Shown here one piece after another: positions 1-50,910 of a DNA stretch of 50,910 bases. This DNA is from a virus (lineage: Duplodnaviria > Caudoviricetes). Each line of letters begins with the position of its first letter. Positions within the stretch are counted from its first letter, which is position 1. The position numbers and the translations under genes are program-made. Under the pieces are notes generated by a model, which saw only the letters and a program-made list of their open reading frames with translations, was not told the origin of the DNA and did not search any database. Where the stretch lies: IMG/VR virus record IMGVR_UViG_3300020147_000012, positions 1 to 50,910 of that record. One strand, written 5' to 3'.

Positions 1-130
1 TGTCTTTTGTTTTTCGCGGCTGCTTCTGATTCCTTCTTGTTGAGGGCTTCAGCGACAAGCCGTGCGAGCTTTTCCTCTTCAGGATTCTCGGTTGTTTTCT
101 TGATGCTGTTTTCAAGGGCTTCCTTGAGCG
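1..130. repeat. Terminal overlap with 50780..50910 (circular assembly)
   Basis: Positions 5..130 are identical to 50785..50910. The first bases differ only by one T in a homopolymer (TGTCTTTTGT vs TGTCTTTTTGT). Confidence 0.95.
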
Positions 131-290
131 TTTCAACTTGGTCCTGAATGTCTTGTCGTTTCTTACGGTCGTCCTGGAGTTCAGACACAAGGTTGCTCTT
201 GTCAGCTTCAAGCTGTTTGATGCGTTCGATCAATTCCTGCTGTTCGGCGGTAGGCTGGGTGCCTTCGCCTGGTTTGTTTTCAATTGACAT
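1..290 (-). CDS. Capsid scaffolding protein, N-terminal part (continues across the origin into 50387..50910; ~227 aa total)
   Basis: ATG at 290 opens MSIENKPGEGTQPTAEQQELIERIKQLEADK..., a charged coiled coil. It reads in frame into the 50387..50764 ORF using the 5-T version of the overlap. It lies between the portal region and the capsid genes. Confidence 0.75.
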   Translation of the reverse strand, partial: MSIENKPGEGTQPTAEQQELIERIKQLEADKSNLVSELQDDRKKRQDIQDQVETLKEALENSIKKTTENPEEEKLARLVAEALNKKESEAAAKNKR

Positions 291-336
291 ATCTTTCCTT
301 ATCTTCCCTTAAAGTAATAACGGTATCCCTTGTTAA

Positions 337-450
337 CGTGGTTGAGTCCACGGGCGGGTGGGTCCGCCAAGTCGGAAAGTGCCGACACTACAACTACTTG
401 CATTAAGTAGTGTGACCGGACGGGGAGAACATGCTCCTCGTACCGTCACA
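337..450 (-). promoter_or_regulatory. Structured leader with five tandem hairpins upstream of the scaffold/capsid genes
   Basis: Abutting stems on the minus strand: TGTGAC/GTCACA, CTACTT/AAGTAG, GTCGG/CCGAC, GGCGG/CCGCC, CGTGG/CCACG. Confidence 0.6.
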
Positions 451-454
451 TCAC

Positions 455-751
455 TTAATCTGATGCGTTTGCCTTATTGATTCGGGCTTTGTAAATCTTG
501 CCTAGGAAGTAGGCGACACGATGGTAGCCTCCTTTGACCATAGCCCGATCAATGTCAGTTACTACGTTGAAATATCGCTGCATGTCGAAGCCAAGGGTTT
601 CCCTCAAGTAATCGTCAATGCCTTCGATCTGGGCCAACTGAGCGAAGATCTGATCTTCGAACTTCTTATCAATCGTTACTTCCGTTGGGTTAGGCATGGC
701 CTCTGCCAGCATTATCAAAAGTTCTTCAACTGTGTATTTCTTAGTAGCCAT
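455..751 (-). CDS. Hypothetical protein (head module)
   Basis: 98 aa ORF starting 2 nt after the portal stop codon, on the same strand. Confidence 0.75.
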   Translation of the reverse strand: MATKKYTVEELLIMLAEAMPNPTEVTIDKKFEDQIFAQLAQIEGIDDYLRETLGFDMQRYFNVVTDIDRAMVKGGYHRVAYFLGKIYKARINKANASD

Positions 752-753
752 AA

Positions 754-2796
754 CTAACCCATCATTTCAGCTTGTAACTGTTCCATCTGGTTTGCGCCGC
801 CTTCACCGCTACGCATACCGCGCATGGTATTGTTGCTCATGTTTCCTTGAGGCAAGGTGCTTACACCACCGTCCATCATCGAAGCCTGAGCACCGTTCTC
901 AGCTTGCGGCTGAGGATTGAGAATATTCTTCGAAATGATCTTGGAAGGATCGTCGCCCATCTTTTCGGCGGTCTGAGCAAGAAGCTCTTCGCGGTCGATG
1001 AGATCTGGGAAGAAGGAAAGATAGACGCGAGCCTTCTCAAGCTGCATGGCCTTTTCTGATTCCTTAGTGTGTTCGTTCTTAGGATTGGCGACCATCATGA
1101 CATCAAGCTCAAGGTTCCTGATGTAGTCAGGACGGATAGCCATGATCTCAATATCCTTGCCGGTTTCAGCCTTGTAGATAGCTGTGCGGGCCTTCAATTC
1201 TTCTTTGGTAGGCATCTCCTCCTTGTTGCGGTAAAATTCGATGATCTTGCCGCCACGCTTGCCGGATGACATCGTGACACCTTTCATCTTGAAAACGTTG
1301 AAAGCCTTGCTGGTTTCCTTAGCAGAACCTTCGCCCATGATCGCTTCAACAACCGGATACTCAGGATCGGTCCAGAATTGGAGGATGTTTTTAGCACGCA
1401 AGAATGACTTGCGCTTGATGGAGTATTTGACCAGACGGCCGAACAAGCCGAGCATAGAGGCAACGCCCTCAGCGGCTACGCGGATTTCCTGAGCCGTAGT
1501 GCGGTCGCCAACACCGGCCACGCCTTGCTGAACGCGGTCGATAGAAGCTTCTTCCATGATCTTTCTCGTGTATTCGAGAATGTACTGGTGCCAGCCTGAC
1601 GGCGTTCCAAGGTCGAGTTTCATGTAAGCCTGGTTGATCGGCAGACCCTGAGTATCGACAGGAGTCCTGCGTCCAGGTCGGAGATAGTCGTCTTCGATTG
1701 AATCAAAGCCGTTGGTAAGCATCGGCGGGAAGATCGTCAAGAACGACTGGTCCAAAAGCATGTTGGTCAGCACGTTCAAAACGTCCTGCATCGTCTTCAG
1801 CTTGTCAGGGAGCGACTTGCCGTAGAAGAAGCCAGGCTCAATTATTTCAAAACGGCAATCGAAGAAAGGAAGATCCTTGTGCTCGAATGGCAGGGGAGAG
1901 ATCTTCATGCCAGCCGAAGTGATGACTGGATTCAGCCAGACACCGTTAGCGATAATGACGTACTCATCAGTATCCTTGTTGTAGTAACGGATGATCTCAA
2001 CTTCGCCTTCGGCAACGCCAGGGGAGATGTAATCGAGATACCACGGACGCTGTTCTTTCTCCCCAGGAGTAAAGAAGGGCTGGACCAGCGTCGAGCGTTC
2101 GAAGGAAGCAAACTGTTCCAAGAACTTCTGGTATGGCTGCGTTTGCCTCCAGAAGCAGTACGGCATGTCAGCGATCTTGCGGATGCCGACGGAAGAAGGG
2201 TAGAAGTCTTCAAGCTTGACCAGATCAGCATAGAGCTTATTGCACTTATAACTGCGGTCGCGGACCGTGACTTCGCCGTTGATCGAAACAACGTCGCGGT
2301 ACAGCTGCTCTTTCTTTTCATGACCCTCATAGCCAATAGCCGTTCCTTTGACTATCGCTTCGAGCAGGTAGTTGATAAGGAACTCCTCGTATTCAGCGAC
2401 CTCTTCTGAGTATTCATAGAGGTTCGTAATGATCTGGCCCTTGCGGATGTCTTCGTCGCCGCGGCCGACAAATTCAGCGATAGGCAAGACTTGGACAACC
2501 TTCCCAAGAACAGCCATGACCTTGTTGCGGGTGAACGGATCGTGGATGCGAGCTTGCCAGTCTTCAATGTCTTCACGGACATCGGTGTTAGTAGTAGTGC
2601 GATGTACCGAATCCTGGATGTAGTCGATCAGGTTCAGGCCGTCGAAATTTGCAAAGTTTCGATTGCGGTCTTCCGCTGAGTTAGTGAACTTGCGGAATAC
2701 TGCCTTGATTACTTCCTGCTCTTCTTCAGAAGGTATTACATTTGAAAAAACAACGCCCCCTTCTTTGAGGAGGGGGACGTTCTTTGTATCAGCCAT
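754..2796 (-). CDS. Portal protein (P22/podovirus-like)
   Basis: 680 aa, downstream of the terminase. It has portal-like motifs (GTAIG, FYGKSLPDKL..QD.LN...N, TAQEI) and a Q/M/G-rich C-terminal tail. Confidence 0.85.
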   Translation of the reverse strand: MADTKNVPLLKEGGVVFSNVIPSEEEQEVIKAVFRKFTNSAEDRNRNFANFDGLNLIDYIQDSVHRTTTNTDVREDIEDWQARIHDPFTRNKVMAVLGKVVQVLPIAEFVGRGDEDIRKGQIITNLYEYSEEVAEYEEFLINYLLEAIVKGTAIGYEGHEKKEQLYRDVVSINGEVTVRDRSYKCNKLYADLVKLEDFYPSSVGIRKIADMPYCFWRQTQPYQKFLEQFASFERSTLVQPFFTPGEKEQRPWYLDYISPGVAEGEVEIIRYYNKDTDEYVIIANGVWLNPVITSAGMKISPLPFEHKDLPFFDCRFEIIEPGFFYGKSLPDKLKTMQDVLNVLTNMLLDQSFLTIFPPMLTNGFDSIEDDYLRPGRRTPVDTQGLPINQAYMKLDLGTPSGWHQYILEYTRKIMEEASIDRVQQGVAGVGDRTTAQEIRVAAEGVASMLGLFGRLVKYSIKRKSFLRAKNILQFWTDPEYPVVEAIMGEGSAKETSKAFNVFKMKGVTMSSGKRGGKIIEFYRNKEEMPTKEELKARTAIYKAETGKDIEIMAIRPDYIRNLELDVMMVANPKNEHTKESEKAMQLEKARVYLSFFPDLIDREELLAQTAEKMGDDPSKIISKNILNPQPQAENGAQASMMDGGVSTLPQGNMSNNTMRGMRSGEGGANQMEQLQAEMMG

Positions 2797-2828
2797 TACG
2801 GACGTTAGGGAGTTAAAACTTAGTTATA

Positions 2829-2839
2829 ATTATACCACA
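2829..2839 (-). promoter_or_regulatory. Extended -10 promoter (TGTGGTATAAT) for the portal operon
   Basis: Exact motif 33 nt upstream of the portal ATG. Confidence 0.75.
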
Positions 2840-2860
2840 TATTAGATACAAAAGCAAGAG

Positions 2861-3241
2861 CTATTTGACCCTAATCTGCTTGTAAGCGTCAACGGAATTT
2901 TTATTGAACTCCTTGTTGTTTTTGAGCATGTAAACTCGCTTCTTAAGAGTCTCCAGGGACTCCCAATAGCCTTCGACAAAGTTCTTGACCTTACGCGTTA
3001 ATTCGAACTGGTCCTCATATTCCTCGTAATAACGCTGGCTGATTAGCCTGATGTCCTTCTCTTCGATATCGTAGCCATGCTCAGGCATCTCTTTATAGAC
3101 CTCATGCACGTAGGCTTCTGGCCCGCCGCCGGTCCAATAGATCCGGTAGAAACCGTATTTGATCTTGAAAAACTTAAGGTGCGGAGAAATCTTCTTAGCC
3201 TCCCGCACGAGCCGTCTAAACCAATATGATCCTTCTGTCAT
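2861..3241 (-). CDS. Hypothetical protein
   Basis: 126 aa ORF between terminase and portal, starting 1 nt after the terminase stop. Confidence 0.75.
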   Translation of the reverse strand: MTEGSYWFRRLVREAKKISPHLKFFKIKYGFYRIYWTGGGPEAYVHEVYKEMPEHGYDIEEKDIRLISQRYYEEYEDQFELTRKVKNFVEGYWESLETLKKRVYMLKNNKEFNKNSVDAYKQIRVK

Positions 3242-3242
3242 C

Positions 3243-4883
3243 TTAATAACCTGTTACTCTGCCTTTGCGCTTGACCGTCGTGACGTTCTTGCGCTTGAAC
3301 TTGTCATAAGGAATCGCACGCCTGGCCGTGCCGTTTTCCAACCCAAGTGCCAGGTATTCCAAAGCCGAGCGATAGTGAGAGGTGTAGTCGTGCTTTGGCT
3401 TGTCAGACCTGACCTCTTCAAGACCGTGGCTTTTAACGCGAGGATAAGCGGCATTGATAAGGCAGAGGTCAAAATACTTAGTGCGGGGATTCTCATTGAG
3501 AAGTATCCCGTCCATAAGCAAGCGTTTGGTTGCGCTCTTGCGGACCTTAAATTCTTTCCAAGCCTCATTGAAGTTGATGATGATGCCGTGGTTCTTAAGC
3601 ACGTCCATTACAGATTCGTCTGACACCTGGTTCTGGAAGCGACCCGCAGGGTCGCCAAAATGTGTACCACGTTTCCAATACTTGTGGCTTTCGATTATTT
3701 CAAGTTCGTCTTTCGTATAGATATAGCCGTCACTCGGCACGATGCCGGTAACGAATGGGATGTAGAAGTCGATGTTCTTGCCGGTGTTCCGGTACACGTC
3801 GATGATCCTGAGCTTGCCGGTTCGATCCGGCTGCGCCCAGATGATGCCGGTGTCGTCGGTCTTGCCGAAGTCCCAGCCAACATAAAGCGGCATGTCAGCA
3901 TCATAAGGGAACCAGCCCTCAGTGACGTTGGCCTCATTCCATTCAGGGTAAACACGGCCCTCCTTGGACTTGCTGTAAGAGATGTCGAGTTCCTGGGCCA
4001 CTTCTTCTTCGGTGCGGCGAGCACACTCATAGTCGTACCAGAACTGATCTTTCAGCGGATGCTCCTTCCAATGGAGAGTCATCACGTCGATGCCCGAATC
4101 CCGAAGCATGGCGAAGTAGTTATAGCCATCAGGCGTAGAGTTGGCGATGCGGCAAGAGGTTGAGTCGCCGCAAGCTTCCCACGCATCTTTGGCGTAGTCC
4201 CAGAAACCCAACTCGTCGAAAAGGATAGCAGTCTTACGAGAACCGCGGCCGAAGGACGGGTTCATCGTGTCACCGGCAATAAGGTTGTTATTGGCTGGGT
4301 TAACCAGCTTAAGCTTAGTCCTGTGCTTGTCAGGATTGTACTTGGCAGGTAAAAGCCACTTCGGCAAATTATTGAGAGCGTAGTCGATCTTGCCAAACAG
4401 GGAGTCGTCGGTACGGTCGTCAACCAGCTTTTCCTTGTAGGAACCAACCAGGATGTTGACGCCATCGCGGAAGAGCCAGTACCAAATAGGAACCCAAACG
4501 AACACGAGCCACGAGATACCCATGTCTCGGGACTTCTCAAACAGGCCGTCGCGTGAACCGTCGATGTGCTCAATCAGCCACTTGATAGCCCGCTCCTGAT
4601 AGCCGAAGGTTATGAAAGGGAGATGGTGCGGGGCGTGCTCAGGACGCGGGTCGAAAGTCCAGGCAAAGTTATTGATGAAAAACAAACAGCCCTCAATAGG
4701 ATTGTCGGGTCGCTGGCACAAGTACCAGATATAGGAGCGAGCCTCCAAGCTACGGTTGGCGGCATCGTTCATCTGCAAACGCTGAATTAGCTTCTCCTGG
4801 TAATCAGGGGAGCGTAGATAGTCTTCGAATTGCTTCTTTCGACGTTCAGCTTCCAGCCGTTGCTGCTCTGCGGTAATTCCCAT
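3243..4883 (-). CDS. terL: Terminase large subunit
   Basis: Walker A variant KSRDMGISW, Walker B ILFDE, coupling motif NSTPDG, nuclease domain GWDFG..D..G, and C-terminal HDYTSHYRSALEY. Confidence 0.92.
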   Translation of the reverse strand: MGITAEQQRLEAERRKKQFEDYLRSPDYQEKLIQRLQMNDAANRSLEARSYIWYLCQRPDNPIEGCLFFINNFAWTFDPRPEHAPHHLPFITFGYQERAIKWLIEHIDGSRDGLFEKSRDMGISWLVFVWVPIWYWLFRDGVNILVGSYKEKLVDDRTDDSLFGKIDYALNNLPKWLLPAKYNPDKHRTKLKLVNPANNNLIAGDTMNPSFGRGSRKTAILFDELGFWDYAKDAWEACGDSTSCRIANSTPDGYNYFAMLRDSGIDVMTLHWKEHPLKDQFWYDYECARRTEEEVAQELDISYSKSKEGRVYPEWNEANVTEGWFPYDADMPLYVGWDFGKTDDTGIIWAQPDRTGKLRIIDVYRNTGKNIDFYIPFVTGIVPSDGYIYTKDELEIIESHKYWKRGTHFGDPAGRFQNQVSDESVMDVLKNHGIIINFNEAWKEFKVRKSATKRLLMDGILLNENPRTKYFDLCLINAAYPRVKSHGLEEVRSDKPKHDYTSHYRSALEYLALGLENGTARRAIPYDKFKRKNVTTVKRKGRVTGY

Positions 4884-4897
4884 CGTGACGGTAAAAT

Positions 4898-4971
4898 TGG
4901 TAGCGGGTCCATGATTCGAACATGGTCCTTCAGGTTATGAGCCTAACGAGGTGCCATTCCTCCAACCCGCC
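4898..4971 (-). tRNA. tRNA-Met (CAT), initiator-like body
   Basis: Acceptor GGCGGGT/ACCCGCT, anticodon loop CTCATAA, T loop TTCGAAT, encoded CCA. Confidence 0.9.
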
Positions 4972-4977
4972 AATAAT

Positions 4978-4988
4978 ATTATACCACA
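4978..4988 (-). promoter_or_regulatory. Extended -10 promoter for tRNA-Met/terL
   Basis: TGTGGTATAAT 6 nt upstream of the tRNA 5' end. Confidence 0.75.
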
Positions 4989-5045
4989 TTTTGTAATATA
5001 TTACAAGAGCTTGACATAACTCATGAATATAGCCATACTGATTTC

Positions 5046-5420
5046 ATGAAGAAATTTATCGTCACGTTGGCCTTGGCTGGTGTCATAGCTGTGCCGGTTG
5101 CGTCACATGCACAGACTCCATCGCAAGATCAGATTAGACAGCTTCAACAGCAGGTTGCTTTACTCGTAACTTTACTCAATAAGTTAATGGCTGCTCAAAA
5201 CGGAAACGTTCAGGCGACCACAACAACTACGGTAACTGTCAAATCCCAACCGACCGCTCCTGAGGACGAAGAACAGACAACTATCGAGATCAAGACAGAG
5301 GAAGCAAAGCCCGTCGTGATCGAAAAGGCCCCAGAACAAATCCGAAGGGAAGAGGCTCAAGCGTACCACGACAGAACTGGTCAGTGGCCAAAGGGTTGGA
5401 GCGGAGGTGTCCAGCCATAA
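5046..5420 (+). CDS. Secreted/surface protein with signal peptide (moron-like, opposite strand)
   Basis: Signal peptide MKKFIVTLALAGVIAVPVASHA, then a QIRQLQQQVALL coiled coil. It has its own promoter (TTGACA at 5011, CATACT at ~5034) and would be nearly leaderless. Confidence 0.8.
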   Translation: MKKFIVTLALAGVIAVPVASHAQTPSQDQIRQLQQQVALLVTLLNKLMAAQNGNVQATTTTTVTVKSQPTAPEDEEQTTIEIKTEEAKPVVIEKAPEQIRREEAQAYHDRTGQWPKGWSGGVQP

Positions 5421-5422
5421 TG

Positions 5423-5494
5423 TTCCAGGTCATGGGTTCGAACCACAATTAACAGATCCAAAGTCTGTTGTCCTACCGATTAGACGAACCTGGA
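5423..5494 (-). tRNA. tRNA-Gln (TTG)
   Basis: Acceptor TCCAGGT/ACCTGGA, anticodon arm ACAGA-CTTTGGA-TCTGT, T loop TTCGAAC. Confidence 0.9.
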
Positions 5495-5496
5495 AT

Positions 5497-5527
5497 AAGA
5501 AAGCCCCCAAGAGGGGGCTTTTTGTTT
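5497..5527. terminator. Bidirectional intrinsic terminator
   Basis: AAAGCCCCC-AAGA-GGGGGCTTT flanked by A and T runs. Confidence 0.75.
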
Positions 5528-5612
5528 ACTGGCAGCTATCGCACTGAGTACCCTCAGCAGGATCGCATACGCCCTCAACATTGCCCTCCTCTCGTGGTTC
5601 AATATCGCTCAT
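5526..5612 (-). CDS. 28-aa Cys-rich peptide ending CDPAEGTQCDSCQ
   Basis: Manual translation MSDIEPREEGNVEGVCDPAEGTQCDSCQ*, located between tRNA-Asn and the terminator. It is below the ORF-track cutoff. Confidence 0.65.
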   Translation of the reverse strand: MSDIEPREEGNVEGVCDPAEGTQCDSCQ

Positions 5613-5635
5613 GCTTTGAAAATTACCTGATAAGG

Positions 5636-5708
5636 CTGGCACGGCTGGATTCGAACCAGCGACCTATCCGTTAACAGCGGATTGCTACTACCACTGAGCT
5701 ACATGCCA
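5636..5708 (-). tRNA. tRNA-Asn (GTT)
   Basis: Acceptor TGGCATG/CGTGCCA, anticodon arm TCCG-CTGTTAA-CGGA, T loop TTCGAAT. Confidence 0.92.
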
Positions 5709-5767
5709 TTGTTTACTTATGTCTCGAAGATGTTAAGATGAGCTTAAGGTTCTTCGAGAGGGAATCG

Positions 5768-5792
5768 GGGATAGCAGCTTCGGCTGCTATTT
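5768..5792. terminator. Hairpin/terminator after the putative small terminase
   Basis: ATAGCAGC-TTCG-GCTGCTAT followed by TTC. Confidence 0.55.
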
Positions 5793-6365
5793 CTATTTCG
5801 TCCGCTCTTTGTCCACCTGGACTTTCTCACGCATGGTCATCAGAGCCTCAAAAGCGGCCTCTGGTGTCATCTCCTTGTCGATCTTGGCATGGACCGCAAT
5901 ATGCTCCGTAGCTTCGCCCTTGAGGATCTGAGCCTTGTCAAAAGCCACGCCAGCGATCACGGCCAAGTCTTTGAACGTAACCTGGTCAAGTTTCTTCTTG
6001 GACTTGCCGACACGATCAAGCTTCATGTCGATAAGCCTGAACGATTTGTCGCGGATCGAAAGGACGACGTTCTTGATGTCGCCGTCGCCTTCGCGGCGTT
6101 CAGCCACGCTGGCCCCTTCGGCTACAATCGTAGGCTTGTTGATGCGCTGATTCATAGAATCGCACACCATCTTCACAACGTCAGGAGAGACACCGTACTG
6201 CTCGGGGTTGTTCTTAACCGCAGCGTAGATCTTATAGACGGCAGTTCGGATTGATCGGGGATTGCTGTAAACCTTGTCGAAACCGTAATCTATGCCGACT
6301 TGCAGCATTGGCTTAAGGGAGAGTGCCTTAAAGATTTCGACTTGTTTCTCGGGACCGAATTTCAT
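5793..6365 (-). CDS. Putative terminase small subunit
   Basis: 190 aa, upstream of terL. The C-terminal DLAVIAGVAFDKAQILKGEATEHI resembles TerS-type helices. A TGTAGTATAAT promoter at 6373..6383 would give a leaderless mRNA. Confidence 0.6.
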   Translation of the reverse strand: MKFGPEKQVEIFKALSLKPMLQVGIDYGFDKVYSNPRSIRTAVYKIYAAVKNNPEQYGVSPDVVKMVCDSMNQRINKPTIVAEGASVAERREGDGDIKNVVLSIRDKSFRLIDMKLDRVGKSKKKLDQVTFKDLAVIAGVAFDKAQILKGEATEHIAVHAKIDKEMTPEAAFEALMTMREKVQVDKERTK

Positions 6366-6468
6366 TTACAACATTATACTACAGATTTAAGAAAAAATCA
6401 ATAGCAAAAAGACCCCAAAAGGGGTTGTTATACAAGGACAAAAAGGCCATCTTCATAAACAGAGAGAC

Positions 6469-6782
6469 TTATCCACAGGTTCTCCCTTTTTAGATGCCAA
6501 TTTTTCACTCTTCCACCAAACCAAGTATGGTATACTCATGAAGAGGTCAGGCACGCAAAAAACGTCCTAATCTTCCCATTCAGAGGCGGCCACAGAACCC
6601 CCTAGGTGAACACATCTTTGCAAGATGTACAGCCGAAGCGGACCGGCTATTAAGTCACTGGTATCTGTTCTCTGATGGGAAGGTTCGGGCGTTTATTGCT
6701 TTTGTTCCATCCACAGCTGATATGATTAGTATATCTTTTGTACATGTTTTGTACAACAAACGCTATATCGCTCTGTGGATAA
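6469..6782. promoter_or_regulatory. Two perfect DnaA boxes in inverted orientation
   Basis: TTATCCACA at 6469..6477 and TGTGGATAA at 6774..6782 in a non-coding region. Confidence 0.55.
6543..6706 (+). ncRNA. Putative ~160-nt structured RNA (long rod with branched head)
   Basis: Promoter TATGGTATACT at 6526..6536. Segment 6555..6585 pairs with 6670..6699, with G-U pairs on the + strand. Two inner hairpins and a 3' U-tract. Confidence 0.65.
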
Positions 6783-6815
6783 CCTCAACAGGTTTAAAAG
6801 GTGCAAATGAACTGA

Positions 6816-6891
6816 TGGGGCCGCTGGAAAGACTTGAACTCTCAACCCACGCTTTACAAAAGCGTCGCTCTACCAATTGAGCTACAGCGGC
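6816..6891 (-). tRNA. tRNA-Thr (TGT)
   Basis: Acceptor GCCGCTG/CAGCGGC, anticodon arm ACGCT-TTTGTAA-AGCGT, T loop TTCAAGT, encoded CCA. Confidence 0.93.
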
Positions 6892-7112
6892 ATCATCAAC
6901 TCACGTTTCATTTCGCGGTAGTCACGTCTGGAAATAATCTCTCGGCCGATTGCGCCGCCATATTCCCAGCCACTGACTTTCTTACCGTTCAACCGCTTAC
7001 TCCTCACAAGTCTATATGCCTTCTTCTTATGTTTTCGTTTCCAGTTCATTGCACCGTAGTACGACATAGTAGGCTGGCTAGTCCCAGGTGACGGGAGGCC
7101 CATTGTTTGCAT
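6882..7112 (-). CDS. Small basic hypothetical protein within the tRNA operon (start may be at ~7067)
   Basis: K/R-rich ORF on the tRNA strand; its stop overlaps the tRNA-Thr 5' end. Confidence 0.45.
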   Translation of the reverse strand: MQTMGLPSPGTSQPTMSYYGAMNWKRKHKKKAYRLVRSKRLNGKKVSGWEYGGAIGREIISRRDYREMKRELMMPL

Positions 7113-7217
7113 CGTACTGCCTTAGAGATTGACTGATAGACCCAGGTATTAACGGCATCTAGAATCCTCCCTGGGATTATCAACCAACCTCATTGCGTCC
7201 ACTTTCTCCCACTACAG

Positions 7218-7290
7218 CCAGTAGCATTGGAATCGAACCAACCCAGCAAGTTTTGGAGACTCGCTCGCCAGCCTTGGGACATGGCTACTG
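7218..7290 (-). tRNA. tRNA-Trp (CCA), atypical D arm
   Basis: Acceptor CAGTAGC/GCTACTG, anticodon arm GCGAGT-CTCCAAA-ACTTGC, T arm GTTGG-TTCGATT-CCAAT. Confidence 0.75.
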
Positions 7291-7293
7291 AAT

Positions 7294-7511
7294 AGGTGAT
7301 GGCAAGGATTTGCCGAGTTCTAATTTCTGACCTTCTTTCATGTCGTGGTATTTCAACCTCGGGTACTCGTAGTAGTCACCTTGCGGTCATAGCCAGGTTA
7401 ACGGCGGCTTACCAGTATGCGTAACCTATCTTACGAAGTTGGAACTTCCAACGTATCAGCTACACAGTAACCAGTGCTCGACGGGCAGACCTATACTGCC
7501 ATACATCACCT
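7294..7511 (-). ncRNA. tRNA-framed ~217-nt RNA with large insertions
   Basis: Acceptor-like GGTGATG/CATCACC, D-like hairpin GGCAG/CTGCC, T-like stem GCAAGG/CCTTGC whose loop is split by a 64-nt insert. Confidence 0.6.
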
Positions 7512-7512
7512 C

Positions 7513-7557
7513 TGACGGCCTTCAACTTGAGTTGAACGGGGATTGCTCCCGCCGTCA
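7513..7557 (-). ncRNA. 45-nt three-way-junction RNA element
   Basis: TGACGGC/GCCGTCA closes GGGA-GCAA-TCCC and TTCAAC-TCAA-GTTGAA. Confidence 0.55.
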
Positions 7558-7560
7558 TTA

Positions 7561-7618
7561 TGTCCGAGAGGGGACTTGAACCCCCGACGCAAGGCTCTAC
7601 CAACTGAGCTACTCAGAC
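7561..7618 (-). ncRNA. tRNA-like RNA lacking the anticodon arm
   Basis: GTCTGAG-TA-GCTC-AGTTGGTA-GAGC-CTTGCGTC-GGGGG-TTCAAGT-CCCCT-CTCGGAC-A. Confidence 0.8.
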
Positions 7619-7688
7619 AATCCTCCCCAGTCCTGTGGTCTGATCCACCGCTCCATATCAGAAGGAAGACTCCCAGGGATTACTAAGT

Positions 7689-7758
7689 ATTATACCACAA
7701 ACTGCATCACTTTTCAACAGTCTCCTGTGTTGTAATTGGGGACAAATTATGGTATAAT
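7689..7758. promoter_or_regulatory. Divergent extended -10 promoter pair driving the RNA cluster
   Basis: TGTGGTATAAT on the minus strand (7689..7699) and TATGGTATAAT on the plus strand (7748..7758). Confidence 0.75.
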
Positions 7759-7764
7759 AGGTGA

Positions 7765-8288
7765 GTTAGGAAAACAAAATACTGGGGGCTAGGAAGGCTA
7801 AGGCAAGAGTGCCTACCCCTGGATGCCACGAACTACTTGCCAGGTGTCTTACGCTGTGAACTGGGAAATGACACCATCGCTATTACCGCTTGCTACGAGA
7901 CTTCACACGGTAACAGGATTACTCTCCAAGGGCTTGAGATGGAGGAGAAGAAGTGAGGACAGGACAATCAGAGAAACAACTGAGCCAATTGTCCGGTAGA
8001 AACTTAACCTTCGTACAGGCTAGGTATCCACAACTGTACCTGAAAAATAAGGACAGAATGTGGAAAGGTACACCTGACCAAGCGAAGCGCGGGCAGCAAG
8101 GCTTTAGCCTTGTGAATCTATACCCAAGTCACCAATGTATCTAAACAGAAGCGAAAAAGGAATCGGGGATAGATTACAGTCTCTAGGCCATACAACCTAC
8201 CAAGAAACAAGAATCTGTGGCGCAGGACACATGATTACGGTAAAACATTACGCAAAAGCACCACCAGCCCCCACTAGGGGGTTTTCTT
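7765..8288 (+). ncRNA. Putative large (~520 nt) structured ncRNA
   Basis: Own promoter and terminator, paired ends, at least 8 helices, 2 candidate pseudoknots, and no credible ORF. Confidence 0.7.
8268..8288 (+). terminator. Intrinsic terminator
   Basis: CCCCC-ACTA-GGGGG followed by TTTTCTT. Confidence 0.65.
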
Positions 8289-8426
8289 ATACCCATTGGC
8301 CTAAAACGTAATACAGGAATAATAAAAATGGTGCAAAATTTTGGATGGGCATATGATTAGAATGGGCGCAGCGTTGGCCCGTGTCCCACCCCCTCGCAGG
8401 AATAAGGCTTTTTTAGGATTGTCTGT

Positions 8427-8454
8427 ATGTCTCACAACAGGTATTGTACGACAC
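8427..8454. other. dif-like 11-6-11 recombination site
   Basis: ATGTCTCACAA-CAGGTA-TTGTACGACAC, with imperfect inverted arms around a 6-bp spacer. Confidence 0.45.
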
Positions 8455-8860
8455 TAAACTAATATATGGCTATAAATAAGGGGTTTTTAGTGTTTGGGTG
8501 TGTCGCAAAAGCAAACAAATAATGGTATATATCCCTTTTTGTACGACTGTGTGCGGTGCGATGCAGCTACCTTAGCCCCATCCACACACTAAGTAGGCGG
8601 TTCCATTCACACCATGTGGTAAATAACCCTTACTTTTTATAGTGCATACCATCGCTAATATGAGGCTCTATATAAGGCTAGATAACCTCACGCACAAACG
8701 GCCCTATATGTACTTGCTATCCATTGGGCATTATTTGACATACTGGCTTATTCTGTACTGTAATGTTGTACTACGCTTGACTTCCTTTGCCCTTATAGCT
8801 TATAGTAGCAAGTATTAAGGGAATAGGTCGTTTTATAAACAATTAATTGATACCAACTAT

Positions 8861-8971
8861 ATGCCAACTATCGCACACCGCATATACTACGTATTCATTG
8901 GGCTGATCCTCGGATTGCTTGCCTCACATGAATTGGTAGTTATGCCGATGCTTGAAGCCCTTACTAAGTAA
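8861..8971 (+). CDS. Small membrane peptide (36 aa)
   Basis: Manual translation MPTIAHRIYYVFIGLILGLLASHELVVMPMLEALTK; first gene of the early arm. Confidence 0.55.
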   Translation: MPTIAHRIYYVFIGLILGLLASHELVVMPMLEALTK

Positions 8972-8978
8972 TAAGAAT

Positions 8979-9158
8979 ATGTTAATGAAGTTCTACGTTA
9001 AGCAGGTCTACGGTAAGCCTAGAAACTACCTGGTAGACCCGAAGCAAGCCGAAGCCTTTACCAAACTAACAGGCAGAGCGACCCTTTCAGCCGATGACTT
9101 CCGCATCCTAGAGGTATTTGGAGTCAAATTTGAACAGGTCAACGAGCCTATTAAATAA
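8979..9158 (+). CDS. Hypothetical early protein
   Basis: ATG at 8979 (MLMKFYVKQVYGK...), tightly packed with its neighbours. Confidence 0.7.
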   Translation: MLMKFYVKQVYGKPRNYLVDPKQAEAFTKLTGRATLSADDFRILEVFGVKFEQVNEPIK

Positions 9159-9160
9159 TA

Positions 9161-9301
9161 ATGATCTTAAAGCAATATTATTCTATTGATGGTGGTGTCA
9201 ATAATCTATGTATCTATACGGTATGTAATGAGCGATACCAAACCATTAGCACACACAAGACCGAGAAAGCAGCAATGAGAGCATTAAAGCTAATTAAATA
9301 G
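9161..9301 (+). CDS. Hypothetical protein (46 aa)
   Basis: Manual translation MILKQYYSIDGG...AAMRALKLIK; fills the gap between neighbouring genes. Confidence 0.55.
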   Translation: MILKQYYSIDGGVNNLCIYTVCNERYQTISTHKTEKAAMRALKLIK

Positions 9302-9304
9302 CAT

Positions 9305-9397
9305 ATGAGGTACTTAATCCTACTAATAAGCCTTATAGCCATCACACAGTTAAGTAATCCATTGATGGGAGCTAGATTTGTTTTGTTAGATAAATAA
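9305..9397 (+). CDS. Small hydrophobic peptide (30 aa)
   Basis: MRYLILLISLIAITQLSNPLMGARFVLLDK; 2-3 nt gaps to its neighbours. Confidence 0.45.
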   Translation: MRYLILLISLIAITQLSNPLMGARFVLLDK

Positions 9398-9399
9398 AC

Positions 9400-9510
9400 A
9401 TGACTAATAAGCCAATATCCAAAGAGGCACAAGACATATTGAGGCCAGAATGGGAGAAAATGCAGGACTTCATAAAAGAAACAGATCAAGAGATATGCGG
9501 GACTGAGTAG
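9400..9510 (+). CDS. Hypothetical protein (36 aa)
   Basis: MTNKPISKEAQDILRPEWEKMQDFIKETDQEICGTE; tight packing. Confidence 0.5.
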   Translation: MTNKPISKEAQDILRPEWEKMQDFIKETDQEICGTE

Positions 9511-9695
9511 AGTATTGTTTATCCTTAGTGTGGCTTGGTTCGACCGTTGCGTAAAGCAATGGTAGCAGGGCGAAGCCATGCGATAGGGCAAGCAATTAGG
9601 CGAACCCTCCGCTAACAGCTTGCGATCGTAACTTATGCTAGTTATGGTAGCGAAGCGAGTTAGTTGGTGGTCATTGAAAACTAAATATAACGATT

Positions 9696-9941
9696 ATGAC
9701 CAAACACAAGACCATCCAGCGTAAAAGCTGGACTAAAAAGGATATTGCAGCCGTACTTGATCTATGGGAAACCAAAACAAAGGCTGAAATAGCCGAGCAG
9801 TTGGACGTTAAAATGTGGCAATTAACCTATTTGATTAAGGAAATAGAGAAAGCTGGCTATAAGATCCCTAAAAAGAAACAGCATCACCAGACGCAAATTC
9901 TCATAAAGGAAGTATTAAAAGCCCGCAAGCTAATCAAATAG
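9696..9941 (+). CDS. Small HTH-like DNA-binding protein
   Basis: WTKKDI..VLDLW...TKAEIAEQLDV pattern; basic. Confidence 0.65.
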   Translation: MTKHKTIQRKSWTKKDIAAVLDLWETKTKAEIAEQLDVKMWQLTYLIKEIEKAGYKIPKKKQHHQTQILIKEVLKARKLIK

Positions 9942-9945
9942 AGCC

Positions 9946-10380
9946 ATGACCAAAGAAGACTATTCTATCCTTGTTAGCTGCATTGAGTTAGCTAAACGAG
10001 ATGACGGAACTGAGTTCTACCGCGTCAAAGATGGCACACCGGACCATGTTGCTAAAATAGTGTCTGATGTCGTCTTTAAAGCGGACGAAGATATACATAG
10101 CTGGGATTTGTCTTATGAGATTGCTAACGATGCGCTTAATGCCTTGTACGATGTCGAACTGGATAATTTATCTGAGTTTGATATCTATGAGCAAGACAGT
10201 GAGCACGCTAGCATCTGGACAGCTGCCCGCCTTGAATATCTGACCATGTGGAACCAGGACGAAATAGCGGACAAAGTTAGAGATTATGACTGTGATATCG
10301 CTACGGCAGCAGCTATGTGGTATGAAGAGCAGGTTAATTACATGGTCGAAGCCTTTAAGAGCGCAATTCTTGAAGCCTAA
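9946..10380 (+). CDS. Ocr-like acidic protein (putative DNA mimic/anti-restriction)
   Basis: About 34 D/E versus about 11 K/R in 144 aa (hand count), helical, early position; the motif spacing recalls T7 gp0.3. Confidence 0.55.
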   Translation: MTKEDYSILVSCIELAKRDDGTEFYRVKDGTPDHVAKIVSDVVFKADEDIHSWDLSYEIANDALNALYDVELDNLSEFDIYEQDSEHASIWTAARLEYLTMWNQDEIADKVRDYDCDIATAAAMWYEEQVNYMVEAFKSAILEA

Positions 10381-10382
10381 CC

Positions 10383-10598
10383 ATGAACCACGACCTAAAA
10401 ATTAAGTCATTACATGACGCAATGCTCGAATGCTCTTGCGGTTGGAGCCTTATCTATACCGGCGCAATGACAAAAGCGGAGGCCAAGAGAGAACATGACC
10501 GCCACCGCTATCAGGAATTTTGCACCGAATGGAGGAAGGCCCATTCCATCAGCAAACCGCCAAGCTTTACCAGTTGGAAGTCTGACCATAAAGCCTAA
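10383..10598 (+). CDS. Hypothetical protein with CxCG...H motif
   Basis: 71 aa ORF in the early operon. Confidence 0.65.
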   Translation: MNHDLKIKSLHDAMLECSCGWSLIYTGAMTKAEAKREHDRHRYQEFCTEWRKAHSISKPPSFTSWKSDHKA

Positions 10599-10610
10599 GA
10601 CTAACTAGCC

Positions 10611-10799
10611 ATGAAAACTATATATCTTGCAGGGTCTTATAAGCTTGTTTTGGAAGATAACGAGGGCAAAACATTTACTTTCCTAGATATCAAGTTATCA
10701 TCTAAACAGGCTAGGGAAGTGTTTAAATCTAAGATGTTTGCTGGTGTACAAATACGAGAATTAAGTTATAATGGCGATACATGGACTACAGCAAGCTAA
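10611..10799 (+). CDS. Hypothetical protein
   Basis: 62 aa ORF in the early operon. Confidence 0.6.
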   Translation: MKTIYLAGSYKLVLEDNEGKTFTFLDIKLSSKQAREVFKSKMFAGVQIRELSYNGDTWTTAS

Positions 10800-10954
10800 C
10801 CCTTGGAGAGCTAATCAGCCACAGTAACGAAACGATCCGGCGCAATGCTATGTCTATTCTTAAGCAGTTGCAAAAGATCGAATACGACAAGGGTATCGAC
10901 GAAGCCAAAGCCGCCTACGACAAAGAAATCGAAGAATTGAAAAAAGGTAAATAA
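10781..10954 (+). CDS. Hypothetical protein (57 aa)
   Basis: Manual translation MDYSKLTLGELISHSNETIRRNAMSILKQLQK...; followed by a terminator. Confidence 0.6.
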   Translation: MDYSKLTLGELISHSNETIRRNAMSILKQLQKIEYDKGIDEAKAAYDKEIEELKKGK

Positions 10955-10997
10955 TCGCTTTTCTACCCCTTGAGGCCCTAAAAACCCTTGAGGCATC

Positions 10998-11039
10998 AAA
11001 AAGCCACCTAAATACTAGCTATAGGTGGTTTTTTGTTTT
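10998..11039 (+). terminator. Intrinsic terminator ending the first early operon
   Basis: AAAAGCCACCTA...TAGGTGGTTTTTTGTTTT; a second hairpin with U-tract follows at ~11079..11102. Confidence 0.7.
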
Positions 11040-11264
11040 CCCGAGAAAGGGGAAAGTGACCATTTAGTAGCCTACGCAGAACCCCGACGAGGGGGCTTTT
11101 TTATATCTGACGCAGAGTTCCGAGAGCGTAAATCTTCATGTAGCCTTCATGTAAACTCAGGTATTATTGTTTTGTTCTATTGCCAAAATTGGCCTTTCGT
11201 GGTATATAGTAATCTTGGGATCTGATATCCTCTTTGGGGCAATTGTGCTATAATATTTTACGAC

Positions 11265-11507
11265 ATGTTCATAGTAGAAAAAATCAAAGATTACCACGCC
11301 CGTATGGCCGTTGAATACACTGAGATGGTAGAGAAGATCGGTGAAAAGCTGGCGGAGGACCGCAAGCACCTCTATTTTGTATTGGATCAGCACGGTAAGC
11401 CGGTCAAAAATGGCTATGTAGCCCATAAGGGCCATGCCAAGTTCTATGGCCGTACTAAAAAGTACGCTTTGGAACAAGCTCAGTCGTTTACGTACAAAGG
11501 GTTATAA
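11265..11507 (+). CDS. Hypothetical protein
   Basis: 80 aa with its own TGTGCTATAAT promoter at 11244..11254. Confidence 0.7.
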   Translation: MFIVEKIKDYHARMAVEYTEMVEKIGEKLAEDRKHLYFVLDQHGKPVKNGYVAHKGHAKFYGRTKKYALEQAQSFTYKGL

Positions 11508-11649
11508 AGCCCGTGAAACATAAGGGGTTTTTAAGTATGCCATTGACAGTGGCATATTTTTGTTCTGTAACTATTACAAAGCTCTACTTATCCCCAGAAA
11601 ATGAAGAAACAGTGAATGAAAAAAGTTGAGAAATGTGGTATAATAAGTG

Positions 11650-11980
11650 AAGTAAGGGTTCCACAAAGGTAGGAATTAAAGCCAAACCGCGTTTCTCCTC
11701 AACTTCTAATATCATTTGGGATACGGGAAAACATACATACTCCTTACACAGCTAATCTGCTCCTAAACAATTAACGCAATCATATACCACGGCAACCTAT
11801 ATATTTCGTCTAGAAAAAAATGGCCGTTCAAGGTAGCGCGTTAAGTAGGGCAGATTGGGGGATCTAATCCTTACATCTCTGGTGTACATGTGCGTATGTG
11901 TCCAGGTCATTACAAGGTGGGCCAGTCGCTCCTTGGAGCCACGCCACAAATATACTTAAACATTGGCTGCAAACCATACG
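11650..11980 (+). ncRNA. Putative structured RNA region
   Basis: Promoter at 11634..11644. Stems GTAAGG/CCTTAC, CTAATCTGC.CCTA/TAGGGCAGATTGG and TTAACGC/GCGTTAA. No credible ORF. Confidence 0.5.
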
Positions 11981-11982
11981 CA

Positions 11983-12029
11983 TGGGAGTGCGTAGGGCTT
12001 CGATAATGGTGCAAATCCATTACTCCCAA
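11983..12029 (+). ncRNA. tRNA minihelix-like element (acceptor stem and T arm only)
   Basis: TGGGAGT-[15 nt]-AATGG-TGCAAAT-CCATT-ACTCCCA-A. Confidence 0.55.
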
Positions 12030-12158
12030 AGGTATTTATTAGACCACAAGTCTTCATGTCGCAAAAAGTTACGACTTTGCGAGTAAATGCCGCAGGAAAA
12101 CGATTTAAATGCTTAGTATCAAAGGGCTTTATATATAAACCTTTATTTAAAAGATGCT

Positions 12159-12186
12159 ATGTCGTAAAATCTATGTCCTGCGAACT
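12159..12186 (-). other. Second dif-like site
   Basis: Minus strand reads AGTTCGCAGGA-CATAGA-TTTTACGACAT. The left arm resembles XerC arms; the right arm matches the site at 8427. Confidence 0.4.
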
Positions 12187-12371
12187 TCATGAAGACTATT
12201 AAGCCGCATATTTCAACGATATGTCAACGGACACCATCCGTCACAGGGGCAAGGGGTATGAGTACGATCTGGAAGGGAAAATAAACTCTCCAGAGGATCG
12301 TATTCGGACCATATTGCTCGACGAAAAAGGCCGTTATGTTTCGAGCGGGATAGCGGTGGTAACGCATCGCT

Positions 12372-12701
12372 ATGATTAAAATTTATTGCAATCTGCACTG
12401 GGTCAAAGACATCTGGTACAGGTTGACAGAGGGGATAGGGTGTTGCGAGTTAACGGGGTGGAACTACTACACCTCAAAGCGGATCGCCAGAGAGTTAAAG
12501 CTTTTTAAAGAGAGAACATATAGCTTCCCACACGGGTTCAAGAACCTGGAGGAGTGGAGGAAAACGATACAAGAAATCATTGACGGATTCGAGATTATGG
12601 GGTCAGATGCCGCTTTCTCAGAAGACTGGAAAAAATACGAAAAACAGACCGACAAGGCCCTAAAACTCTTCGCAAGGCACTACAAGGACATGTGGATATA
12701 G
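12372..12701 (+). CDS. Hypothetical phage protein
   Basis: 109 aa; the EW...I.EIIDGFE...AL.LF..HY..MW pattern is common in phage hypotheticals. Confidence 0.75.
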   Translation: MIKIYCNLHWVKDIWYRLTEGIGCCELTGWNYYTSKRIARELKLFKERTYSFPHGFKNLEEWRKTIQEIIDGFEIMGSDAAFSEDWKKYEKQTDKALKLFARHYKDMWI

Positions 12702-12787
12702 GACACCACTTTTGTCCCCGTTAGGAATCATCAAATCTTCATTTTTCAGTTAAACAGTTTCACGTTATCAATTAACGCTTCTTAAAT

Positions 12788-13081
12788 ATGGCCAAAATTG
12801 CCAAAAAGCTAGAATGTTCCGAGCATTATTGTGAGATTTGCGACCAGGAATTGTTTGAATCCAAGGCCACTACCGCTGAAATGGTTGTTGTAAGCATTTT
12901 AGGACTAGCTATGGCTGTGTTCATGGTCAAAGCCGGTGATTGGCTGGTTGCCCAAGCCGAAACAAGGCCTCTGTGCGGCATAGAGCACACTGAATATGGG
13001 ATTGATATTAAGACTGGCAAGGATGCCTATAAGAAGCTTTTTATCAACTGTAACGATTTCCAGAACCAATATGGAGAATAA
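12788..13081 (+). CDS. Hypothetical membrane protein
   Basis: 97 aa with a CxxC and one predicted TM segment. Confidence 0.65.
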   Translation: MAKIAKKLECSEHYCEICDQELFESKATTAEMVVVSILGLAMAVFMVKAGDWLVAQAETRPLCGIEHTEYGIDIKTGKDAYKKLFINCNDFQNQYGE

Positions 13082-13169
13082 ACTTGCTCGGCTTAAGGAG
13101 AAGAAAAATCTGATCCTTATTGCCCTTAGCCTTCTTGTATTAGTAGCTCATTTTGGCCTGGGAATCTGA
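13071..13169 (+). CDS. Small membrane peptide (32 aa)
   Basis: MENKLARLKEKKNLILIALSLLVLVAHFGLGI; TGATG coupling to the next gene. Confidence 0.55.
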   Translation: MENKLARLKEKKNLILIALSLLVLVAHFGLGI

Positions 13170-13525
13170 TGGCTCAGTTTGTCACAAAGGACTCTGGCAA
13201 ACGCCAGAAATACGCATCAGGGATGCAACGTGACCTCCAGGAAGGCAAACCACGGTACGACCTGATTATTCCTGAAGGGGTGACTGAGCACATGCTCAAG
13301 CGTTGGGCCGAGCTGATGGAGCGCGGTGCGGTCAAATATGGACCCCGTAACTGGGAGAAAGCCAACTCAGAAGAAGAATACGTCCGGTTTAAGGCTTCAG
13401 CTTTCAGGCATTTCATCCAGTGGTTTAGCGGAGAAGACGACGAGGATCATGCAGCTGCCACTTTCTTCAACATCAACGCTGCGGAGACATTAAAAGCCAA
13501 GCTAACCAAAAAGACCCGTGAATAG
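13169..13525 (+). CDS. DUF5664 / dATP-dGTP diphosphohydrolase-family protein
   Basis: GKPRYDLI...GAVKYGPRNWEK...SAFRH...EDHAAA..FN. Confidence 0.8.
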   Translation: MAQFVTKDSGKRQKYASGMQRDLQEGKPRYDLIIPEGVTEHMLKRWAELMERGAVKYGPRNWEKANSEEEYVRFKASAFRHFIQWFSGEDDEDHAAATFFNINAAETLKAKLTKKTRE

Positions 13526-14417
13526 CATAGACGAAATCGTAAAAAGCAAAGTCACTGAAGAGGTAAGTACGGCTACCAAAGCAGCAGAGGAACGTCTTCA
13601 GGAGAGCGTAAGGGCTGCTGTAGTCAAGGATTTAGACGTTTTAAGGCCTATTGAGATCAGGACTGAGGGCAAGAAGAAGAAAATAGAACGTGCCTTGACC
13701 CACGAGAAAACGCCAATCGTACTGAATTACATAAGCTCACGTCTGCCGGTTCTCTTGGTTGGCCATGCCGGATCGGGAAAGACGCACATTGCTGTCCAGT
13801 GCGCCCAAATGCTTGATCTGCCGTACTATTCCATTTCCGTAAACGAACAAACGTCCAAGTCTGACTTCCTGGGATATGTTGACGCTACAGGAAAAATTGT
13901 TAAGACGAATTTCCGCAAGGCGTTCGAAGAAGGCGGTGTGTTCATCATCGACGAGATAGATGCTGGCAATCCTAACATCCTTACGGTCATTAACTCGGCC
14001 TTGTCGAATGATATGTGTCCTTTCCCCGACCAAATGGTTGCCCGACACCCAGATTTTGTGTGTGTCTGTACGGCCAACACGTTCGGAGAGGGCGAGAGCT
14101 TGCAGTACATCGGCCGCAATATTTTGGATGCCGCAACCCGTGATCGCTTTGTCTGCATATTCATAGACTACTCGGAAGTATTGGAAAAAGCCCTGATTCC
14201 TAACTTCGGCAAGCTCTTGAAGGCTCTGAGGGAACATTTTGTTAAGACGAATACTAACGTCGTTATTTCGACCAGGGCCGGTATTCGACTGGAAACCCTA
14301 AAGGCATCACAGGAAAAAGTGACGTTCGACGATGCCATTAGCTGTCTAAATCTCCACAGGGAGTCACGCAAGGACGTGAAGGTTAGAGAAATAGTACTAA
14401 GCCATGTCCAAGTTTAA
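13518..14417 (+). CDS. AAA+ ATPase, CobS/MoxR-like
   Basis: Walker A GHAGSGKT, Walker B FIIDEID, TANTFG, and LDAATRDRF. Confidence 0.88.
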   Translation: MNSIDEIVKSKVTEEVSTATKAAEERLQESVRAAVVKDLDVLRPIEIRTEGKKKKIERALTHEKTPIVLNYISSRLPVLLVGHAGSGKTHIAVQCAQMLDLPYYSISVNEQTSKSDFLGYVDATGKIVKTNFRKAFEEGGVFIIDEIDAGNPNILTVINSALSNDMCPFPDQMVARHPDFVCVCTANTFGEGESLQYIGRNILDAATRDRFVCIFIDYSEVLEKALIPNFGKLLKALREHFVKTNTNVVISTRAGIRLETLKASQEKVTFDDAISCLNLHRESRKDVKVREIVLSHVQV

Positions 14418-15219
14418 GGATTTGTACCTTAAAACCGAATACGAAGAACTGATACCGAAGGAGTCAAACAAGGACAAGTTCGAGTATAAGTTCAACAGCA
14501 TAAGCCATTTCGTTAGGTGGGTAGAGCTGTTGGATAAGAATTTCCAAAGAGGATCGACGGAAAAAGATTCTGACGGCAACCCAGCAGATTTCTGCATGTC
14601 GGAAAACCTAGCCGATGCCTATAAGGTTGTTATGGGAACGGGCTTTGATCTACAGGAAACCGAAAAGCTTGAATCATTTATCAGTAAGATAAAAAAGAAC
14701 AGCAGGTTTTCTGATGACGGATACGAACTGGAAGTACCTGAGTTCTTAGCTGGATCAGACAAGTACTGGATTGAAGCAGAAGACAAGAAGACCAAAAGTA
14801 GACTTGTGGACGATTACCTTTTCATAGACGGCGTATATTCAGCCTTCAGAAAAGCAGAGGTCGCAAAACAGACTGGATTCAATATTCTAAATGAAATATA
14901 TCGAAGATCAGTTGTCCCGCGTAAGGTTGTAGCTTGTTTTCCGCTCAAACGGGCAATAGATCGGGGCGATATTACGATCTTTATTGACGTGGATTTCAAC
15001 GATCTAAACGGTCTTGCGAAGGTTCTTCATCCTAGTACTTTCAGAAGGCTTTGCTTCAGGGTTGTAGAGATATGCCCAGATGTAACGTGGGGATATGGGA
15101 CTCCTTACATGGGAGACACTGAAAAAGGCTACATCTCGATTCATACCGCGTACAACCTAGCTGGAAAGCCACTTGAGATAGAAATAGATAAATTCTTAGG
15201 AACCACTAAAGCCAACTAA
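14404..15219 (+). CDS. Putative partner of the AAA ATPase (degenerate VWA-like)
   Basis: Overlaps the AAA gene. The G.EL.VP.FLAG and HPSTFRRL.F motifs are typical of phage CobS-associated proteins. Confidence 0.55.
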   Translation: MSKFKDLYLKTEYEELIPKESNKDKFEYKFNSISHFVRWVELLDKNFQRGSTEKDSDGNPADFCMSENLADAYKVVMGTGFDLQETEKLESFISKIKKNSRFSDDGYELEVPEFLAGSDKYWIEAEDKKTKSRLVDDYLFIDGVYSAFRKAEVAKQTGFNILNEIYRRSVVPRKVVACFPLKRAIDRGDITIFIDVDFNDLNGLAKVLHPSTFRRLCFRVVEICPDVTWGYGTPYMGDTEKGYISIHTAYNLAGKPLEIEIDKFLGTTKAN

Positions 15220-15220
15220 T

Positions 15221-15442
15221 ATGAGCATCCAAGAAGAAGTTCAAGACATATACCTTCAGGGCTGCAAAAGAGGCGAGGAGATAGAGAGGGGCAGGATCAT
15301 TGAAAAGCTTGGAATGATGCGCCAGTGGCTAAACGAGGACCGCATAACAGACCCTAACAAATTGGTATCTGTTGAGCTTTTGGCCTTCTGGTTGGGTATA
15401 GAAATTAACAACCACCAAGAACTATTGGACCAACATGACTAA
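15221..15442 (+). CDS. Hypothetical protein
   Basis: 73 aa in a tightly packed operon. Confidence 0.7.
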   Translation: MSIQEEVQDIYLQGCKRGEEIERGRIIEKLGMMRQWLNEDRITDPNKLVSVELLAFWLGIEINNHQELLDQHD

Positions 15443-15617
15443 AAAGACCTATAAAATTGGGCTTAACGGTTGTGATGACTCGACCTGGATAACCATTGAT
15501 CTAACATCTGAGGAATTAGCCTTAGTTGAAAAGCTCGTCGGGTTAAGCGAGGAGGCTTCTACCTACGGTTGCCAGCCGACAATGAATGTCGAGGAATTAT
15601 CCACCCCTAACAAATAA
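15435..15617 (+). CDS. Hypothetical protein (GCDDST...CQP motif)
   Basis: 60 aa, overlapping the previous stop. Confidence 0.7.
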   Translation: MTKKTYKIGLNGCDDSTWITIDLTSEELALVEKLVGLSEEASTYGCQPTMNVEELSTPNK

Positions 15618-15623
15618 AGAGAT

Positions 15624-15887
15624 ATGAGAAAAGCAAAGCCAAAAAAGATAATAGCCAAAAAATGCTATGCCATCATGGTTAAGGACAGTAACGATCTATT
15701 GGGGTGGAAACCCATGTTTCCTCTTACTGGGGCGATAGCTGTTTTTGACAAAGAAGAAAAAGCAAAAGCCGCAATCAAGTACAATGACCAATTGCAAAAA
15801 GCTGAAGGCATCAAAAGTCAGTATCGAACTATTTACAAGGTTGTTGAAGTGTCTGTAAGTTTTCCCAACCCAAACTACCATGCCTAA
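15624..15887 (+). CDS. Hypothetical protein
   Basis: 87 aa in the operon. Confidence 0.65.
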   Translation: MRKAKPKKIIAKKCYAIMVKDSNDLLGWKPMFPLTGAIAVFDKEEKAKAAIKYNDQLQKAEGIKSQYRTIYKVVEVSVSFPNPNYHA

Positions 15888-16209
15888 GAATGTTGATTGC
15901 CAACCCATGTCCACCACCACCGAGAATTGGGAGAAGGAGTTGGATGCCCTGCCAATTGAAAACATGATGGTTTGGGACACCCTTAATCCCGTACAAAAAG
16001 ACATGGTTTGGGGCTTAGTTCCAAAAATAAAAGAGTTCATCCGCTCCCTCCTCGCCGCCAAAGATGCGGAGCTGAAGGAGAAGTTGGAGGGGATGATGGG
16101 GGAACATACAGACGCTTGTGCTGATTCCCCACTAAAGGAATGTAACCACGATTGCCCGCAAAAAGCCCTCTCCGACGGTCTCGCCTTACTAGAGGATGAG
16201 CAGAAATAA
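15880..16209 (+). CDS. Hypothetical protein
   Basis: 109 aa in the operon. Confidence 0.65.
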   Translation: MPKNVDCQPMSTTTENWEKELDALPIENMMVWDTLNPVQKDMVWGLVPKIKEFIRSLLAAKDAELKEKLEGMMGEHTDACADSPLKECNHDCPQKALSDGLALLEDEQK

Positions 16210-16211
16210 TT

Positions 16212-16451
16212 ATGGACAGCAGAACAAAACTATTGGTTTCCCTTAGCAACGGAGAATACCTAATAAAAGTCGCCTTGGAAGCGCCGCATGACACTTTTCC
16301 TGACAGCTATTACCTGGAACCTGACAACAAACAAAAGATCATGGATCTTCTGCCGCTGCACTGCAAATCGTTCGGAAACATTGTCGAAGTAGAAGAGATA
16401 TTTGAGATTGCTATCCCAGATGTAGAGGATAACCCCACCAACCATGCCTAA
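16212..16451 (+). CDS. Hypothetical protein
   Basis: 79 aa in the operon. Confidence 0.65.
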   Translation: MDSRTKLLVSLSNGEYLIKVALEAPHDTFPDSYYLEPDNKQKIMDLLPLHCKSFGNIVEVEEIFEIAIPDVEDNPTNHA

Positions 16452-16914
16452 CCACTTAGACATCATCAGGGAAGCCTGTATAGCGGCTAACGAAGACATC
16501 TTGAAGCTGGAGTTTGGATGCCGCTTTTTGTGGAAAGAACACGATGAGGAAAGCGAGGAAGAATACGGCGCAACGTTTGAGAATTGGAAGACGAAACACA
16601 CCTGGGTTCGTGCGTTGGGGCCATTGGGTCAACAGTGCATTATTGCACGAAGCAATATTACTAAAATCCTCGGCCGCCCCATCAGGCTTAGCGACGTGTT
16701 GTTAGCGATAGGATTCCATGCTCATTTGGTCGTAACTACCGAAGGAGAGTTTGTAGAAATATACGATTTAGTAACAGGAGGTAAGACTGTTGATTCTAAA
16801 GATATTCGCTGGAACCTCCGCAACGACGACCTCACCGCCCAATCCCCAGAAACCCTAGCCTTTATCAGCAACCTCCTCAGCCCAGAGGGGGATAAGGAGA
16901 AGGGAGATGAATAA
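16444..16914 (+). CDS. Hypothetical protein
   Basis: 156 aa with ILGRPIRLSDVLLAI and WNL..DDL..QS.ET..FI motifs. Confidence 0.75.
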   Translation: MPNHLDIIREACIAANEDILKLEFGCRFLWKEHDEESEEEYGATFENWKTKHTWVRALGPLGQQCIIARSNITKILGRPIRLSDVLLAIGFHAHLVVTTEGEFVEIYDLVTGGKTVDSKDIRWNLRNDDLTAQSPETLAFISNLLSPEGDKEKGDE

Positions 16915-17152
16915 GACCGAGTACATCCGACAGTACATGCGTGAGTACCGACAGGGTAAGCGAAGATCGGCAGCAAAGGCAGAATTGCGCGAAAAGATGA
17001 AACAAGACCGCCTGAAAGGGGATGATATTTACACCATTGGATTGCGCTATGGATATAACCCCGTTTACGTTTGCCGACTCTTTAAGGAACTGCCCGTAAA
17101 GAAACACGCTAATCGCCACAAATTATTTTACGGGCATCTTTGTAAATTTTAG
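16907..17152 (+). CDS. Small basic protein, possible HTH
   Basis: 81 aa with a Y.R.YMREYR repeat and a putative HTH. Confidence 0.6.
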   Translation: MNKTEYIRQYMREYRQGKRRSAAKAELREKMKQDRLKGDDIYTIGLRYGYNPVYVCRLFKELPVKKHANRHKLFYGHLCKF

Positions 17153-17190
17153 CCACCCCAGGAGGGGAGAAGAAGGATAACTAAATAAAT

Positions 17191-17745
17191 ATGGATTTTC
17201 AAACAATAATAAACAACGCTATGGCCGCAAGTAGGGCTGAAGAATTAAAAAACTCTCCTCAGCTTCTCTTGGGCGAAATGATTTTAAAGCTAGAAGCAGT
17301 TACAGATAAAACAAAGTCTCTCTTTATAGACATTCTCGATAAAAGGCCGATGGGTATTGATAGCTGGAGAGGGCGATATGACGAACTTGCTATTCAAACC
17401 GAAAGTCTTGGTAGCTACAACACAGATGAGGTCGAATGGATGAGTAAAGATGGCGATTATAAAAGTTTCAAGATGAAAGAGATTGGCAAAGAAAATCCAA
17501 CTGTTGCTGATTGGGTTGAGGTCTTGAAAGAAGCTATCGGAAAGACCTTTGTTGGTTACAAGGGCGGCGACTTCACCATGGGCAAGAATACTCCTGTTTA
17601 CTTGGCTGAACACGGAAACTCAAGTTTTAAGACAGATAACAATGAAATTGATACGGAAAATTACAGTAACTATAAAACTGTCCACTTTGTCGATGTCCGC
17701 GAAGAGGCCGATAAGGTGTACTTAGTAACCGGTATAGAAGACTAA
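17191..17745 (+). CDS. Conserved phage hypothetical protein
   Basis: SWRGRYDELA and GKTFVGYKGGDFTM...TPVY motifs. Confidence 0.8.
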   Translation: MDFQTIINNAMAASRAEELKNSPQLLLGEMILKLEAVTDKTKSLFIDILDKRPMGIDSWRGRYDELAIQTESLGSYNTDEVEWMSKDGDYKSFKMKEIGKENPTVADWVEVLKEAIGKTFVGYKGGDFTMGKNTPVYLAEHGNSSFKTDNNEIDTENYSNYKTVHFVDVREEADKVYLVTGIED

Positions 17746-17750
17746 CCCCC

Positions 17751-18041
17751 ATGTCACAAGATAACACCTGGCGGGAGAGGTTCCGAGAGAAGTTTGTTGT
17801 CCAATGGGCCGACGTTGATGAGGAAAATTATTATCGCTTCAATGTAGACGAATTTAAGCGAGATACTGATCCTTTCGAGGTTGAAGCCTTCATCGAAGAT
17901 GAACGCCGCCGAGTACGGGAGGAGGTGATGAGGAGGATGGAGATAGAGATTCAACAGTTTTCTGACCCAGAAGCAAGAAAGACGATGAGAATACTCAAAA
18001 GAATCTTGGCTAAACACTTTAATATAAAACTACCCTGGTAA
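17751..18041 (+). CDS. Hypothetical protein
   Basis: 96 aa in the operon. Confidence 0.65.
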   Translation: MSQDNTWRERFREKFVVQWADVDEENYYRFNVDEFKRDTDPFEVEAFIEDERRRVREEVMRRMEIEIQQFSDPEARKTMRILKRILAKHFNIKLPW

Positions 18042-18044
18042 ATT

Positions 18045-18446
18045 ATGGAAACCGCAATCACCTTATCGACAACCTACGGCAACAACATCACAGTGCGCCT
18101 AATGGCGATTTACGGTGCATTGTGGCTGGAGAAGTTTGGTTATAAGTATCGAGTTACCAACTGGAGGGCGATGGGAGGCAAGCTCAAGGCTCTCACCAAA
18201 TACTATTCCGAGCCTCAGATAGCGGCTCTCATGATCGTTCATTTCAACTGGCATGGATCGTCCGGCACGGACACGTTCGCTCACAAGAACCTAAGAGAGA
18301 GCATGTTTCCGCTTGAATGGATCGCTGCCCGGGCTAATAATTACATTTTTTACTTCCAGGAAGTGTCGGGGATAGACTTTGATAATAACGAGGAGGTTCT
18401 GGAATGGGTGGAGACTCACATGCGAGAGTTATCAACTGGAAAATAG
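18045..18446 (+). CDS. Hypothetical protein (pre-replication)
   Basis: 133 aa in the operon. Confidence 0.7.
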   Translation: METAITLSTTYGNNITVRLMAIYGALWLEKFGYKYRVTNWRAMGGKLKALTKYYSEPQIAALMIVHFNWHGSSGTDTFAHKNLRESMFPLEWIAARANNYIFYFQEVSGIDFDNNEEVLEWVETHMRELSTGK

Positions 18447-18490
18447 ACCATAAATGTGGTATAATATATGCAATACATAACTGATTTCTT

Positions 18491-18829
18491 ATGCTGAAGC
18501 ACCATGACAACCGAACTCTGAACGAAAAGATCCGACACCTCTGCAACGAACACGAAACCTACCCCGTTAAAGGATTAGAAGGCACTCGCCATTCCATTCC
18601 GTATGTCGGCTGGTACTGGAAATACATTGATTTCCCGTGCATGATCTTTGCCGAGTACAAGGGCCACATCGCCCTGTGTGCTGAAAATACTGATAATTAC
18701 AAGGAATATATACCGAAAAAGGAATTGGCTGACAAGATCGTATCCCTGCTCGAAGAAACGGTTCAGAATCCCTGCCTGGAAAACTTCCAAGCTCTGTTTG
18801 ATTTGATCCAAACCGTAAAAGAAGAGTAG
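18491..18829 (+). CDS. Hypothetical protein
   Basis: 112 aa after the promoter at 18455..18465. Confidence 0.7.
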   Translation: MLKHHDNRTLNEKIRHLCNEHETYPVKGLEGTRHSIPYVGWYWKYIDFPCMIFAEYKGHIALCAENTDNYKEYIPKKELADKIVSLLEETVQNPCLENFQALFDLIQTVKEE

Positions 18830-18832
18830 GCT

Positions 18833-20293
18833 ATGACGATTGCCGAAAAACTACAATCATTTCGTCAGGTAGCTGCGGCTTCTTACGTCAAACCTCCTAT
18901 TGACAAATTAGAGAACTATCGTAAAAATCTTGAATCTCACGAACCTGCTTTAGACTATCTCCGAAAGCGAGGCTTAGCAAGAGAAACCATCAGCCATTTC
19001 AAGCTTGGGTATGATCCTGAAAGGGACGCTATCGCTATTCCCGTCTTCAAGAAAGGTGACTTAATAAACATCCGCTACCGCTTGCTTGATCCAGGCAATA
19101 AGCCTAAGTACACACAAGAGAAAGGCTGCGAGGTGTGGGTCTATAACGACGAGGGCATAGAACGAGCACAGAAGAAGGGCAATCTCCTCATAGTTGAAGG
19201 GGAATTTGACCTGATGGCTGCCTGGCAAGCCGGTTTCAAAAGCATAATCTCGCCAGCATCGGGCAAAGACAGCTACGCCATGTGGCTTGACCTCATAGAC
19301 TCCATCCCACGGGTTTACATAGCCTACGATAATGACACCCCAGGCAAGACAGCTGCTATCAATATGTCTGAGCGTATTGGTGTCGAGAAGTGCATGGAGG
19401 TTAGCTATCCTGAAGGCATCAAGGACGCTAACGAGTTCTTCTTGCAGAAGACTAAGGACGATTTCCAGGCGATCCTAAAGGATTCTAGGCCCTTCTACCG
19501 CTATACCTACCAGGGTCTAGCTGACATTATCGACGACATCCGCACTAAGCGGACTGATACCATGAAGATCAACCTGGTTCCGCTGGTTGAGTTCGAGCCG
19601 GATTGGGTAACGATCATTTCAGGCGATTCAAACATAGGAAAGACGACCTACTCTCTCAATATCGCCAACGAACTGGCTAATCGTGGAATCCCTACGCTGG
19701 TCATGCCTTATGAAGACGGCGTTCGGGCCGTAGGCAAGAGGTATTTGCAAGTACGCCATGAGAAGAGCAAGCAAGGCCTGACGGAAGTTGACGACCAGCA
19801 ATGGGAAAAGATCAAGGAAGATTCCCTTGACCTGCCCCTCTATTTCTCTGTTCCTAGCACGAAGGAATTTGCGGATACTATCGCCAGGGCCAAGCGCATC
19901 TTCGGCGTTAAGGTTGTCATCGTTGACCACTTAGATTACATGGTCCGCAAAGCAGGGGACAACAAAGCGGAAGAACAGGCCAAGACCATGATGGAGATTA
20001 CAGCTCTTGCTCAAGAGCATAAGATTCTTTTCCTGGTCGTCCACCATATCAAGAAGCCGGAAGCTGGCAAAGCACTGGAAAAGAACCGCCGCCCCCACAA
20101 GGAAGATCTTAAGGGCAGTTCTTCCATTTATCAGGACGCTCGCGTAGTTGTCATGTTAAGCGAACCTAGCCCTGGACAAGTATTAGTAGATGTGGTTAAA
20201 AACAAAGGAGAAATGGGAGAAAAAGTGTTTGAATTTGATACCTCTACCGGCAGGATAAAAGGCCAGGTTAACGACTTCGGCGTATGGGGATGA
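18833..20293 (+). CDS. Primase-helicase (TOPRIM + SF4/DnaB-like, T7 gp4/Twinkle type) lacking an N-terminal Zn finger
   Basis: TOPRIM motifs IVEGEFD, AYDND..G and KDANE; Walker A GDSNIGKT; VIVDHL; DLKGSSSIYQDA. Confidence 0.9.
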   Translation: MTIAEKLQSFRQVAAASYVKPPIDKLENYRKNLESHEPALDYLRKRGLARETISHFKLGYDPERDAIAIPVFKKGDLINIRYRLLDPGNKPKYTQEKGCEVWVYNDEGIERAQKKGNLLIVEGEFDLMAAWQAGFKSIISPASGKDSYAMWLDLIDSIPRVYIAYDNDTPGKTAAINMSERIGVEKCMEVSYPEGIKDANEFFLQKTKDDFQAILKDSRPFYRYTYQGLADIIDDIRTKRTDTMKINLVPLVEFEPDWVTIISGDSNIGKTTYSLNIANELANRGIPTLVMPYEDGVRAVGKRYLQVRHEKSKQGLTEVDDQQWEKIKEDSLDLPLYFSVPSTKEFADTIARAKRIFGVKVVIVDHLDYMVRKAGDNKAEEQAKTMMEITALAQEHKILFLVVHHIKKPEAGKALEKNRRPHKEDLKGSSSIYQDARVVVMLSEPSPGQVLVDVVKNKGEMGEKVFEFDTSTGRIKGQVNDFGVWG

Positions 20294-20547
20294 AACTAAC
20301 AGATGACGAGTTGCAGTTGATCCGCGAGGTAAGTATCCATCGCATCCTTTCCGTATCCAATCAAGGCAGGAAGATACCCCTCAGATGCCCATTTCACAAT
20401 GAAAGAACGCCCTCTTTTTACCTTTACCCTGATAATTCCTACCACTGTTACGGTTGCGGAGCGCACGGAAACAACGCTTTAGATTTCGCTTTGGGGTTTA
20501 ACAGGGGATTCGCGGAAGCTCTTGATTTCTTGGCCGATTACATCTAG
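20284..20547 (+). CDS. Stand-alone CHC2 zinc finger (primase zinc-binding domain)
   Basis: CPFHNERTPSF...YHCYGCGAHGN. Confidence 0.88.
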   Translation: MGMKLTDDELQLIREVSIHRILSVSNQGRKIPLRCPFHNERTPSFYLYPDNSYHCYGCGAHGNNALDFALGFNRGFAEALDFLADYI

Positions 20548-20634
20548 TTTTTATCCCCAATTACGTTTTGATTTGTGTTACAATTTGTGGTATAATATGT
20601 GCATTAGAAAGGGTTAAGAGTTAACAAAAAAGAC

Positions 20635-21240
20635 ATGGGATTTTTGGGGAATTTGTTTGGGAACAGTGATTACACCGACGAACGGATCACTAAGGACGAG
20701 AAGATCAAGCGTTTGGAAAACCAGGTCAAGAATCTGGAGACTTACGCTCGCTCATTGAGGCAGCGCATCCGCGAAGAAGAGGCTAACCAGATCGCTGATG
20801 AAAAGATCGACCAGATCTACAGCCGGATCGACGAGGTTGAATTACAGCGTCAGGCCACCGAGCTGACCATCAAGCACGAGCTTGAATTGGCAGCTGCAAA
20901 GGCTGATTTGGAGAAAAAGATTTTGGACATTCGGGTTAAGTCTACCGAGTTGGTAGAAAGCATTAAAGCAGATGCTAACCGCCGCATCGAGGAAGCTGAA
21001 TCAACCATCGACGAAATTGTTCGTGACGAGGTTGCAGAGTCTGAAGCTCGCCGCGAAGCTGCTGAAGTAAAGGCTGCTAAGTTTGAAGCTGAATCGAAGT
21101 CTAAGGACACGGTTATTGCTACCCTCAAGGAGAACTTGAAGATGTTTGCAGAATTGCAGAAGGGTATCATTGGTGCATTGCCTAACGTCGATTTGCAGAA
21201 GTTAAACTTCAACGTCGATGTCCGAGGAAACAGTAAGTAA
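20635..21240 (+). CDS. Coiled-coil protein with amphipathic N-terminus
   Basis: MGFLGNLFG followed by ~170 aa of heptads; promoter at 20586..20596. Confidence 0.75.
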   Translation: MGFLGNLFGNSDYTDERITKDEKIKRLENQVKNLETYARSLRQRIREEEANQIADEKIDQIYSRIDEVELQRQATELTIKHELELAAAKADLEKKILDIRVKSTELVESIKADANRRIEEAESTIDEIVRDEVAESEARREAAEVKAAKFEAESKSKDTVIATLKENLKMFAELQKGIIGALPNVDLQKLNFNVDVRGNSK

Positions 21241-21481
21241 TTATATCGAGGGTTGCCGTTGCGACCGCTGCGAAGAAACAAGGTTGGCTAAAGAATTAGA
21301 ACATCCATCCATGACGGAATCCAACTTGGAGGTAGTAGATTTTTATTCCACCCCCAAACTGGTGGATATGATGCGACAGTTTTCGATAATGGAATATGCG
21401 TTTAACGTATATTACAGCAGTCCATTCGGCGCGAAGATAGCTGAGTACGAAAGAAAGATGAATAAGTTCAAGAATAGATAA
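21218..21481 (+). CDS. Hypothetical protein (GCRCDRC Zn motif)
   Basis: 87 aa in the operon. Confidence 0.6.
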   Translation: MSEETVSNYIEGCRCDRCEETRLAKELEHPSMTESNLEVVDFYSTPKLVDMMRQFSIMEYAFNVYYSSPFGAKIAEYERKMNKFKNR

Positions 21482-21820
21482 ATGGAAAAATTACACGTTA
21501 CGAAAGTATATCGTAGCAATCAGCTCATTAAAAAAGGTACTCCTGAAGAAAAGGAGATCCCTAAGCTCTCAATCAAGACCGCAGAATACGGAGACAATTG
21601 GCTCTCCACATTCAAGACCAGGCCTTATGAGAAGCTTGAAGAAGGTCAGACAATCGTGGCAACGGTTGAAAAGAGCGGGACGTTTATGAACTTCCGCGAG
21701 CCTACGGTAGCCGAGTTGGCCGTCGTAGTCCTGGAAATGGTAGATAAGGGCGCATCCAAGCCTTCAGCGGCAGCAGCTGGACCGGAGAGCGAGGATCTGG
21801 ACGTACCGCCTGAGTTCTAG
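21482..21820 (+). CDS. Putative single-stranded DNA-binding protein
   Basis: OB-like beta-rich core with an acidic tail ESEDLDVPPEF. Confidence 0.6.
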   Translation: MEKLHVTKVYRSNQLIKKGTPEEKEIPKLSIKTAEYGDNWLSTFKTRPYEKLEEGQTIVATVEKSGTFMNFREPTVAELAVVVLEMVDKGASKPSAAAAGPESEDLDVPPEF

Positions 21821-22665
21821 TGCTAGATAGACTAATAATCAATCCGCGAAATTCAGGAAAAAAGGCTTTCTATCCAAGTGATTACGGCAAGATGTCCCTG
21901 GACCTCTATTTAGGCCTCAAGGGCGTGCCAATCACAAACCCTCCCGTATGGTACGAAACACTACGAATGGGGGCAGGAAACGGGGTAGAAGATGCCATGC
22001 TGCAAATACTGAAAGACAGTAGGATCGTAGATCCATACTACGACCAAGACTTTGACGGACGGGTTGAAATGGAAAGAGAGGGCGTTGTCATTCACGGCTA
22101 CATGGATGCCATCAGAATGGACAATGGCCAGCCAATAGAGATCAAATCCATCAATAACAAGAACGCTTGGGACATACGCAAGTATGAAACAGGGGAGCCA
22201 CGCGAAAGCTACATTGGCCAGCTCTCCATCTACCAGGACTTTCTTGGGAAGGATACGGGGCATCTGTTCGTATCAAGCGTTGATGGGCTAAGCAGGTTCT
22301 GGTTCGACAACAAGAGGGTTTCCGACACGGGGGACTATCAGTGCGGAATGACCTGCGTGAACATTGCCAATGAATACAAGAGGTGGGCGAAGATCAAGGC
22401 TATGGTTGATAACAACGAAAAGCCGGACATCTTCGAGTATCGCTACAAGTATCCTCTTGAAAGCATAGATTGGGCAAACCTATCAGCCGATAAGATCTCC
22501 AAGGCCCGCACAGGCAAAGCCGTAATAGGCGACTGGCAGGTGCTCTACAGTCCTTGGAAAGACCTGATCGTAAAGCTACAGGGTACAGAACTGGGGTATT
22601 CGTTAGAGGAGTTGAAATATATTAACAAAGTGACCGAAGGTTACACTAATTGGAAAAAGAAATGA
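21820..22665 (+). CDS. PD-(D/E)XK Cas4-like exonuclease
   Basis: FYPSD, HGYMDAI...IEIKS and QLSIY motifs. Confidence 0.8.
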   Translation: MLDRLIINPRNSGKKAFYPSDYGKMSLDLYLGLKGVPITNPPVWYETLRMGAGNGVEDAMLQILKDSRIVDPYYDQDFDGRVEMEREGVVIHGYMDAIRMDNGQPIEIKSINNKNAWDIRKYETGEPRESYIGQLSIYQDFLGKDTGHLFVSSVDGLSRFWFDNKRVSDTGDYQCGMTCVNIANEYKRWAKIKAMVDNNEKPDIFEYRYKYPLESIDWANLSADKISKARTGKAVIGDWQVLYSPWKDLIVKLQGTELGYSLEELKYINKVTEGYTNWKKK

Positions 22666-22832
22666 TCGCATTTATTCTTTTTGTTCTCATTATTGGTTTT
22701 ATTTCCTACGTGGCTTATGCCTCCAAGCAAGAGGTTGAGGTTGTAGAGGAAGAAATCACTCCTGAGCCGGTTGTAGTTGAGAAGAAAGCTACCAAAAAGG
22801 CAGCTAAGAAGAGTTCTAAGAAAACTAAATAG
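22662..22832 (+). CDS. Small membrane-anchored protein with K-rich tail
   Basis: ATG at 22662; N-terminal TM, acidic linker, KKATKKAAKK tail. Confidence 0.65.
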   Translation: MIAFILFVLIIGFISYVAYASKQEVEVVEEEITPEPVVVEKKATKKAAKKSSKKTK

Positions 22833-22844
22833 GGTACTGAGAGG

Positions 22845-22936
22845 GTTCACCCTCTCGCCTTCAGTCTTAAAAGATTGGAGTCAACATGGTTGCTCTTAAT
22901 CCCAACTCTACTGGGATTGAGGGCGAGGCGGTGAAC
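22845..22936 (+). promoter_or_regulatory. Long intergenic hairpin (RNase III site or terminator-like)
   Basis: GTTCACC.CTCGCCTTCAGTCTTA pairs with TGGGATTGAGGGCGAG.GGTGAAC, including G-U pairs. Confidence 0.6.
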
Positions 22937-23020
22937 TATTGACGAGTGTCAATAAGCATTGTGATGGCCTCTGTTTGGATTGAAATTGTGTCTAAAATGT
23001 GGTATAATATGTTAATGATT

Positions 23021-23200
23021 ATGGATGTTTTTAAATCAGCGTCCAAGATAGTCCTCCTGGTGTTCGCCCTCACGGCTTGCATCGGCTTCCTGACAATGAA
23101 ACTGGAAGCCAAGGACTTCATGCTCGCTTTGACTGGTGTCTTCAGTTTCTACTTTGGGCAAAAGAATCAGCCGGTAGAAGTTGCGGCCGCTTCGAAGTAG
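23021..23200 (+). CDS. Holin-like two-TM protein
   Basis: Two TM helices ending VFSFYFGQK. The promoter at 22998..23008 implies a start at 23015 or 23021. Confidence 0.65.
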   Translation: MDVFKSASKIVLLVFALTACIGFLTMKLEAKDFMLALTGVFSFYFGQKNQPVEVAAASK

Positions 23201-23227
23201 CCTCCTGGCCGAGAGTTTCGGCCGTAT

Positions 23228-23629
23228 ATGTTACGCGCATTGCTGCTTGCCTTGCTCGTTGGGACTACTACCCCTACCGCTGCACCCGTAGCCATTAAGG
23301 ATGAGCCTATCGAGCCACCGCAAACAGTAGAAAACCAAATAGTGGAATACGCCCGAAAGGAAGGTGTCGATCCGCAGTTGCCAATGAAGATTGCATATTG
23401 CGAAAGCACCCATAGGCAGTTCGACGAAGACGGTTCTGTGCTTCGTGGGAAGGCTAACCCGCAGGACGTAGGGGTATTTCAAATCAACGAATACTATCAC
23501 TTAGCAGATAGTAAGAAGCTTGGGTACGACATTCATACCCAGGAGGGGAACATTGCATACGCCATGCAGCTCTACAAGAAACAAGGGTCACGCCCTTGGA
23601 ACTGGAGCAAGCCATGCTGGGGCAAATAG
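23228..23629 (+). CDS. Lytic transglycosylase / lysozyme-like protein with signal peptide
   Basis: IAYCES, GVFQIN, NIAYAMQLY and PW..S..CW motifs; hydrophobic N-terminus. Confidence 0.85.
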   Translation: MLRALLLALLVGTTTPTAAPVAIKDEPIEPPQTVENQIVEYARKEGVDPQLPMKIAYCESTHRQFDEDGSVLRGKANPQDVGVFQINEYYHLADSKKLGYDIHTQEGNIAYAMQLYKKQGSRPWNWSKPCWGK

Positions 23630-23710
23630 GCCTTGTGCCGATACACGATTGAAGGCTAGTCGTCTGTCGGGAACAGGTCTTTACCTGATCTTTGAAAAGG
23701 AGAAAATACC

Positions 23711-23914
23711 GTGCAAATTAAGTGTTCTTCGTGCGATACCGTACTTGGAAACTTCGATGATGTAGCCCTGCTACCTAAGTTCTGCAAGAAGTGCAAAACC
23801 AGAGAATTGGAGGGGAGTTCACATGAATTTTTCGGCTTCGGGCAAATGCCTGTTTTGCCGCCATCACCCGCAACACGGATACACCAGCTACAGTTTCCTT
23901 TGGGGACTGATTAA
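23711..23914 (+). CDS. Small Zn-ribbon protein
   Basis: CSSC...CKKC. Confidence 0.45.
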   Translation: MQIKCSSCDTVLGNFDDVALLPKFCKKCKTRELEGSSHEFFGFGQMPVLPPSPATRIHQLQFPLGTD

Positions 23915-24062
23915 GTTTCATATTTGCAGCTACTGCAACTATTTAAGGAGTGGACGCTATGGTTAGATTCCGGTGTGACCAGTGGGTTGAAGATCATAGC
24001 ATCTACTGTTCTGGATGCGATAGAAGGTTCTTCAAAGACTATGTCAATTTGGAGGAAGGATT

Positions 24063-24344
24063 ATGCAAGCGATGCAAGTCCAGCCGACCCGCAGCCCGAG
24101 TCCTTGCGAGTCCCGTGAGTGGGCCAAGTGCCAGGCTTGTGGCAGATTTCGGTACATGACCGTACATCACATTTACCCGAAACAATTTTTTCGGGGACAT
24201 GAAGCCCTTCGACGCAGAAGGGAAAAACTCTGTCGTGAATGTCATGACAAAGCAGAAGAAATGCTCGGTACGAAACGTCTTCCGGCCGAGGCTTACGAGC
24301 TTATCTGGAAGAAGTTCCTTGTCTCCTTTAGACGCGGTCACTGA
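24063..24344 (+). CDS. Small HNH-like Zn-binding protein (start uncertain)
   Basis: CQACG...TVHHIYP...LCRECH. Confidence 0.65.
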   Translation: MQAMQVQPTRSPSPCESREWAKCQACGRFRYMTVHHIYPKQFFRGHEALRRRREKLCRECHDKAEEMLGTKRLPAEAYELIWKKFLVSFRRGH

Positions 24345-24353
24345 CCGCATCGG

Positions 24354-24382
24354 AAGCCCTCAGAAATGGGGGCTTTTTCCTT
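24354..24382 (+). terminator. Intrinsic terminator
   Basis: AAGCCCTCA-GAAA-TGGGGGCTTTTT. Confidence 0.75.
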
Positions 24383-24446
24383 TACTTTTCCCCAATTACA
24401 ACATTGTTTTGTGATACAAAATGTGGTATAATATATGTATTAGATC

Positions 24447-24625
24447 TTTGAGTTTAGAGAGGTGGGAGGTGGTGAATAAATTAACGACCATAGAACGTGA
24501 CGATAGCCTGTATTGGTGTTGGACTATGGTGTGCCGCGTTGAGCCGGTCAACGATCTTCACCTTCAGAGTAGGTGTCACGACTCGCAAGCCACGTAGGAC
24601 TCACTCTCACCTTTCTGAACTCAAA
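24447..24625 (+). ncRNA. Structured 5' leader or sRNA with 22-bp closing stem and pseudoknot
   Basis: Promoter at 24422..24432; 24447..24468 pairs fully with 24604..24625. Confidence 0.7.
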
Positions 24626-24639
24626 CTTAAGTTTAATAC

Positions 24640-25044
24640 ATGGATAAATTCAAACCAGGAGATAAGGTTAGAAGAAAATTTGGCGATGCTATTGATGTTG
24701 TTGTATCGGTCCCAGGCGTGAAGGAATACGATCTAAAGGGGTTCGTTTATGCGGAGGAGGGCTTTGTACTTAAAAACTTTGGCTGGGAATTTCAAAAAGA
24801 CTGGGAGCTGCGTAGTGGTCCAAAACAAGGGAAATCCAAGACTGCAAAGTTTGTCCTGGCTTATCGTGGTGGCTGCTGCGAGGACACTACCGAAGAATTT
24901 GAAACTATCAACGAAATAAAAAAGCGCATAAAAGTCTTGCACGACGACGGCGAGATTGAAACAGATTCCATTCTTACCGTTTACGAAATAAAGAAAAAGC
25001 TTCCAGTCACCCTGGAAGACAAAGTTGTAATCAAAGGAATCTAG
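24640..25044 (+). CDS. Hypothetical protein
   Basis: 134 aa with a KFKPGDKVR SH3-like start. Confidence 0.75.
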   Translation: MDKFKPGDKVRRKFGDAIDVVVSVPGVKEYDLKGFVYAEEGFVLKNFGWEFQKDWELRSGPKQGKSKTAKFVLAYRGGCCEDTTEEFETINEIKKRIKVLHDDGEIETDSILTVYEIKKKLPVTLEDKVVIKGI

Positions 25045-25064
25045 CCGACACGCTGAACATTTAA

Positions 25065-25811
25065 ATGAAAATACTGCTATACGACATTGAGACTAGCCCG
25101 AACTTAGGCTATATCTGGGGAAAATACGAACAGGACGTAATCGAATACGAACGGGAAGGACACATGCTTTCCTTTGCCTACAAATGGTTGGGAGAGAAGA
25201 CGGTAAAGGCTTACTCCCTGCCTGATTTCCCTCTATACAAAAAGGAACCTGAGAACGACAAGGCTTTGGTCAAGAAACTATGGGAGCTTTTTAATGAGGC
25301 AGACGTAGTGATCGCCCACAACGGGGATCAATTTGATATGCGAAAGGCCAACGCCTTCTTTATCGCTAACGGGCTTACGCCGCCATCTCCTTACAAGACC
25401 GTGGACACTAAGAAGGTAGCCAAGCGGTATTTCATGTTCAACAGCAATAAGCTGGATGACCTAGGAAACTATCTAGGACTCGGCCGCAAGGCTCAGACGG
25501 GGGGATTCTCCCTTTGGAAAGGCTGCATGGAAGGCAACATGGAAGCCTGGAAGAAGATGGTCAAATACAACAAGCAGGACATCGTTCTTCTTGAGGAGAT
25601 CTATCTCAAGCTTCTTCCTTGGATCAGCAACCATCCGAACGTAAACATTTTTGACGAAAAAACGGCAGCTTGCCCCAACTGCGGCGGCCAACATATCCAG
25701 AAGCGAGGGAAGGGTGCCAATGCCCTCACGACGTACCAGCGGTATCAGTGCATGGATTGCGGCAAGTGGAGCAAGAGCAAAGCCGAAAGGACAGAGATAA
25801 GCATACGGTGA
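25065..25811 (+). CDS. RNase H-like / DnaQ-type 3'-5' exonuclease with C-terminal Zn ribbon
   Basis: YDIET, AHNGDQFD and YNKQD motifs; CPNCG...CMDCG. Confidence 0.88.
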   Translation: MKILLYDIETSPNLGYIWGKYEQDVIEYEREGHMLSFAYKWLGEKTVKAYSLPDFPLYKKEPENDKALVKKLWELFNEADVVIAHNGDQFDMRKANAFFIANGLTPPSPYKTVDTKKVAKRYFMFNSNKLDDLGNYLGLGRKAQTGGFSLWKGCMEGNMEAWKKMVKYNKQDIVLLEEIYLKLLPWISNHPNVNIFDEKTAACPNCGGQHIQKRGKGANALTTYQRYQCMDCGKWSKSKAERTEISIR

Positions 25812-25836
25812 GTTTTAATAACTAAAGCCAAGCAAG

Positions 25837-26076
25837 ATGAGCGTACAAACCTGGGAACAGAAAGCAGCCAAGATCACTAAGAAGCTGAATAGCCTCAAGA
25901 TCAAGGGCCAAGTCATCGTAGCGTTCGACGAGCCTTACGTCAGGGGAGAAGGGGAGGAGGATTACGTCCACGATTGCAAGCTAATAAAAAAGGCCGGACT
26001 GAAGATCAATCCAGCAGAAACGATTGAACCTGGCCTATTCTACAAGAACTACCAGATCTGCCTGATAGTAGACTAG
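25837..26076 (+). CDS. Hypothetical protein
   Basis: 79 aa, last gene of the + strand operon. Confidence 0.65.
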   Translation: MSVQTWEQKAAKITKKLNSLKIKGQVIVAFDEPYVRGEGEEDYVHDCKLIKKAGLKINPAETIEPGLFYKNYQICLIVD

Positions 26077-26429
26077 GAGATAGTGATGACGGCCCTCGGG
26101 TCGTCTTTGTCTACGCCACCAAAAGAAAGGGTTACGCTTGGGACCACGAACCAGTTGTCATCCTCTATAATGCCGTTATCTACAAGCAGGTCCATGATGG
26201 ATTCTGCTTTGTTCGTTAGGTCAGTAGGACGCTTGTCAGGGGCGTAGAAGACTATGGAAATAGATTCAATACCCACTACGGGCTTGAGTCCCTTGAGACA
26301 GAGGCTTTGTTCTTTCTGCCAGGCCGTATAGTTGGCAGACGGCAAAAGCATTGGTCTACTGCCTCGGCAGACCATCATCTTTGAATTCTTCTTGGAAGGG
26401 ATTCTACCCTTCAGAACAATTTGGAGCAT
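26073..26429 (-). CDS. rusA: RusA-like Holliday junction resolvase
   Basis: PSKKN, D..NKAESIMDLL...GIIEDDN and PRAVITI motifs. Confidence 0.85.
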   Translation of the reverse strand: MLQIVLKGRIPSKKNSKMMVCRGSRPMLLPSANYTAWQKEQSLCLKGLKPVVGIESISIVFYAPDKRPTDLTNKAESIMDLLVDNGIIEDDNWFVVPSVTLSFGGVDKDDPRAVITIS

Positions 26430-26569
26430 TAGTCGCGGTAGTGCTTCTCCAAAATGTCGCGTATGATCTTCGATGGCCGGACGGCCTTGCTCTCGGAATC
26501 TTTCTTAATCAACTGTTTCAGTCGTTTCGGAATACGGACAATCAGGAAGTCGTCGTTCTTCTCTTTCAT
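26429..26569 (-). CDS. Ribbon-helix-helix (Arc/CopG-like) regulator, 46 aa
   Basis: Manual translation MKEKNDDFLIVRIPKRLKQLIKKDSESKAVRPSKIIRDILEKHYRD; promoter at 26583..26593. Confidence 0.7.
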   Translation of the reverse strand: MKEKNDDFLIVRIPKRLKQLIKKDSESKAVRPSKIIRDILEKHYRD

Positions 26570-26613
26570 GCGGTATGTTTATATTATACCACATTTTATT
26601 GCATTACGCAATA

Positions 26614-27699
26614 CTATTTATTGAACAATTGGTTCAATTTGGCGATGGTCTTAGGACCGACCTGAAGACCAGCAAGCGATTGAATCTCTGCTACTGATGC
26701 AACCTTGTGCTTGAGTTGGAATTTCACAACAGCCTCCCGTGTGACGTTGCCGTAGTAGCCAGTAACGACATAGGTGTAGCAACCATCAGCCTTCAGGGCC
26801 AGCTGCAAGGCTTCAACGTCCTTGCTCCGCTCGCCGTGCTTGATAGTCTTAGTGAACTTGTAGCTAAATTGCTTTGGAAGCTTCTTGGCTTCCTGTATGA
26901 TCTTGTTTGGAACATCAACGAACGTCAGGCCTTCGCTGATATTATTCTTCCATTCAGACCACCAGAACCAGTTGGTCCCGTCATCAGCCCAGTCCTTCGA
27001 CCAGGAGTTTAATATGTAAAACTTAGTGTCATCGCCCACGTCTTCATAGCCATAGAGATATAACTGGTGGCCAGAGACAACTGAGCCAGGCTTGCGGAGC
27101 GGGACGATCTTCTTCTTGTCCCAAGTGCTATTGCCCTTGGCATCCGTCCACCATTCGCTACCAATACGCATCAGGATAGATGCGCCATTGGATTCAACGA
27201 TGGCTTGCTTAAGGCCGTCTTTAGAGATGGTGATAAAAGCGTATCCCTTGATCTTGTTTTCAGCCGCTTCAGCGAAGGCTGCCTGGGGAATATTGTCTAT
27301 ATTGCGGGAATAAACGTACTCCTCATGAGAAAGAGTGGTGTCATTGGGAACCGTTTTCGTGGTTGCAATGCCATAGTCTTGGACAATCTTGGCGGCAAGG
27401 CGAGGGTAGGTGCCTTCACCCGCATAGCCATCCTTAGCCTTGGCGATAGCGTAAACGAAACGAGGGGATTCAGGGATGATGAAACCCGTATCAACGAAAT
27501 CCAAGTATTGTTTGTATTTGGTGTGGCCGTGTCCTACACATGCTCCAAGTTTGCGCTGGTGCTCAACAGGCAGGTCATCAATAGGCACAAAGTATTCATC
27601 TGGGTAAGATTTGAACTCACCGACAACCGCAGCAAGCGGGATGTCTCGATAGTCCGTTGGAGATGGAAAAGCCCCGAAGGCGGGGATGAAGTCTGTCAT
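26614..27699 (-). CDS. Endolysin: papain-like (C1) cysteine peptidase plus peptidoglycan-binding domain
   Basis: Catalytic motifs Q..LGACVG, SGHQLYLYGY and NSW...W; C-terminal DVEALQ...GYYG..T..AV..FQ...VGPKT. Confidence 0.85.
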   Translation of the reverse strand: MTDFIPAFGAFPSPTDYRDIPLAAVVGEFKSYPDEYFVPIDDLPVEHQRKLGACVGHGHTKYKQYLDFVDTGFIIPESPRFVYAIAKAKDGYAGEGTYPRLAAKIVQDYGIATTKTVPNDTTLSHEEYVYSRNIDNIPQAAFAEAAENKIKGYAFITISKDGLKQAIVESNGASILMRIGSEWWTDAKGNSTWDKKKIVPLRKPGSVVSGHQLYLYGYEDVGDDTKFYILNSWSKDWADDGTNWFWWSEWKNNISEGLTFVDVPNKIIQEAKKLPKQFSYKFTKTIKHGERSKDVEALQLALKADGCYTYVVTGYYGNVTREAVVKFQLKHKVASVAEIQSLAGLQVGPKTIAKLNQLFNK

Positions 27700-27700
27700 A

Positions 27701-27928
27701 TTAGTTTAAAAGCTTCCGTACCAGCTGGCCGATAGTACGACCAACAGGACCGAGAGATAAGATGATACCGATGGTTATTGATATGATAACCAACCCTTGA
27801 CCCGCCCACTTGCCCAATTTCGTGACCGCAACATACGTTTCAGCCATAGGCTTCAAGATTTCCTTAAGTTCTTGAATTTCTTTCGTTAAACTTTCCACCT
27901 GCTCCGTAGTTGCGTATCTATCTGCCAT
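27701..27928 (-). CDS. Putative holin / membrane protein
   Basis: Coiled coil plus one TM, directly upstream of the endolysin. Confidence 0.6.
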   Translation of the reverse strand: MADRYATTEQVESLTKEIQELKEILKPMAETYVAVTKLGKWAGQGLVIISITIGIILSLGPVGRTIGQLVRKLLN

Positions 27929-27962
27929 ATTGGGGATAACTTGCTTGAGTGTATTGCAAAAA

Positions 27963-28004
27963 TGTGGTATAATTATAGCAGGTCAGTGTAGATATTATAC
28001 CACA
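27963..28004. promoter_or_regulatory. Face-to-face extended -10 promoters (groEL vs lysis)
   Basis: TGTGGTATAAT at 27963..27973 (+) and at 27994..28004 (-). Confidence 0.7.
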
Positions 28005-28024
28005 GAATTACCGTAATTGCAAGA

Positions 28025-29614
28025 ATGAACAAGAAAGTATTCCGATTCTCAGAAGTTAAAGACAAAGTAGTAAAAGCAGTAGACACTCTAGCTGACCCGA
28101 TACGTCAAACGATGTCCCCGAAAGGCGGCAACGTCATATACGAGGATGATCGTGGCGATCAGTTTGTAACAAACGACGGCGTAACGATAGCAAAGAACAT
28201 ACGGCTGAAAGATCCGGTTGAAAACGCTGTCGTCGAGATCATTAAGCACTCAGCCCTTCGGACCAATACCGAAGCCGGTGATGGAACCAGCACAACAATC
28301 CTCCTATCCAGCATCTTGATTAAGGAAGGTATCCGATTGATCGAGAATGAGGGCTGGAACAGGATGGACCTAAAACGAGAATACGAGATCTTCGCTGACC
28401 AGATGATAGAAAATCTGAAAGGACAGATCAGGAAGATAGAGTCAGACGACGACCTATTCTTTGTTTCCAAGATCTCTGCCAACAACGACGATGAGATTGC
28501 TAAAGACATCGTTCGCGTAGTCAAAGTCGCGGGCCAGGATGGCCATGTCATCATTGAGCCTAGCTTCGGCAAGGAGACAGAGATCATCGAAGATACCGGC
28601 TTCATCATTGAAGCTGGCATGTTGACTCCCGAGCTGCGGAACAATCCGCAAGCTATGATGGCATCGTACAACGATGTTCCGGTTCTTATCACCGACAAAC
28701 GCCTCTACTACGCCCAGGAAGCCGAAACGATCCTGAAGACCTGCCTCATGAATGGGTACAAGCAGGTCGTGATCGTGGCCCAGGACTTCATTGGGGAGGC
28801 ACTACCGTTCTTCGTAGCCAACCACCAGCAGGGACAGATCCAGGTATTGCTGGTTAAGGACGTACAGGCAAAGGAAGGGACAGACACGTTAGAAGACCTG
28901 GCTACCTACTTGGGTGGCAAGGTCATAGCCGAAAAGAACGGCAGCATCGTAGACAAGCTTACTATCGAAGACTTTGTTATTGCCAACCGCGTGTTTTCCG
29001 ACACCGGCAAGACAGTCATCATCCGTAAGACCGAAGACACAAAAGCGATTGAAGATCGGGTTGAAACGTTGCGTAAGGAGATGGACAAGATCGGCAACCA
29101 AGAAGACCCGAAGCACATGAAGCTCAAGAAGCGGGTATCATCACTGACCAACGGCATGGTGACGATCAAGGTTGCCGGCAATAACCCTCTCGAAATACGG
29201 GAGAAGATCTTCAGGTACGAGGACGCAGTTAATGCCGCCCGTGCAGCCATGCGTGACGGCTACCTTGTGGGAGGTGGCCTCAGCGTATTCTGGTCATTCA
29301 TGCAGACCGGAGTTCACCCAGAACTCCACAAGACCTTCAAGCGGGTGGCAGAAGCGAACATCCGTCAGATAGCGGAGAACTGCGGCCTGTACGGCGATAA
29401 CGTCATTGAGAACATCCTGACGTTTGACCCTGACATGAACACCTACGGCTTCAACGCCATGAGCGGACAATTCGAAGACCTGCTGCAAGCCGGTATCATC
29501 GACCCGTTCAAGGTTACGGAAATGGCGATCCGAAACTCAGTGTCTATCGCCAACGTGTTCATCAGTAGCGATTATATAGTTATCAACGATATAGAAGAAA
29601 AAGATGGAAAGTAA
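28025..29614 (+). CDS. groEL: Phage-encoded chaperonin GroEL
   Basis: TMSPKG, TNDGVTIAK, AGDGTST, ISANND, EDAVNAARAA, GGG and GIIDPFKV motifs; no GGM tail. Confidence 0.95.
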   Translation: MNKKVFRFSEVKDKVVKAVDTLADPIRQTMSPKGGNVIYEDDRGDQFVTNDGVTIAKNIRLKDPVENAVVEIIKHSALRTNTEAGDGTSTTILLSSILIKEGIRLIENEGWNRMDLKREYEIFADQMIENLKGQIRKIESDDDLFFVSKISANNDDEIAKDIVRVVKVAGQDGHVIIEPSFGKETEIIEDTGFIIEAGMLTPELRNNPQAMMASYNDVPVLITDKRLYYAQEAETILKTCLMNGYKQVVIVAQDFIGEALPFFVANHQQGQIQVLLVKDVQAKEGTDTLEDLATYLGGKVIAEKNGSIVDKLTIEDFVIANRVFSDTGKTVIIRKTEDTKAIEDRVETLRKEMDKIGNQEDPKHMKLKKRVSSLTNGMVTIKVAGNNPLEIREKIFRYEDAVNAARAAMRDGYLVGGGLSVFWSFMQTGVHPELHKTFKRVAEANIRQIAENCGLYGDNVIENILTFDPDMNTYGFNAMSGQFEDLLQAGIIDPFKVTEMAIRNSVSIANVFISSDYIVINDIEEKDGK

Positions 29615-29825
29615 CCCAACGACAGATCAGGCGGCAATCGCTGCTGAATTGAACGAGCGCAAGGAAAAGGCGGCAGTCAAGATCGAAGAGGTATTGAACG
29701 AGTTCGAACTAGGACTCCAGGCAGTATTGATCTACGGCCGCACCCAGATCAACTCAAACGTAATCCTGGTGGACGCAAGGAAGCCAGCTGAAGACAAGAA
29801 AGAAGATGGAGAAACAGCAGCCTAA
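29604..29825 (+). CDS. Hypothetical protein between groEL and groES
   Basis: 73 aa, overlapping both neighbours. Confidence 0.7.
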   Translation: MESNPTTDQAAIAAELNERKEKAAVKIEEVLNEFELGLQAVLIYGRTQINSNVILVDARKPAEDKKEDGETAA

Positions 29826-30117
29826 ATTGGCAGACTATACCTTTCTCCGCGACCATGCTTTGGTCAAACCGTTGGCTATGGAGTCAACGATGGGATTGGT
29901 AAAGCCGGACCAGTACGATGACAAGCCTGAAGAGGGAATCGTCATCGCGGTTGGCGAAGGGAGAATTTCAGAAAACGGCACACTGATCCCGACCAAGCTG
30001 CAAGCAGGAGATAGGATTCTGTTCAGTAAATACAGTTCAGAGCAGATACGACGTGATGGTGAAGACTATCTCCTGGTTAGAGAGGAAGACATTAAAGCAA
30101 TAGCACCACGCCAATAA
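29806..30117 (+). CDS. groES: Co-chaperonin GroES
   Basis: GLVKPD...KPEEGIVIAVGEG...GDRILFSKYS...DYLLVREEDI. Confidence 0.93.
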   Translation: MEKQQPKLADYTFLRDHALVKPLAMESTMGLVKPDQYDDKPEEGIVIAVGEGRISENGTLIPTKLQAGDRILFSKYSSEQIRRDGEDYLLVREEDIKAIAPRQ

Positions 30118-30118
30118 T

Positions 30119-30322
30119 ATGAAAAACACCATCGAACAGGACTTTGCCCGACTTATTAAGGATAGTCCTACCACCAGCTCATTAGTCTGTTTCGCCCGAG
30201 CGATCAAGGGAAAGAAATATACGCCTTCATTGATAGAACGGAACTTACCCCATTTCGTCGAGAAGGATGACTATGCTGGCAGTTCGCGGGTGGAATTATT
30301 GGACTGGTTGGTGACGTTGTAA
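30119..30322 (+). CDS. Hypothetical protein
   Basis: 67 aa after groES. Confidence 0.65.
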   Translation: MKNTIEQDFARLIKDSPTTSSLVCFARAIKGKKYTPSLIERNLPHFVEKDDYAGSSRVELLDWLVTL

Positions 30323-30373
30323 TATAAGGGTATTCTAGGGTTAATTTTCCCTAAAATGCCCCAGGACGAAGAG

Positions 30374-30402
30374 AAAAGACCCAGGTTGATCCTTGGGTCT
30401 TT
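30374..30402. terminator. Bidirectional terminator between convergent operons
   Basis: AAAAGACCCA...TGGGTCTTTT. Confidence 0.75.
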
Positions 30403-30407
30403 TGCTG

Positions 30408-33400
30408 TTAGAAACCTTTGAAATCCTTCTGTTTGTCGTCTTTGGGAATGAAGGCTCGCTTATAGGTGGCAACCACGTTTGCTTTGTCGAGGAGCTTTTC
30501 CAGCTTGTCGCGGGTTTCCTTTTCGCGCTTAGCCGCTTCCTGTTCAACATCGAAAGCGTAAGGGCGAACGCCGATCAGCTGTTGCATGATCTTGTTCTGT
30601 TCAGACACGTCTACGGTCTGCATCTGTTTGACCGAAGAGAGGATGCGGGCGTATGGGAAGTTAAGTATGAGGTTCATTCGCTCAGGGCGCAGCGAGACAT
30701 ACCAGGTAAAATCAGAGCCGTCTGATCGTTTGCCTTTGATCTCAGTGAAGCCGATCAAGTCTTTAATGACAGGAGGAGCTGATTTAAATGCTGCCGCATT
30801 GGTAACGTCCGACAACATCTTGCCTTGGAAGAACGAGTAGCCAGACATCTGTTCGACAGGAGTTCTGACCAGCGGGGAGATCGAACCCAGGAAGACATTA
30901 GGCTGGAAAGCGACAAAGGGTTGTTCAAGCGGCGTGCCAAGACCTGTCAGGATCTCAACGGTGCTGCCTTTCTTCTTGGACAAGATGCCTACGCCTTGCG
31001 TCACCCAGTCAGGGAGAGCGGCTTTTTCTTCTTCGGTCAGTTCACCGCCCGAAAGAACGTCACCCAATGTTTGAATAGTCTTAGCCTGAGCCGCAACACG
31101 GCCAGGGGTAGTTACGAGAGACCGAGCCTGAAGCTCCAGGTTCTTGCGGGTGAATGTATAGAAAGGAATCATTCGGCGCAAGAAAGTACGCTCGAAGTTT
31201 GTGAGGTTTTGGTAGTCGAACAAGAACATCTTAGTCCGCTGAGCGGCCAACGTTACATCGCCAGTGTTCTTAAGGTTGGCAATGAAGTCCACCAAACGAG
31301 CCTGTTCTTCAACTAACTTACCGACAGCGAAACCAGCGTCAACAGGAGCTTTAATAGCCTTCTTTGCACCCTTCTTGACCGTCATATTCTTCATGCCAGG
31401 GAAAAGATCAGAGCCGCCAATAGGAGTAACGTCCATTGCCCCAGAGAACTTGCCACCGAAAGCTACGCCATTGGTTTTAATGGCTTCACGCAATTCGCCA
31501 AAGCTCCATTCATGGCCAGTGGCATCAGTGAATAATTTCTTGGTCATCAATTCGTAAAGTTCATCCTGAGCTTTGTTGGTCACTTTTGTTTGTGATCCAT
31601 TAACAAGCCCCTCTTTAAAGAGCATACTATCAGACATTCCTAAGTTGCCGTCACGAATCAGTTCGTCATTTTTTCTACTCAAGAAATCATCCATTATTTT
31701 ACCAGCTTTATCTCGACCAAAAGCTCTCTGAATACCGGAGATAAAACTTTTAACTAGATTCTTCATGTGTCCAAAAACCGAACGTGTAGCAGAGTCCATC
31801 GCCTTAAATCGGTCAAAGGTCTTATCAGTAAGATTTTCAGCAAACCATTCATCAATATTCTTGAGTCGGTAAGTCTCATTACTATACATAGTCTTCCAAT
31901 AATCAGAGTCCAGTTCCTTCTTGAGAAATGGTTCAGCTTTGGGGAACTCCTTAATGAAAGCATCTCTTTCTACCGTGGTCATGCCACCAGCATTATCCAG
32001 TAGTTTTTCCCATTCTGGGTGGGACTTAATGTAAGTTTTTTTATCACGCTCGAAGGTCTTTTTAACCCCTGCGATTTGATCTTCTGGTAGGAAGCGTGAT
32101 AATGAGTGCCATAACTCATGGATAACAGTACGATCAAACTTGCCACCGTTTTCAGTGATGCTCTTTTTAAATATTGATACAACACTTCTACCAAATTCAT
32201 ACTGCCCTTGTTGGCCTCCGTTCTTAAATATCTGAAGACCTACATCATCAAACATATGTTCTCCTATGTCATCGACAAATCTTTGAATAGCATCAATCTG
32301 TTCACGAGGAATAGCTAATGCAGTTTTATCAACTAACTGCTTAGCCTTAGAATACGGAAGCGTATCTCCCTCTCTTGCAAGTTGCCTTTCAGCTGACATA
32401 CCAAATCCTGTATCAGCTCGAAGTTTGGCAATGAGTTCGTCTGCACCACGAGGAATATCCACACCCTGTCTTTCCGCTGCTGGCACAAACGGTTCACGTG
32501 CTCGACCCAAATCTATTCGTTGATTAAGTTGTGATTCCTTACTGTATAGGGAATCTATATCTTTCTTTGTACCAACTACAAAATCTGCCATGTCTTCAAC
32601 AGTATTGCTTGGTAATACTGTTGCTTTTTTGGATATTGAAGCAGGATTAAATGCCATTGCCTCAGCCTGAAGCTTGGCGAACTTGCGGTCCAAGTAAACC
32701 AATTGGGCAGCCTGGCTGTGAATAGCAGGATTGAGAGAGTGAACGCCCAGGTCCATCATGTGCAGGAAGACGTTCGAAATAGCATTGCGGCCGTGGAAGG
32801 CTGGGAAGATCGCCGTAACCGAAGCTTTCCACAGGTTCTGGAGGCCATCAAAAGCTTTCAAGAACTCGTTAGAAGCAGGGTCAGTGATGACCGCACCGGC
32901 GAAATCTTCGATCCTTTTAGCGACTGCTGGATGGAAGAGGATGTGTTCGCCTTCGGAGCCGAGGATCATGCCAGCATCGAAATCCGCCATATCCTTGATC
33001 TTCTTGGCATTGAGCTTGACCCAACCCTGCGGAGCGACAGTCTCGTAAGCCCCCATCTTGGAAGCCACCTCACGCATCAGAAGCTTAGCCGTGCTTGCCT
33101 TGATGTTATCCATAGACCGCGCCACATGGGCGGTAATGATGTTGTCGTCGAAGATCTCCATGCCGGAGTTCTTCATTTCCTTGAAGACGTTATCAATTAC
33201 TTTCTGGTCCTTCTCGCCAAGTACCACCTGTTCCAACTTATCCAACGAAGCATCATCAGACTTAAAGATCGTCTGGTCGATAGTACGTTGCTTTACTGCG
33301 CCGGTAGCGTCAGATAGGGGACGGGTGAAAGGGATAGCCTGGATCTTGCTCGGCACGAGCATGTGCGGCACGTGATTGTCACGAAAGGCGACAGGGATGC

Positions 33401-34631
33401 CTGACTTCTTCAGGAACTCGAACTCCTTCTCACTGAAACCTTGGAGCTGCTTATAGGCCCTGGCCAGGCGTTCGTCAGTCGGCAGCTTGCCCGCTTCCAC
33501 GGCAGCCGTCAGGAACTTGGCCTCGTTTGTATTTAAATTGTTTGCTTTGACGATGGCCGGAAGCTTGAGAAGCCGATCATCTTTTAGGGACTCAGCCAGA
33601 TCACGAGCCTTAGTTTCCAGGCCTACGTATTCTTCAGGCAGCCTTACCCAGCCGGAGTCGGTCTTTACCATTGCTGGATCAAAGAGAGCTGTTACGCTGG
33701 AGCGGATGGGAGCAGTCAGATTGTCGATAAAGGTAAAGCCTGGGATCATCTCCATAGCAGCATTGATGCGCTGGCCTGAGAGGACGGACTTGCCGAAGAA
33801 CTTGATGCCACCCTTATCAATAATAGTTTCTGCCATATGAGGAGCCTTTTCCAATAGGTTAGTTAAGGCCTTCTTGGCAAAGTCAGGATCAAGGGGAGCG
33901 TCAATCGTTTTCTTGAGCACATCATCTAGGGCCTCATCAGCAAGATCGTAAATCTCGCCAGGACCACGCATGGCCTTGGCGTTCTTGAAGTTCTTCAATC
34001 GTTCCGTCAATTCCAGACCCTTGGCCAACCCGTTCTTCTGAGCTTCAACGGCCTTGAGATATTTGTAGACCTGTTGGCCCTCGTCGCTGACAGCGGCAGC
34101 TGCGGACGCTTTCTTGCCAAGCTGAGCAGCAGCCTTCTCTCCAAGCGTAACCTTAGTCGTAGCCCGCAGACCGGCAATACCTGAACCGGCACCAAAGGTA
34201 ACGTAGGTGAGGGGATCAAGCACGATGTCTGTAGCGGTACGAACCAAAAAACCGCCGACCTTTTGCATACGGGTAGCGTTGGGATCGGCTTGGCCGAAGA
34301 TCACGTCAGAGGTTGAGATGTTCTGGTCGATAGCTTCTCCTACCGTGTAATCGTCAGAAAGGACACCGGCTACGATCTGGTTAGGAACCGAGATAACGTC
34401 AATGAACTTCTTGAAAGAGTTCTTGAAGGTGTCGCTAACGGTAGAGAGGATGCCCGTAGTAGGGTGGGCCAGTTCTTCAGCGGCTTCGCTGACAGCACCG
34501 CCTTTTGCCCGAGCCAATTCCAACAACCCCGCCGAGGTGGTCAGATCCACATTCGTCGAGCTGCCGAATGAGCTAAATGAACCAAATCCGCTGCTGGAGT
34601 TTTGGTTTGTCCTTTGTTGCCTAAATGCCAC
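30408..34631 (-). CDS. Large internal virion/ejection protein (polyvalent protein with zincin-like HExxH domain)
   Basis: 1407 aa, last gene of the structural module. It has DIVLDPLTY, FH.RN, HELWH...EWFAE and LFDY...IPFYTF motifs. Confidence 0.75.
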   Translation of the reverse strand: MAFRQQRTNQNSSSGFGSFSSFGSSTNVDLTTSAGLLELARAKGGAVSEAAEELAHPTTGILSTVSDTFKNSFKKFIDVISVPNQIVAGVLSDDYTVGEAIDQNISTSDVIFGQADPNATRMQKVGGFLVRTATDIVLDPLTYVTFGAGSGIAGLRATTKVTLGEKAAAQLGKKASAAAAVSDEGQQVYKYLKAVEAQKNGLAKGLELTERLKNFKNAKAMRGPGEIYDLADEALDDVLKKTIDAPLDPDFAKKALTNLLEKAPHMAETIIDKGGIKFFGKSVLSGQRINAAMEMIPGFTFIDNLTAPIRSSVTALFDPAMVKTDSGWVRLPEEYVGLETKARDLAESLKDDRLLKLPAIVKANNLNTNEAKFLTAAVEAGKLPTDERLARAYKQLQGFSEKEFEFLKKSGIPVAFRDNHVPHMLVPSKIQAIPFTRPLSDATGAVKQRTIDQTIFKSDDASLDKLEQVVLGEKDQKVIDNVFKEMKNSGMEIFDDNIITAHVARSMDNIKASTAKLLMREVASKMGAYETVAPQGWVKLNAKKIKDMADFDAGMILGSEGEHILFHPAVAKRIEDFAGAVITDPASNEFLKAFDGLQNLWKASVTAIFPAFHGRNAISNVFLHMMDLGVHSLNPAIHSQAAQLVYLDRKFAKLQAEAMAFNPASISKKATVLPSNTVEDMADFVVGTKKDIDSLYSKESQLNQRIDLGRAREPFVPAAERQGVDIPRGADELIAKLRADTGFGMSAERQLAREGDTLPYSKAKQLVDKTALAIPREQIDAIQRFVDDIGEHMFDDVGLQIFKNGGQQGQYEFGRSVVSIFKKSITENGGKFDRTVIHELWHSLSRFLPEDQIAGVKKTFERDKKTYIKSHPEWEKLLDNAGGMTTVERDAFIKEFPKAEPFLKKELDSDYWKTMYSNETYRLKNIDEWFAENLTDKTFDRFKAMDSATRSVFGHMKNLVKSFISGIQRAFGRDKAGKIMDDFLSRKNDELIRDGNLGMSDSMLFKEGLVNGSQTKVTNKAQDELYELMTKKLFTDATGHEWSFGELREAIKTNGVAFGGKFSGAMDVTPIGGSDLFPGMKNMTVKKGAKKAIKAPVDAGFAVGKLVEEQARLVDFIANLKNTGDVTLAAQRTKMFLFDYQNLTNFERTFLRRMIPFYTFTRKNLELQARSLVTTPGRVAAQAKTIQTLGDVLSGGELTEEEKAALPDWVTQGVGILSKKKGSTVEILTGLGTPLEQPFVAFQPNVFLGSISPLVRTPVEQMSGYSFFQGKMLSDVTNAAAFKSAPPVIKDLIGFTEIKGKRSDGSDFTWYVSLRPERMNLILNFPYARILSSVKQMQTVDVSEQNKIMQQLIGVRPYAFDVEQEAAKREKETRDKLEKLLDKANVVATYKRAFIPKDDKQKDFKGF

Positions 34632-34634
34632 GTT

Positions 34635-35819
34635 TTATTTAAAGATGCCTTTCGGCTTATTGCCGGTGAAGAATTGAGCAACGGCCTTGCCTGGTGCTTC
34701 GGCAACCTTGCCAAGTTGTTTTGCCACATTAACAGCAGGGACACCGCTCTTCTTAGGTGCTGGCTGAGAAGCCAAGATTGAAGCGTAAGCAGTTCGTGCC
34801 TTTTCTTCAGAGTAAGATTTAGGAGAGCTACCAACTTCAGACAAGAACTGGTTGATGTTCTTGCCGGACTTAACAGCATTAGCCGCCATAGAGTTTAGCT
34901 CTGACGCTTCTTCCTGATCCTGGCGCATGATCTCGCCATAGACCAAAGCCGCATCTTCAGAGCCATCCAAACCAGCCAAGAAGCCGGTATCACCGTTACG
35001 ATAAGCAGAGGCCAAAGCAGCAGCCGTAATAGAGTCAATGCGGTTAACTTTATCTCCCTGCAATGCCTTAGCAGCCTGAGCCTTGGAGTTAGCAATTTCA
35101 GCCCTGATCTTCTGTAATTGGAGCTGTCGTTCTTCTGATGCGTAAGGAGCGGCCCGAGCAACAATAGTTTCGATAGTGTCTCCTTCTTTAGTAGGCACAC
35201 CAAATTCCATAGCAATCTGAGAGATTGCCTTCCTTTCTTCGAACGATTGAGCCTTAGCCAAACGCTCCTCAGTCTTCATAGCCAATCCGAATTGGTCACG
35301 AGACAAACGCTGGTTTTCCCGTTGGACAGCCAAGCTGGAAAGGGAAAGGAGGTTTTCAAAGACACGTTGCTGTGCCTGGGTTTTGTATTCGATAGCTTTG
35401 AGCTGGAGTTCAGAGATCTTGCCAGCAGCTTCTGCTTCGCCAGCCAAGATCAGTTCTTGTTTGCGCTGAGCCAGGTCGTTGAGGTTCTTGTCCACGGTCC
35501 CGACTATTTCACGGAGGACACCCATGTTCGTAGCGAACCCAGCACGACCTTCCAAGTTGCCGGTAATAGCCCTCTGTCCTTCTTCCTGGGCATAACCGAT
35601 CTCACGGCCAAACTGAGATTCTATACGCTGAGCACTGGCTTGTTGGCCAGCTTGAACACCCTTAATAGCCTCGCCAATTTTGCTTTCGAGTTCAGTGTCT
35701 TGAGAGGAGATGACTTCCGATTGGGAAAGTAGACGACTTTGGAGAGTATCTAGGAACTTATCGGACTGTGCGCCAGTGTTCGGGTTAGTGATTGTTTTCT
35801 GTTTCGGAGTAGTAGCCAT
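34635..35819 (-). CDS. Internal virion/ejection protein (helical)
   Basis: 394 aa, Q/A/E-rich coiled coil, upstream of the large virion protein; promoter at 35832..35842. Confidence 0.6.
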   Translation of the reverse strand: MATTPKQKTITNPNTGAQSDKFLDTLQSRLLSQSEVISSQDTELESKIGEAIKGVQAGQQASAQRIESQFGREIGYAQEEGQRAITGNLEGRAGFATNMGVLREIVGTVDKNLNDLAQRKQELILAGEAEAAGKISELQLKAIEYKTQAQQRVFENLLSLSSLAVQRENQRLSRDQFGLAMKTEERLAKAQSFEERKAISQIAMEFGVPTKEGDTIETIVARAAPYASEERQLQLQKIRAEIANSKAQAAKALQGDKVNRIDSITAAALASAYRNGDTGFLAGLDGSEDAALVYGEIMRQDQEEASELNSMAANAVKSGKNINQFLSEVGSSPKSYSEEKARTAYASILASQPAPKKSGVPAVNVAKQLGKVAEAPGKAVAQFFTGNKPKGIFK

Positions 35820-35860
35820 TCTGACTTATATATTATACCATAAATTTGTCATACTTGCAA

Positions 35861-37093
35861 CTAGCGGCGGTAGCGATAACGCCGGTTGAAGTTAATGCTT
35901 CGAACCTTAAAGTTCTTTTCTTCGGGGGTCTTGGAAGTAGGGAAGATCTTACGTGCTCGTTCAAGCTGTTTGTTGGCCTCGTCTTCTTGGACCAGGGCAT
36001 CGTTGTAGAGCCGAAGAGGTGATTTGAAGAGCAAACCAGCTGCCTTGTGAGCTATCGCGTACTTGTACTGATCGTACTTACCAGAGAAGAACGGGACATC
36101 AGTAGTAGCCGAGAAGGCGTAAATGTCAGTGCCGGAATTGTTCTTGCCAACCACCCAAGAGACATAGCGGAAGGTAAGCTTCTCAGGCCGGACAACGCGA
36201 AGATAGTCCAAACGGAAGTCGGTATCGTCGCCCTGGGAAACTGTGTAGTTAAAATCGAAACGATAGTAGGTGATATCGCCGGCGTCAGGAGTGCCGGTAG
36301 GAGTAGCATCAGCCCAATTGACCTTGATGGTATTGTCGCCATTGGCAAAGGCCGAACCGTTTATATCCGTCGTAACGGTAGCGGACCAATAGTTTGAGGA
36401 ATCGGTTCCCCAATAGAAGGTGATCGAGCTGAAGTTGGTAACATTAGGAATGTAGGCTTCGAATACCCAGCTAGCCAGGTCTTCGAGATCGGACAAGTCG
36501 GCCGAGTTGGCATCCTCGTTGTAGATAGTAGCCCTGTTGTTTCCTGACTGAGAAACGTCTACGTCAAAGTTCAGAGAACCGTTACCGCTCGTATATTCAG
36601 CCGTATCAATAGTGACGTTAGTAGCGTCAGAGTTGGTGGTATCAGCTTGCCATGTCCCGCCGCCGTCGGTCAAAGAATCGAACTCAGAGATGACCTGAGC
36701 CTGGTATTGAGGGTTGTAGATGATCCCTAAGTACCAGTCGTCATCCTGGTATTCGATTGCGTAGGAAGGTTCCTGGGAGCCTTCAGCGATCTCGGAAGCA
36801 ATCTCCCTGCCGTCCTTACGGGTGAAAGGGGGATAGTTCTTGCCCACGGCCCGCCTTAGTTCGGTAGGTTCCTGGATGTCAGGCACAAGAGCCGTGATCT
36901 TGTAATAGTTCACGGTATCAATAAAGTCGATCTCTTGCGTGCTTACGTTATGATCGTTACCTAGCTCTTCATTGAGCCAGACAACGGCTTCGGTCAAAGC
37001 TTGGAATCGTTCTGCTTGGGAGATGCGGTCGGTTGAGGAGTCACCAATGTTCGTATCGAGGTTGGTGATGAGGTTTGCGAGAGTGACAGCCAT
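35861..37093 (-). CDS. Head-tail adaptor (tail tubular A-like) with inserted beta domain
   Basis: Helical N- and C-termini typical of adaptors flank an acidic beta-rich insert; promoter at 37107..37117. Confidence 0.55.
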   Translation of the reverse strand: MAVTLANLITNLDTNIGDSSTDRISQAERFQALTEAVVWLNEELGNDHNVSTQEIDFIDTVNYYKITALVPDIQEPTELRRAVGKNYPPFTRKDGREIASEIAEGSQEPSYAIEYQDDDWYLGIIYNPQYQAQVISEFDSLTDGGGTWQADTTNSDATNVTIDTAEYTSGNGSLNFDVDVSQSGNNRATIYNEDANSADLSDLEDLASWVFEAYIPNVTNFSSITFYWGTDSSNYWSATVTTDINGSAFANGDNTIKVNWADATPTGTPDAGDITYYRFDFNYTVSQGDDTDFRLDYLRVVRPEKLTFRYVSWVVGKNNSGTDIYAFSATTDVPFFSGKYDQYKYAIAHKAAGLLFKSPLRLYNDALVQEDEANKQLERARKIFPTSKTPEEKNFKVRSINFNRRYRYRR

Positions 37094-37126
37094 ATTGCGT
37101 TTCTATATTATACCACAGATTTTAGT

Positions 37127-39358
37127 TTATTTCAAGGTCGAAGTAGGCTCGTATTCGAGGACGGCGTAGGCCGGAGCGAACTCGTCAGTTCCCAAGGTTT
37201 GGGAGGTAGAATATTCGATCTCTATTTGGACCGCATGGACATACGGCTTGTTGATTTCGAACGACAGATAGCCTTTGTTCATGTCGGCCTTAGTGACATT
37301 CTTACTGAACGATGCCGTCTGGGACTGGTTGAAGTAGAACTTGATCGTGGCGATAACGTCTGAGGAGTTCGTCGCCGTAGGCATCCCGACAAAGTTTATA
37401 TGTCTGATCGTGGAGAGTGTCGGCAAGAACTTTACTTGGCTATAGACATTACCCTGATTGCCCGTCTGAGCAACTGAAGATATGGTGCCTACGCCATGCG
37501 GGAACCACCTGCGGACTTTCTGGGTACTGTCGTCGCTCAGGCCAAGAATGATGCCTTGCCTGGATTGGGTGCTTTCGCTATTGCCGATGAAGATAGCCCC
37601 CGATGTCAGCGTGCCGCTGTATTGGCCGCTGATGTCTCCGATCTTGTACAGCTCTTCAGGCGTACCAGAAATGACCGCACCATGAGCGTAGAAGACTCCA
37701 TCTGCGCCAAGCCAGACAGCCATGTTGTTCATGATCTTCAGCGAGTCTTTGGTGTTGGGATAGGCTGATAATCCCAAGGTCTTAAGGATGGCTCCAGATC
37801 CGCTAGAGATTGACCTGATCTGAGTGAACCTATCGTCACCAATGCAGATAGCCCGAACATCCCCATTAGGAGCGATATAGAGCTTCTTAATGTCTCGGAC
37901 CCCGTACAGTGGGATGAAGTCACGGGTGCCAACGATGGTCGATTGCCGGTCCCATACGTAAACGCCAACGGTCGATTCAGAGTAGGACCGATTGTCACTG
38001 AAGCCGGATTGAGGATTCGATTGAACGCCGATGTACATTTTGCCTCGCGTATCCACGGCATCGACGCAAGTGAAGTAGGAAGGGAACTTGAGGACGTTTT
38101 CGGTTATCGTGCCTTGTTCTCCGCCGGTTTCTGTTCCGTCTATCTTGTGGACGCTGTTATCGTTGAACAGGTAAGCAAAGCCGTTGTCGGCCGTACATAT
38201 GAACGGACTCTGGGAAACCGAGGTCTGGATAAACCTGCCTGAAGCCTGGTCAGTCAGCCAGTTCTCTTCAGAGTTAACGAACGGAAGGCTGGCATATCCC
38301 GCCCTGAGCCTTATCGTCGCCATACTGAAAGAGCTAGAAGAATCCGTACCGGCATTATTCTCGGAACTTGGCGATATTTCTTCTTGGGCAGAACCAAAGG
38401 TGTGATTAGCCGTTTCAGAAAAGGTAGAAGTAAAAGGCAGCTGGTAGGCGGCATTGATAGTTATGCCCATCTCATTGGAAACGTCCGTGTTCGTATTCGT
38501 AGAAGAGGCCGTGACCGGCGCGACCTGATGCGCCCCATCGAAAACAAAGGCATGGATTACGCGGTTGCTAGTAGCCGACCCAAAGGTTACGGAAACGGTT
38601 CCCGTCGTCGGCGCAACAATCCTGTACATGGCCCAGCCGAAGCTGATGCCCCCGGAAAATGAACCAGTTCCTGATCCAATACTGGTCATAGCCGAACCGT
38701 TCCACGTAGCAGAACTTGGAGATACCGCATTGTAAGTAAAGGCAATAGCAACACCGACCTGATTACTGCCGGAAGGAACTGAGATCGGGGTTGAGATAGT
38801 AGTGTTTGAGCTGCCGCCAGAATTTCGATCAAACGCGCTTAGCGTAGGTTCAGCAGAACCTGCCGGATTGATACGACCTCCAATCTGAACCGAATCAACG
38901 CCAGACGGGAAGTAAGTAAACATGATATGGTTATCAGCTGCGGCAGGGGCACTGTAGGCATAGAACAACTTGCGTTCACCGTCGATTTCATATACCTGCA
39001 AATCACTAATCGCCGCACTGGAATTTGCCAGCGTTACGGCGGTAGCGAGAGAAGTGTCATCAAGTCCATCCAATTGGAAAATCGACGGGCCATTCTCGGC
39101 CAAGAACGCATCATCGTTTTCTGAGTCATATTCCGTGGCTGTCAACAGCGCCGCCAAAGAACCTGTAACGGTAGCAAAGGTATTGTTGGCAGGAGACAGA
39201 TACCCGTAACGCTTCATCGGGTTAAAGATGCCGTCAGCGATCTGGTTATCATTGCCAAGGTAGCGAAGGTTTGGCTTCGCCGTAGTATCATTCAAATCTC
39301 CTTGGAAACGCGACACCAGACCAGCGGTGCCTGATAGGTCAAAGATTATTTCTGCCAT
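37127..39358 (-). CDS. Tail nozzle / tubular B-like protein
   Basis: 743 aa, beta-propeller-like composition, adjacent to the adaptor. Confidence 0.55.
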   Translation of the reverse strand: MAEIIFDLSGTAGLVSRFQGDLNDTTAKPNLRYLGNDNQIADGIFNPMKRYGYLSPANNTFATVTGSLAALLTATEYDSENDDAFLAENGPSIFQLDGLDDTSLATAVTLANSSAAISDLQVYEIDGERKLFYAYSAPAAADNHIMFTYFPSGVDSVQIGGRINPAGSAEPTLSAFDRNSGGSSNTTISTPISVPSGSNQVGVAIAFTYNAVSPSSATWNGSAMTSIGSGTGSFSGGISFGWAMYRIVAPTTGTVSVTFGSATSNRVIHAFVFDGAHQVAPVTASSTNTNTDVSNEMGITINAAYQLPFTSTFSETANHTFGSAQEEISPSSENNAGTDSSSSFSMATIRLRAGYASLPFVNSEENWLTDQASGRFIQTSVSQSPFICTADNGFAYLFNDNSVHKIDGTETGGEQGTITENVLKFPSYFTCVDAVDTRGKMYIGVQSNPQSGFSDNRSYSESTVGVYVWDRQSTIVGTRDFIPLYGVRDIKKLYIAPNGDVRAICIGDDRFTQIRSISSGSGAILKTLGLSAYPNTKDSLKIMNNMAVWLGADGVFYAHGAVISGTPEELYKIGDISGQYSGTLTSGAIFIGNSESTQSRQGIILGLSDDSTQKVRRWFPHGVGTISSVAQTGNQGNVYSQVKFLPTLSTIRHINFVGMPTATNSSDVIATIKFYFNQSQTASFSKNVTKADMNKGYLSFEINKPYVHAVQIEIEYSTSQTLGTDEFAPAYAVLEYEPTSTLK

Positions 39359-39388
39359 ATTAAGGTTGTACAGGTGGTACTCTCATGA

Positions 39389-40201
39389 TTAAGCTGTCGT
39401 TACTGTTTTAACGGTTCCGTCCGGTTGTCGCCATTTCAGGTCTTGACCATCCATATACAGAAGGCCATTCTGACCACCGTTCGTTGGGCCAAATCCAAAG
39501 CGCACCCCACCGGCGGATCCATCTCGGACGTAGAACCTTCGCCAAGGATAATTACCGCTTCCTAAGTAAACTGGCGTAAAAATCGTGAATGGCGCGTTTT
39601 GGCTGCTGGAAAATGACCAGGTACCTCCAGTTATTGTTACAGAGTTTGTAGTATTTGAAGCTATCTCATATGCTTGAAACTCTGTGGTTAAATTTGGATT
39701 AGTAACCGTAATGTATTGACCGACAAGCTCATCCACAACAAAAGAAAACTTGCTTGTTGTCATAGTTGTTCCACCTGAAGACACAGTGCCGTCGTCTGAG
39801 GAATAAACTCTTCCTCTGAAGCCGTAAAAAAACGTTTGTTTTGTTGAGCTATCTGTGCCTGACTGATTTTCGATAGTAAGCTGGGCATTATCTACCCCAT
39901 CCTGACTTCCTGTGTCGCTACCAACAACAAGATACCCGCGTTGAATCTGGGAGGTTCGATCACTCGGATCACTTTCTGTTGATTCTGCAAATGCAAAATT
40001 ACCAGTAATAAACTGCTGTCCCGGCTTCAGGTTGATCCCGCCGCTATACAAATAGTCTGATCCATCGTTTCCGCTGTGGGTGTGAGTGGACAGGACGCGA
40101 GACAGCTCTTCGTTCTTAGCTCTCAGGTCTTCGATAGACTTAGCCTGGCTATCAACCGTGCGCTTAAGATCGTCTAATTGTCGTTTTAATTCTTGATCCA
40201 T
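39389..40201 (-). CDS. Tail needle/fibre-like protein
   Basis: Likely start at 40201 (MDQELKRQL); coiled coil, HTH.G motif, LGS..YPWRR.Y. Confidence 0.6.
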   Translation of the reverse strand: MDQELKRQLDDLKRTVDSQAKSIEDLRAKNEELSRVLSTHTHSGNDGSDYLYSGGINLKPGQQFITGNFAFAESTESDPSDRTSQIQRGYLVVGSDTGSQDGVDNAQLTIENQSGTDSSTKQTFFYGFRGRVYSSDDGTVSSGGTTMTTSKFSFVVDELVGQYITVTNPNLTTEFQAYEIASNTTNSVTITGGTWSFSSSQNAPFTIFTPVYLGSGNYPWRRFYVRDGSAGGVRFGFGPTNGGQNGLLYMDGQDLKWRQPDGTVKTVTTA

Positions 40202-40202
40202 A

Positions 40203-40874
40203 TTAAAAGTTTGCGCCCATAAACATAGCGTTGCCCGCAGCAGGGGCAGCACCAGCTGCCGCCAGTTCGAACAAGATTGCTCCATCCGTTACGGCAGAGT
40301 TCCAGGTGGCATTAAAAGTATGTGACCCAGCAGGGCTGATTGGCCCGTCGCTATCGCCAAGATGGATACCGTTTGAAGTATTTGTAACCCTGACCGTAAG
40401 ACCTGAACCAGCTGTGATCGTTGCGCCGCTGGCATCACGGATTCCGACAATCGCCCAACTATTGTCTACAGTGGTGGTTATAGATCCTGAATAGCTGGTA
40501 TTCGAATTGGTATCCGTCGAAGTGGTGCTGGTAGGAATAGGAGCCGATTGATTAACGCCGGAATATGACACAAACCCTGAAGCAATGACCCCTGACACGC
40601 CACGACTGATAACGACGTTGTTCGAACCGCTGGCTGGGTTTACCAGATAGTACACATCGAAAGAACGATCCGTAGAAACCCTATGGGTAGTTAGTTTTGT
40701 CATCGCTACTCCTGCATACGTGATACCGCTTATTCCTGTCGTTGCTGCCGTATCGCCAAGAACCCACACATACATGAAACGGTTGCTCCCCGAACCCACG
40801 GTAAACGGGGTCGTCTGCGAGGTGACAGGGTTGCTTACATGAGGGCCTGAGCTGTTGTCGGGGGCAATAGCCAT
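40203..40874 (-). CDS. Virion beta-sandwich protein (tail-associated)
   Basis: 223 aa, S/T/G-rich; similar to the insert in the nozzle gene. Confidence 0.65.
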   Translation of the reverse strand: MAIAPDNSSGPHVSNPVTSQTTPFTVGSGSNRFMYVWVLGDTAATTGISGITYAGVAMTKLTTHRVSTDRSFDVYYLVNPASGSNNVVISRGVSGVIASGFVSYSGVNQSAPIPTSTTSTDTNSNTSYSGSITTTVDNSWAIVGIRDASGATITAGSGLTVRVTNTSNGIHLGDSDGPISPAGSHTFNATWNSAVTDGAILFELAAAGAAPAAGNAMFMGANF

Positions 40875-42478
40875 TATGCCGAGAAGTTAAGAACAGAACT
40901 GCCGTAGTAATTAGTACCATCGTAGTAGAAGGTAATAATGTCGATCTTGCTTGCAGTCGTCGTGAGAGTCGGAGCGGTGCCGCCTGACCATTTAACAGCC
41001 GCTGGCCAGGTTATGGTTCGTGACCCAGTTCCGTCTTGGACAAGCTTCAAGACTAAGCTGCACGGGCCAGGAGGGGGCGTGAAGGTAAAGGTGCAGTTGT
41101 CGGTCAGCGTGGATTTCTGCTTGTTGCCAGCCGTCCAGTCAATCGTATCGGCGGTGCTGGAATTACCATTGTCAATCTCGCTGAAATAGGCGGTCTTATC
41201 GAATAAGTGCTTAGTAGAGGACTGAACAGAGCCAGTTCCTTTACCGAAGAGCTTGAGCGTGATGTCTGCATCAGAACCATCGACAGTCAGGTAGCCAGGA
41301 TTACCAGTCGTACCATTACCACCGACGAGATAGTTAACCGCTGAAGCGGTTGGGAGAGATTTAAGCCAGGTGGTATTGTTCGTTACATCCTTTATCTCGT
41401 CGATCTTGGGCGTTGTCAGAGTCTTGTTTGTGAGGGTTTCAGTTCCTGCCAGAGTGGCAAAGTCCGCATCAGACAAAGCTGAATTAAACTGAGCCGTTGT
41501 TCCACTGACAGTGTTACTTCCCAAACTAATGGTCTTGTTGGTGAGAGTAGCAACTGCCGCGTTTTTGGTAGCGTCAGAAGTGTTGTCTACGTTACTTAGA
41601 CCAACATCCGTCTTATCCAAAGCGACAGCTCCCGTCTTACCAGCAACAGACAAAACCTGATCGGTATAATCAAGCTTGAGCCAGTTGTCGGCGTAGGTGC
41701 CAGTTGAGGCATTGTCCGCAATCGCCAAGAGGCGGTCGTTAACGCTGAAAGCCACCGAATCAACGGTCCCAGCAACGGTTACAATATATGAATAGCCAGC
41801 CTGAGCTGAGCCAGAACCAGGAAACGTACCAGCAGAAGCATCCCAGCCGCCTTGCAGAACAACGGCAGCATCGAGGGCGTTAACCCGAGTTTCAATCGCA
41901 TCAAGGTCAACGGCTTGAGTTACGGTAATATAGTCAAGCTTTGTCTCATCGGCTGTCGTAAAAGAAGCCGTCGTGTCGTCCAGTACGGAAGAGTGAGCCT
42001 GGACATCTGTACCAATAACGAGTCCAAGAGTTGTCCTAGCAGTCGAAGCGGAATCATCATCCAAAAGAGACTGAGCAAAATCAGTGAAAGTTATCTCTTC
42101 AATATCGCCTCCACCAGCAGAAACACGGCCCAGCAACTTGTCGGTAGCCGATACGTTCTGAATCTTAGCGTAGGTAACAACGTCATTGTCGATAGTCCAA
42201 ATTGTCCCAGAACTAGAAACAGTAATGTCGCCCTTGTCTCCATCAGTCAAAGATCCGCTACCACCGGAAGATTCACCCCACACCGGCAAGCCGGAGGAAA
42301 GTGTCAATACATAGCCATCAGACCCTGCTGCTAAGCGTCGGATTTGGCCGTCGTTATAATAGAGAATATCGCCGTCAGAGTAGGAGAGTCCTGCTAGGGC
42401 TTGCAGGAATTGCGCCTCAGCGTCAGTAATCTCATCAATGCCGCCAATACCAGGATTCTGAGGGTTGAAGTAGGACAT
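40874..42478 (-). CDS. Tail fibre protein 2
   Basis: DGDKGDITVS, VGLSNVDNTSD and TLTNKT repeats; C-terminal QDGTGSRTITWP..VKW.GG domain; promoter at 42489..42499. Confidence 0.8.
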   Translation of the reverse strand: MSYFNPQNPGIGGIDEITDAEAQFLQALAGLSYSDGDILYYNDGQIRRLAAGSDGYVLTLSSGLPVWGESSGGSGSLTDGDKGDITVSSSGTIWTIDNDVVTYAKIQNVSATDKLLGRVSAGGGDIEEITFTDFAQSLLDDDSASTARTTLGLVIGTDVQAHSSVLDDTTASFTTADETKLDYITVTQAVDLDAIETRVNALDAAVVLQGGWDASAGTFPGSGSAQAGYSYIVTVAGTVDSVAFSVNDRLLAIADNASTGTYADNWLKLDYTDQVLSVAGKTGAVALDKTDVGLSNVDNTSDATKNAAVATLTNKTISLGSNTVSGTTAQFNSALSDADFATLAGTETLTNKTLTTPKIDEIKDVTNNTTWLKSLPTASAVNYLVGGNGTTGNPGYLTVDGSDADITLKLFGKGTGSVQSSTKHLFDKTAYFSEIDNGNSSTADTIDWTAGNKQKSTLTDNCTFTFTPPPGPCSLVLKLVQDGTGSRTITWPAAVKWSGGTAPTLTTTASKIDIITFYYDGTNYYGSSVLNFSA

Positions 42479-42520
42479 TCGTTAACTAATTATACCACAA
42501 ATTATACAATATTTCAATAG

Positions 42521-42667
42521 CTACTTCGATTCAGTTTGCTGCTGTTTCTCAGCTTCTTCTCTGGCAAGCTTGGCTATTTCGGCATTGGTATCTCGAAGCT
42601 GGATTTGAAGATATTCAATCTGAGAAACAATGTCGTAAGCGCGGGCTTTAAGTTCGATTAGAGACAT
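42521..42667 (-). CDS. Small coiled-coil protein (48 aa)
   Basis: Manual translation MSLIELKARAYDIVSQIEYLQIQLRDTNAEIAK... Confidence 0.6.
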   Translation of the reverse strand: MSLIELKARAYDIVSQIEYLQIQLRDTNAEIAKLAREEAEKQQQTESK

Positions 42668-42678
42668 AAATTGATGTG

Positions 42679-42975
42679 TTAGTTATTGATCTTGATAGCG
42701 TTCTCGTACTCCGGTAGCGTCAGCAGGTAGGCCTCGACCCTCTGCCTGACATCAATGGTTCCCAAGAGATAAGTGTCAAAGTTTTCGCCGTTGATGACGT
42801 GCAGTTTCGATGCGACAGGGTTCAATCCGGCGATCTTGGCAGCCTGGTCGCGGTAGATCGCCACCTGGGCGACAGCTGCCTTGTTGAAGAAGTTTATATC
42901 GACCGTAATCACTTCGTGATAAGCCTGGGCGTGGTCAACGCCACTATGGTCCGTGTATGCGTATTGTATTGCCAT
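42679..42975 (-). CDS. Putative tail fibre assembly/chaperone protein
   Basis: 98 aa directly after the fibre; ends YLLTLPEYENA. Confidence 0.6.
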   Translation of the reverse strand: MAIQYAYTDHSGVDHAQAYHEVITVDINFFNKAAVAQVAIYRDQAAKIAGLNPVASKLHVINGENFDTYLLGTIDVRQRVEAYLLTLPEYENAIKINN

Positions 42976-42981
42976 ATTGTT

Positions 42982-45864
42982 TTAATAAGCTCCGATAATG
43001 AACCAGGCCGTGCCGCTCGAAATGATCGTATAAACCTTGTTGGCCGCCAGGGTGACGGTCAGGTTCCCGTCGATGGTTTCCGATCCGTTCCCGTCGATCG
43101 TGATCGTTCCCGCTCCCGTGTTCTTGATCGTGTAGACCCGCTGGGAATGGGACGCCGCTGCCGGCAACGTGACGGTAAACGTGCCGCTGGCTCCGACGAC
43201 ATTGTGGGCGGAAGTCAGGGTTGTCGCTCCTGCAATGGATGCAACTTTTCGGCTGTAACCGCCGTCTACCGCCAATCCCTTCGGGGTCAGGACGCCGCTG
43301 GAATCCAGGCGCATCAGCTCCGTACCGCCGCCAGCGTTCCATTGGGAATCGTTGTGCGATCCGCCGTTGTACCAGGCAAAACCGCCCGAGCCGCGGAAAT
43401 ACATCGTTGCCGACTGGACGCCGATGCCGTTGGAGGTAGACCAGAGATTGAGCATCTGGCGGGTCTGGGAGCCGAAGTTGAGAGCCGAGCTGGCAATCGT
43501 GCTGCCCGTGACGTTTATCATGCTGTTGGTCGATCCGGCCTCTTGGAAATCGAGCAAAGCGGCCGATTGCGAGGTCGCGGCTTTCAAGACCATGACCTTC
43601 TGGCCTGAAGCGTTGCTCCTGAACTCGGCCAGGGTCTGCGCGCCGAACGACAGCAGGATCTTGTCCGTTTCCGATGAGTCGCGGTAGGTAATGCCCGAAG
43701 CCGAAGCTACGCCGCCGCGAGGGATGAAGTACAGGCGGTTGGCGTAGCCGTCGAAGGTGAAGTAGCCGCCTGAGCCTGAGTCGTTGGCGACGCGGAACTC
43801 GTTGAAAGCGTTGCCTGAGTAGGTGAAATAGCCGGACGAGGACACGTTGTCGGAGAAGGAGCCGGTAGTGGCGCTCAAGCCGCCAGCCAAAGAAAGGGAG
43901 GCGTTGCCGTACATGTCGCCATAGAACTCATGGTTGTAGGTCGCGGTGCTGGGACCGCCGTAACCTGTATAGCCGGTCTGCGAATAGATATTGAGGACAT
44001 GGTTGCCGCCGCCGACGATCTCGCCGCTGCCGTCGATCCTGACGCCGTAGCCGTTCTGCCAGTCGCCCGCGATCAGGTCGCCGCCGTGGAAATTAAGGAG
44101 GGTTCCGCCGAGGGTCTTGGCGACGAACGATGTTGTTCCCGTATCGAGGCCGCTCCATTGGATGGCGGGACGAGTGCCGTCGATCCACGGGACCGAACTA
44201 TCATCGCCCGAAGCCAGCACGACCATATCGCCGCCGATGTCGGTATTGCTGTTGACGACGGTAAAGCCGGTCAGGGTTTCGTTGCCTGACGGCGAGACGC
44301 GCCAGCGTTCGGTCGGCGTGAAGGTCGAACCAGGAGTCAAAGCGGTATTGCCGTAAAAGACCATGAAGCCCGAGTCCTGGGCGATAGTGGAAGCGGTCGT
44401 ACTGCGAGCTGTCCAACTGCCGGACACCAATTCGCTACCAGCAGAAAGATATGCCTGAGAGTCGTTGTAACTCATCATGTATGCGCCAGCCGTGCCGCCG
44501 TTGCCGTTAACCCAGCGTTGGGTCGAATTGAGGCCGTTGCCGTTGATCGTCAAACCACCGAAGGTCGGCGTCGCGGCGGTATGGATGTTTTGCGGCAAAG
44601 AAAGGGTCGGGTTGCCTGACACGCCGTTGCCGTTGGTGACGGTGATCTGATTGGCGGTTCCCGTGATCGTCCGCTGCGCCCAGGTATCGGTTCCGGTCCT
44701 GACAGCAAGGCCCGTCGAAGACAAGCCCTCCAGGGCCGAAAGGTCGTTGGCGAGAGCCAAAGTCGGGTTGCCGCTTGCGCCTGTGCCGTTCGTAACCGTA
44801 ATGCCAGCAGCCGGAGCAGTCAGGGTGCGCTTGGCAAAGGTATCGGTTCCTGTTTGGACCAGAAGACCGGCCGTCGTATCAAGACCGGCCAAGGCGGTCA
44901 GGGTTGCGTCGAGTGTCTGCTTAGAGTTTAGTTGAGTTTGGATAGCCGATGTCACACCATCAACGTAATTGAGTTCCGTAACGGTTGCAGTTATGCCATC
45001 CAACACATTAAGCTCAGCCGCCGTAGCGGTGATTCCAAGATCAGCCAAGTCCTGGACCGCTGAATCAGCCAAGTCCAAAGAGGCGTTGACTGACGCATCA
45101 AGTTTCGATTCGTCAATAGAAGCCGATTTAAGCGAAGCAGTAATAGAAGGCGTAGCGTCACTGTAAGTAAAATCTATTTCAGCAGAATCCGTGAGGATAG
45201 AACCTACTGCATCTTGAGCGCGTTCATCGGAATAATAGAGATTGGTTAGCCCCTCACTTACATCATCCGTATCAAGAGAGACTACCCCTGTTTGCCCGTT
45301 AACGGAAGTTACAGAATCTGTGGGAGTCAGCAGTTCAGACCAGTCAGCCATTGTGCCAGCTGTTCCGCCATTGTGGGCGTAAGTCTTATTTAAATCAGTC
45401 CGAATAGCAATGTCTCCCTCTTGAGCTGTTAAAGCCAACTGAGAGGCCTCAGAAGACACGGTAAATACGTCAGTCAGGGCAAGGCCAGGAAGCTGAGAGG
45501 TCGGGATTTTGGAATCACCATCAAGCGTTGCCAAACCGTCAGCTGCACCTTTTTCAGCAACATTAAGCTTAGCGTCCAACTCTGCTTGCAGATCAGACTG
45601 ATCGGACAATGTGCCAGAGATAGAACCCCACACCGCGCTTGTCGTAGCATCCTCCCAAGAAGGGTCTTCGCCAGGACCGTTCGTTTTCAGGAAGTAACCG
45701 GAAGAACCCGCTGGGAGGCGGGCGATCATTCCGTTAGCATCAACGTACAGGACATCTCCGTGTTCAACTGGCAGGCCAGCGAGCGAGGTCAGAAATGTCT
45801 CTTCGGCGGGGGTTAATTCGTCGATTCCCCCGATGCCTGGATTTTGGGGGGCAAACCACGACAT
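42982..45864 (-). CDS. Tail fibre protein 1
   Basis: 960 aa with [16 protein letters not shown] and G.SGNPT repeats; C-terminal TVTLPAA...IKN...ETIDG domain. Confidence 0.85.
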
Positions 45865-45867
45865 AGG

Positions 45868-46563
45868 CTAAAGCTTAAAGTTCGCTCCTTTCTCGGCGTA
45901 GAGGCGTTTATAGCGGTCCTCAATAGTCTTCAAACCTTCTTCCTTGATCTTGACCTGCTTCTCCCGTTCATTGAGTTCTTCGATGCGGGGAAGAATGAGG
46001 TTCAATTCCTTTTCGTTGTTAGCACGAGTCCCGGCCAATTCTTTCTTGGCGGCCTCTAGTTCTTTCAAGGTAGCATTGAGAGCGACCAGATGTTCAGCCT
46101 CCTGAGCTGATAGATCCTTTGAAGCACTGGTTACTTTGGCGTTAAGCTCGTTAAGCTCTGTTTCTAGCGACTCTTTGGCAACTCGAAGAAGTTCCATGCT
46201 TTTAACCTCATTCTTGAGATAGGTGATCTTTTCTTCCTGGCGGGCGATAGTGTCTCGATTCTCACTGATCTCTTTTGAGAGCTTATCCTTGAGCTGATAG
46301 AAGCTATCTGATTCAGCTCCCAATTCTGAACGAGCCACGTCGATTTTCCGCATCTCGTTCTCGGCTTGTCGTAACTGATCCTGAGCTTCTGCCTTGATGC
46401 GGTTAGCTTCGGCAGTTACGGCGATTAGGCGACTAGAAGCCTGGGACAATTCTGATTTGACCTTGGACGTTTCCTCTTCGAGCTTAGCTAATTCATCAAG
46501 CGTCTGGCCAACAGATCTTGAGAAGAGGGCGATTAGTTGTTCTTTTGTTTGTTCTGATCTCAT
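45868..46563 (-). CDS. Coiled-coil protein
   Basis: 231 aa of continuous heptads. Confidence 0.75.
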   Translation of the reverse strand: MRSEQTKEQLIALFSRSVGQTLDELAKLEEETSKVKSELSQASSRLIAVTAEANRIKAEAQDQLRQAENEMRKIDVARSELGAESDSFYQLKDKLSKEISENRDTIARQEEKITYLKNEVKSMELLRVAKESLETELNELNAKVTSASKDLSAQEAEHLVALNATLKELEAAKKELAGTRANNEKELNLILPRIEELNEREKQVKIKEEGLKTIEDRYKRLYAEKGANFKL

Positions 46564-47300
46564 ATTTTTAGTTCCTGATCTGGGTACAGCTTCTTGAAGT
46601 GTTTCCTGAAGCGGGCAATCAGCACTTCTAGGTTACGTTCTCGCTTAGCCAATTCGAACTCCTTAATTGCCAAAAGTTCCAAAGGCTTCTGGATCTTGTC
46701 TTTCTCGGCTTGGATCTGTTCAGCGATCTGAGCCATTTCCAGATCCCTTGCAGATTTGGACTTTTCCAATTCCTGCCGGAATGATTGGATCTCTGAGACA
46801 AGGCCCTTCTTCTCCAATTCCAACGCGGAAATATCCGCACGGACTGACTGGGCCTCGGACCTCATCTCTTTCACCTTGGATTTAAGTTCTTCGATGGACT
46901 GCGTAAGCGAAGACTTCTTAACGGAAAGCTGGTCGATAGCTGATGTCAGGTGAGCGATTTCACTGACATGCTTAGCTTCCGCATGAGCAAGACGATTAGT
47001 CTCCTTGGCAATCTTGTTGTCAGCATCCTTGATCTTCCTTTCAAGATCCTGTTCTTTCTTTCCGACCTTTTCATCACGAACAGCGGCTTGCCTGAGAGAG
47101 TTCCGAACGGATGCCAGGACCAGCTTCTGTTCCGCTTGCAGGGATTTCAATTCTGCCTTTAAGGAGGCCAGTTCTTCTGAAACCGCCTCCTTGTTAGCTA
47201 AGAGTTTTTCCAAGTCGCACGTTGCAGACGTAATGTTGGCGACAATGGAATTGTAGTGCTCTCTGAAGTTATTGAGTTGTGCTTCTTGAGCGGGATTCAT
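46560..47300 (-). CDS. Coiled-coil protein
   Basis: 246 aa of continuous heptads; ATGA coupling to the next gene. Confidence 0.75.
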   Translation of the reverse strand: MNPAQEAQLNNFREHYNSIVANITSATCDLEKLLANKEAVSEELASLKAELKSLQAEQKLVLASVRNSLRQAAVRDEKVGKKEQDLERKIKDADNKIAKETNRLAHAEAKHVSEIAHLTSAIDQLSVKKSSLTQSIEELKSKVKEMRSEAQSVRADISALELEKKGLVSEIQSFRQELEKSKSARDLEMAQIAEQIQAEKDKIQKPLELLAIKEFELAKRERNLEVLIARFRKHFKKLYPDQELKI

Positions 47301-47305
47301 AAGGC

Positions 47306-47749
47306 TTATTTGCCCCAGATAGTCCCTTCAACGTAAATGGTTCCAGCATTGGTCGCAACGCCGGTTTCCTTTACCGAGATCCTGATGTTCTCGTAGAAGA
47401 TATCGAGGCCGATAGAGATAGTCGCAGCAGCGGCATCCGATCCGACAAAGGTGAACTCGCGGGCGGTCAGAGTAGAGGTTCCGCTTGATACCGATTCGTT
47501 AGGGATGCGATAGAAGTTTGTCCGGTCAGGGCTTTGGTCAACGCGGACTTCGATAGAGTTACCAGCCTCGCCAGATCCCATCGTGTACAGGATGTCGAGG
47601 TTGAGCTTTGAGTAACCGCCAGCCTCGAAGATCTTCGTAGTGGCAGCATTATCATAAGCATTAGTAAGAGCTACCGACGTTCGGGTGTTGGCTTCCGATT
47701 TCGAACCGATAAGAACACGGTTCTGATTTGTCGAGTAGTGGAGAGACAT
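47306..47749 (-). CDS. Virion structural protein (beta-rich)
   Basis: 147 aa in the structural operon. Confidence 0.65.
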   Translation of the reverse strand: MSLHYSTNQNRVLIGSKSEANTRTSVALTNAYDNAATTKIFEAGGYSKLNLDILYTMGSGEAGNSIEVRVDQSPDRTNFYRIPNESVSSGTSTLTAREFTFVGSDAAAATISIGLDIFYENIRISVKETGVATNAGTIYVEGTIWGK

Positions 47750-47751
47750 TG

Positions 47752-48057
47752 TTATTTGGTCTTAGGCTTGGCTTCTTCCTTCTTTTCTTCGGTCGTTTCA
47801 ACTGTTTCTGTCGAGACAGTCTCTTCAACTACAGGTTCCGTTTCTTCAACGGTTGGCGTAACGATAGGCGTAGGCTTAACGGTTGTCTTAGACTCTTCAG
47901 AGAGGATAAGGAAGCCGTGGATATTATCGCGCCAGTACAAAGCAACTTCGGCTGGTACGCTGGTTTCGCCCTTAGCATCAACCTCGTAAATGCGTCCGTT
48001 GATCTGGACTTTCAATTCGCTGTCAGTAGGATTTTTAACAATCATCGTAAAATTCAA
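47752..48057 (-). CDS. Hypothetical protein with T/E/K-rich tail
   Basis: 101 aa in the structural operon. Confidence 0.65.
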   Translation of the reverse strand: MNFTMIVKNPTDSELKVQINGRIYEVDAKGETSVPAEVALYWRDNIHGFLILSEESKTTVKPTPIVTPTVEETEPVVEETVSTETVETTEEKKEEAKPKTK

Positions 48058-48068
48058 TTAGCTTTCAA

Positions 48069-48476
48069 TTAGTGGACGAGAGTCCCGATAGAGTACATAG
48101 TCACAGCCGAAGGGGAAGTGAAAACGCAGCGGAAGATCTTAGTGTTGTTCTGACCAATAGTAGCGGTGCCAGAGATCGTAACGCCAGTGCCAGCAGTCAT
48201 GGTAATAGTTTCATCAGCGTCCGCAGTATTGCGGATGACCACATCAAAGGTGCCACCTACGGCTGGATCGCCAAGTTCAGTGTAAAGAGCAGCGGCAGTA
48301 GGGGTAACGTCTTCACGAGCAGCCCCAGCCGGATCGCGGAGGATCAAGCCGCCAGTAAATTCAGCTACGGTGTAGGTAACAGCCCCAGCGGTAGCCTTAG
48401 TAGTAACAGTGGTGCTCTGGACCAAATTATCGGTCAGTTCAAGAGCCTTTAGTTTTGTTGCAGTTTGTCGTGCCAT
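48069..48476 (-). CDS. Putative head decoration/fibre protein
   Basis: 135 aa, T/A/G-rich, downstream of the major capsid protein. Confidence 0.6.
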   Translation of the reverse strand: MARQTATKLKALELTDNLVQSTTVTTKATAGAVTYTVAEFTGGLILRDPAGAAREDVTPTAAALYTELGDPAVGGTFDVVIRNTADADETITMTAGTGVTISGTATIGQNNTKIFRCVFTSPSAVTMYSIGTLVH

Positions 48477-48760
48477 AATTTCTTAATTTGCAATTCGATA
48501 GATAATATATCCTCCAGCACTTCACGGTTCGTAAAATGGAAGGGGATATACCCGTTCTCTAAGAGAGAACTGTTTTTAGTAATGATCTGGTCATGGCCGT
48601 TGATTTCGATGGCGAAGTTCCCGATAAGGAAGTCCACCTCGCGGCCGTTGACTTTGACCTTGGCACGGAAGGGGACGCGGTTGCGTTTGAGCATTTCCGC
48701 AAAAACCCTTTCGGCTTTGGTCGATTTGCCTTTGGTTAATTTAAGGTACTGGTATCTCAT
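48449..48760 (-). CDS. DUF559/Vsr-like endonuclease (putative free-standing homing endonuclease)
   Basis: T.AE..F...L, EVDFLI, AIEINGHD and GY..FHF...E motifs; overlaps the downstream gene by 28 nt. Confidence 0.75.
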   Translation of the reverse strand: MRYQYLKLTKGKSTKAERVFAEMLKRNRVPFRAKVKVNGREVDFLIGNFAIEINGHDQIITKNSSLLENGYIPFHFTNREVLEDILSIELQIKKLWHDKLQQN

Positions 48761-48845
48761 GATCTCTTACCGACAGGCTTGTGAGATTAAGCGATGTCTT
48801 AATTGAGGACAGGAGTTTACGAACCCCTGTCAGGAAACCTAGTGA

Positions 48846-49820
48846 CTAAGCTGAGTAAGCAGCCAAATCACCCTTAGAACCCCATGACCGCTTCCAGTCC
48901 TTGGAGTAGTTAGCCCAGCGAGCGTCGATGGTGTAAGTAACGACTTTGTTCTTGATGTTGACATCTTGATCCATAGTCGGAGACTGACGAACCTCGTGGT
49001 AGAGCTTGGTGCGTCCTGGGACGATCAAGAACCACTGAGTGTTAGAACCACCGTTAGTAGCATCCAAGAATACAGAGCTTACCATGTCTACCGAAGCACC
49101 CTTGTAGATGTTGATAGCATTGTTAGCGTTCTCGGAAACCAACTCAGACGCGGTAACTTGCTGGCCCTTCTTGTCCTGGTTGAACGGAAGGACAACAGTC
49201 ATCTTGCCCAAGAGAGACAATGGAAGGCCATCGTCAGTCTTCTGGAGGGTAACTGCAACGCGAGCCGTTTCGAGGTTGTCATCACCGAAGGCGATACCAG
49301 TCGAAGAGGCGTTAGATTGCGTGCTGCCACCAGGGACAGTCGTCGGGTGAATAGTAGAGAACTGAGGCTTGCCGTCACCGTACCAGGTCATGTCGTAGCC
49401 ATTGACGCTGGTCGTAGTGGCGAAGCCGCCGTTGAACAACTGCATACCTGATTCGTCTTGCGAGAAACGGGAAGCAATTGATAGGTCTTTCATCTCGTCG
49501 AGCTCTGCGTCAAAGTCCCGATCTTCGATCTGGTTCTTTGAAACGTCAACATGCTCGCCGTAGTTTGTGTACAGTACCTTTGTAGTGTAGGTCTTGTAGC
49601 GGCGTCCTGCTGGAATGTCCTCACCGTCGCCATCAAATTTGCGAAGGCGGCCAATACCAGTTTTGCCAGTGAAGTTCTTTTGTGCTCCTTCACCAGTGCT
49701 GCCGATTAAGAGATTGCTGATACCAGGTGTGTATTCCTCCTGGCCTTGGTCGAAGACCTCGGCAATCTGCAAACCAACACCGGCAATCAGGTCTGTCCAA
49801 TTTGCGCGTGTTTCAATCAT
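48846..49820 (-). CDS. Major capsid protein (HK97 fold, Mu gpT-like)
   Basis: 324 aa after the scaffold and cement genes; LFNGGF, GDGKPQFSTIHP, ANNAIN, WFL and W..SWGS.G motifs. Confidence 0.85.
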   Translation of the reverse strand: MIETRANWTDLIAGVGLQIAEVFDQGQEEYTPGISNLLIGSTGEGAQKNFTGKTGIGRLRKFDGDGEDIPAGRRYKTYTTKVLYTNYGEHVDVSKNQIEDRDFDAELDEMKDLSIASRFSQDESGMQLFNGGFATTTSVNGYDMTWYGDGKPQFSTIHPTTVPGGSTQSNASSTGIAFGDDNLETARVAVTLQKTDDGLPLSLLGKMTVVLPFNQDKKGQQVTASELVSENANNAINIYKGASVDMVSSVFLDATNGGSNTQWFLIVPGRTKLYHEVRQSPTMDQDVNIKNKVVTYTIDARWANYSKDWKRSWGSKGDLAAYSA

Positions 49821-49844
49821 AAATGTAGTAGTTTGCTAAGAGGG

Positions 49845-50363
49845 TTAGACACCAAAGACAGACGATTCGTAAATGTTTACGATAGCCTGAGCTGAGTTGT
49901 TAGGATCGACACCCCAGTTGAAATACTGAGCAGTTGTAGTAGCGGCAGTAGACTCATCGAGAGTATCCTCATCAGTGATGTCGAGGTAGTAACCCAAGAG
50001 GTTAGAACCAGTGGTTGTGCCGATAGTAGCGTCAAGTTCAGCGGAATACAGGGATTGCTTAGATATGTCAACCCTTGCCCGATTCTTGGCTACCGTCTGG
50101 TTGTCAGAAGCAGTCAAGAAAGAACCAGTGAAAGAGCCAAATTCAGCTCCTGCGATTCCAGTTGACGGCATACCAACGCCCTTGTTTGTTGCGATTCCCG
50201 TGACGTGACCGAACACGAGAGCACCTGTCGTGCCGAGAGCAACGAAACCAGATGCAACCTTTACTGAATCGAGTTCAGTAACAGTGATCGAGTTTGCGAG
50301 AATCTCTGTGCGAAGAACAGGGCCGCCGTGAGGGTTCAGAGAACCAGCTCCTTTAAAAGCCAT
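49845..50363 (-). CDS. Putative capsid cement/decoration protein
   Basis: 172 aa, G/T/A-rich, starts MAF.G, between scaffold and major capsid protein. Confidence 0.6.
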   Translation of the reverse strand: MAFKGAGSLNPHGGPVLRTEILANSITVTELDSVKVASGFVALGTTGALVFGHVTGIATNKGVGMPSTGIAGAEFGSFTGSFLTASDNQTVAKNRARVDISKQSLYSAELDATIGTTTGSNLLGYYLDITDEDTLDESTAATTTAQYFNWGVDPNNSAQAIVNIYESSVFGV

Positions 50364-50386
50364 TGTTATAGAGTTAGGTTAAGTAA

Positions 50387-50910
50387 TTAACGGACGTGTT
50401 CTAGGATGCTGGCGACAAATGCTGGTTGCTTCGCCTTCATCTTCAAATACTTGTCCTTCGTCCATCCAACCTGTTCAAGCAGTTTCTTCTCCCGAGAATC
50501 GAGTTCAGTATCACTGTCGGTGACGGTTGGGTTAGACGTTGTGCGGGAAGTTGATGCGTAAGGATTTTTGATTTCCTTAACGTCTTCTGTTTTAGGCGGC
50601 GTGTCTTGTCCCCCTAGCAAAGCTTTCGCATTTGCCATGACAGAATAGAAATCATCGACTTCAGAGAGTCCGTTGACGTTGAAGAGAGCAAGCTTCTTTT
50701 CGAGAGCTATGCGCTTCAAGCCTGACGGATCGTTCTCAGGATGAAATTCCTTATTGTCTGCCAAAAACTTATCAAACGCTGTCTTTTTGTTTTTCGCGGC
50801 TGCTTCTGATTCCTTCTTGTTGAGGGCTTCAGCGACAAGCCGTGCGAGCTTTTCCTCTTCAGGATTCTCGGTTGTTTTCTTGATGCTGTTTTCAAGGGCT
50901 TCCTTGAGCG
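50387..50910 (-). CDS. Capsid scaffolding protein, C-terminal part
   Basis: The open frame runs to the window end and joins 1..290 through the overlap. Confidence 0.75.
   Translation of the reverse strand, partial: LKEALENSIKKTTENPEEEKLARLVAEALNKKESEAAAKNKKTAFDKFLADNKEFHPENDPSGLKRIALEKKLALFNVNGLSEVDDFYSVMANAKALLGGQDTPPKTEDVKEIKNPYASTSRTTSNPTVTDSDTELDSREKKLLEQVGWTKDKYLKMKAKQPAFVASILEHVR

What the first reader, a model, noticed from the sequence alone, without database searches (positions are those of the whole stretch)
6526..8288. A dedicated ~1.8-kb non-coding RNA island driven by divergent promoters
Seen: back-to-back promoters at 7689 (-) and 7748 (+). Leftward, nearly abutting, come a hairpin (7620..7681), an anticodon-less tRNA, a 45-nt three-way junction, a 217-nt tRNA-framed RNA, tRNA-Trp, a long hairpin, a small ORF and tRNA-Thr. 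Rightward is a single ~520-nt structured RNA, and a third promoter at 6526 drives a ~160-nt RNA. Known: large phage ncRNAs such as GOLLD and ROOL sit among tRNA genes, and tRNA-like folds are released by RNase P/RNase Z. Inference: this is a polycistronic RNA system in which tRNA-like ends punctuate and release several novel RNAs. It is the best candidate for an undescribed system in this window.
Basis: partly seen in the sequence, partly recalled or inferred. Interest (0 to 1): 0.88.

Follow-up and report, generated by a model that had tools for sequence, protein, structure and literature searches.

The report
Shrunken phage tRNA array with passenger RNAs
A soil phage has a 2.4-kb stretch without protein genes where two back-to-back promoters drive a reduced tRNA gene cluster padded with tRNA-shaped non-tRNA pieces on one side and an orphan 520-base non-coding transcript on the other; the layout is real, but whether the new RNAs do anything is unproven.

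Summary
The window is a complete 50.9-kb phage genome. The motif TGGTATAHT occurs 16 times against 0.75 expected, and two copies sit back to back at 7689(-) and 7750(+).

Leftward lie:
- a 58-nt tRNA-like RNA without an anticodon arm
- a 45-nt three-way junction
- a 216-nt RNA with paired ends
- tRNA-Trp
- two hairpins
- a doubtful 61-aa ORF
- tRNA-Thr

Rightward is a ~520-nt promoter-to-terminator unit with no coding signal.

Phages with 57-73% identical terminases carry tRNA arrays of up to 23 genes in front of the terminase gene. Some arrays also hold a tmRNA, a 58-nt tmRNA tRNA-like domain, or a reduced RNase P RNA. tRNA-Trp, the junction and one hairpin each have a homologue in a different relative's array. 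The junction and hairpin show compensatory changes, but from only two distinct sequences each.

The leftward half is therefore a shrunken tRNA array with non-tRNA passengers, not a separate new system. The 216-nt, ~520-nt and ~170-nt RNAs are orphans. They have no Rfam match, no homologue in any collection searched, and only moderate folding scores. No transcription data exist. This is a real, moderately interesting variant.

The parts
7689..7717 (-). Leftward promoter (-35 TTGAAA, 17-nt spacer, TG-extended -10)
   Evidence: 11/12, TG. The motif is enriched 16 against 0.75 expected. Context is shown.
7730..7758 (+). Rightward promoter (-35 TTGTAA, 17-nt spacer, TG-extended -10)
7619..7683 (-). 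5' leader of the leftward transcript; the proposed hairpin is not significant
   Evidence: z +0.70, 151 of 200 shuffles fold as well.
7561..7618 (-). 58-nt tRNA-like RNA. Acceptor stem, D arm and T arm are intact; the anticodon arm is replaced by about 4 nt.
   Evidence: Rfam tRNA 43.4 bits, full model span 1-71 with 18 positions deleted. The D-arm stretch is 95% identical to that of tRNA-Thr (D3).
7513..7557 (-). 45-nt three-way junction: a 7-bp closing stem, a 4-bp hairpin with a GNRA loop, and a 6-bp hairpin
   Evidence: z -3.61. A homologue sits in an array slot of L009, with identical copies in L010 and L044. 13 modelled pairs: 10 unchanged, 3 compensatory, 0 broken. The covariance model finds only these two lineages in 712,723 bases.
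7295..7510 (-). 216-nt RNA with a 7-bp closing stem, a D-arm-like hairpin and a 3' hairpin abutting the closing stem; an orphan
   Evidence: No Rfam match. No nhmmer match in any locus.
7217..7290 (-). tRNA-Trp (CCA) with an unusual D arm
   Evidence: ARAGORN. About 53 of 57 core bases are identical to the tRNA-Trp of L002.
7122..7195 (-). Long hairpin (14 + 6 pairs)
   Evidence: z -3.75, 0 of 200. No homologue found.
7047..7126 (-). Conserved hairpin with a near-invariant 45-nt apical part; shared with L067, where it follows tRNA-Cys
   Evidence: nhmmer E 5.4e-14. 20 pairs: 5 compensatory, 2 changed on one side, 0 broken. A 1-nt indel breaks the longer 76-aa frame.
6885..7067 (-). 61-aa lysine/arginine-rich ORF, doubtful; its stop codon lies inside tRNA-Thr
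   Evidence: Codon score 0.154, intermediate. Only itself found among 5.8 billion proteins. No significant likeness to the ORF at the same place in L067.
6816..6891 (-). tRNA-Thr (UGU)
   Evidence: 67.9 bits.
6412..6425 (-). Terminator-like hairpin, the likely end of the leftward transcript
6528..6715 (+). Weak promoter (TGGTATACT, no -35) followed by a ~170-nt long branched hairpin with a U-rich tail; antisense to the tail of the leftward transcript
   Evidence: z -3.93. The + strand is favoured by 9.4 kcal/mol.
7765..8290 (+). ~520-nt non-coding transcription unit ending at a terminator-like site (8266-8283); its two ends are complementary; an orphan
   Evidence: z -3.57; I2. Its ORFs score -0.38, -0.22 and -0.27, like non-coding sequence. 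No Rfam match. No DNA or protein homologue. A 33.5%, T 19.2% on the + strand.

Best explanation
The island is the promoter-proximal end of a tRNA gene array that this phage lineage keeps in front of its terminase genes. Here only tRNA-Trp and tRNA-Thr remain in the island, with Asn, Gln and Met further down.

The other array slots are filled by RNAs with paired ends:
- a tRNA that has lost its anticodon arm
- a 45-nt three-way junction
- a 216-nt RNA with an acceptor-like closing stem
- two hairpins

A consensus host-type promoter at 7689(-) would transcribe all of this as one precursor of about 1.27 kb, ending at the terminator at 6412-6425. Host RNase P and the 3'-end tRNA-processing enzymes would cut it at the tRNA and tRNA-like ends. 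That would release two working tRNAs and several small passenger RNAs.

The twin promoter at 7750(+) makes a separate non-coding RNA of about 520 nt, which ends at an intrinsic terminator just before the conserved early promoter/operator region.

Shown: the promoter motif and its enrichment; the tRNA and tRNA-like identities; the homology of three elements to array pieces in relatives; the lack of coding signal.

Inferred: transcription, processing, and any function of the passengers. My best guess is that the passengers serve as processing punctuation or by-products, and that the 520-nt RNA is a stand-alone RNA of unknown role.
For: Promoters. TGGTATAHT occurs 16 times against 0.75 expected, with a shared -35 and TG context, and 12 of 16 copies stand directly before ORFs. 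The same motif occurs in 49 of 76 loci and stands in front of arrays in relatives, for example L067 at 155 before the array and L061 at 8363 before tRNA-Tyr.

Array context. Of 72 related loci fetched with the terminase, 12 carry 3 or more tRNA genes in front of the terminase by ARAGORN. These include duplicates: L006 equals L041, and L009 overlaps L010 and L044. Arrays reach 23 tRNAs.

Non-tRNA passengers in relatives.
- A tmRNA in L002, 79.7 bits.
- A 58-nt tmRNA tRNA-like domain in L067, 52.7 bits, above gathering 47.
- Reduced RNase P class A RNAs in L013 and L007, 85.1 and 76.2 bits, full model span, with both conserved core stretches that form P4 (by my recollection of the RNase P literature) retained.

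Homology of island pieces.
- tRNA-Trp to L002.
- The three-way junction to L009, where it fills exactly the slot between tRNA-Lys and tRNA-Gly, with 3 compensatory pairs and none broken.
- The hairpin at 7047-7126 to L067, with 5 compensatory pairs and none broken.

Packing. Elements are 2-5 nt apart, as in arrays.

Non-coding nature. The source's gene caller left the ORFs in 7765-8290 uncalled, since not even a self-hit came back.

Positional analogue. L009 has a promoter (2321-2329, -) and a terminator (1948-1930) bounding about 390 nt without long ORFs, directly before the same conserved early element. z -3.51.
Against: - No RNA data. Transcription and processing are inferred only.
- Covariation rests on two distinct sequences per element. 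The shuffle control reaches the observed values in 56 of 500 shuffles (junction) and 11 of 500 (hairpin), which is close to the floor such a test can give.
- The 216-nt RNA, the long hairpin, the ~170-nt RNA and the ~520-nt RNA have no homologue anywhere searched, so nothing shows they are under selection.
- The island's folding scores are only modestly below the coding baseline (p 0.043).
- The first 200 nt of the 520-nt unit fold worse than shuffles (z +1.7).
- The - strand of the 520-nt stretch folds better than the + strand.
- The 3' hairpin of the 216-nt RNA lacks a T-loop, so recognition by RNase P is not assured.
- The 61-aa ORF has an intermediate codon score (0.154), so part of the leftward transcript may be an mRNA.
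- L009's positional analogue shares no detectable sequence with the window's RNA.
Confidence: 0.55

Rival explanations
1. Decay debris. The non-tRNA segments are non-functional remains or filler left as an ancestral large tRNA array eroded. The anticodon-less tRNA is a dead gene made by a hairpin-excising deletion. The 520-nt unit is the wreck of one or more small genes that is still transcribed.
For: - Relatives have far larger arrays at the same place, so loss has happened.
- The tRNA-like RNA looks like a tRNA with one clean deletion and resembles the phage's own tRNA-Thr.
- Most segments are orphans.
- The 520-nt stretch holds three overlapping ORFs in alternating frames and has the A-rich, T-poor make-up of + strand coding DNA in this genome.
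- Folding scores are only modest.
Against: - No tRNA remnants are detectable in the spacers at E up to 10.
- Two small elements are kept in distant relatives with compensatory changes.
- The tRNA-like RNA keeps every stem outside the deletion intact.
- Armless tRNA-like minis recur in two other arrays (L067; L013 by my reading).
- The 520-nt unit keeps a consensus promoter and a good terminator.
- No protein homologue of any frame was found.
Confidence: 0.25
2. The rightward 520-nt transcript is not a stand-alone RNA. It is a long cis-acting leader of the early operon, and its terminator works as a regulated stop (attenuation or antitermination) before the early promoters and operators.
For: - It ends about 20 nt before the conserved early promoter/operator block at 8302-8515.
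- Its 5' end can pair with the 5' arm of the terminator hairpin (24 nt, 75% complementary), giving an alternative to the terminator hairpin (I2).
- L009 has a promoter-terminator unit at the same place.
Against: - The early region has its own promoters further on: 8523 and 8777-8806, plus the conserved one near 8365. No read-through is therefore needed.
- Most relatives that share the early element have no such unit in front of it: L012, L014, L016 and L020.
- 520 nt is long for a leader in a genome whose other promoters sit 10-94 nt before start codons.
Confidence: 0.15
3. The island encodes small proteins: the 61-aa basic ORF at 6885-7067(-), and perhaps a 39-aa ORF at 7837-7956(+). The RNA structures are then their translational controls.
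For: - The genome uses no Shine-Dalgarno sequences, so a missing one is no argument against translation.
- The 61-aa ORF scores 0.154, above about 95% of off-frame windows, and was called as a gene in the source record.
- Its ATG sits at the foot of the conserved hairpin, and indels after it in the alignment with L067 are multiples of three.
- 40-codon windows over 7816-7953 reach 0.26.
Against: - The two basic ORFs in the window and in L067 are not alike as proteins (E 2.4).
- No homologue exists among 5.8 billion proteins.
- The stop codon lies inside tRNA-Thr, so cutting by RNase P would leave the message without a stop.
- The 39-aa frame has only a TTG start, and its whole-ORF score is 0.09.
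- The three longer ORFs in 7765-8290 score like non-coding sequence.
Confidence: 0.08

Closest known systems
Phage tRNA gene arrays, here those of the related contigs L002, L007, L009, L013, L037 and L067
   Same: Same place (in front of the terminase gene), same strand as the terminase, same promoter motif, tight packing, a homologous tRNA-Trp, and shared passenger elements.
   Different: Only 2 tRNAs remain in the island and 5 in all, against 11-23 in the relatives. Most of the transcript is non-tRNA. A divergent promoter adds a 520-nt non-coding unit that the relatives lack, apart from a positional analogue in L009.
Stable non-tRNA RNAs of the phage T4 tRNA cluster (species 1 and 2; recalled from textbooks, no paper retrieved; the search found nothing relevant)
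   Same: Small stable RNAs of unknown function, co-transcribed with phage tRNAs and released by tRNA-processing enzymes.
   Different: No sequence relation was tested or expected. Processing is shown for T4 and is only inferred here.
tmRNA tRNA-like domain (Rfam RF00023)
   Same: A tRNA-shaped RNA without an anticodon arm. A 58-nt example sits in the array of relative L067.
   Different: The window's 58-nt RNA has a true D stem, C3:G70 instead of G3:U70, and no encoded CCA (read). It scores as a tRNA, not as a tmRNA.
GOLLD and ROOL large RNAs (Rfam models; bioRxiv 10.1101/2024.12.08.627333, only the search listing with the start of its abstract seen; that they occur in phages near tRNA genes is recalled)
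   Same: A large non-coding RNA in a phage genome beside tRNA genes.
   Different: No match to any Rfam model at E up to 10. No family exists, so no conserved architecture can be compared.
Theta (HDV-like) ribozymes next to phage tRNAs (PMC10879173; abstract start and four passages seen)
   Same: A small structured RNA abutting the 3' side of a phage tRNA or tRNA-like gene, proposed there to process the 3' trailer.
   Different: Those ribozymes have a nested double-pseudoknot fold. The pairs supported here form a plain nested three-way junction, and no ribozyme family matches.
tRNA-like punctuation (mitochondrial tRNA punctuation, mascRNA release from MALAT1; recalled)
   Same: RNase P and RNase Z cut at tRNA-like folds to release neighbouring RNAs.
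   Different: Not shown here. The only Rfam mascRNA match is 14.1 bits over 15 nt, which is noise.

Membership tests
tRNA (RF00005), for 7561-7618 | Acceptor stem, D arm and T arm with conserved loop bases | tested here: met
   43.4 bits against gathering 29, model span 1-71. The fold shows a 7-bp acceptor stem, a 4-bp D stem and a 5-bp T stem.
tRNA (RF00005), for 7561-7618 | Anticodon stem-loop | tested here: not met
   18 model positions are replaced by 4 nt in the cmscan alignment. ARAGORN does not call it.
tmRNA tRNA-like domain (RF00023), for 7561-7618 | G3:U70 pair, no D stem, A73-CCA end (features recalled) | tested here: not met
   The sequence read shows C3:G70, a regular D stem and no CCA. 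A lower-scoring match from the same clan was dropped by cmscan.
tmRNA (whole), for 7295-7510 | tRNA-like domain with T-loop, plus a tag reading frame | tested here: not met
   ARAGORN finds no tmRNA in the window. No Rfam tmRNA match at E up to 10. The 3' hairpin has a 4-nt loop.
Bacterial RNase P RNA (RF00010, RF00011) | Match to the covariance model, including the two conserved core stretches that form P4 | tested here: not met
   No match in window 4500-9500 at E up to 10, nor in the sub-stretches. The same model finds the relatives L013 and L007 at E 8e-25 and 8e-22.
GOLLD / ROOL / other large Rfam RNAs | Match to the family covariance model | tested here: not met
   The best hits in 7740-8320 score 13.6-18.3 bits against unrelated families.
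HDV-like (theta) ribozyme, for the 45-nt junction | Nested double pseudoknot (PMC10879173, Introduction passage) | tested here: not met
   All 13 supported pairs are nested in a three-way junction with junction strands of 0-2 nt. No Rfam ribozyme match.
Hammerhead ribozyme | CUGANGA ... GAAA core in the junction (motif recalled) | tested here: not met
   The regex scan of 6400-8300 on both strands found no instance.
Phage tRNA array with passenger RNAs (the kind I file it under) | Homology and synteny with tRNA arrays of related phages | tested here: met
Phage tRNA array with passenger RNAs | Co-transcription and processing into discrete RNAs | not testable with these tools
   Only one DNA run, the possible source, holds the sequence, and no RNA run does.
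Structured non-coding RNA family, for 7765-8290 | Homologues with covariation | tested here: inconclusive
   No homologue in GenBank phages, plasmids, IMG/VR word scans or the 77 fetched loci. Covariation therefore cannot be assessed.

The most novel reading that the evidence does not exclude
The island is an RNA-only accessory module. A set of tRNA mimics (the anticodon-less tRNA, the three-way-junction minihelix and the 216-nt tRNA-framed RNA) and a 520-nt RNA would be made in bulk from consensus promoters. They would occupy or mislead host factors that act on tRNAs, such as tRNA-cleaving defence nucleases or processing and charging enzymes. This would be one expression of an undescribed habit of this phage clade of carrying translation-machinery RNAs in its arrays, namely reduced RNase P RNA, tmRNA and tRNA-like-domain-only mini-tmRNA.
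Probability: 0.15. Interest if true: 0.8.

Novelty: new variant of a known kind. Interest (0 to 1): 0.5.

Why it matters
Phage tRNA arrays are usually read as codon-supply or anti-defence devices made of tRNAs alone. In this clade the array slots also hold non-tRNA RNAs. In the window these are a tRNA without an anticodon arm, a conserved three-way junction and a conserved hairpin. In relatives they are a tmRNA, a bare tmRNA tRNA-like domain and a reduced RNase P RNA.

If the passengers are functional, arrays are a general platform for delivering small RNAs that use the host's tRNA-processing enzymes for release. Armless tRNA mimics would then become a new class of phage tool to test against tRNA-targeting defences.

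The 520-nt RNA would be a new large phage RNA only if homologues or expression data turn up. At present it is a well-bounded candidate and no more.

Tried and rejected
Known RNA families.
- Rfam gathering search on the whole window.
- Rfam E-value searches on 4500-9500, 7740-8320 and 7280-7700.
- Nothing came back but tRNAs and noise.

Homologues of the island.
- blastn against GenBank phages matched only tRNA-Thr. Plasmids gave none.
- nhmmer of the island against all fetched loci found only tRNAs, L002 (Trp), L067 (the hairpin) and a weak L009 hit.
- The reverse search of 56 array gaps against the island is.
- tblastn with 66 six-frame peptides from 6400-8900 found nothing in 7765-8290.
- Protein searches with three ORFs gave a self-hit only, or nothing.
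- Pfam and PHROGs on six island ORFs gave no family below E 0.01.

Relatives.
- The terminase fetched 29 IMG/VR loci, 3 genome loci and 40 metagenome loci, none above 73% identity.
- ORF190 and the 144-aa early protein gave none in IMG/VR.

IMG/VR word scans.
- The junction pattern found only L009 and L010 again.
- The hairpin 21-mer found none.
- The early-element pattern found only L016's contig.
- Two words from the 520-nt RNA gave two chance hits with no extended likeness, and none.

Other tests.
- The covariance model of the junction found no further member in 65 sources. L010, L041, L044, L050, L053, L054, L057 and L059 were left out as duplicates of listed loci, and L074-L078 were not included.
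- The 520-nt RNA aligned with L009's positional analogue showed no real likeness.
- An antisense-target search within the genome found nothing beyond 12-14-nt chance matches.
- The hammerhead core search found none.
- The idea that the 216-nt or 520-nt RNA is a diverged RNase P RNA or tmRNA was rejected on Rfam and ARAGORN results.
- The idea that the 45-nt junction is a theta/HDV-like ribozyme was rejected on topology.

Not obtained or not done.
- Sequencing runs: no RNA holder listed. The one DNA run may be the source.
- Supplementary files of papers were not consulted. Motif lists in the supplements of PMC5737381 or PMC10879173 might include these elements.
- Literature: the phrase search for phage-encoded RNase P RNA found 0 papers. 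The search for anticodon-lacking tRNA-like RNAs in phages gave one unrelated paper.


Full report
WHAT THE WINDOW IS

The window is a whole IMG/VR virus record of 50,910 bases, rated 100% complete.
- Genes left of about 6400 run on the minus strand. The large terminase is at 3243-4883, followed by tRNA-Met, tRNA-Gln and tRNA-Asn at 4898-5708 and a 190-aa ORF at 5793-6365.
- Genes right of about 8860 run on the plus strand.
- A codon-usage log-odds track trained on 30 long ORFs finds no coding-like 40-codon window in 6381-6691, 7077-7815 or 7990-8842.
- The finding therefore lies in a 2.4-kb ORF-poor gap at the point where transcription diverges.

PROMOTERS

- The consensus scan lists 7717..7689(-) (11/12 with TG) and 7730..7758(+) (10/12 with TG) among its best sites.
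- Both contain TGGTATAAT. TGGTATAHT occurs 16 times in the window against 0.75 expected, and the largest of 100 shuffles gave 3.
- The copies share a TTG at -35 and a TG just upstream.
- 8 of the 16 stand 10-94 nt before ORFs of 112-680 aa. 4 stand before ORFs of 46-75 aa.
- The other 4 (6528, 7689, 7750, 11636) have nothing coding-like behind them.
- The genome's start codons have no Shine-Dalgarno sequence.
- The copy at 6528 is the weakest, with TATACT and no -35.
- The motif also occurs in 49 of the 76 loci held when one search was run, several times in front of tRNA arrays.

LEFTWARD TRANSCRIPT, ELEMENT BY ELEMENT (minus strand, read)

- 7619-7683, leader. Its hairpin is no better than chance (z +0.70).
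- 7561-7618, tRNA-like RNA. It matches Rfam tRNA over the full model at 43.4 bits, with the 18 positions of the anticodon arm replaced by 4 nt. The acceptor, D and T stems are all intact. Its D-arm stretch is 95% identical to that of the phage's tRNA-Thr.
- 7513-7557, three-way junction. It follows three bases later (z -3.61).
- 7295-7510, 216-nt RNA. It follows two bases later and is closed by a 7-bp stem. A D-arm-like hairpin follows the 5' strand and a short hairpin abuts the 3' strand, but that hairpin's loop has four bases and is not a T-loop. z for 7291-7560 is -2.27.
- 7217-7290, tRNA-Trp. It follows four bases later. It is called by ARAGORN only.
- 7122-7195, a long hairpin (z -3.75).
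- 7047-7126, a second hairpin.
- 6885-7067, a lysine/arginine-rich ORF whose stop codon lies inside tRNA-Thr.
- 6816-6891, tRNA-Thr.
- About 400 nt more, ending at a terminator-like site at 6412-6425.

WHAT RELATIVES SHOW

The terminase fetched 29 IMG/VR loci, 3 genome loci and 40 metagenome loci, 51-73% identical. None is close enough to align non-coding DNA in general.

12 of the 72 loci carry three or more tRNA genes in front of the terminase, on its strand. Some are duplicates. ARAGORN counts per locus are:

| Locus | tRNA genes |
|---|---|
| L002 | 23 |
| L007 | 22 |
| L043 | 23 |
| L009 | 20 |
| L067 | 20 |
| L013 | 14 |
| L037 | 11 |

These arrays also hold non-tRNA RNAs:
- a tmRNA in L002 (79.7 bits)
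- a 58-nt match to the two ends of the tmRNA model in L067 (52.7 bits, above gathering), which has G3:U70 and an ACCA end
- 263-nt and 272-nt full-span matches to bacterial RNase P class A in L013 and L007 (85.1 and 76.2 bits, below gathering 100; E 8e-25 and 8e-22). Both conserved core stretches are kept and several peripheral helices are deleted. L043 differs from L007 at 1 of 276 bases there.

The island is thus the local form of a lineage-wide array.

THREE ISLAND PIECES HAVE HOMOLOGUES, EACH IN A DIFFERENT RELATIVE

1. tRNA-Trp is about 53/57 identical to the tRNA-Trp of L002.
2. The three-way junction recurs in L009, with identical copies in L010 and L044.
   - There it fills the slot between tRNA-Lys and tRNA-Gly.
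   - Of 13 modelled pairs, 10 are unchanged, 3 changed on both sides and none is broken. All slid controls show no compensatory pair except one at +2.
   - A covariance model built from these sequences finds no third lineage in 712,723 bases of related loci. A degenerate word scan of IMG/VR returns only L009 and L010.
3. The hairpin at 7047-7126 matches L067 347-441, directly after tRNA-Cys (E 5.4e-14).
   - Of 20 consensus pairs, 5 changed on both sides, 2 on one side and none is broken.
   - The 45-nt apical part is nearly invariant.
   - A 1-nt indel breaks the 76-aa frame.

With only two distinct sequences each, the shuffle control cannot go far. The observed values are reached in 56/500 and 11/500 shuffles.

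THE SMALL ORF

- From the ATG at 7067 it has 61 codons and an intermediate codon score of 0.154. True genes average 0.364 and off-frame sequence averages -0.428.
- It is the only protein of its kind among 5.8 billion.
- L067 has a basic 42-aa ORF at the same place, but the two are not alike as proteins.
- I regard it as doubtful.

RIGHTWARD UNIT

- From about 7765 to the terminator-like hairpin at 8266-8283 (7 pairs, 5 G-C, U-rich tail) there are about 520 nt.
- Its three ORFs of 58-63 aa score -0.38, -0.22 and -0.27. They have no homologues and were not even called as genes in the source.
- A 39-aa TTG frame scores 0.09.
- The whole unit folds with z -3.57, and the 3' 390 nt with z -3.56. The 5' 200 nt fold worse than shuffles.
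- The opposite strand folds better overall.
- The two ends are complementary over 24 nt, in competition with the terminator hairpin.
- The + strand is A-rich and T-poor (33.5% and 19.2%), like the coding strand of + strand genes. This fits transcription in that direction, or a decayed gene.
- No Rfam family matches, and no DNA homologue was found.
- L009 has a positional analogue. A TGGTATAHT promoter at 2321-2329(-) and a terminator at 1948-1930 bound about 390 nt without long ORFs, directly before the same conserved early promoter/operator block. It shares no detectable sequence with the window's unit.

THIRD UNIT

Behind the weak promoter at 6528(+) lies a ~170-nt branched hairpin with a U-rich tail (z -3.93). 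It is 9.4 kcal/mol more stable on the + strand. It would be antisense to the tail of the leftward transcript. It is an orphan.

HOW STRONG IS THE STRUCTURE SIGNAL OVERALL?

In 200-nt windows over bases 1-17,000, windows outside 4800-8800 have mean z -0.6, sd 1.39 and 5th percentile -3.2. Island windows are lower on the better strand (mean -1.95 against -1.13), but only modestly so (p 0.043).

READING

- The leftward half is a shrunken tRNA array whose slots hold paired-end passenger RNAs.
- Tight packing, closing stems and the presence of RNase P RNA genes in sister arrays make release by RNase P and 3' processing the most likely mechanism. None of this is shown.
- The rightward unit is a well-bounded non-coding transcript of unknown role.
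- The main rival is that the orphans are debris.
- No RNA-seq run holds this sequence, so expression could not be examined.

COMPARISON WITH KNOWN THINGS

- It behaves like phage tRNA clusters with co-transcribed stable RNAs. The T4 species 1 and 2 RNAs are recalled; no paper was retrieved.
- It is not a member of tmRNA, RNase P RNA, GOLLD, ROOL, or the HDV-like or hammerhead families on the tests run.
- I file it as a new variant of a known kind.
- A literature search for the phrase 'phage-encoded RNase P RNA' and two variants found no paper. The relatives' RNase P-like genes may therefore be the most publishable by-product of this work.

Noticed in passing
L013 293-555; L007 1840-2111; L043 4391-4666: Reduced (263-276 nt) bacterial class A RNase P-like RNAs sit inside phage tRNA arrays, between tRNA-Phe and tRNA-Leu. 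They score 85.1 and 76.2 bits, below gathering 100 (E 8e-25 and 8e-22), with full model span and both conserved core stretches kept. L043 is 275/276 identical to L007. A phrase search found no paper on phage-encoded RNase P RNA.
   Followed up: partly
L002 4263-4576: A phage-encoded tmRNA lies within a 23-tRNA array (Rfam 79.7 bits). ARAGORN gives a 21-residue tag.
   Followed up: no
L067 2216-2273; L013 1380-1443: A 58-nt RNA matches only the two ends of the tmRNA model (52.7 bits, above gathering 47). It has G3:U70 and an ACCA end, and sits between two tRNA-Lys genes. It is a tRNA-like domain with no message part. L013 has a 64-nt look-alike at the same place by my reading; Rfam did not flag it at E up to 1.
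   Followed up: partly
window 11636-12160: A second consensus TGGTATAAT promoter is followed by about 500 nt without coding signal. Its ORFs of 38-62 aa score -0.24 to -0.36, z is -2.10, and no terminator was found.
   Followed up: partly
window 6367-6385 and 8752-8770: A 19-nt inverted repeat (17/19 complementary) brackets the whole ORF-poor island. The left copy contains the -10 box of the 190-aa ORF's promoter. It could mark an old compact divergent promoter pair split by insertion of the island.
   Followed up: no
window 8302-8515: A conserved early promoter plus a palindromic operator-like block is shared with L009 (E 3e-5) and, more weakly, with L016, L014, L020 and L012. It is the only non-tRNA part of the intergenic region that is widely conserved.
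   Followed up: partly
whole window: Start codons have no Shine-Dalgarno sequence, and consensus promoters end 10-40 nt before many ATGs. Many messages would therefore have very short leaders, which is a hint about the host's translation style.
   Followed up: no
L009 1925-2316 (-), also L044: A promoter-to-terminator unit of about 390 nt without long ORFs (z -3.51) sits directly before the conserved early element. It is a positional analogue of the window's 520-nt unit with no sequence likeness.
   Followed up: partly
window 5793-6411; L061 8621-9554; L043 2517-3711: The 190-aa ORF next to the island has nucleotide-level homologues that also sit inside tRNA arrays (E 2e-36 and 3e-30). By position it may be the small terminase subunit; no family match was found.
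   Followed up: no
window 27965(+) and 27994(-): Two consensus promoters face each other 20 nt apart, so their transcripts would overlap at the 5' ends.
   Followed up: no
L002 4075-4262: The 188-nt gap before the tmRNA contains a second, diverged copy of the unusual tRNA-Trp-like sequence (E 6e-5 to the window's tRNA-Trp). ARAGORN does not call it.
   Followed up: no

What the first reader, a model, noticed from the sequence alone, without database searches (positions are those of the whole stretch)
7765..8288. ~520-nt ornate, pseudoknotted ncRNA with its own promoter and terminator
Seen: the ends pair (TGGGGGCT 7783-7790 with AGCCCCCA 8266-8273; TAGGAAAAC with GTTTTCTTA). A long-range helix joins AAGGCTAAGGC 7794-7804 and GCTTTAGCCTT 8101-8111. 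Hairpins GGTGTC/GACACC (7843-7875) and TTACCG/CGGTAA (7883-7913) have loops that can kiss through TGTGAA/TTCACA. Further stems are CTCTCCA/TGGAGGAG, GGACAAT/ATTGTCC and AATCTAT.CCC/GGG.ATAGATT. The loop TCCACA of GTACAG/CTGTAC can pair with TGTGGA at 8059. The closing stem competes with the terminator hairpin, which could act as a switch. I do not recognise it as GOLLD, ROOL, OLE, RNase P, tmRNA or a group I/II intron. Inference: a new large phage ncRNA class or a distant member of a known one.
Basis: partly seen in the sequence, partly recalled or inferred. Interest (0 to 1): 0.85.

Follow-up and report, generated by a model that had tools for sequence, protein, structure and literature searches.

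The report
Orphan 525-nt phage non-coding transcript
A complete uncultured phage genome carries, beside its tRNA genes, a roughly 525-base unit with its own promoter and terminator and no credible protein gene; it is probably a structured RNA, but no relative was found to test the fold.

Summary
Window 7765-8290 (+) is a discrete transcription unit. Its promoter (7730-7758) is one of 16 copies of a phage-wide motif, TTG-N17-TGTGGTATAAT (0.85 expected). Its terminator (8266-8290) belongs to a three-locus terminator family. The predicted 5' and 3' ends pair with each other (-29.2 kcal/mol); apart from terminator copies, 5 of 14,538 background windows do as well.

The three larger ORFs (58, 63, 58 aa) score like spurious ORFs. 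No credible protein relatives were found. No Rfam family matches.

The ornate, pseudoknotted fold is unproven. No homologue turned up in 69 related loci, 4 complete related genomes, or peptide-pattern scans of viral and prokaryotic collections, so covariation cannot be tested. The MFE z-score (-3.6) lies in the tail of the genome background but is not unique. Ensemble diversity is ordinary.

Best reading: an accessory stand-alone ncRNA carried with a divergent tRNA operon, comparable in setting to ROOL and GOLLD but not a member of either. Confidence 0.5.

The parts
7730..7758 (+). Promoter of the RNA: TTGTAA, 17-nt spacer, extended -10 TATGGTATAAT. The predicted start is about 7765.
   Evidence: 10 of 12, TG present; one of 16 genome-wide matches to TTG-N17-TGNTATAAT against 0.85 expected. 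TGTGGTATAAT with 1 mismatch.
7765..8290 (+). Predicted transcript of about 525 nt. It is non-coding and purine-rich (A 176, G 129, C 120, T 101).
   Evidence: The bounds come from the promoter and terminator. No Rfam family matches. The three larger ORFs score as spurious.
7767..7790 (+). 5' arm of the closing stem: P1a 7767-7775 and P1b 7783-7790. It also reads as a degenerate inverted copy of the terminator family.
   Evidence: pair probability 0.98-0.99; inverted repeat I1: 24 nt, 75% complementary.
7931..8064 (+). Best-defined interior domain in the thermodynamic model. It consists of two adjacent stem-loops, with most helices at pair probability 0.9-1.0.
   Evidence: It served as covariance model R1, which matched only itself.
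8266..8290 (+). Intrinsic terminator: AGCCCCC ACTA GGGGGTT followed by TTCTTAT. Its left arm and T-tail form the 3' arm of the closing stem (8266-8273 and 8281-8289).
   Evidence: terminator family at 3 loci, 4 matches against 0.03 expected; 88% identical over 25 nt to 5519-5495..
7689..7717 (-). Divergent promoter of the tRNA operon (context). It lies back to back with the RNA's promoter.
   Evidence: 11 of 12, TG present; 0 mismatches. tRNAs lie downstream on the minus strand.
8308..8354 (.). Conserved backbone element marking the right edge of the inserted cargo. It begins about 18 nt after the terminator tail.
   Evidence: It is present in 7 loci and normally lies 100-650 nt from the TerS start.

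Best explanation
The region is a self-contained, non-coding transcription unit.

Steps shown or predicted from sequence:
- Host RNA polymerase would start at about 7765, from a promoter of the phage's own consensus class.
- It would stop at the intrinsic terminator ending at about 8290, giving an RNA of about 525 nt.

Steps inferred:
- After release, the RNA can refold so that its first and last roughly 25 nt pair (P1a and P1b). This closes the molecule and buries both ends, which should make it long-lived.
- The unit is accessory cargo. Together with a divergently transcribed tRNA operon, it sits in a variable slot between the small-terminase gene and a conserved control element. Relatives carry other promoter-terminator cassettes in that slot.
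- The RNA acts in trans as a folded molecule during infection. The most likely targets are the host translation or tRNA-handling machinery, or a host factor for which it serves as a decoy. This is by analogy with other stable phage RNAs that travel with tRNA genes (ROOL, GOLLD, T4 RNAC and RNAD).
For: - The promoter belongs to a 16-member phage family (0.85 expected) and the terminator to a 3-locus family (0.03 expected).
- The back-to-back partner promoter drives tRNA genes, that is, stable RNAs.
- The pairing of the ends starts 2 nt after the predicted start and ends at the terminator tail. It has pair probability 0.98-0.99 and -29.2 kcal/mol. Only 5 of 14,538 unrelated background windows equal it.
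- The plus strand is purine-rich (58% A+G).
- Codon scores of the 58-, 63- and 58-aa ORFs are -0.23, -0.10 and -0.15. Real genes score 0.256 +/- 0.10 and 116 spurious ORFs score -0.17 +/- 0.15.
- The 58-aa ORF at 8135 runs through the terminator.
- No ORF sits at the leaderless position used by several phage genes.
- The GGAGGAG before the GTG at 7953 is not a ribosome-binding signal in this phage: 1 of 31 genes has GGAG or GAGG upstream.
- No protein relatives were found.
- Relatives hold different promoter-terminator cassettes at the same place. The conserved backbone element resumes just after the terminator.
- The same tRNA operon holds a non-tRNA hairpin RNA with 4 compensatory pairs against L064. 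This phage group therefore does carry small structured RNAs with its tRNAs.
- ROOL and GOLLD are phage or prophage RNAs 'often near tRNA islands' (passages read).
Against: - No homologue was found, so there is no covariation and no evidence of selection on the fold.
- Folding statistics are only moderately unusual. The z of -3.57 compares with a background minimum of -3.47 among 18 windows, and ensemble diversity equals that of shuffles.
- The minus strand folds as well or better.
- The closing stem may be a by-product of a degenerate inverted terminator copy at the 5' end rather than a selected feature (sequence comparison).
- The terminator state is only 4.3 kcal/mol above the closed state, which also fits a switch.
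- A 39-aa TTG ORF (7837-7956) has a codon score of 0.152, above 99% of spurious ORFs.
- Expression has not been observed.
Confidence: 0.5

Rival explanations
1. Transcribed relic without a function of its own. The stretch between a promoter and a terminator would be decayed cargo, such as an eroded gene or an eroded piece of tRNA array. In that case the end pairing exists only because the 5' end is a degenerate inverted copy of the common terminator.
For: - It is an orphan sequence in 69 related loci and 4 complete related genomes.
- The interior fold is not better defined than shuffles.
- The neighbouring tRNA operon also holds about 1 kb of unexplained sequence, with few tRNAs compared with relatives that carry 20-24.
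- The 5' arm resembles the reverse complement of the terminator family, with one arm replaced.
Against: - The promoter and terminator are intact consensus copies.
- The MFE z is -3.4 to -3.6, with 0 of 100 shuffles folding as well.
- There is no trace of similarity to tRNAs or to any protein family.
- Compact 51-kb phage genomes rarely keep 0.5 kb of strongly transcribed junk (general knowledge).
Confidence: 0.2
2. Long cis-acting leader with an attenuator. The 5' segment UGGGGGCU (7783-7790) would act as an anti-terminator for the hairpin at 8266-8283. Some signal that remodels the 480-nt body would then decide whether transcription reads through into the early genes from about 8860 to the terminator at 11082-11104.
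For: - AGCCCCCA is shared by the closing stem and the terminator, and the two states differ by 4.3 kcal/mol.
- In the nascent RNA the 5' G-run is predicted to pair locally with 7813-7822. This gives a classic 1:2 / 3:4 against 1:3 layout.
- No consensus-class plus-strand promoter lies between 7758 and 11244.
Against: - P1a pairs the extreme 5' end with the terminator's U-tail, which only makes sense after release.
- Relatives lack this RNA yet keep the conserved element and early genes, so the early genes have their own control.
- A sigma-70-like site (TTGACT-18-TATAGT) lies at 8777-8806, just before the first plausible gene.
- About 570 nt separate the terminator from that gene.
Confidence: 0.12
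3. A small-protein 'moron'. The unit would encode a short peptide, most plausibly the 39-aa TTG ORF 7837-7956. The RNA structure would then be incidental.
For: - The codon score of the 39-aa ORF is 0.152, exceeded by only 1% of 116 spurious ORFs.
- Relatives carry small-protein cassettes at the same site: a 56-aa ORF in L008, a hydrophobic ORF in L042 and an ORF in L048.
- This phage does not need a Shine-Dalgarno sequence.
Against: - The ORF has a TTG start about 70 nt from the transcript start, inside predicted helices.
- Seven ORFs were scored, so one at the 1% level is weak evidence.
- No relative was found by tblastn in 69 loci, Pfam or PHROGs.
- The ORF would use only 120 of 525 nt.
- The three larger ORFs score as spurious.
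- The 63-aa ORF's only database matches are long repeat proteins at 16 of 38 identities per repeat.
Confidence: 0.1
4. The functional strand is the minus strand: an RNA or long leader upstream of the tRNA operon.
For: - The minus strand folds to -171.3 kcal/mol, with z -4.05 and -5.6.
- The tRNA genes are on the minus strand.
Against: - There is no consensus promoter on the minus strand to the right of the region. The best candidate is TGTCGTACAAT at 8453-8443, with 2 mismatches.
- The hairpin lacks a U-tail in that orientation.
- The tRNA operon has its own perfect promoter downstream of the region.
- The minus strand is pyrimidine-rich.
Confidence: 0.05

Closest known systems
ROOL RNA (rumen-originating, ornate, large)
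   Same: It is a phage- or prophage-encoded, non-coding RNA with no known protein partner, 'often near tRNA islands' (passages of bioRxiv 10.1101/2024.12.08.627333). Its size of roughly 500-600 nt is recalled, not checked.
   Different: There is no match to the Rfam model even at E <= 10. ROOL's structure rests on covariation across many members and on a cryo-EM nanocage. Here there is one sequence and no tested structure.
GOLLD RNA
   Same: It is a phage or prophage RNA near tRNA islands with unknown function (passages).
   Different: GOLLD members often exceed 800 nt and share a conserved 3' domain (passages). No Rfam match was found here.
Phage T4 RNAC and RNAD
   Same: They are stable phage RNAs of unknown function (passages of PMC9697503). 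Their location in the T4 tRNA gene cluster is recalled, not checked.
   Different: They are much shorter, about 120-140 nt (recalled), and are processed from the tRNA transcript (recalled). This RNA is divergently transcribed with its own promoter and terminator. No sequence comparison was made.
Terminator/anti-terminator leaders (attenuators, riboswitch expression platforms)
   Same: There is mutually exclusive pairing of a 5' segment or a 3' segment with the left arm of an intrinsic terminator.
   Different: The competing 5' segment lies 480 nt upstream. No known aptamer is present. The U-tail itself is paired in the closed form. No gene follows within about 570 nt.

Membership tests
ROOL / GOLLD / OLE (Rfam covariance models) | Match to the family's covariance model | tested here: not met
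   cmscan against Rfam 15 found nothing at gathering score. At E <= 10, 4500-9000 and 7740-8310 gave only Zeta-pan (18.3 bits against a gathering score of 56.7), SNORA38 (13.6 bits) and NRON (13.1 bits). That these families are in Rfam is stated in the passages.
ROOL / GOLLD | Encoded in a phage or prophage, near a tRNA island | tested here: met
   The window is a complete virus record. tRNA genes lie at 4898-7290, with a tRNA-like element at 7561-7618. The two promoters are back to back.
ROOL / GOLLD | Conserved multi-helix structure supported by covariation; homo-oligomeric cage | not testable with these tools
   No homologue was found. No RNA 3D or oligomer tool was available.
tmRNA | tRNA-like domain (acceptor stem plus T-arm) and a tag reading frame | tested here: not met
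   ARAGORN reports no tmRNA in the window. There is no Rfam tmRNA match, although the same tools do find a tmRNA in relative L002.
RNase P RNA, group I and group II introns, known ribozymes and riboswitches | Match to the Rfam model | tested here: not met
Transcription attenuator / riboswitch-type leader | Alternative anti-terminator pairing | tested here: met
   7783-7790 and 8277-8283 compete for 8266-8273. The two states fold to -158.9 and -154.6 kcal/mol.
Transcription attenuator / riboswitch-type leader | Controls a downstream gene that lacks its own promoter | tested here: inconclusive
   No consensus-class plus-strand promoter lies at 7758-11244. However, a sigma-70-like site lies at 8777-8806. 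The conserved element at 8308-8354 precedes the early genes in relatives that lack the RNA.
MITE-like mobile element | Terminal inverted repeats | tested here: met
   The arms 7767-7790 and 8266-8289 are 24 nt long and 75% complementary.
MITE-like mobile element | Multiple copies; target-site duplication | tested here: not met
   There is a single copy in the phage and none in the relatives. No clear duplication flanks the arms. The host genome could not be searched.
CsrB/RsmZ-type protein sponge | Many GGA motifs, in hairpin loops | tested here: not met
   GGA occurs 14 times against 12.9 +/- 2.5 in dinucleotide shuffles (p 0.40). AGGA occurs 9 times against 4.3 (p 0.025). Several of these lie in predicted stems.

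The most novel reading that the evidence does not exclude
This would be the first seen member of a new class of large, end-closed, structured phage RNA. It would be unrelated in sequence and fold to ROOL and GOLLD, but would fill the same niche beside phage tRNA genes and act in trans as an RNA-only particle or decoy. The terminator/closing-stem competition would serve as a built-in 'terminate, then lock' folding step.
Probability: 0.3. Interest if true: 0.7.

Novelty: new variant of a known kind. Interest (0 to 1): 0.45.

Why it matters
Large structured RNAs that travel with phage tRNA genes (ROOL, GOLLD) are among the least understood bacterial and phage RNAs. A third, unrelated example in the same genomic setting would suggest that this niche repeatedly recruits big RNAs. 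It would also give another molecule to test for RNA-only assemblies or for action on translation.

The unit is small and has clean predicted ends, so it can be made in vitro and probed directly.

The limitation is that this is a single sequence from an uncultured phage of unknown host. Its structure and function cannot be supported by comparison at present, and it may be a relic.

Tried and rejected
Homologue searches that found nothing:
- blastn ('distant' mode) of 7700-8320 against 50,697 GenBank phage records.
- nhmmer of the RNA against 29 loci (E <= 10) and 69 loci (E <= 100), with 0 hits.
- blastn (word size 7) of 6400-9950 against the 69 loci, with no hit inside 7765-8290.
- BLAST of the RNA in 4 complete related virus records. 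Only 12-22-nt chance matches came back, best E 0.07. One 59%-complete record gave 0 hits. Five records were not held and so were not searched.
- Back-translated peptide-pattern scans with the three tiling ORFs. In viral contigs, 29, 128 and 15 stretches matched a pattern and 0 were confirmed. With two of the ORFs in genome contigs, 365 and 600 stretches matched and 0 were confirmed.
- A single-sequence covariance model of the core (R1, 138 positions) over 64 sources (702,166 bases). It matched only itself at 177.3 bits; the next best were 17.6 bits (E 0.13) and 16.4 bits (E 0.27). It matched 0 of 5 records.
- A conserved 776-nt block between L058 and L060 turned out to be a protein gene.
- Gaps in relatives' tRNA arrays hold ORFs or are short.

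Protein searches:
- The 63-aa ORF had no word-sharing candidate.
- phmmer over 1.84 billion representatives gave 4 hits. All are 736-1146-aa repeat proteins matched in 4-6 stretches. I take their repeat to be CUB-like from memory; this was not tested.
- BLASTP gives 16 of 38 identities per repeat.
- Pfam finds no family in the ORF at E <= 1. I treat the phmmer hits as a summed chance resemblance.
- Pfam gave only a sub-threshold YuA_Gp49 hit (15.6 bits against a cut-off of 27) for the ORF that crosses the terminator.
- PHROGs gave 0 families for 7 ORFs.

Other checks:
- No antisense target was found in the phage; the longest exact match elsewhere is 14 nt.
- No RT, RNA ligase or other obvious RNA partner appeared among 30 larger proteins scanned.
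- A tRNA-duplex test timed out and was dropped.

Sequencing runs:
- One run holds the stretch. It may be the source of this DNA, and no RNA holder is listed.
- Laying that run's contigs showed one contig across 6400-9000, with no variant letters and no diverged copy.
- Neither result bears on expression.

Literature:
- Two full-text searches for new large phage RNAs listed nothing matching this RNA. I saw listings only, except for the passages read. Supplements are closed and were not seen.

Closed or unavailable:
- The host could not be identified. The best cultured-phage terminase match is 27-35% identical, so host genomes could not be searched.

Full report
**What the window is.** The window is a complete 50,910-bp virus record.
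- It encodes a large terminase, a portal-like protein, a primase/helicase, a GroEL and tail proteins.
- It also encodes an AAA ATPase, an RNase H-fold protein and a peptidoglycan-binding protein.
- Its terminase has no close cultured relative; the best match is 27-35% identical.
- It has 29 viral and 40 metagenomic relatives at 51-73% identity.

**The observation.**
- The repeat finder independently reports four inverted repeats: the terminal pair (7767-7790 with 8266-8289, 24 nt, 75% complementary), the long-range pair (7794-7804 with 8101-8111), 8115-8130 with 8160-8175, and 7959-7968 with 7988-7997.

**The transcription unit is real by the phage's own standards.**
- The generic scan finds TTGTAA-17-TATAAT with an upstream TG at 7730-7758. 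It also finds a back-to-back minus-strand promoter at 7717-7689.
- Searching TTG-N17-TGNTATAAT with up to 1 mismatch gives 16 matches in the genome, against 0.85 +/- 0.87 in shuffles.
- Nearly all copies carry TGTGGTATAAT and point towards genes. They sit in front of the portal, TerL/tRNA-Met, TerS, GroEL and tail genes.
- The RNA's promoter and the tRNA promoter are two of the 16.
- The terminator AGCCCCC-ACTA-GGGGGTT plus TTCTTAT matches CCCCCN4GGGGGYTTTCTTAT. That pattern occurs at 5495-5517 (-), 8268-8290 (+) and 11082-11104 (+), giving 4 matches at 3 loci against 0.03 expected.
- The predicted RNA therefore runs from about 7765 to about 8290.

**Coding capacity.**
- Three ORFs of 58, 63 and 58 aa tile the unit.
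- On a codon log-odds score trained on 19 long genes they score -0.23, -0.10 and -0.15. In-frame gene chunks score 0.256 +/- 0.10. A set of 116 spurious ORFs inside genes scores -0.17 +/- 0.15.
- The third ORF needs to read through the terminator.
- The GGAGGAG before the GTG at 7953 looks like a ribosome-binding site, but only 1 of 31 genes in this phage has GGAG or GAGG upstream. Several genes start 8-14 nt after the -10 box, that is, they are leaderless. GGAGGAG is therefore more likely one strand of a helix.
- No ORF starts at the leaderless position after the promoter: GTG AGT TAG.
- None of the ORFs has a relative. Searched were the 69 loci, the 5.8-billion-protein word index (63-aa ORF), Pfam, PHROGs, and pattern scans of viral and prokaryotic contigs.
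- The exhaustive phmmer search gave four long repeat proteins, with the score summed over 4-6 repeats. Identity is 16 of 38 per repeat. I regard this as chance.
- One caveat remains. A 39-aa TTG ORF (7837-7956) scores 0.152, above 99% of spurious ORFs. It is one of seven ORFs scored.

**Known RNA families.**
- Rfam 15 gives only tRNAs in the window at gathering score.
- With E <= 10 and lax filters, nothing meaningful falls in the region: Zeta-pan 18.3 bits against a gathering score of 56.7, SNORA38 13.6 bits and NRON 13.1 bits.
- ARAGORN finds no tmRNA.
- The same tools find a tmRNA in relative L002, so they work on this phage group.

**Is the structure more than chance?**

The end closure is.
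- The first and last 30 nt form a -29.2 kcal/mol duplex, with pair probabilities of 0.98-0.99 in the ensemble.
- Among 14,538 background 30-mers, 16 do as well. Eleven of those are the terminator or its sister terminators, and 5 (three loci) are unrelated.
- The pairing begins 2 nt after the predicted start and ends in the terminator tail.

The interior is less convincing.
- The MFE is -158.9 kcal/mol, z -3.57, with 0 of 100 shuffles as good.
- Eighteen other 526-nt windows of the genome have mean z -0.44, sd 1.45 and minimum -3.47.
- Ensemble diversity is 115, against 119 +/- 28 for shuffles.
- The minus strand folds at least as well.

- Enforcing the long-range helix costs 1.4 kcal/mol.
- Enforcing the two hairpins with 'kissing' loops costs 1.4 kcal/mol.
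- Enforcing GTACAG/CTGTAC costs 12.5 kcal/mol.
- TCCACA/TGTGGA is an ordinary helix in the MFE (P 0.90).
- By my arithmetic, the 6-nt loop-loop complementarity has roughly a 5% chance of arising between loops of 21 and 19 nt.

**Strand.**
- The plus strand has the consensus promoter and a U-tailed terminator, and is 58% purine.
- The minus strand has no consensus promoter to the right; the best candidate has 2 mismatches.

**Context and relatives.**
- A roughly 47-nt element, GTAATACA...CAAAATTTTGGATGGGyATAT, is conserved in 7 loci. It normally lies 100-650 nt from the TerS start.
- In this phage it lies 1.9 kb from TerS and begins just after the RNA's terminator.
- The tRNA operon and the RNA unit therefore form inserted cargo between TerS and the backbone element.
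- Relatives carry other promoter-to-terminator cassettes there: small-protein ORFs in L008, L042 and L048, and a 395-nt ORF-free unit in L041.
- None resembles this RNA by nhmmer, blastn or the core covariance model.
- Four complete related genomes lack it.
- The RNA is therefore an orphan within everything I could search.

**Mechanism.**
- *Shown or predicted from sequence:* the promoter, the terminator, mutually exclusive use of 8266-8273, and two states at -158.9 (closed) and -154.6 kcal/mol (terminator hairpin plus a local 5' hairpin).
- *Inferred:* during synthesis the 5' G-run is held locally, so the terminator forms and releases the RNA. The RNA then relaxes into the closed form with both ends buried, and accumulates.
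- *Function:* by analogy only, it acts in trans alongside the phage tRNAs. ROOL and GOLLD are phage RNAs often near tRNA islands (passages). T4 RNAC and RNAD are stable RNAs of unknown function (passages).
- *Alternative view of the closing stem:* the 5' arm reads like a degenerate inverted copy of the terminator family, so the closure could be a by-product.
- The rivals are weighed in their own sections: transcribed relic, attenuator, small peptide and minus-strand RNA.

**Verdict.** The region is a genuine, well-bounded and probably non-coding phage transcript that matches no known family. The 'ornate pseudoknotted new class' reading remains unproven because no second sequence exists to test it. 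Interest is moderate.

Noticed in passing
window 7561-7618 (-): A 58-nt tRNA-like gene with an acceptor stem, D-arm and T-arm but no anticodon arm; only 8 nt link the D and T arms. Rfam tRNA scores it 43.4 bits, and ARAGORN does not call it. It is the first element after the tRNA-operon promoter.
   Followed up: partly
window about 7058-7118 (-) and L064:348-423: A small non-tRNA hairpin RNA inside the tRNA arrays of two phages, 83% identical. The loops are invariant, and 4 of 8 outer-stem pairs are changed on both sides with pairing kept. Only these two copies occur among the fetched loci. It overlaps a 76-aa ORF (6882-7112) that is probably spurious.
   Followed up: partly
whole window; for example 2829-2857, 4978-5006, 6373-6401, 20568-20596, 27945-28022, 35832-35860, 37107-37135, 42489-42517: A phage-wide promoter family, TTG-N17-TGTGGTATAAT, with 16 copies. 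Several genes (TerS, 34635-35819, 35861-37093, 40874-42478) start 8-14 nt after the -10 box, implying leaderless mRNAs. Only 1 of 31 genes has a GGAG or GAGG upstream. Relatives share the motif.
   Followed up: partly
window 8308-8354; also L020, L016, L042, L049, L036, L043: A conserved element of about 47 nt (GTAATACA ... CAAAATTTTGGATGGGyATAT), followed by a C-rich stretch. It is single-copy in the window and sits between the packaging and early arms. It could be a special promoter, an origin or a packaging site.
   Followed up: partly
window 6405-7682 (-): The tRNA operon runs from its promoter at 7717-7689 to the terminator at 6425-6412. It holds only tRNA-Trp, tRNA-Thr and the truncated tRNA-like gene in about 1.28 kb. 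Roughly 1 kb is unexplained. Relatives have dense arrays of 20-24 tRNAs.
   Followed up: no
L002:4263-4576: A related phage carries a tmRNA gene inside its 24-gene tRNA array (ARAGORN; Rfam 79.7 bits).
   Followed up: no
L041 (the same contig as L009), 395 nt downstream of a TATGGTATAAT promoter in the TerS-upstream region: A promoter-to-terminator unit without an ORF and with a long 5' hairpin. It may be another, unrelated phage ncRNA in the same variable slot.
   Followed up: no
window 23401-23926 (+): The folding z-score is -3.47 with 20 shuffles, the lowest of 18 background windows. It overlaps the 133-aa ORF at 23228-23629 and the sequence downstream of it.
   Followed up: no
window 8459-8481 and 8655-8677; 8401-8416 and 8475-8490: Short direct repeats (23 nt at 83% identity; 16 nt at 88% identity) lie in the ORF-poor 8290-8860 stretch. 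AATATATGGCTATAAATAAGG (8461-8481) is also present exactly in L014 and L047.
   Followed up: no
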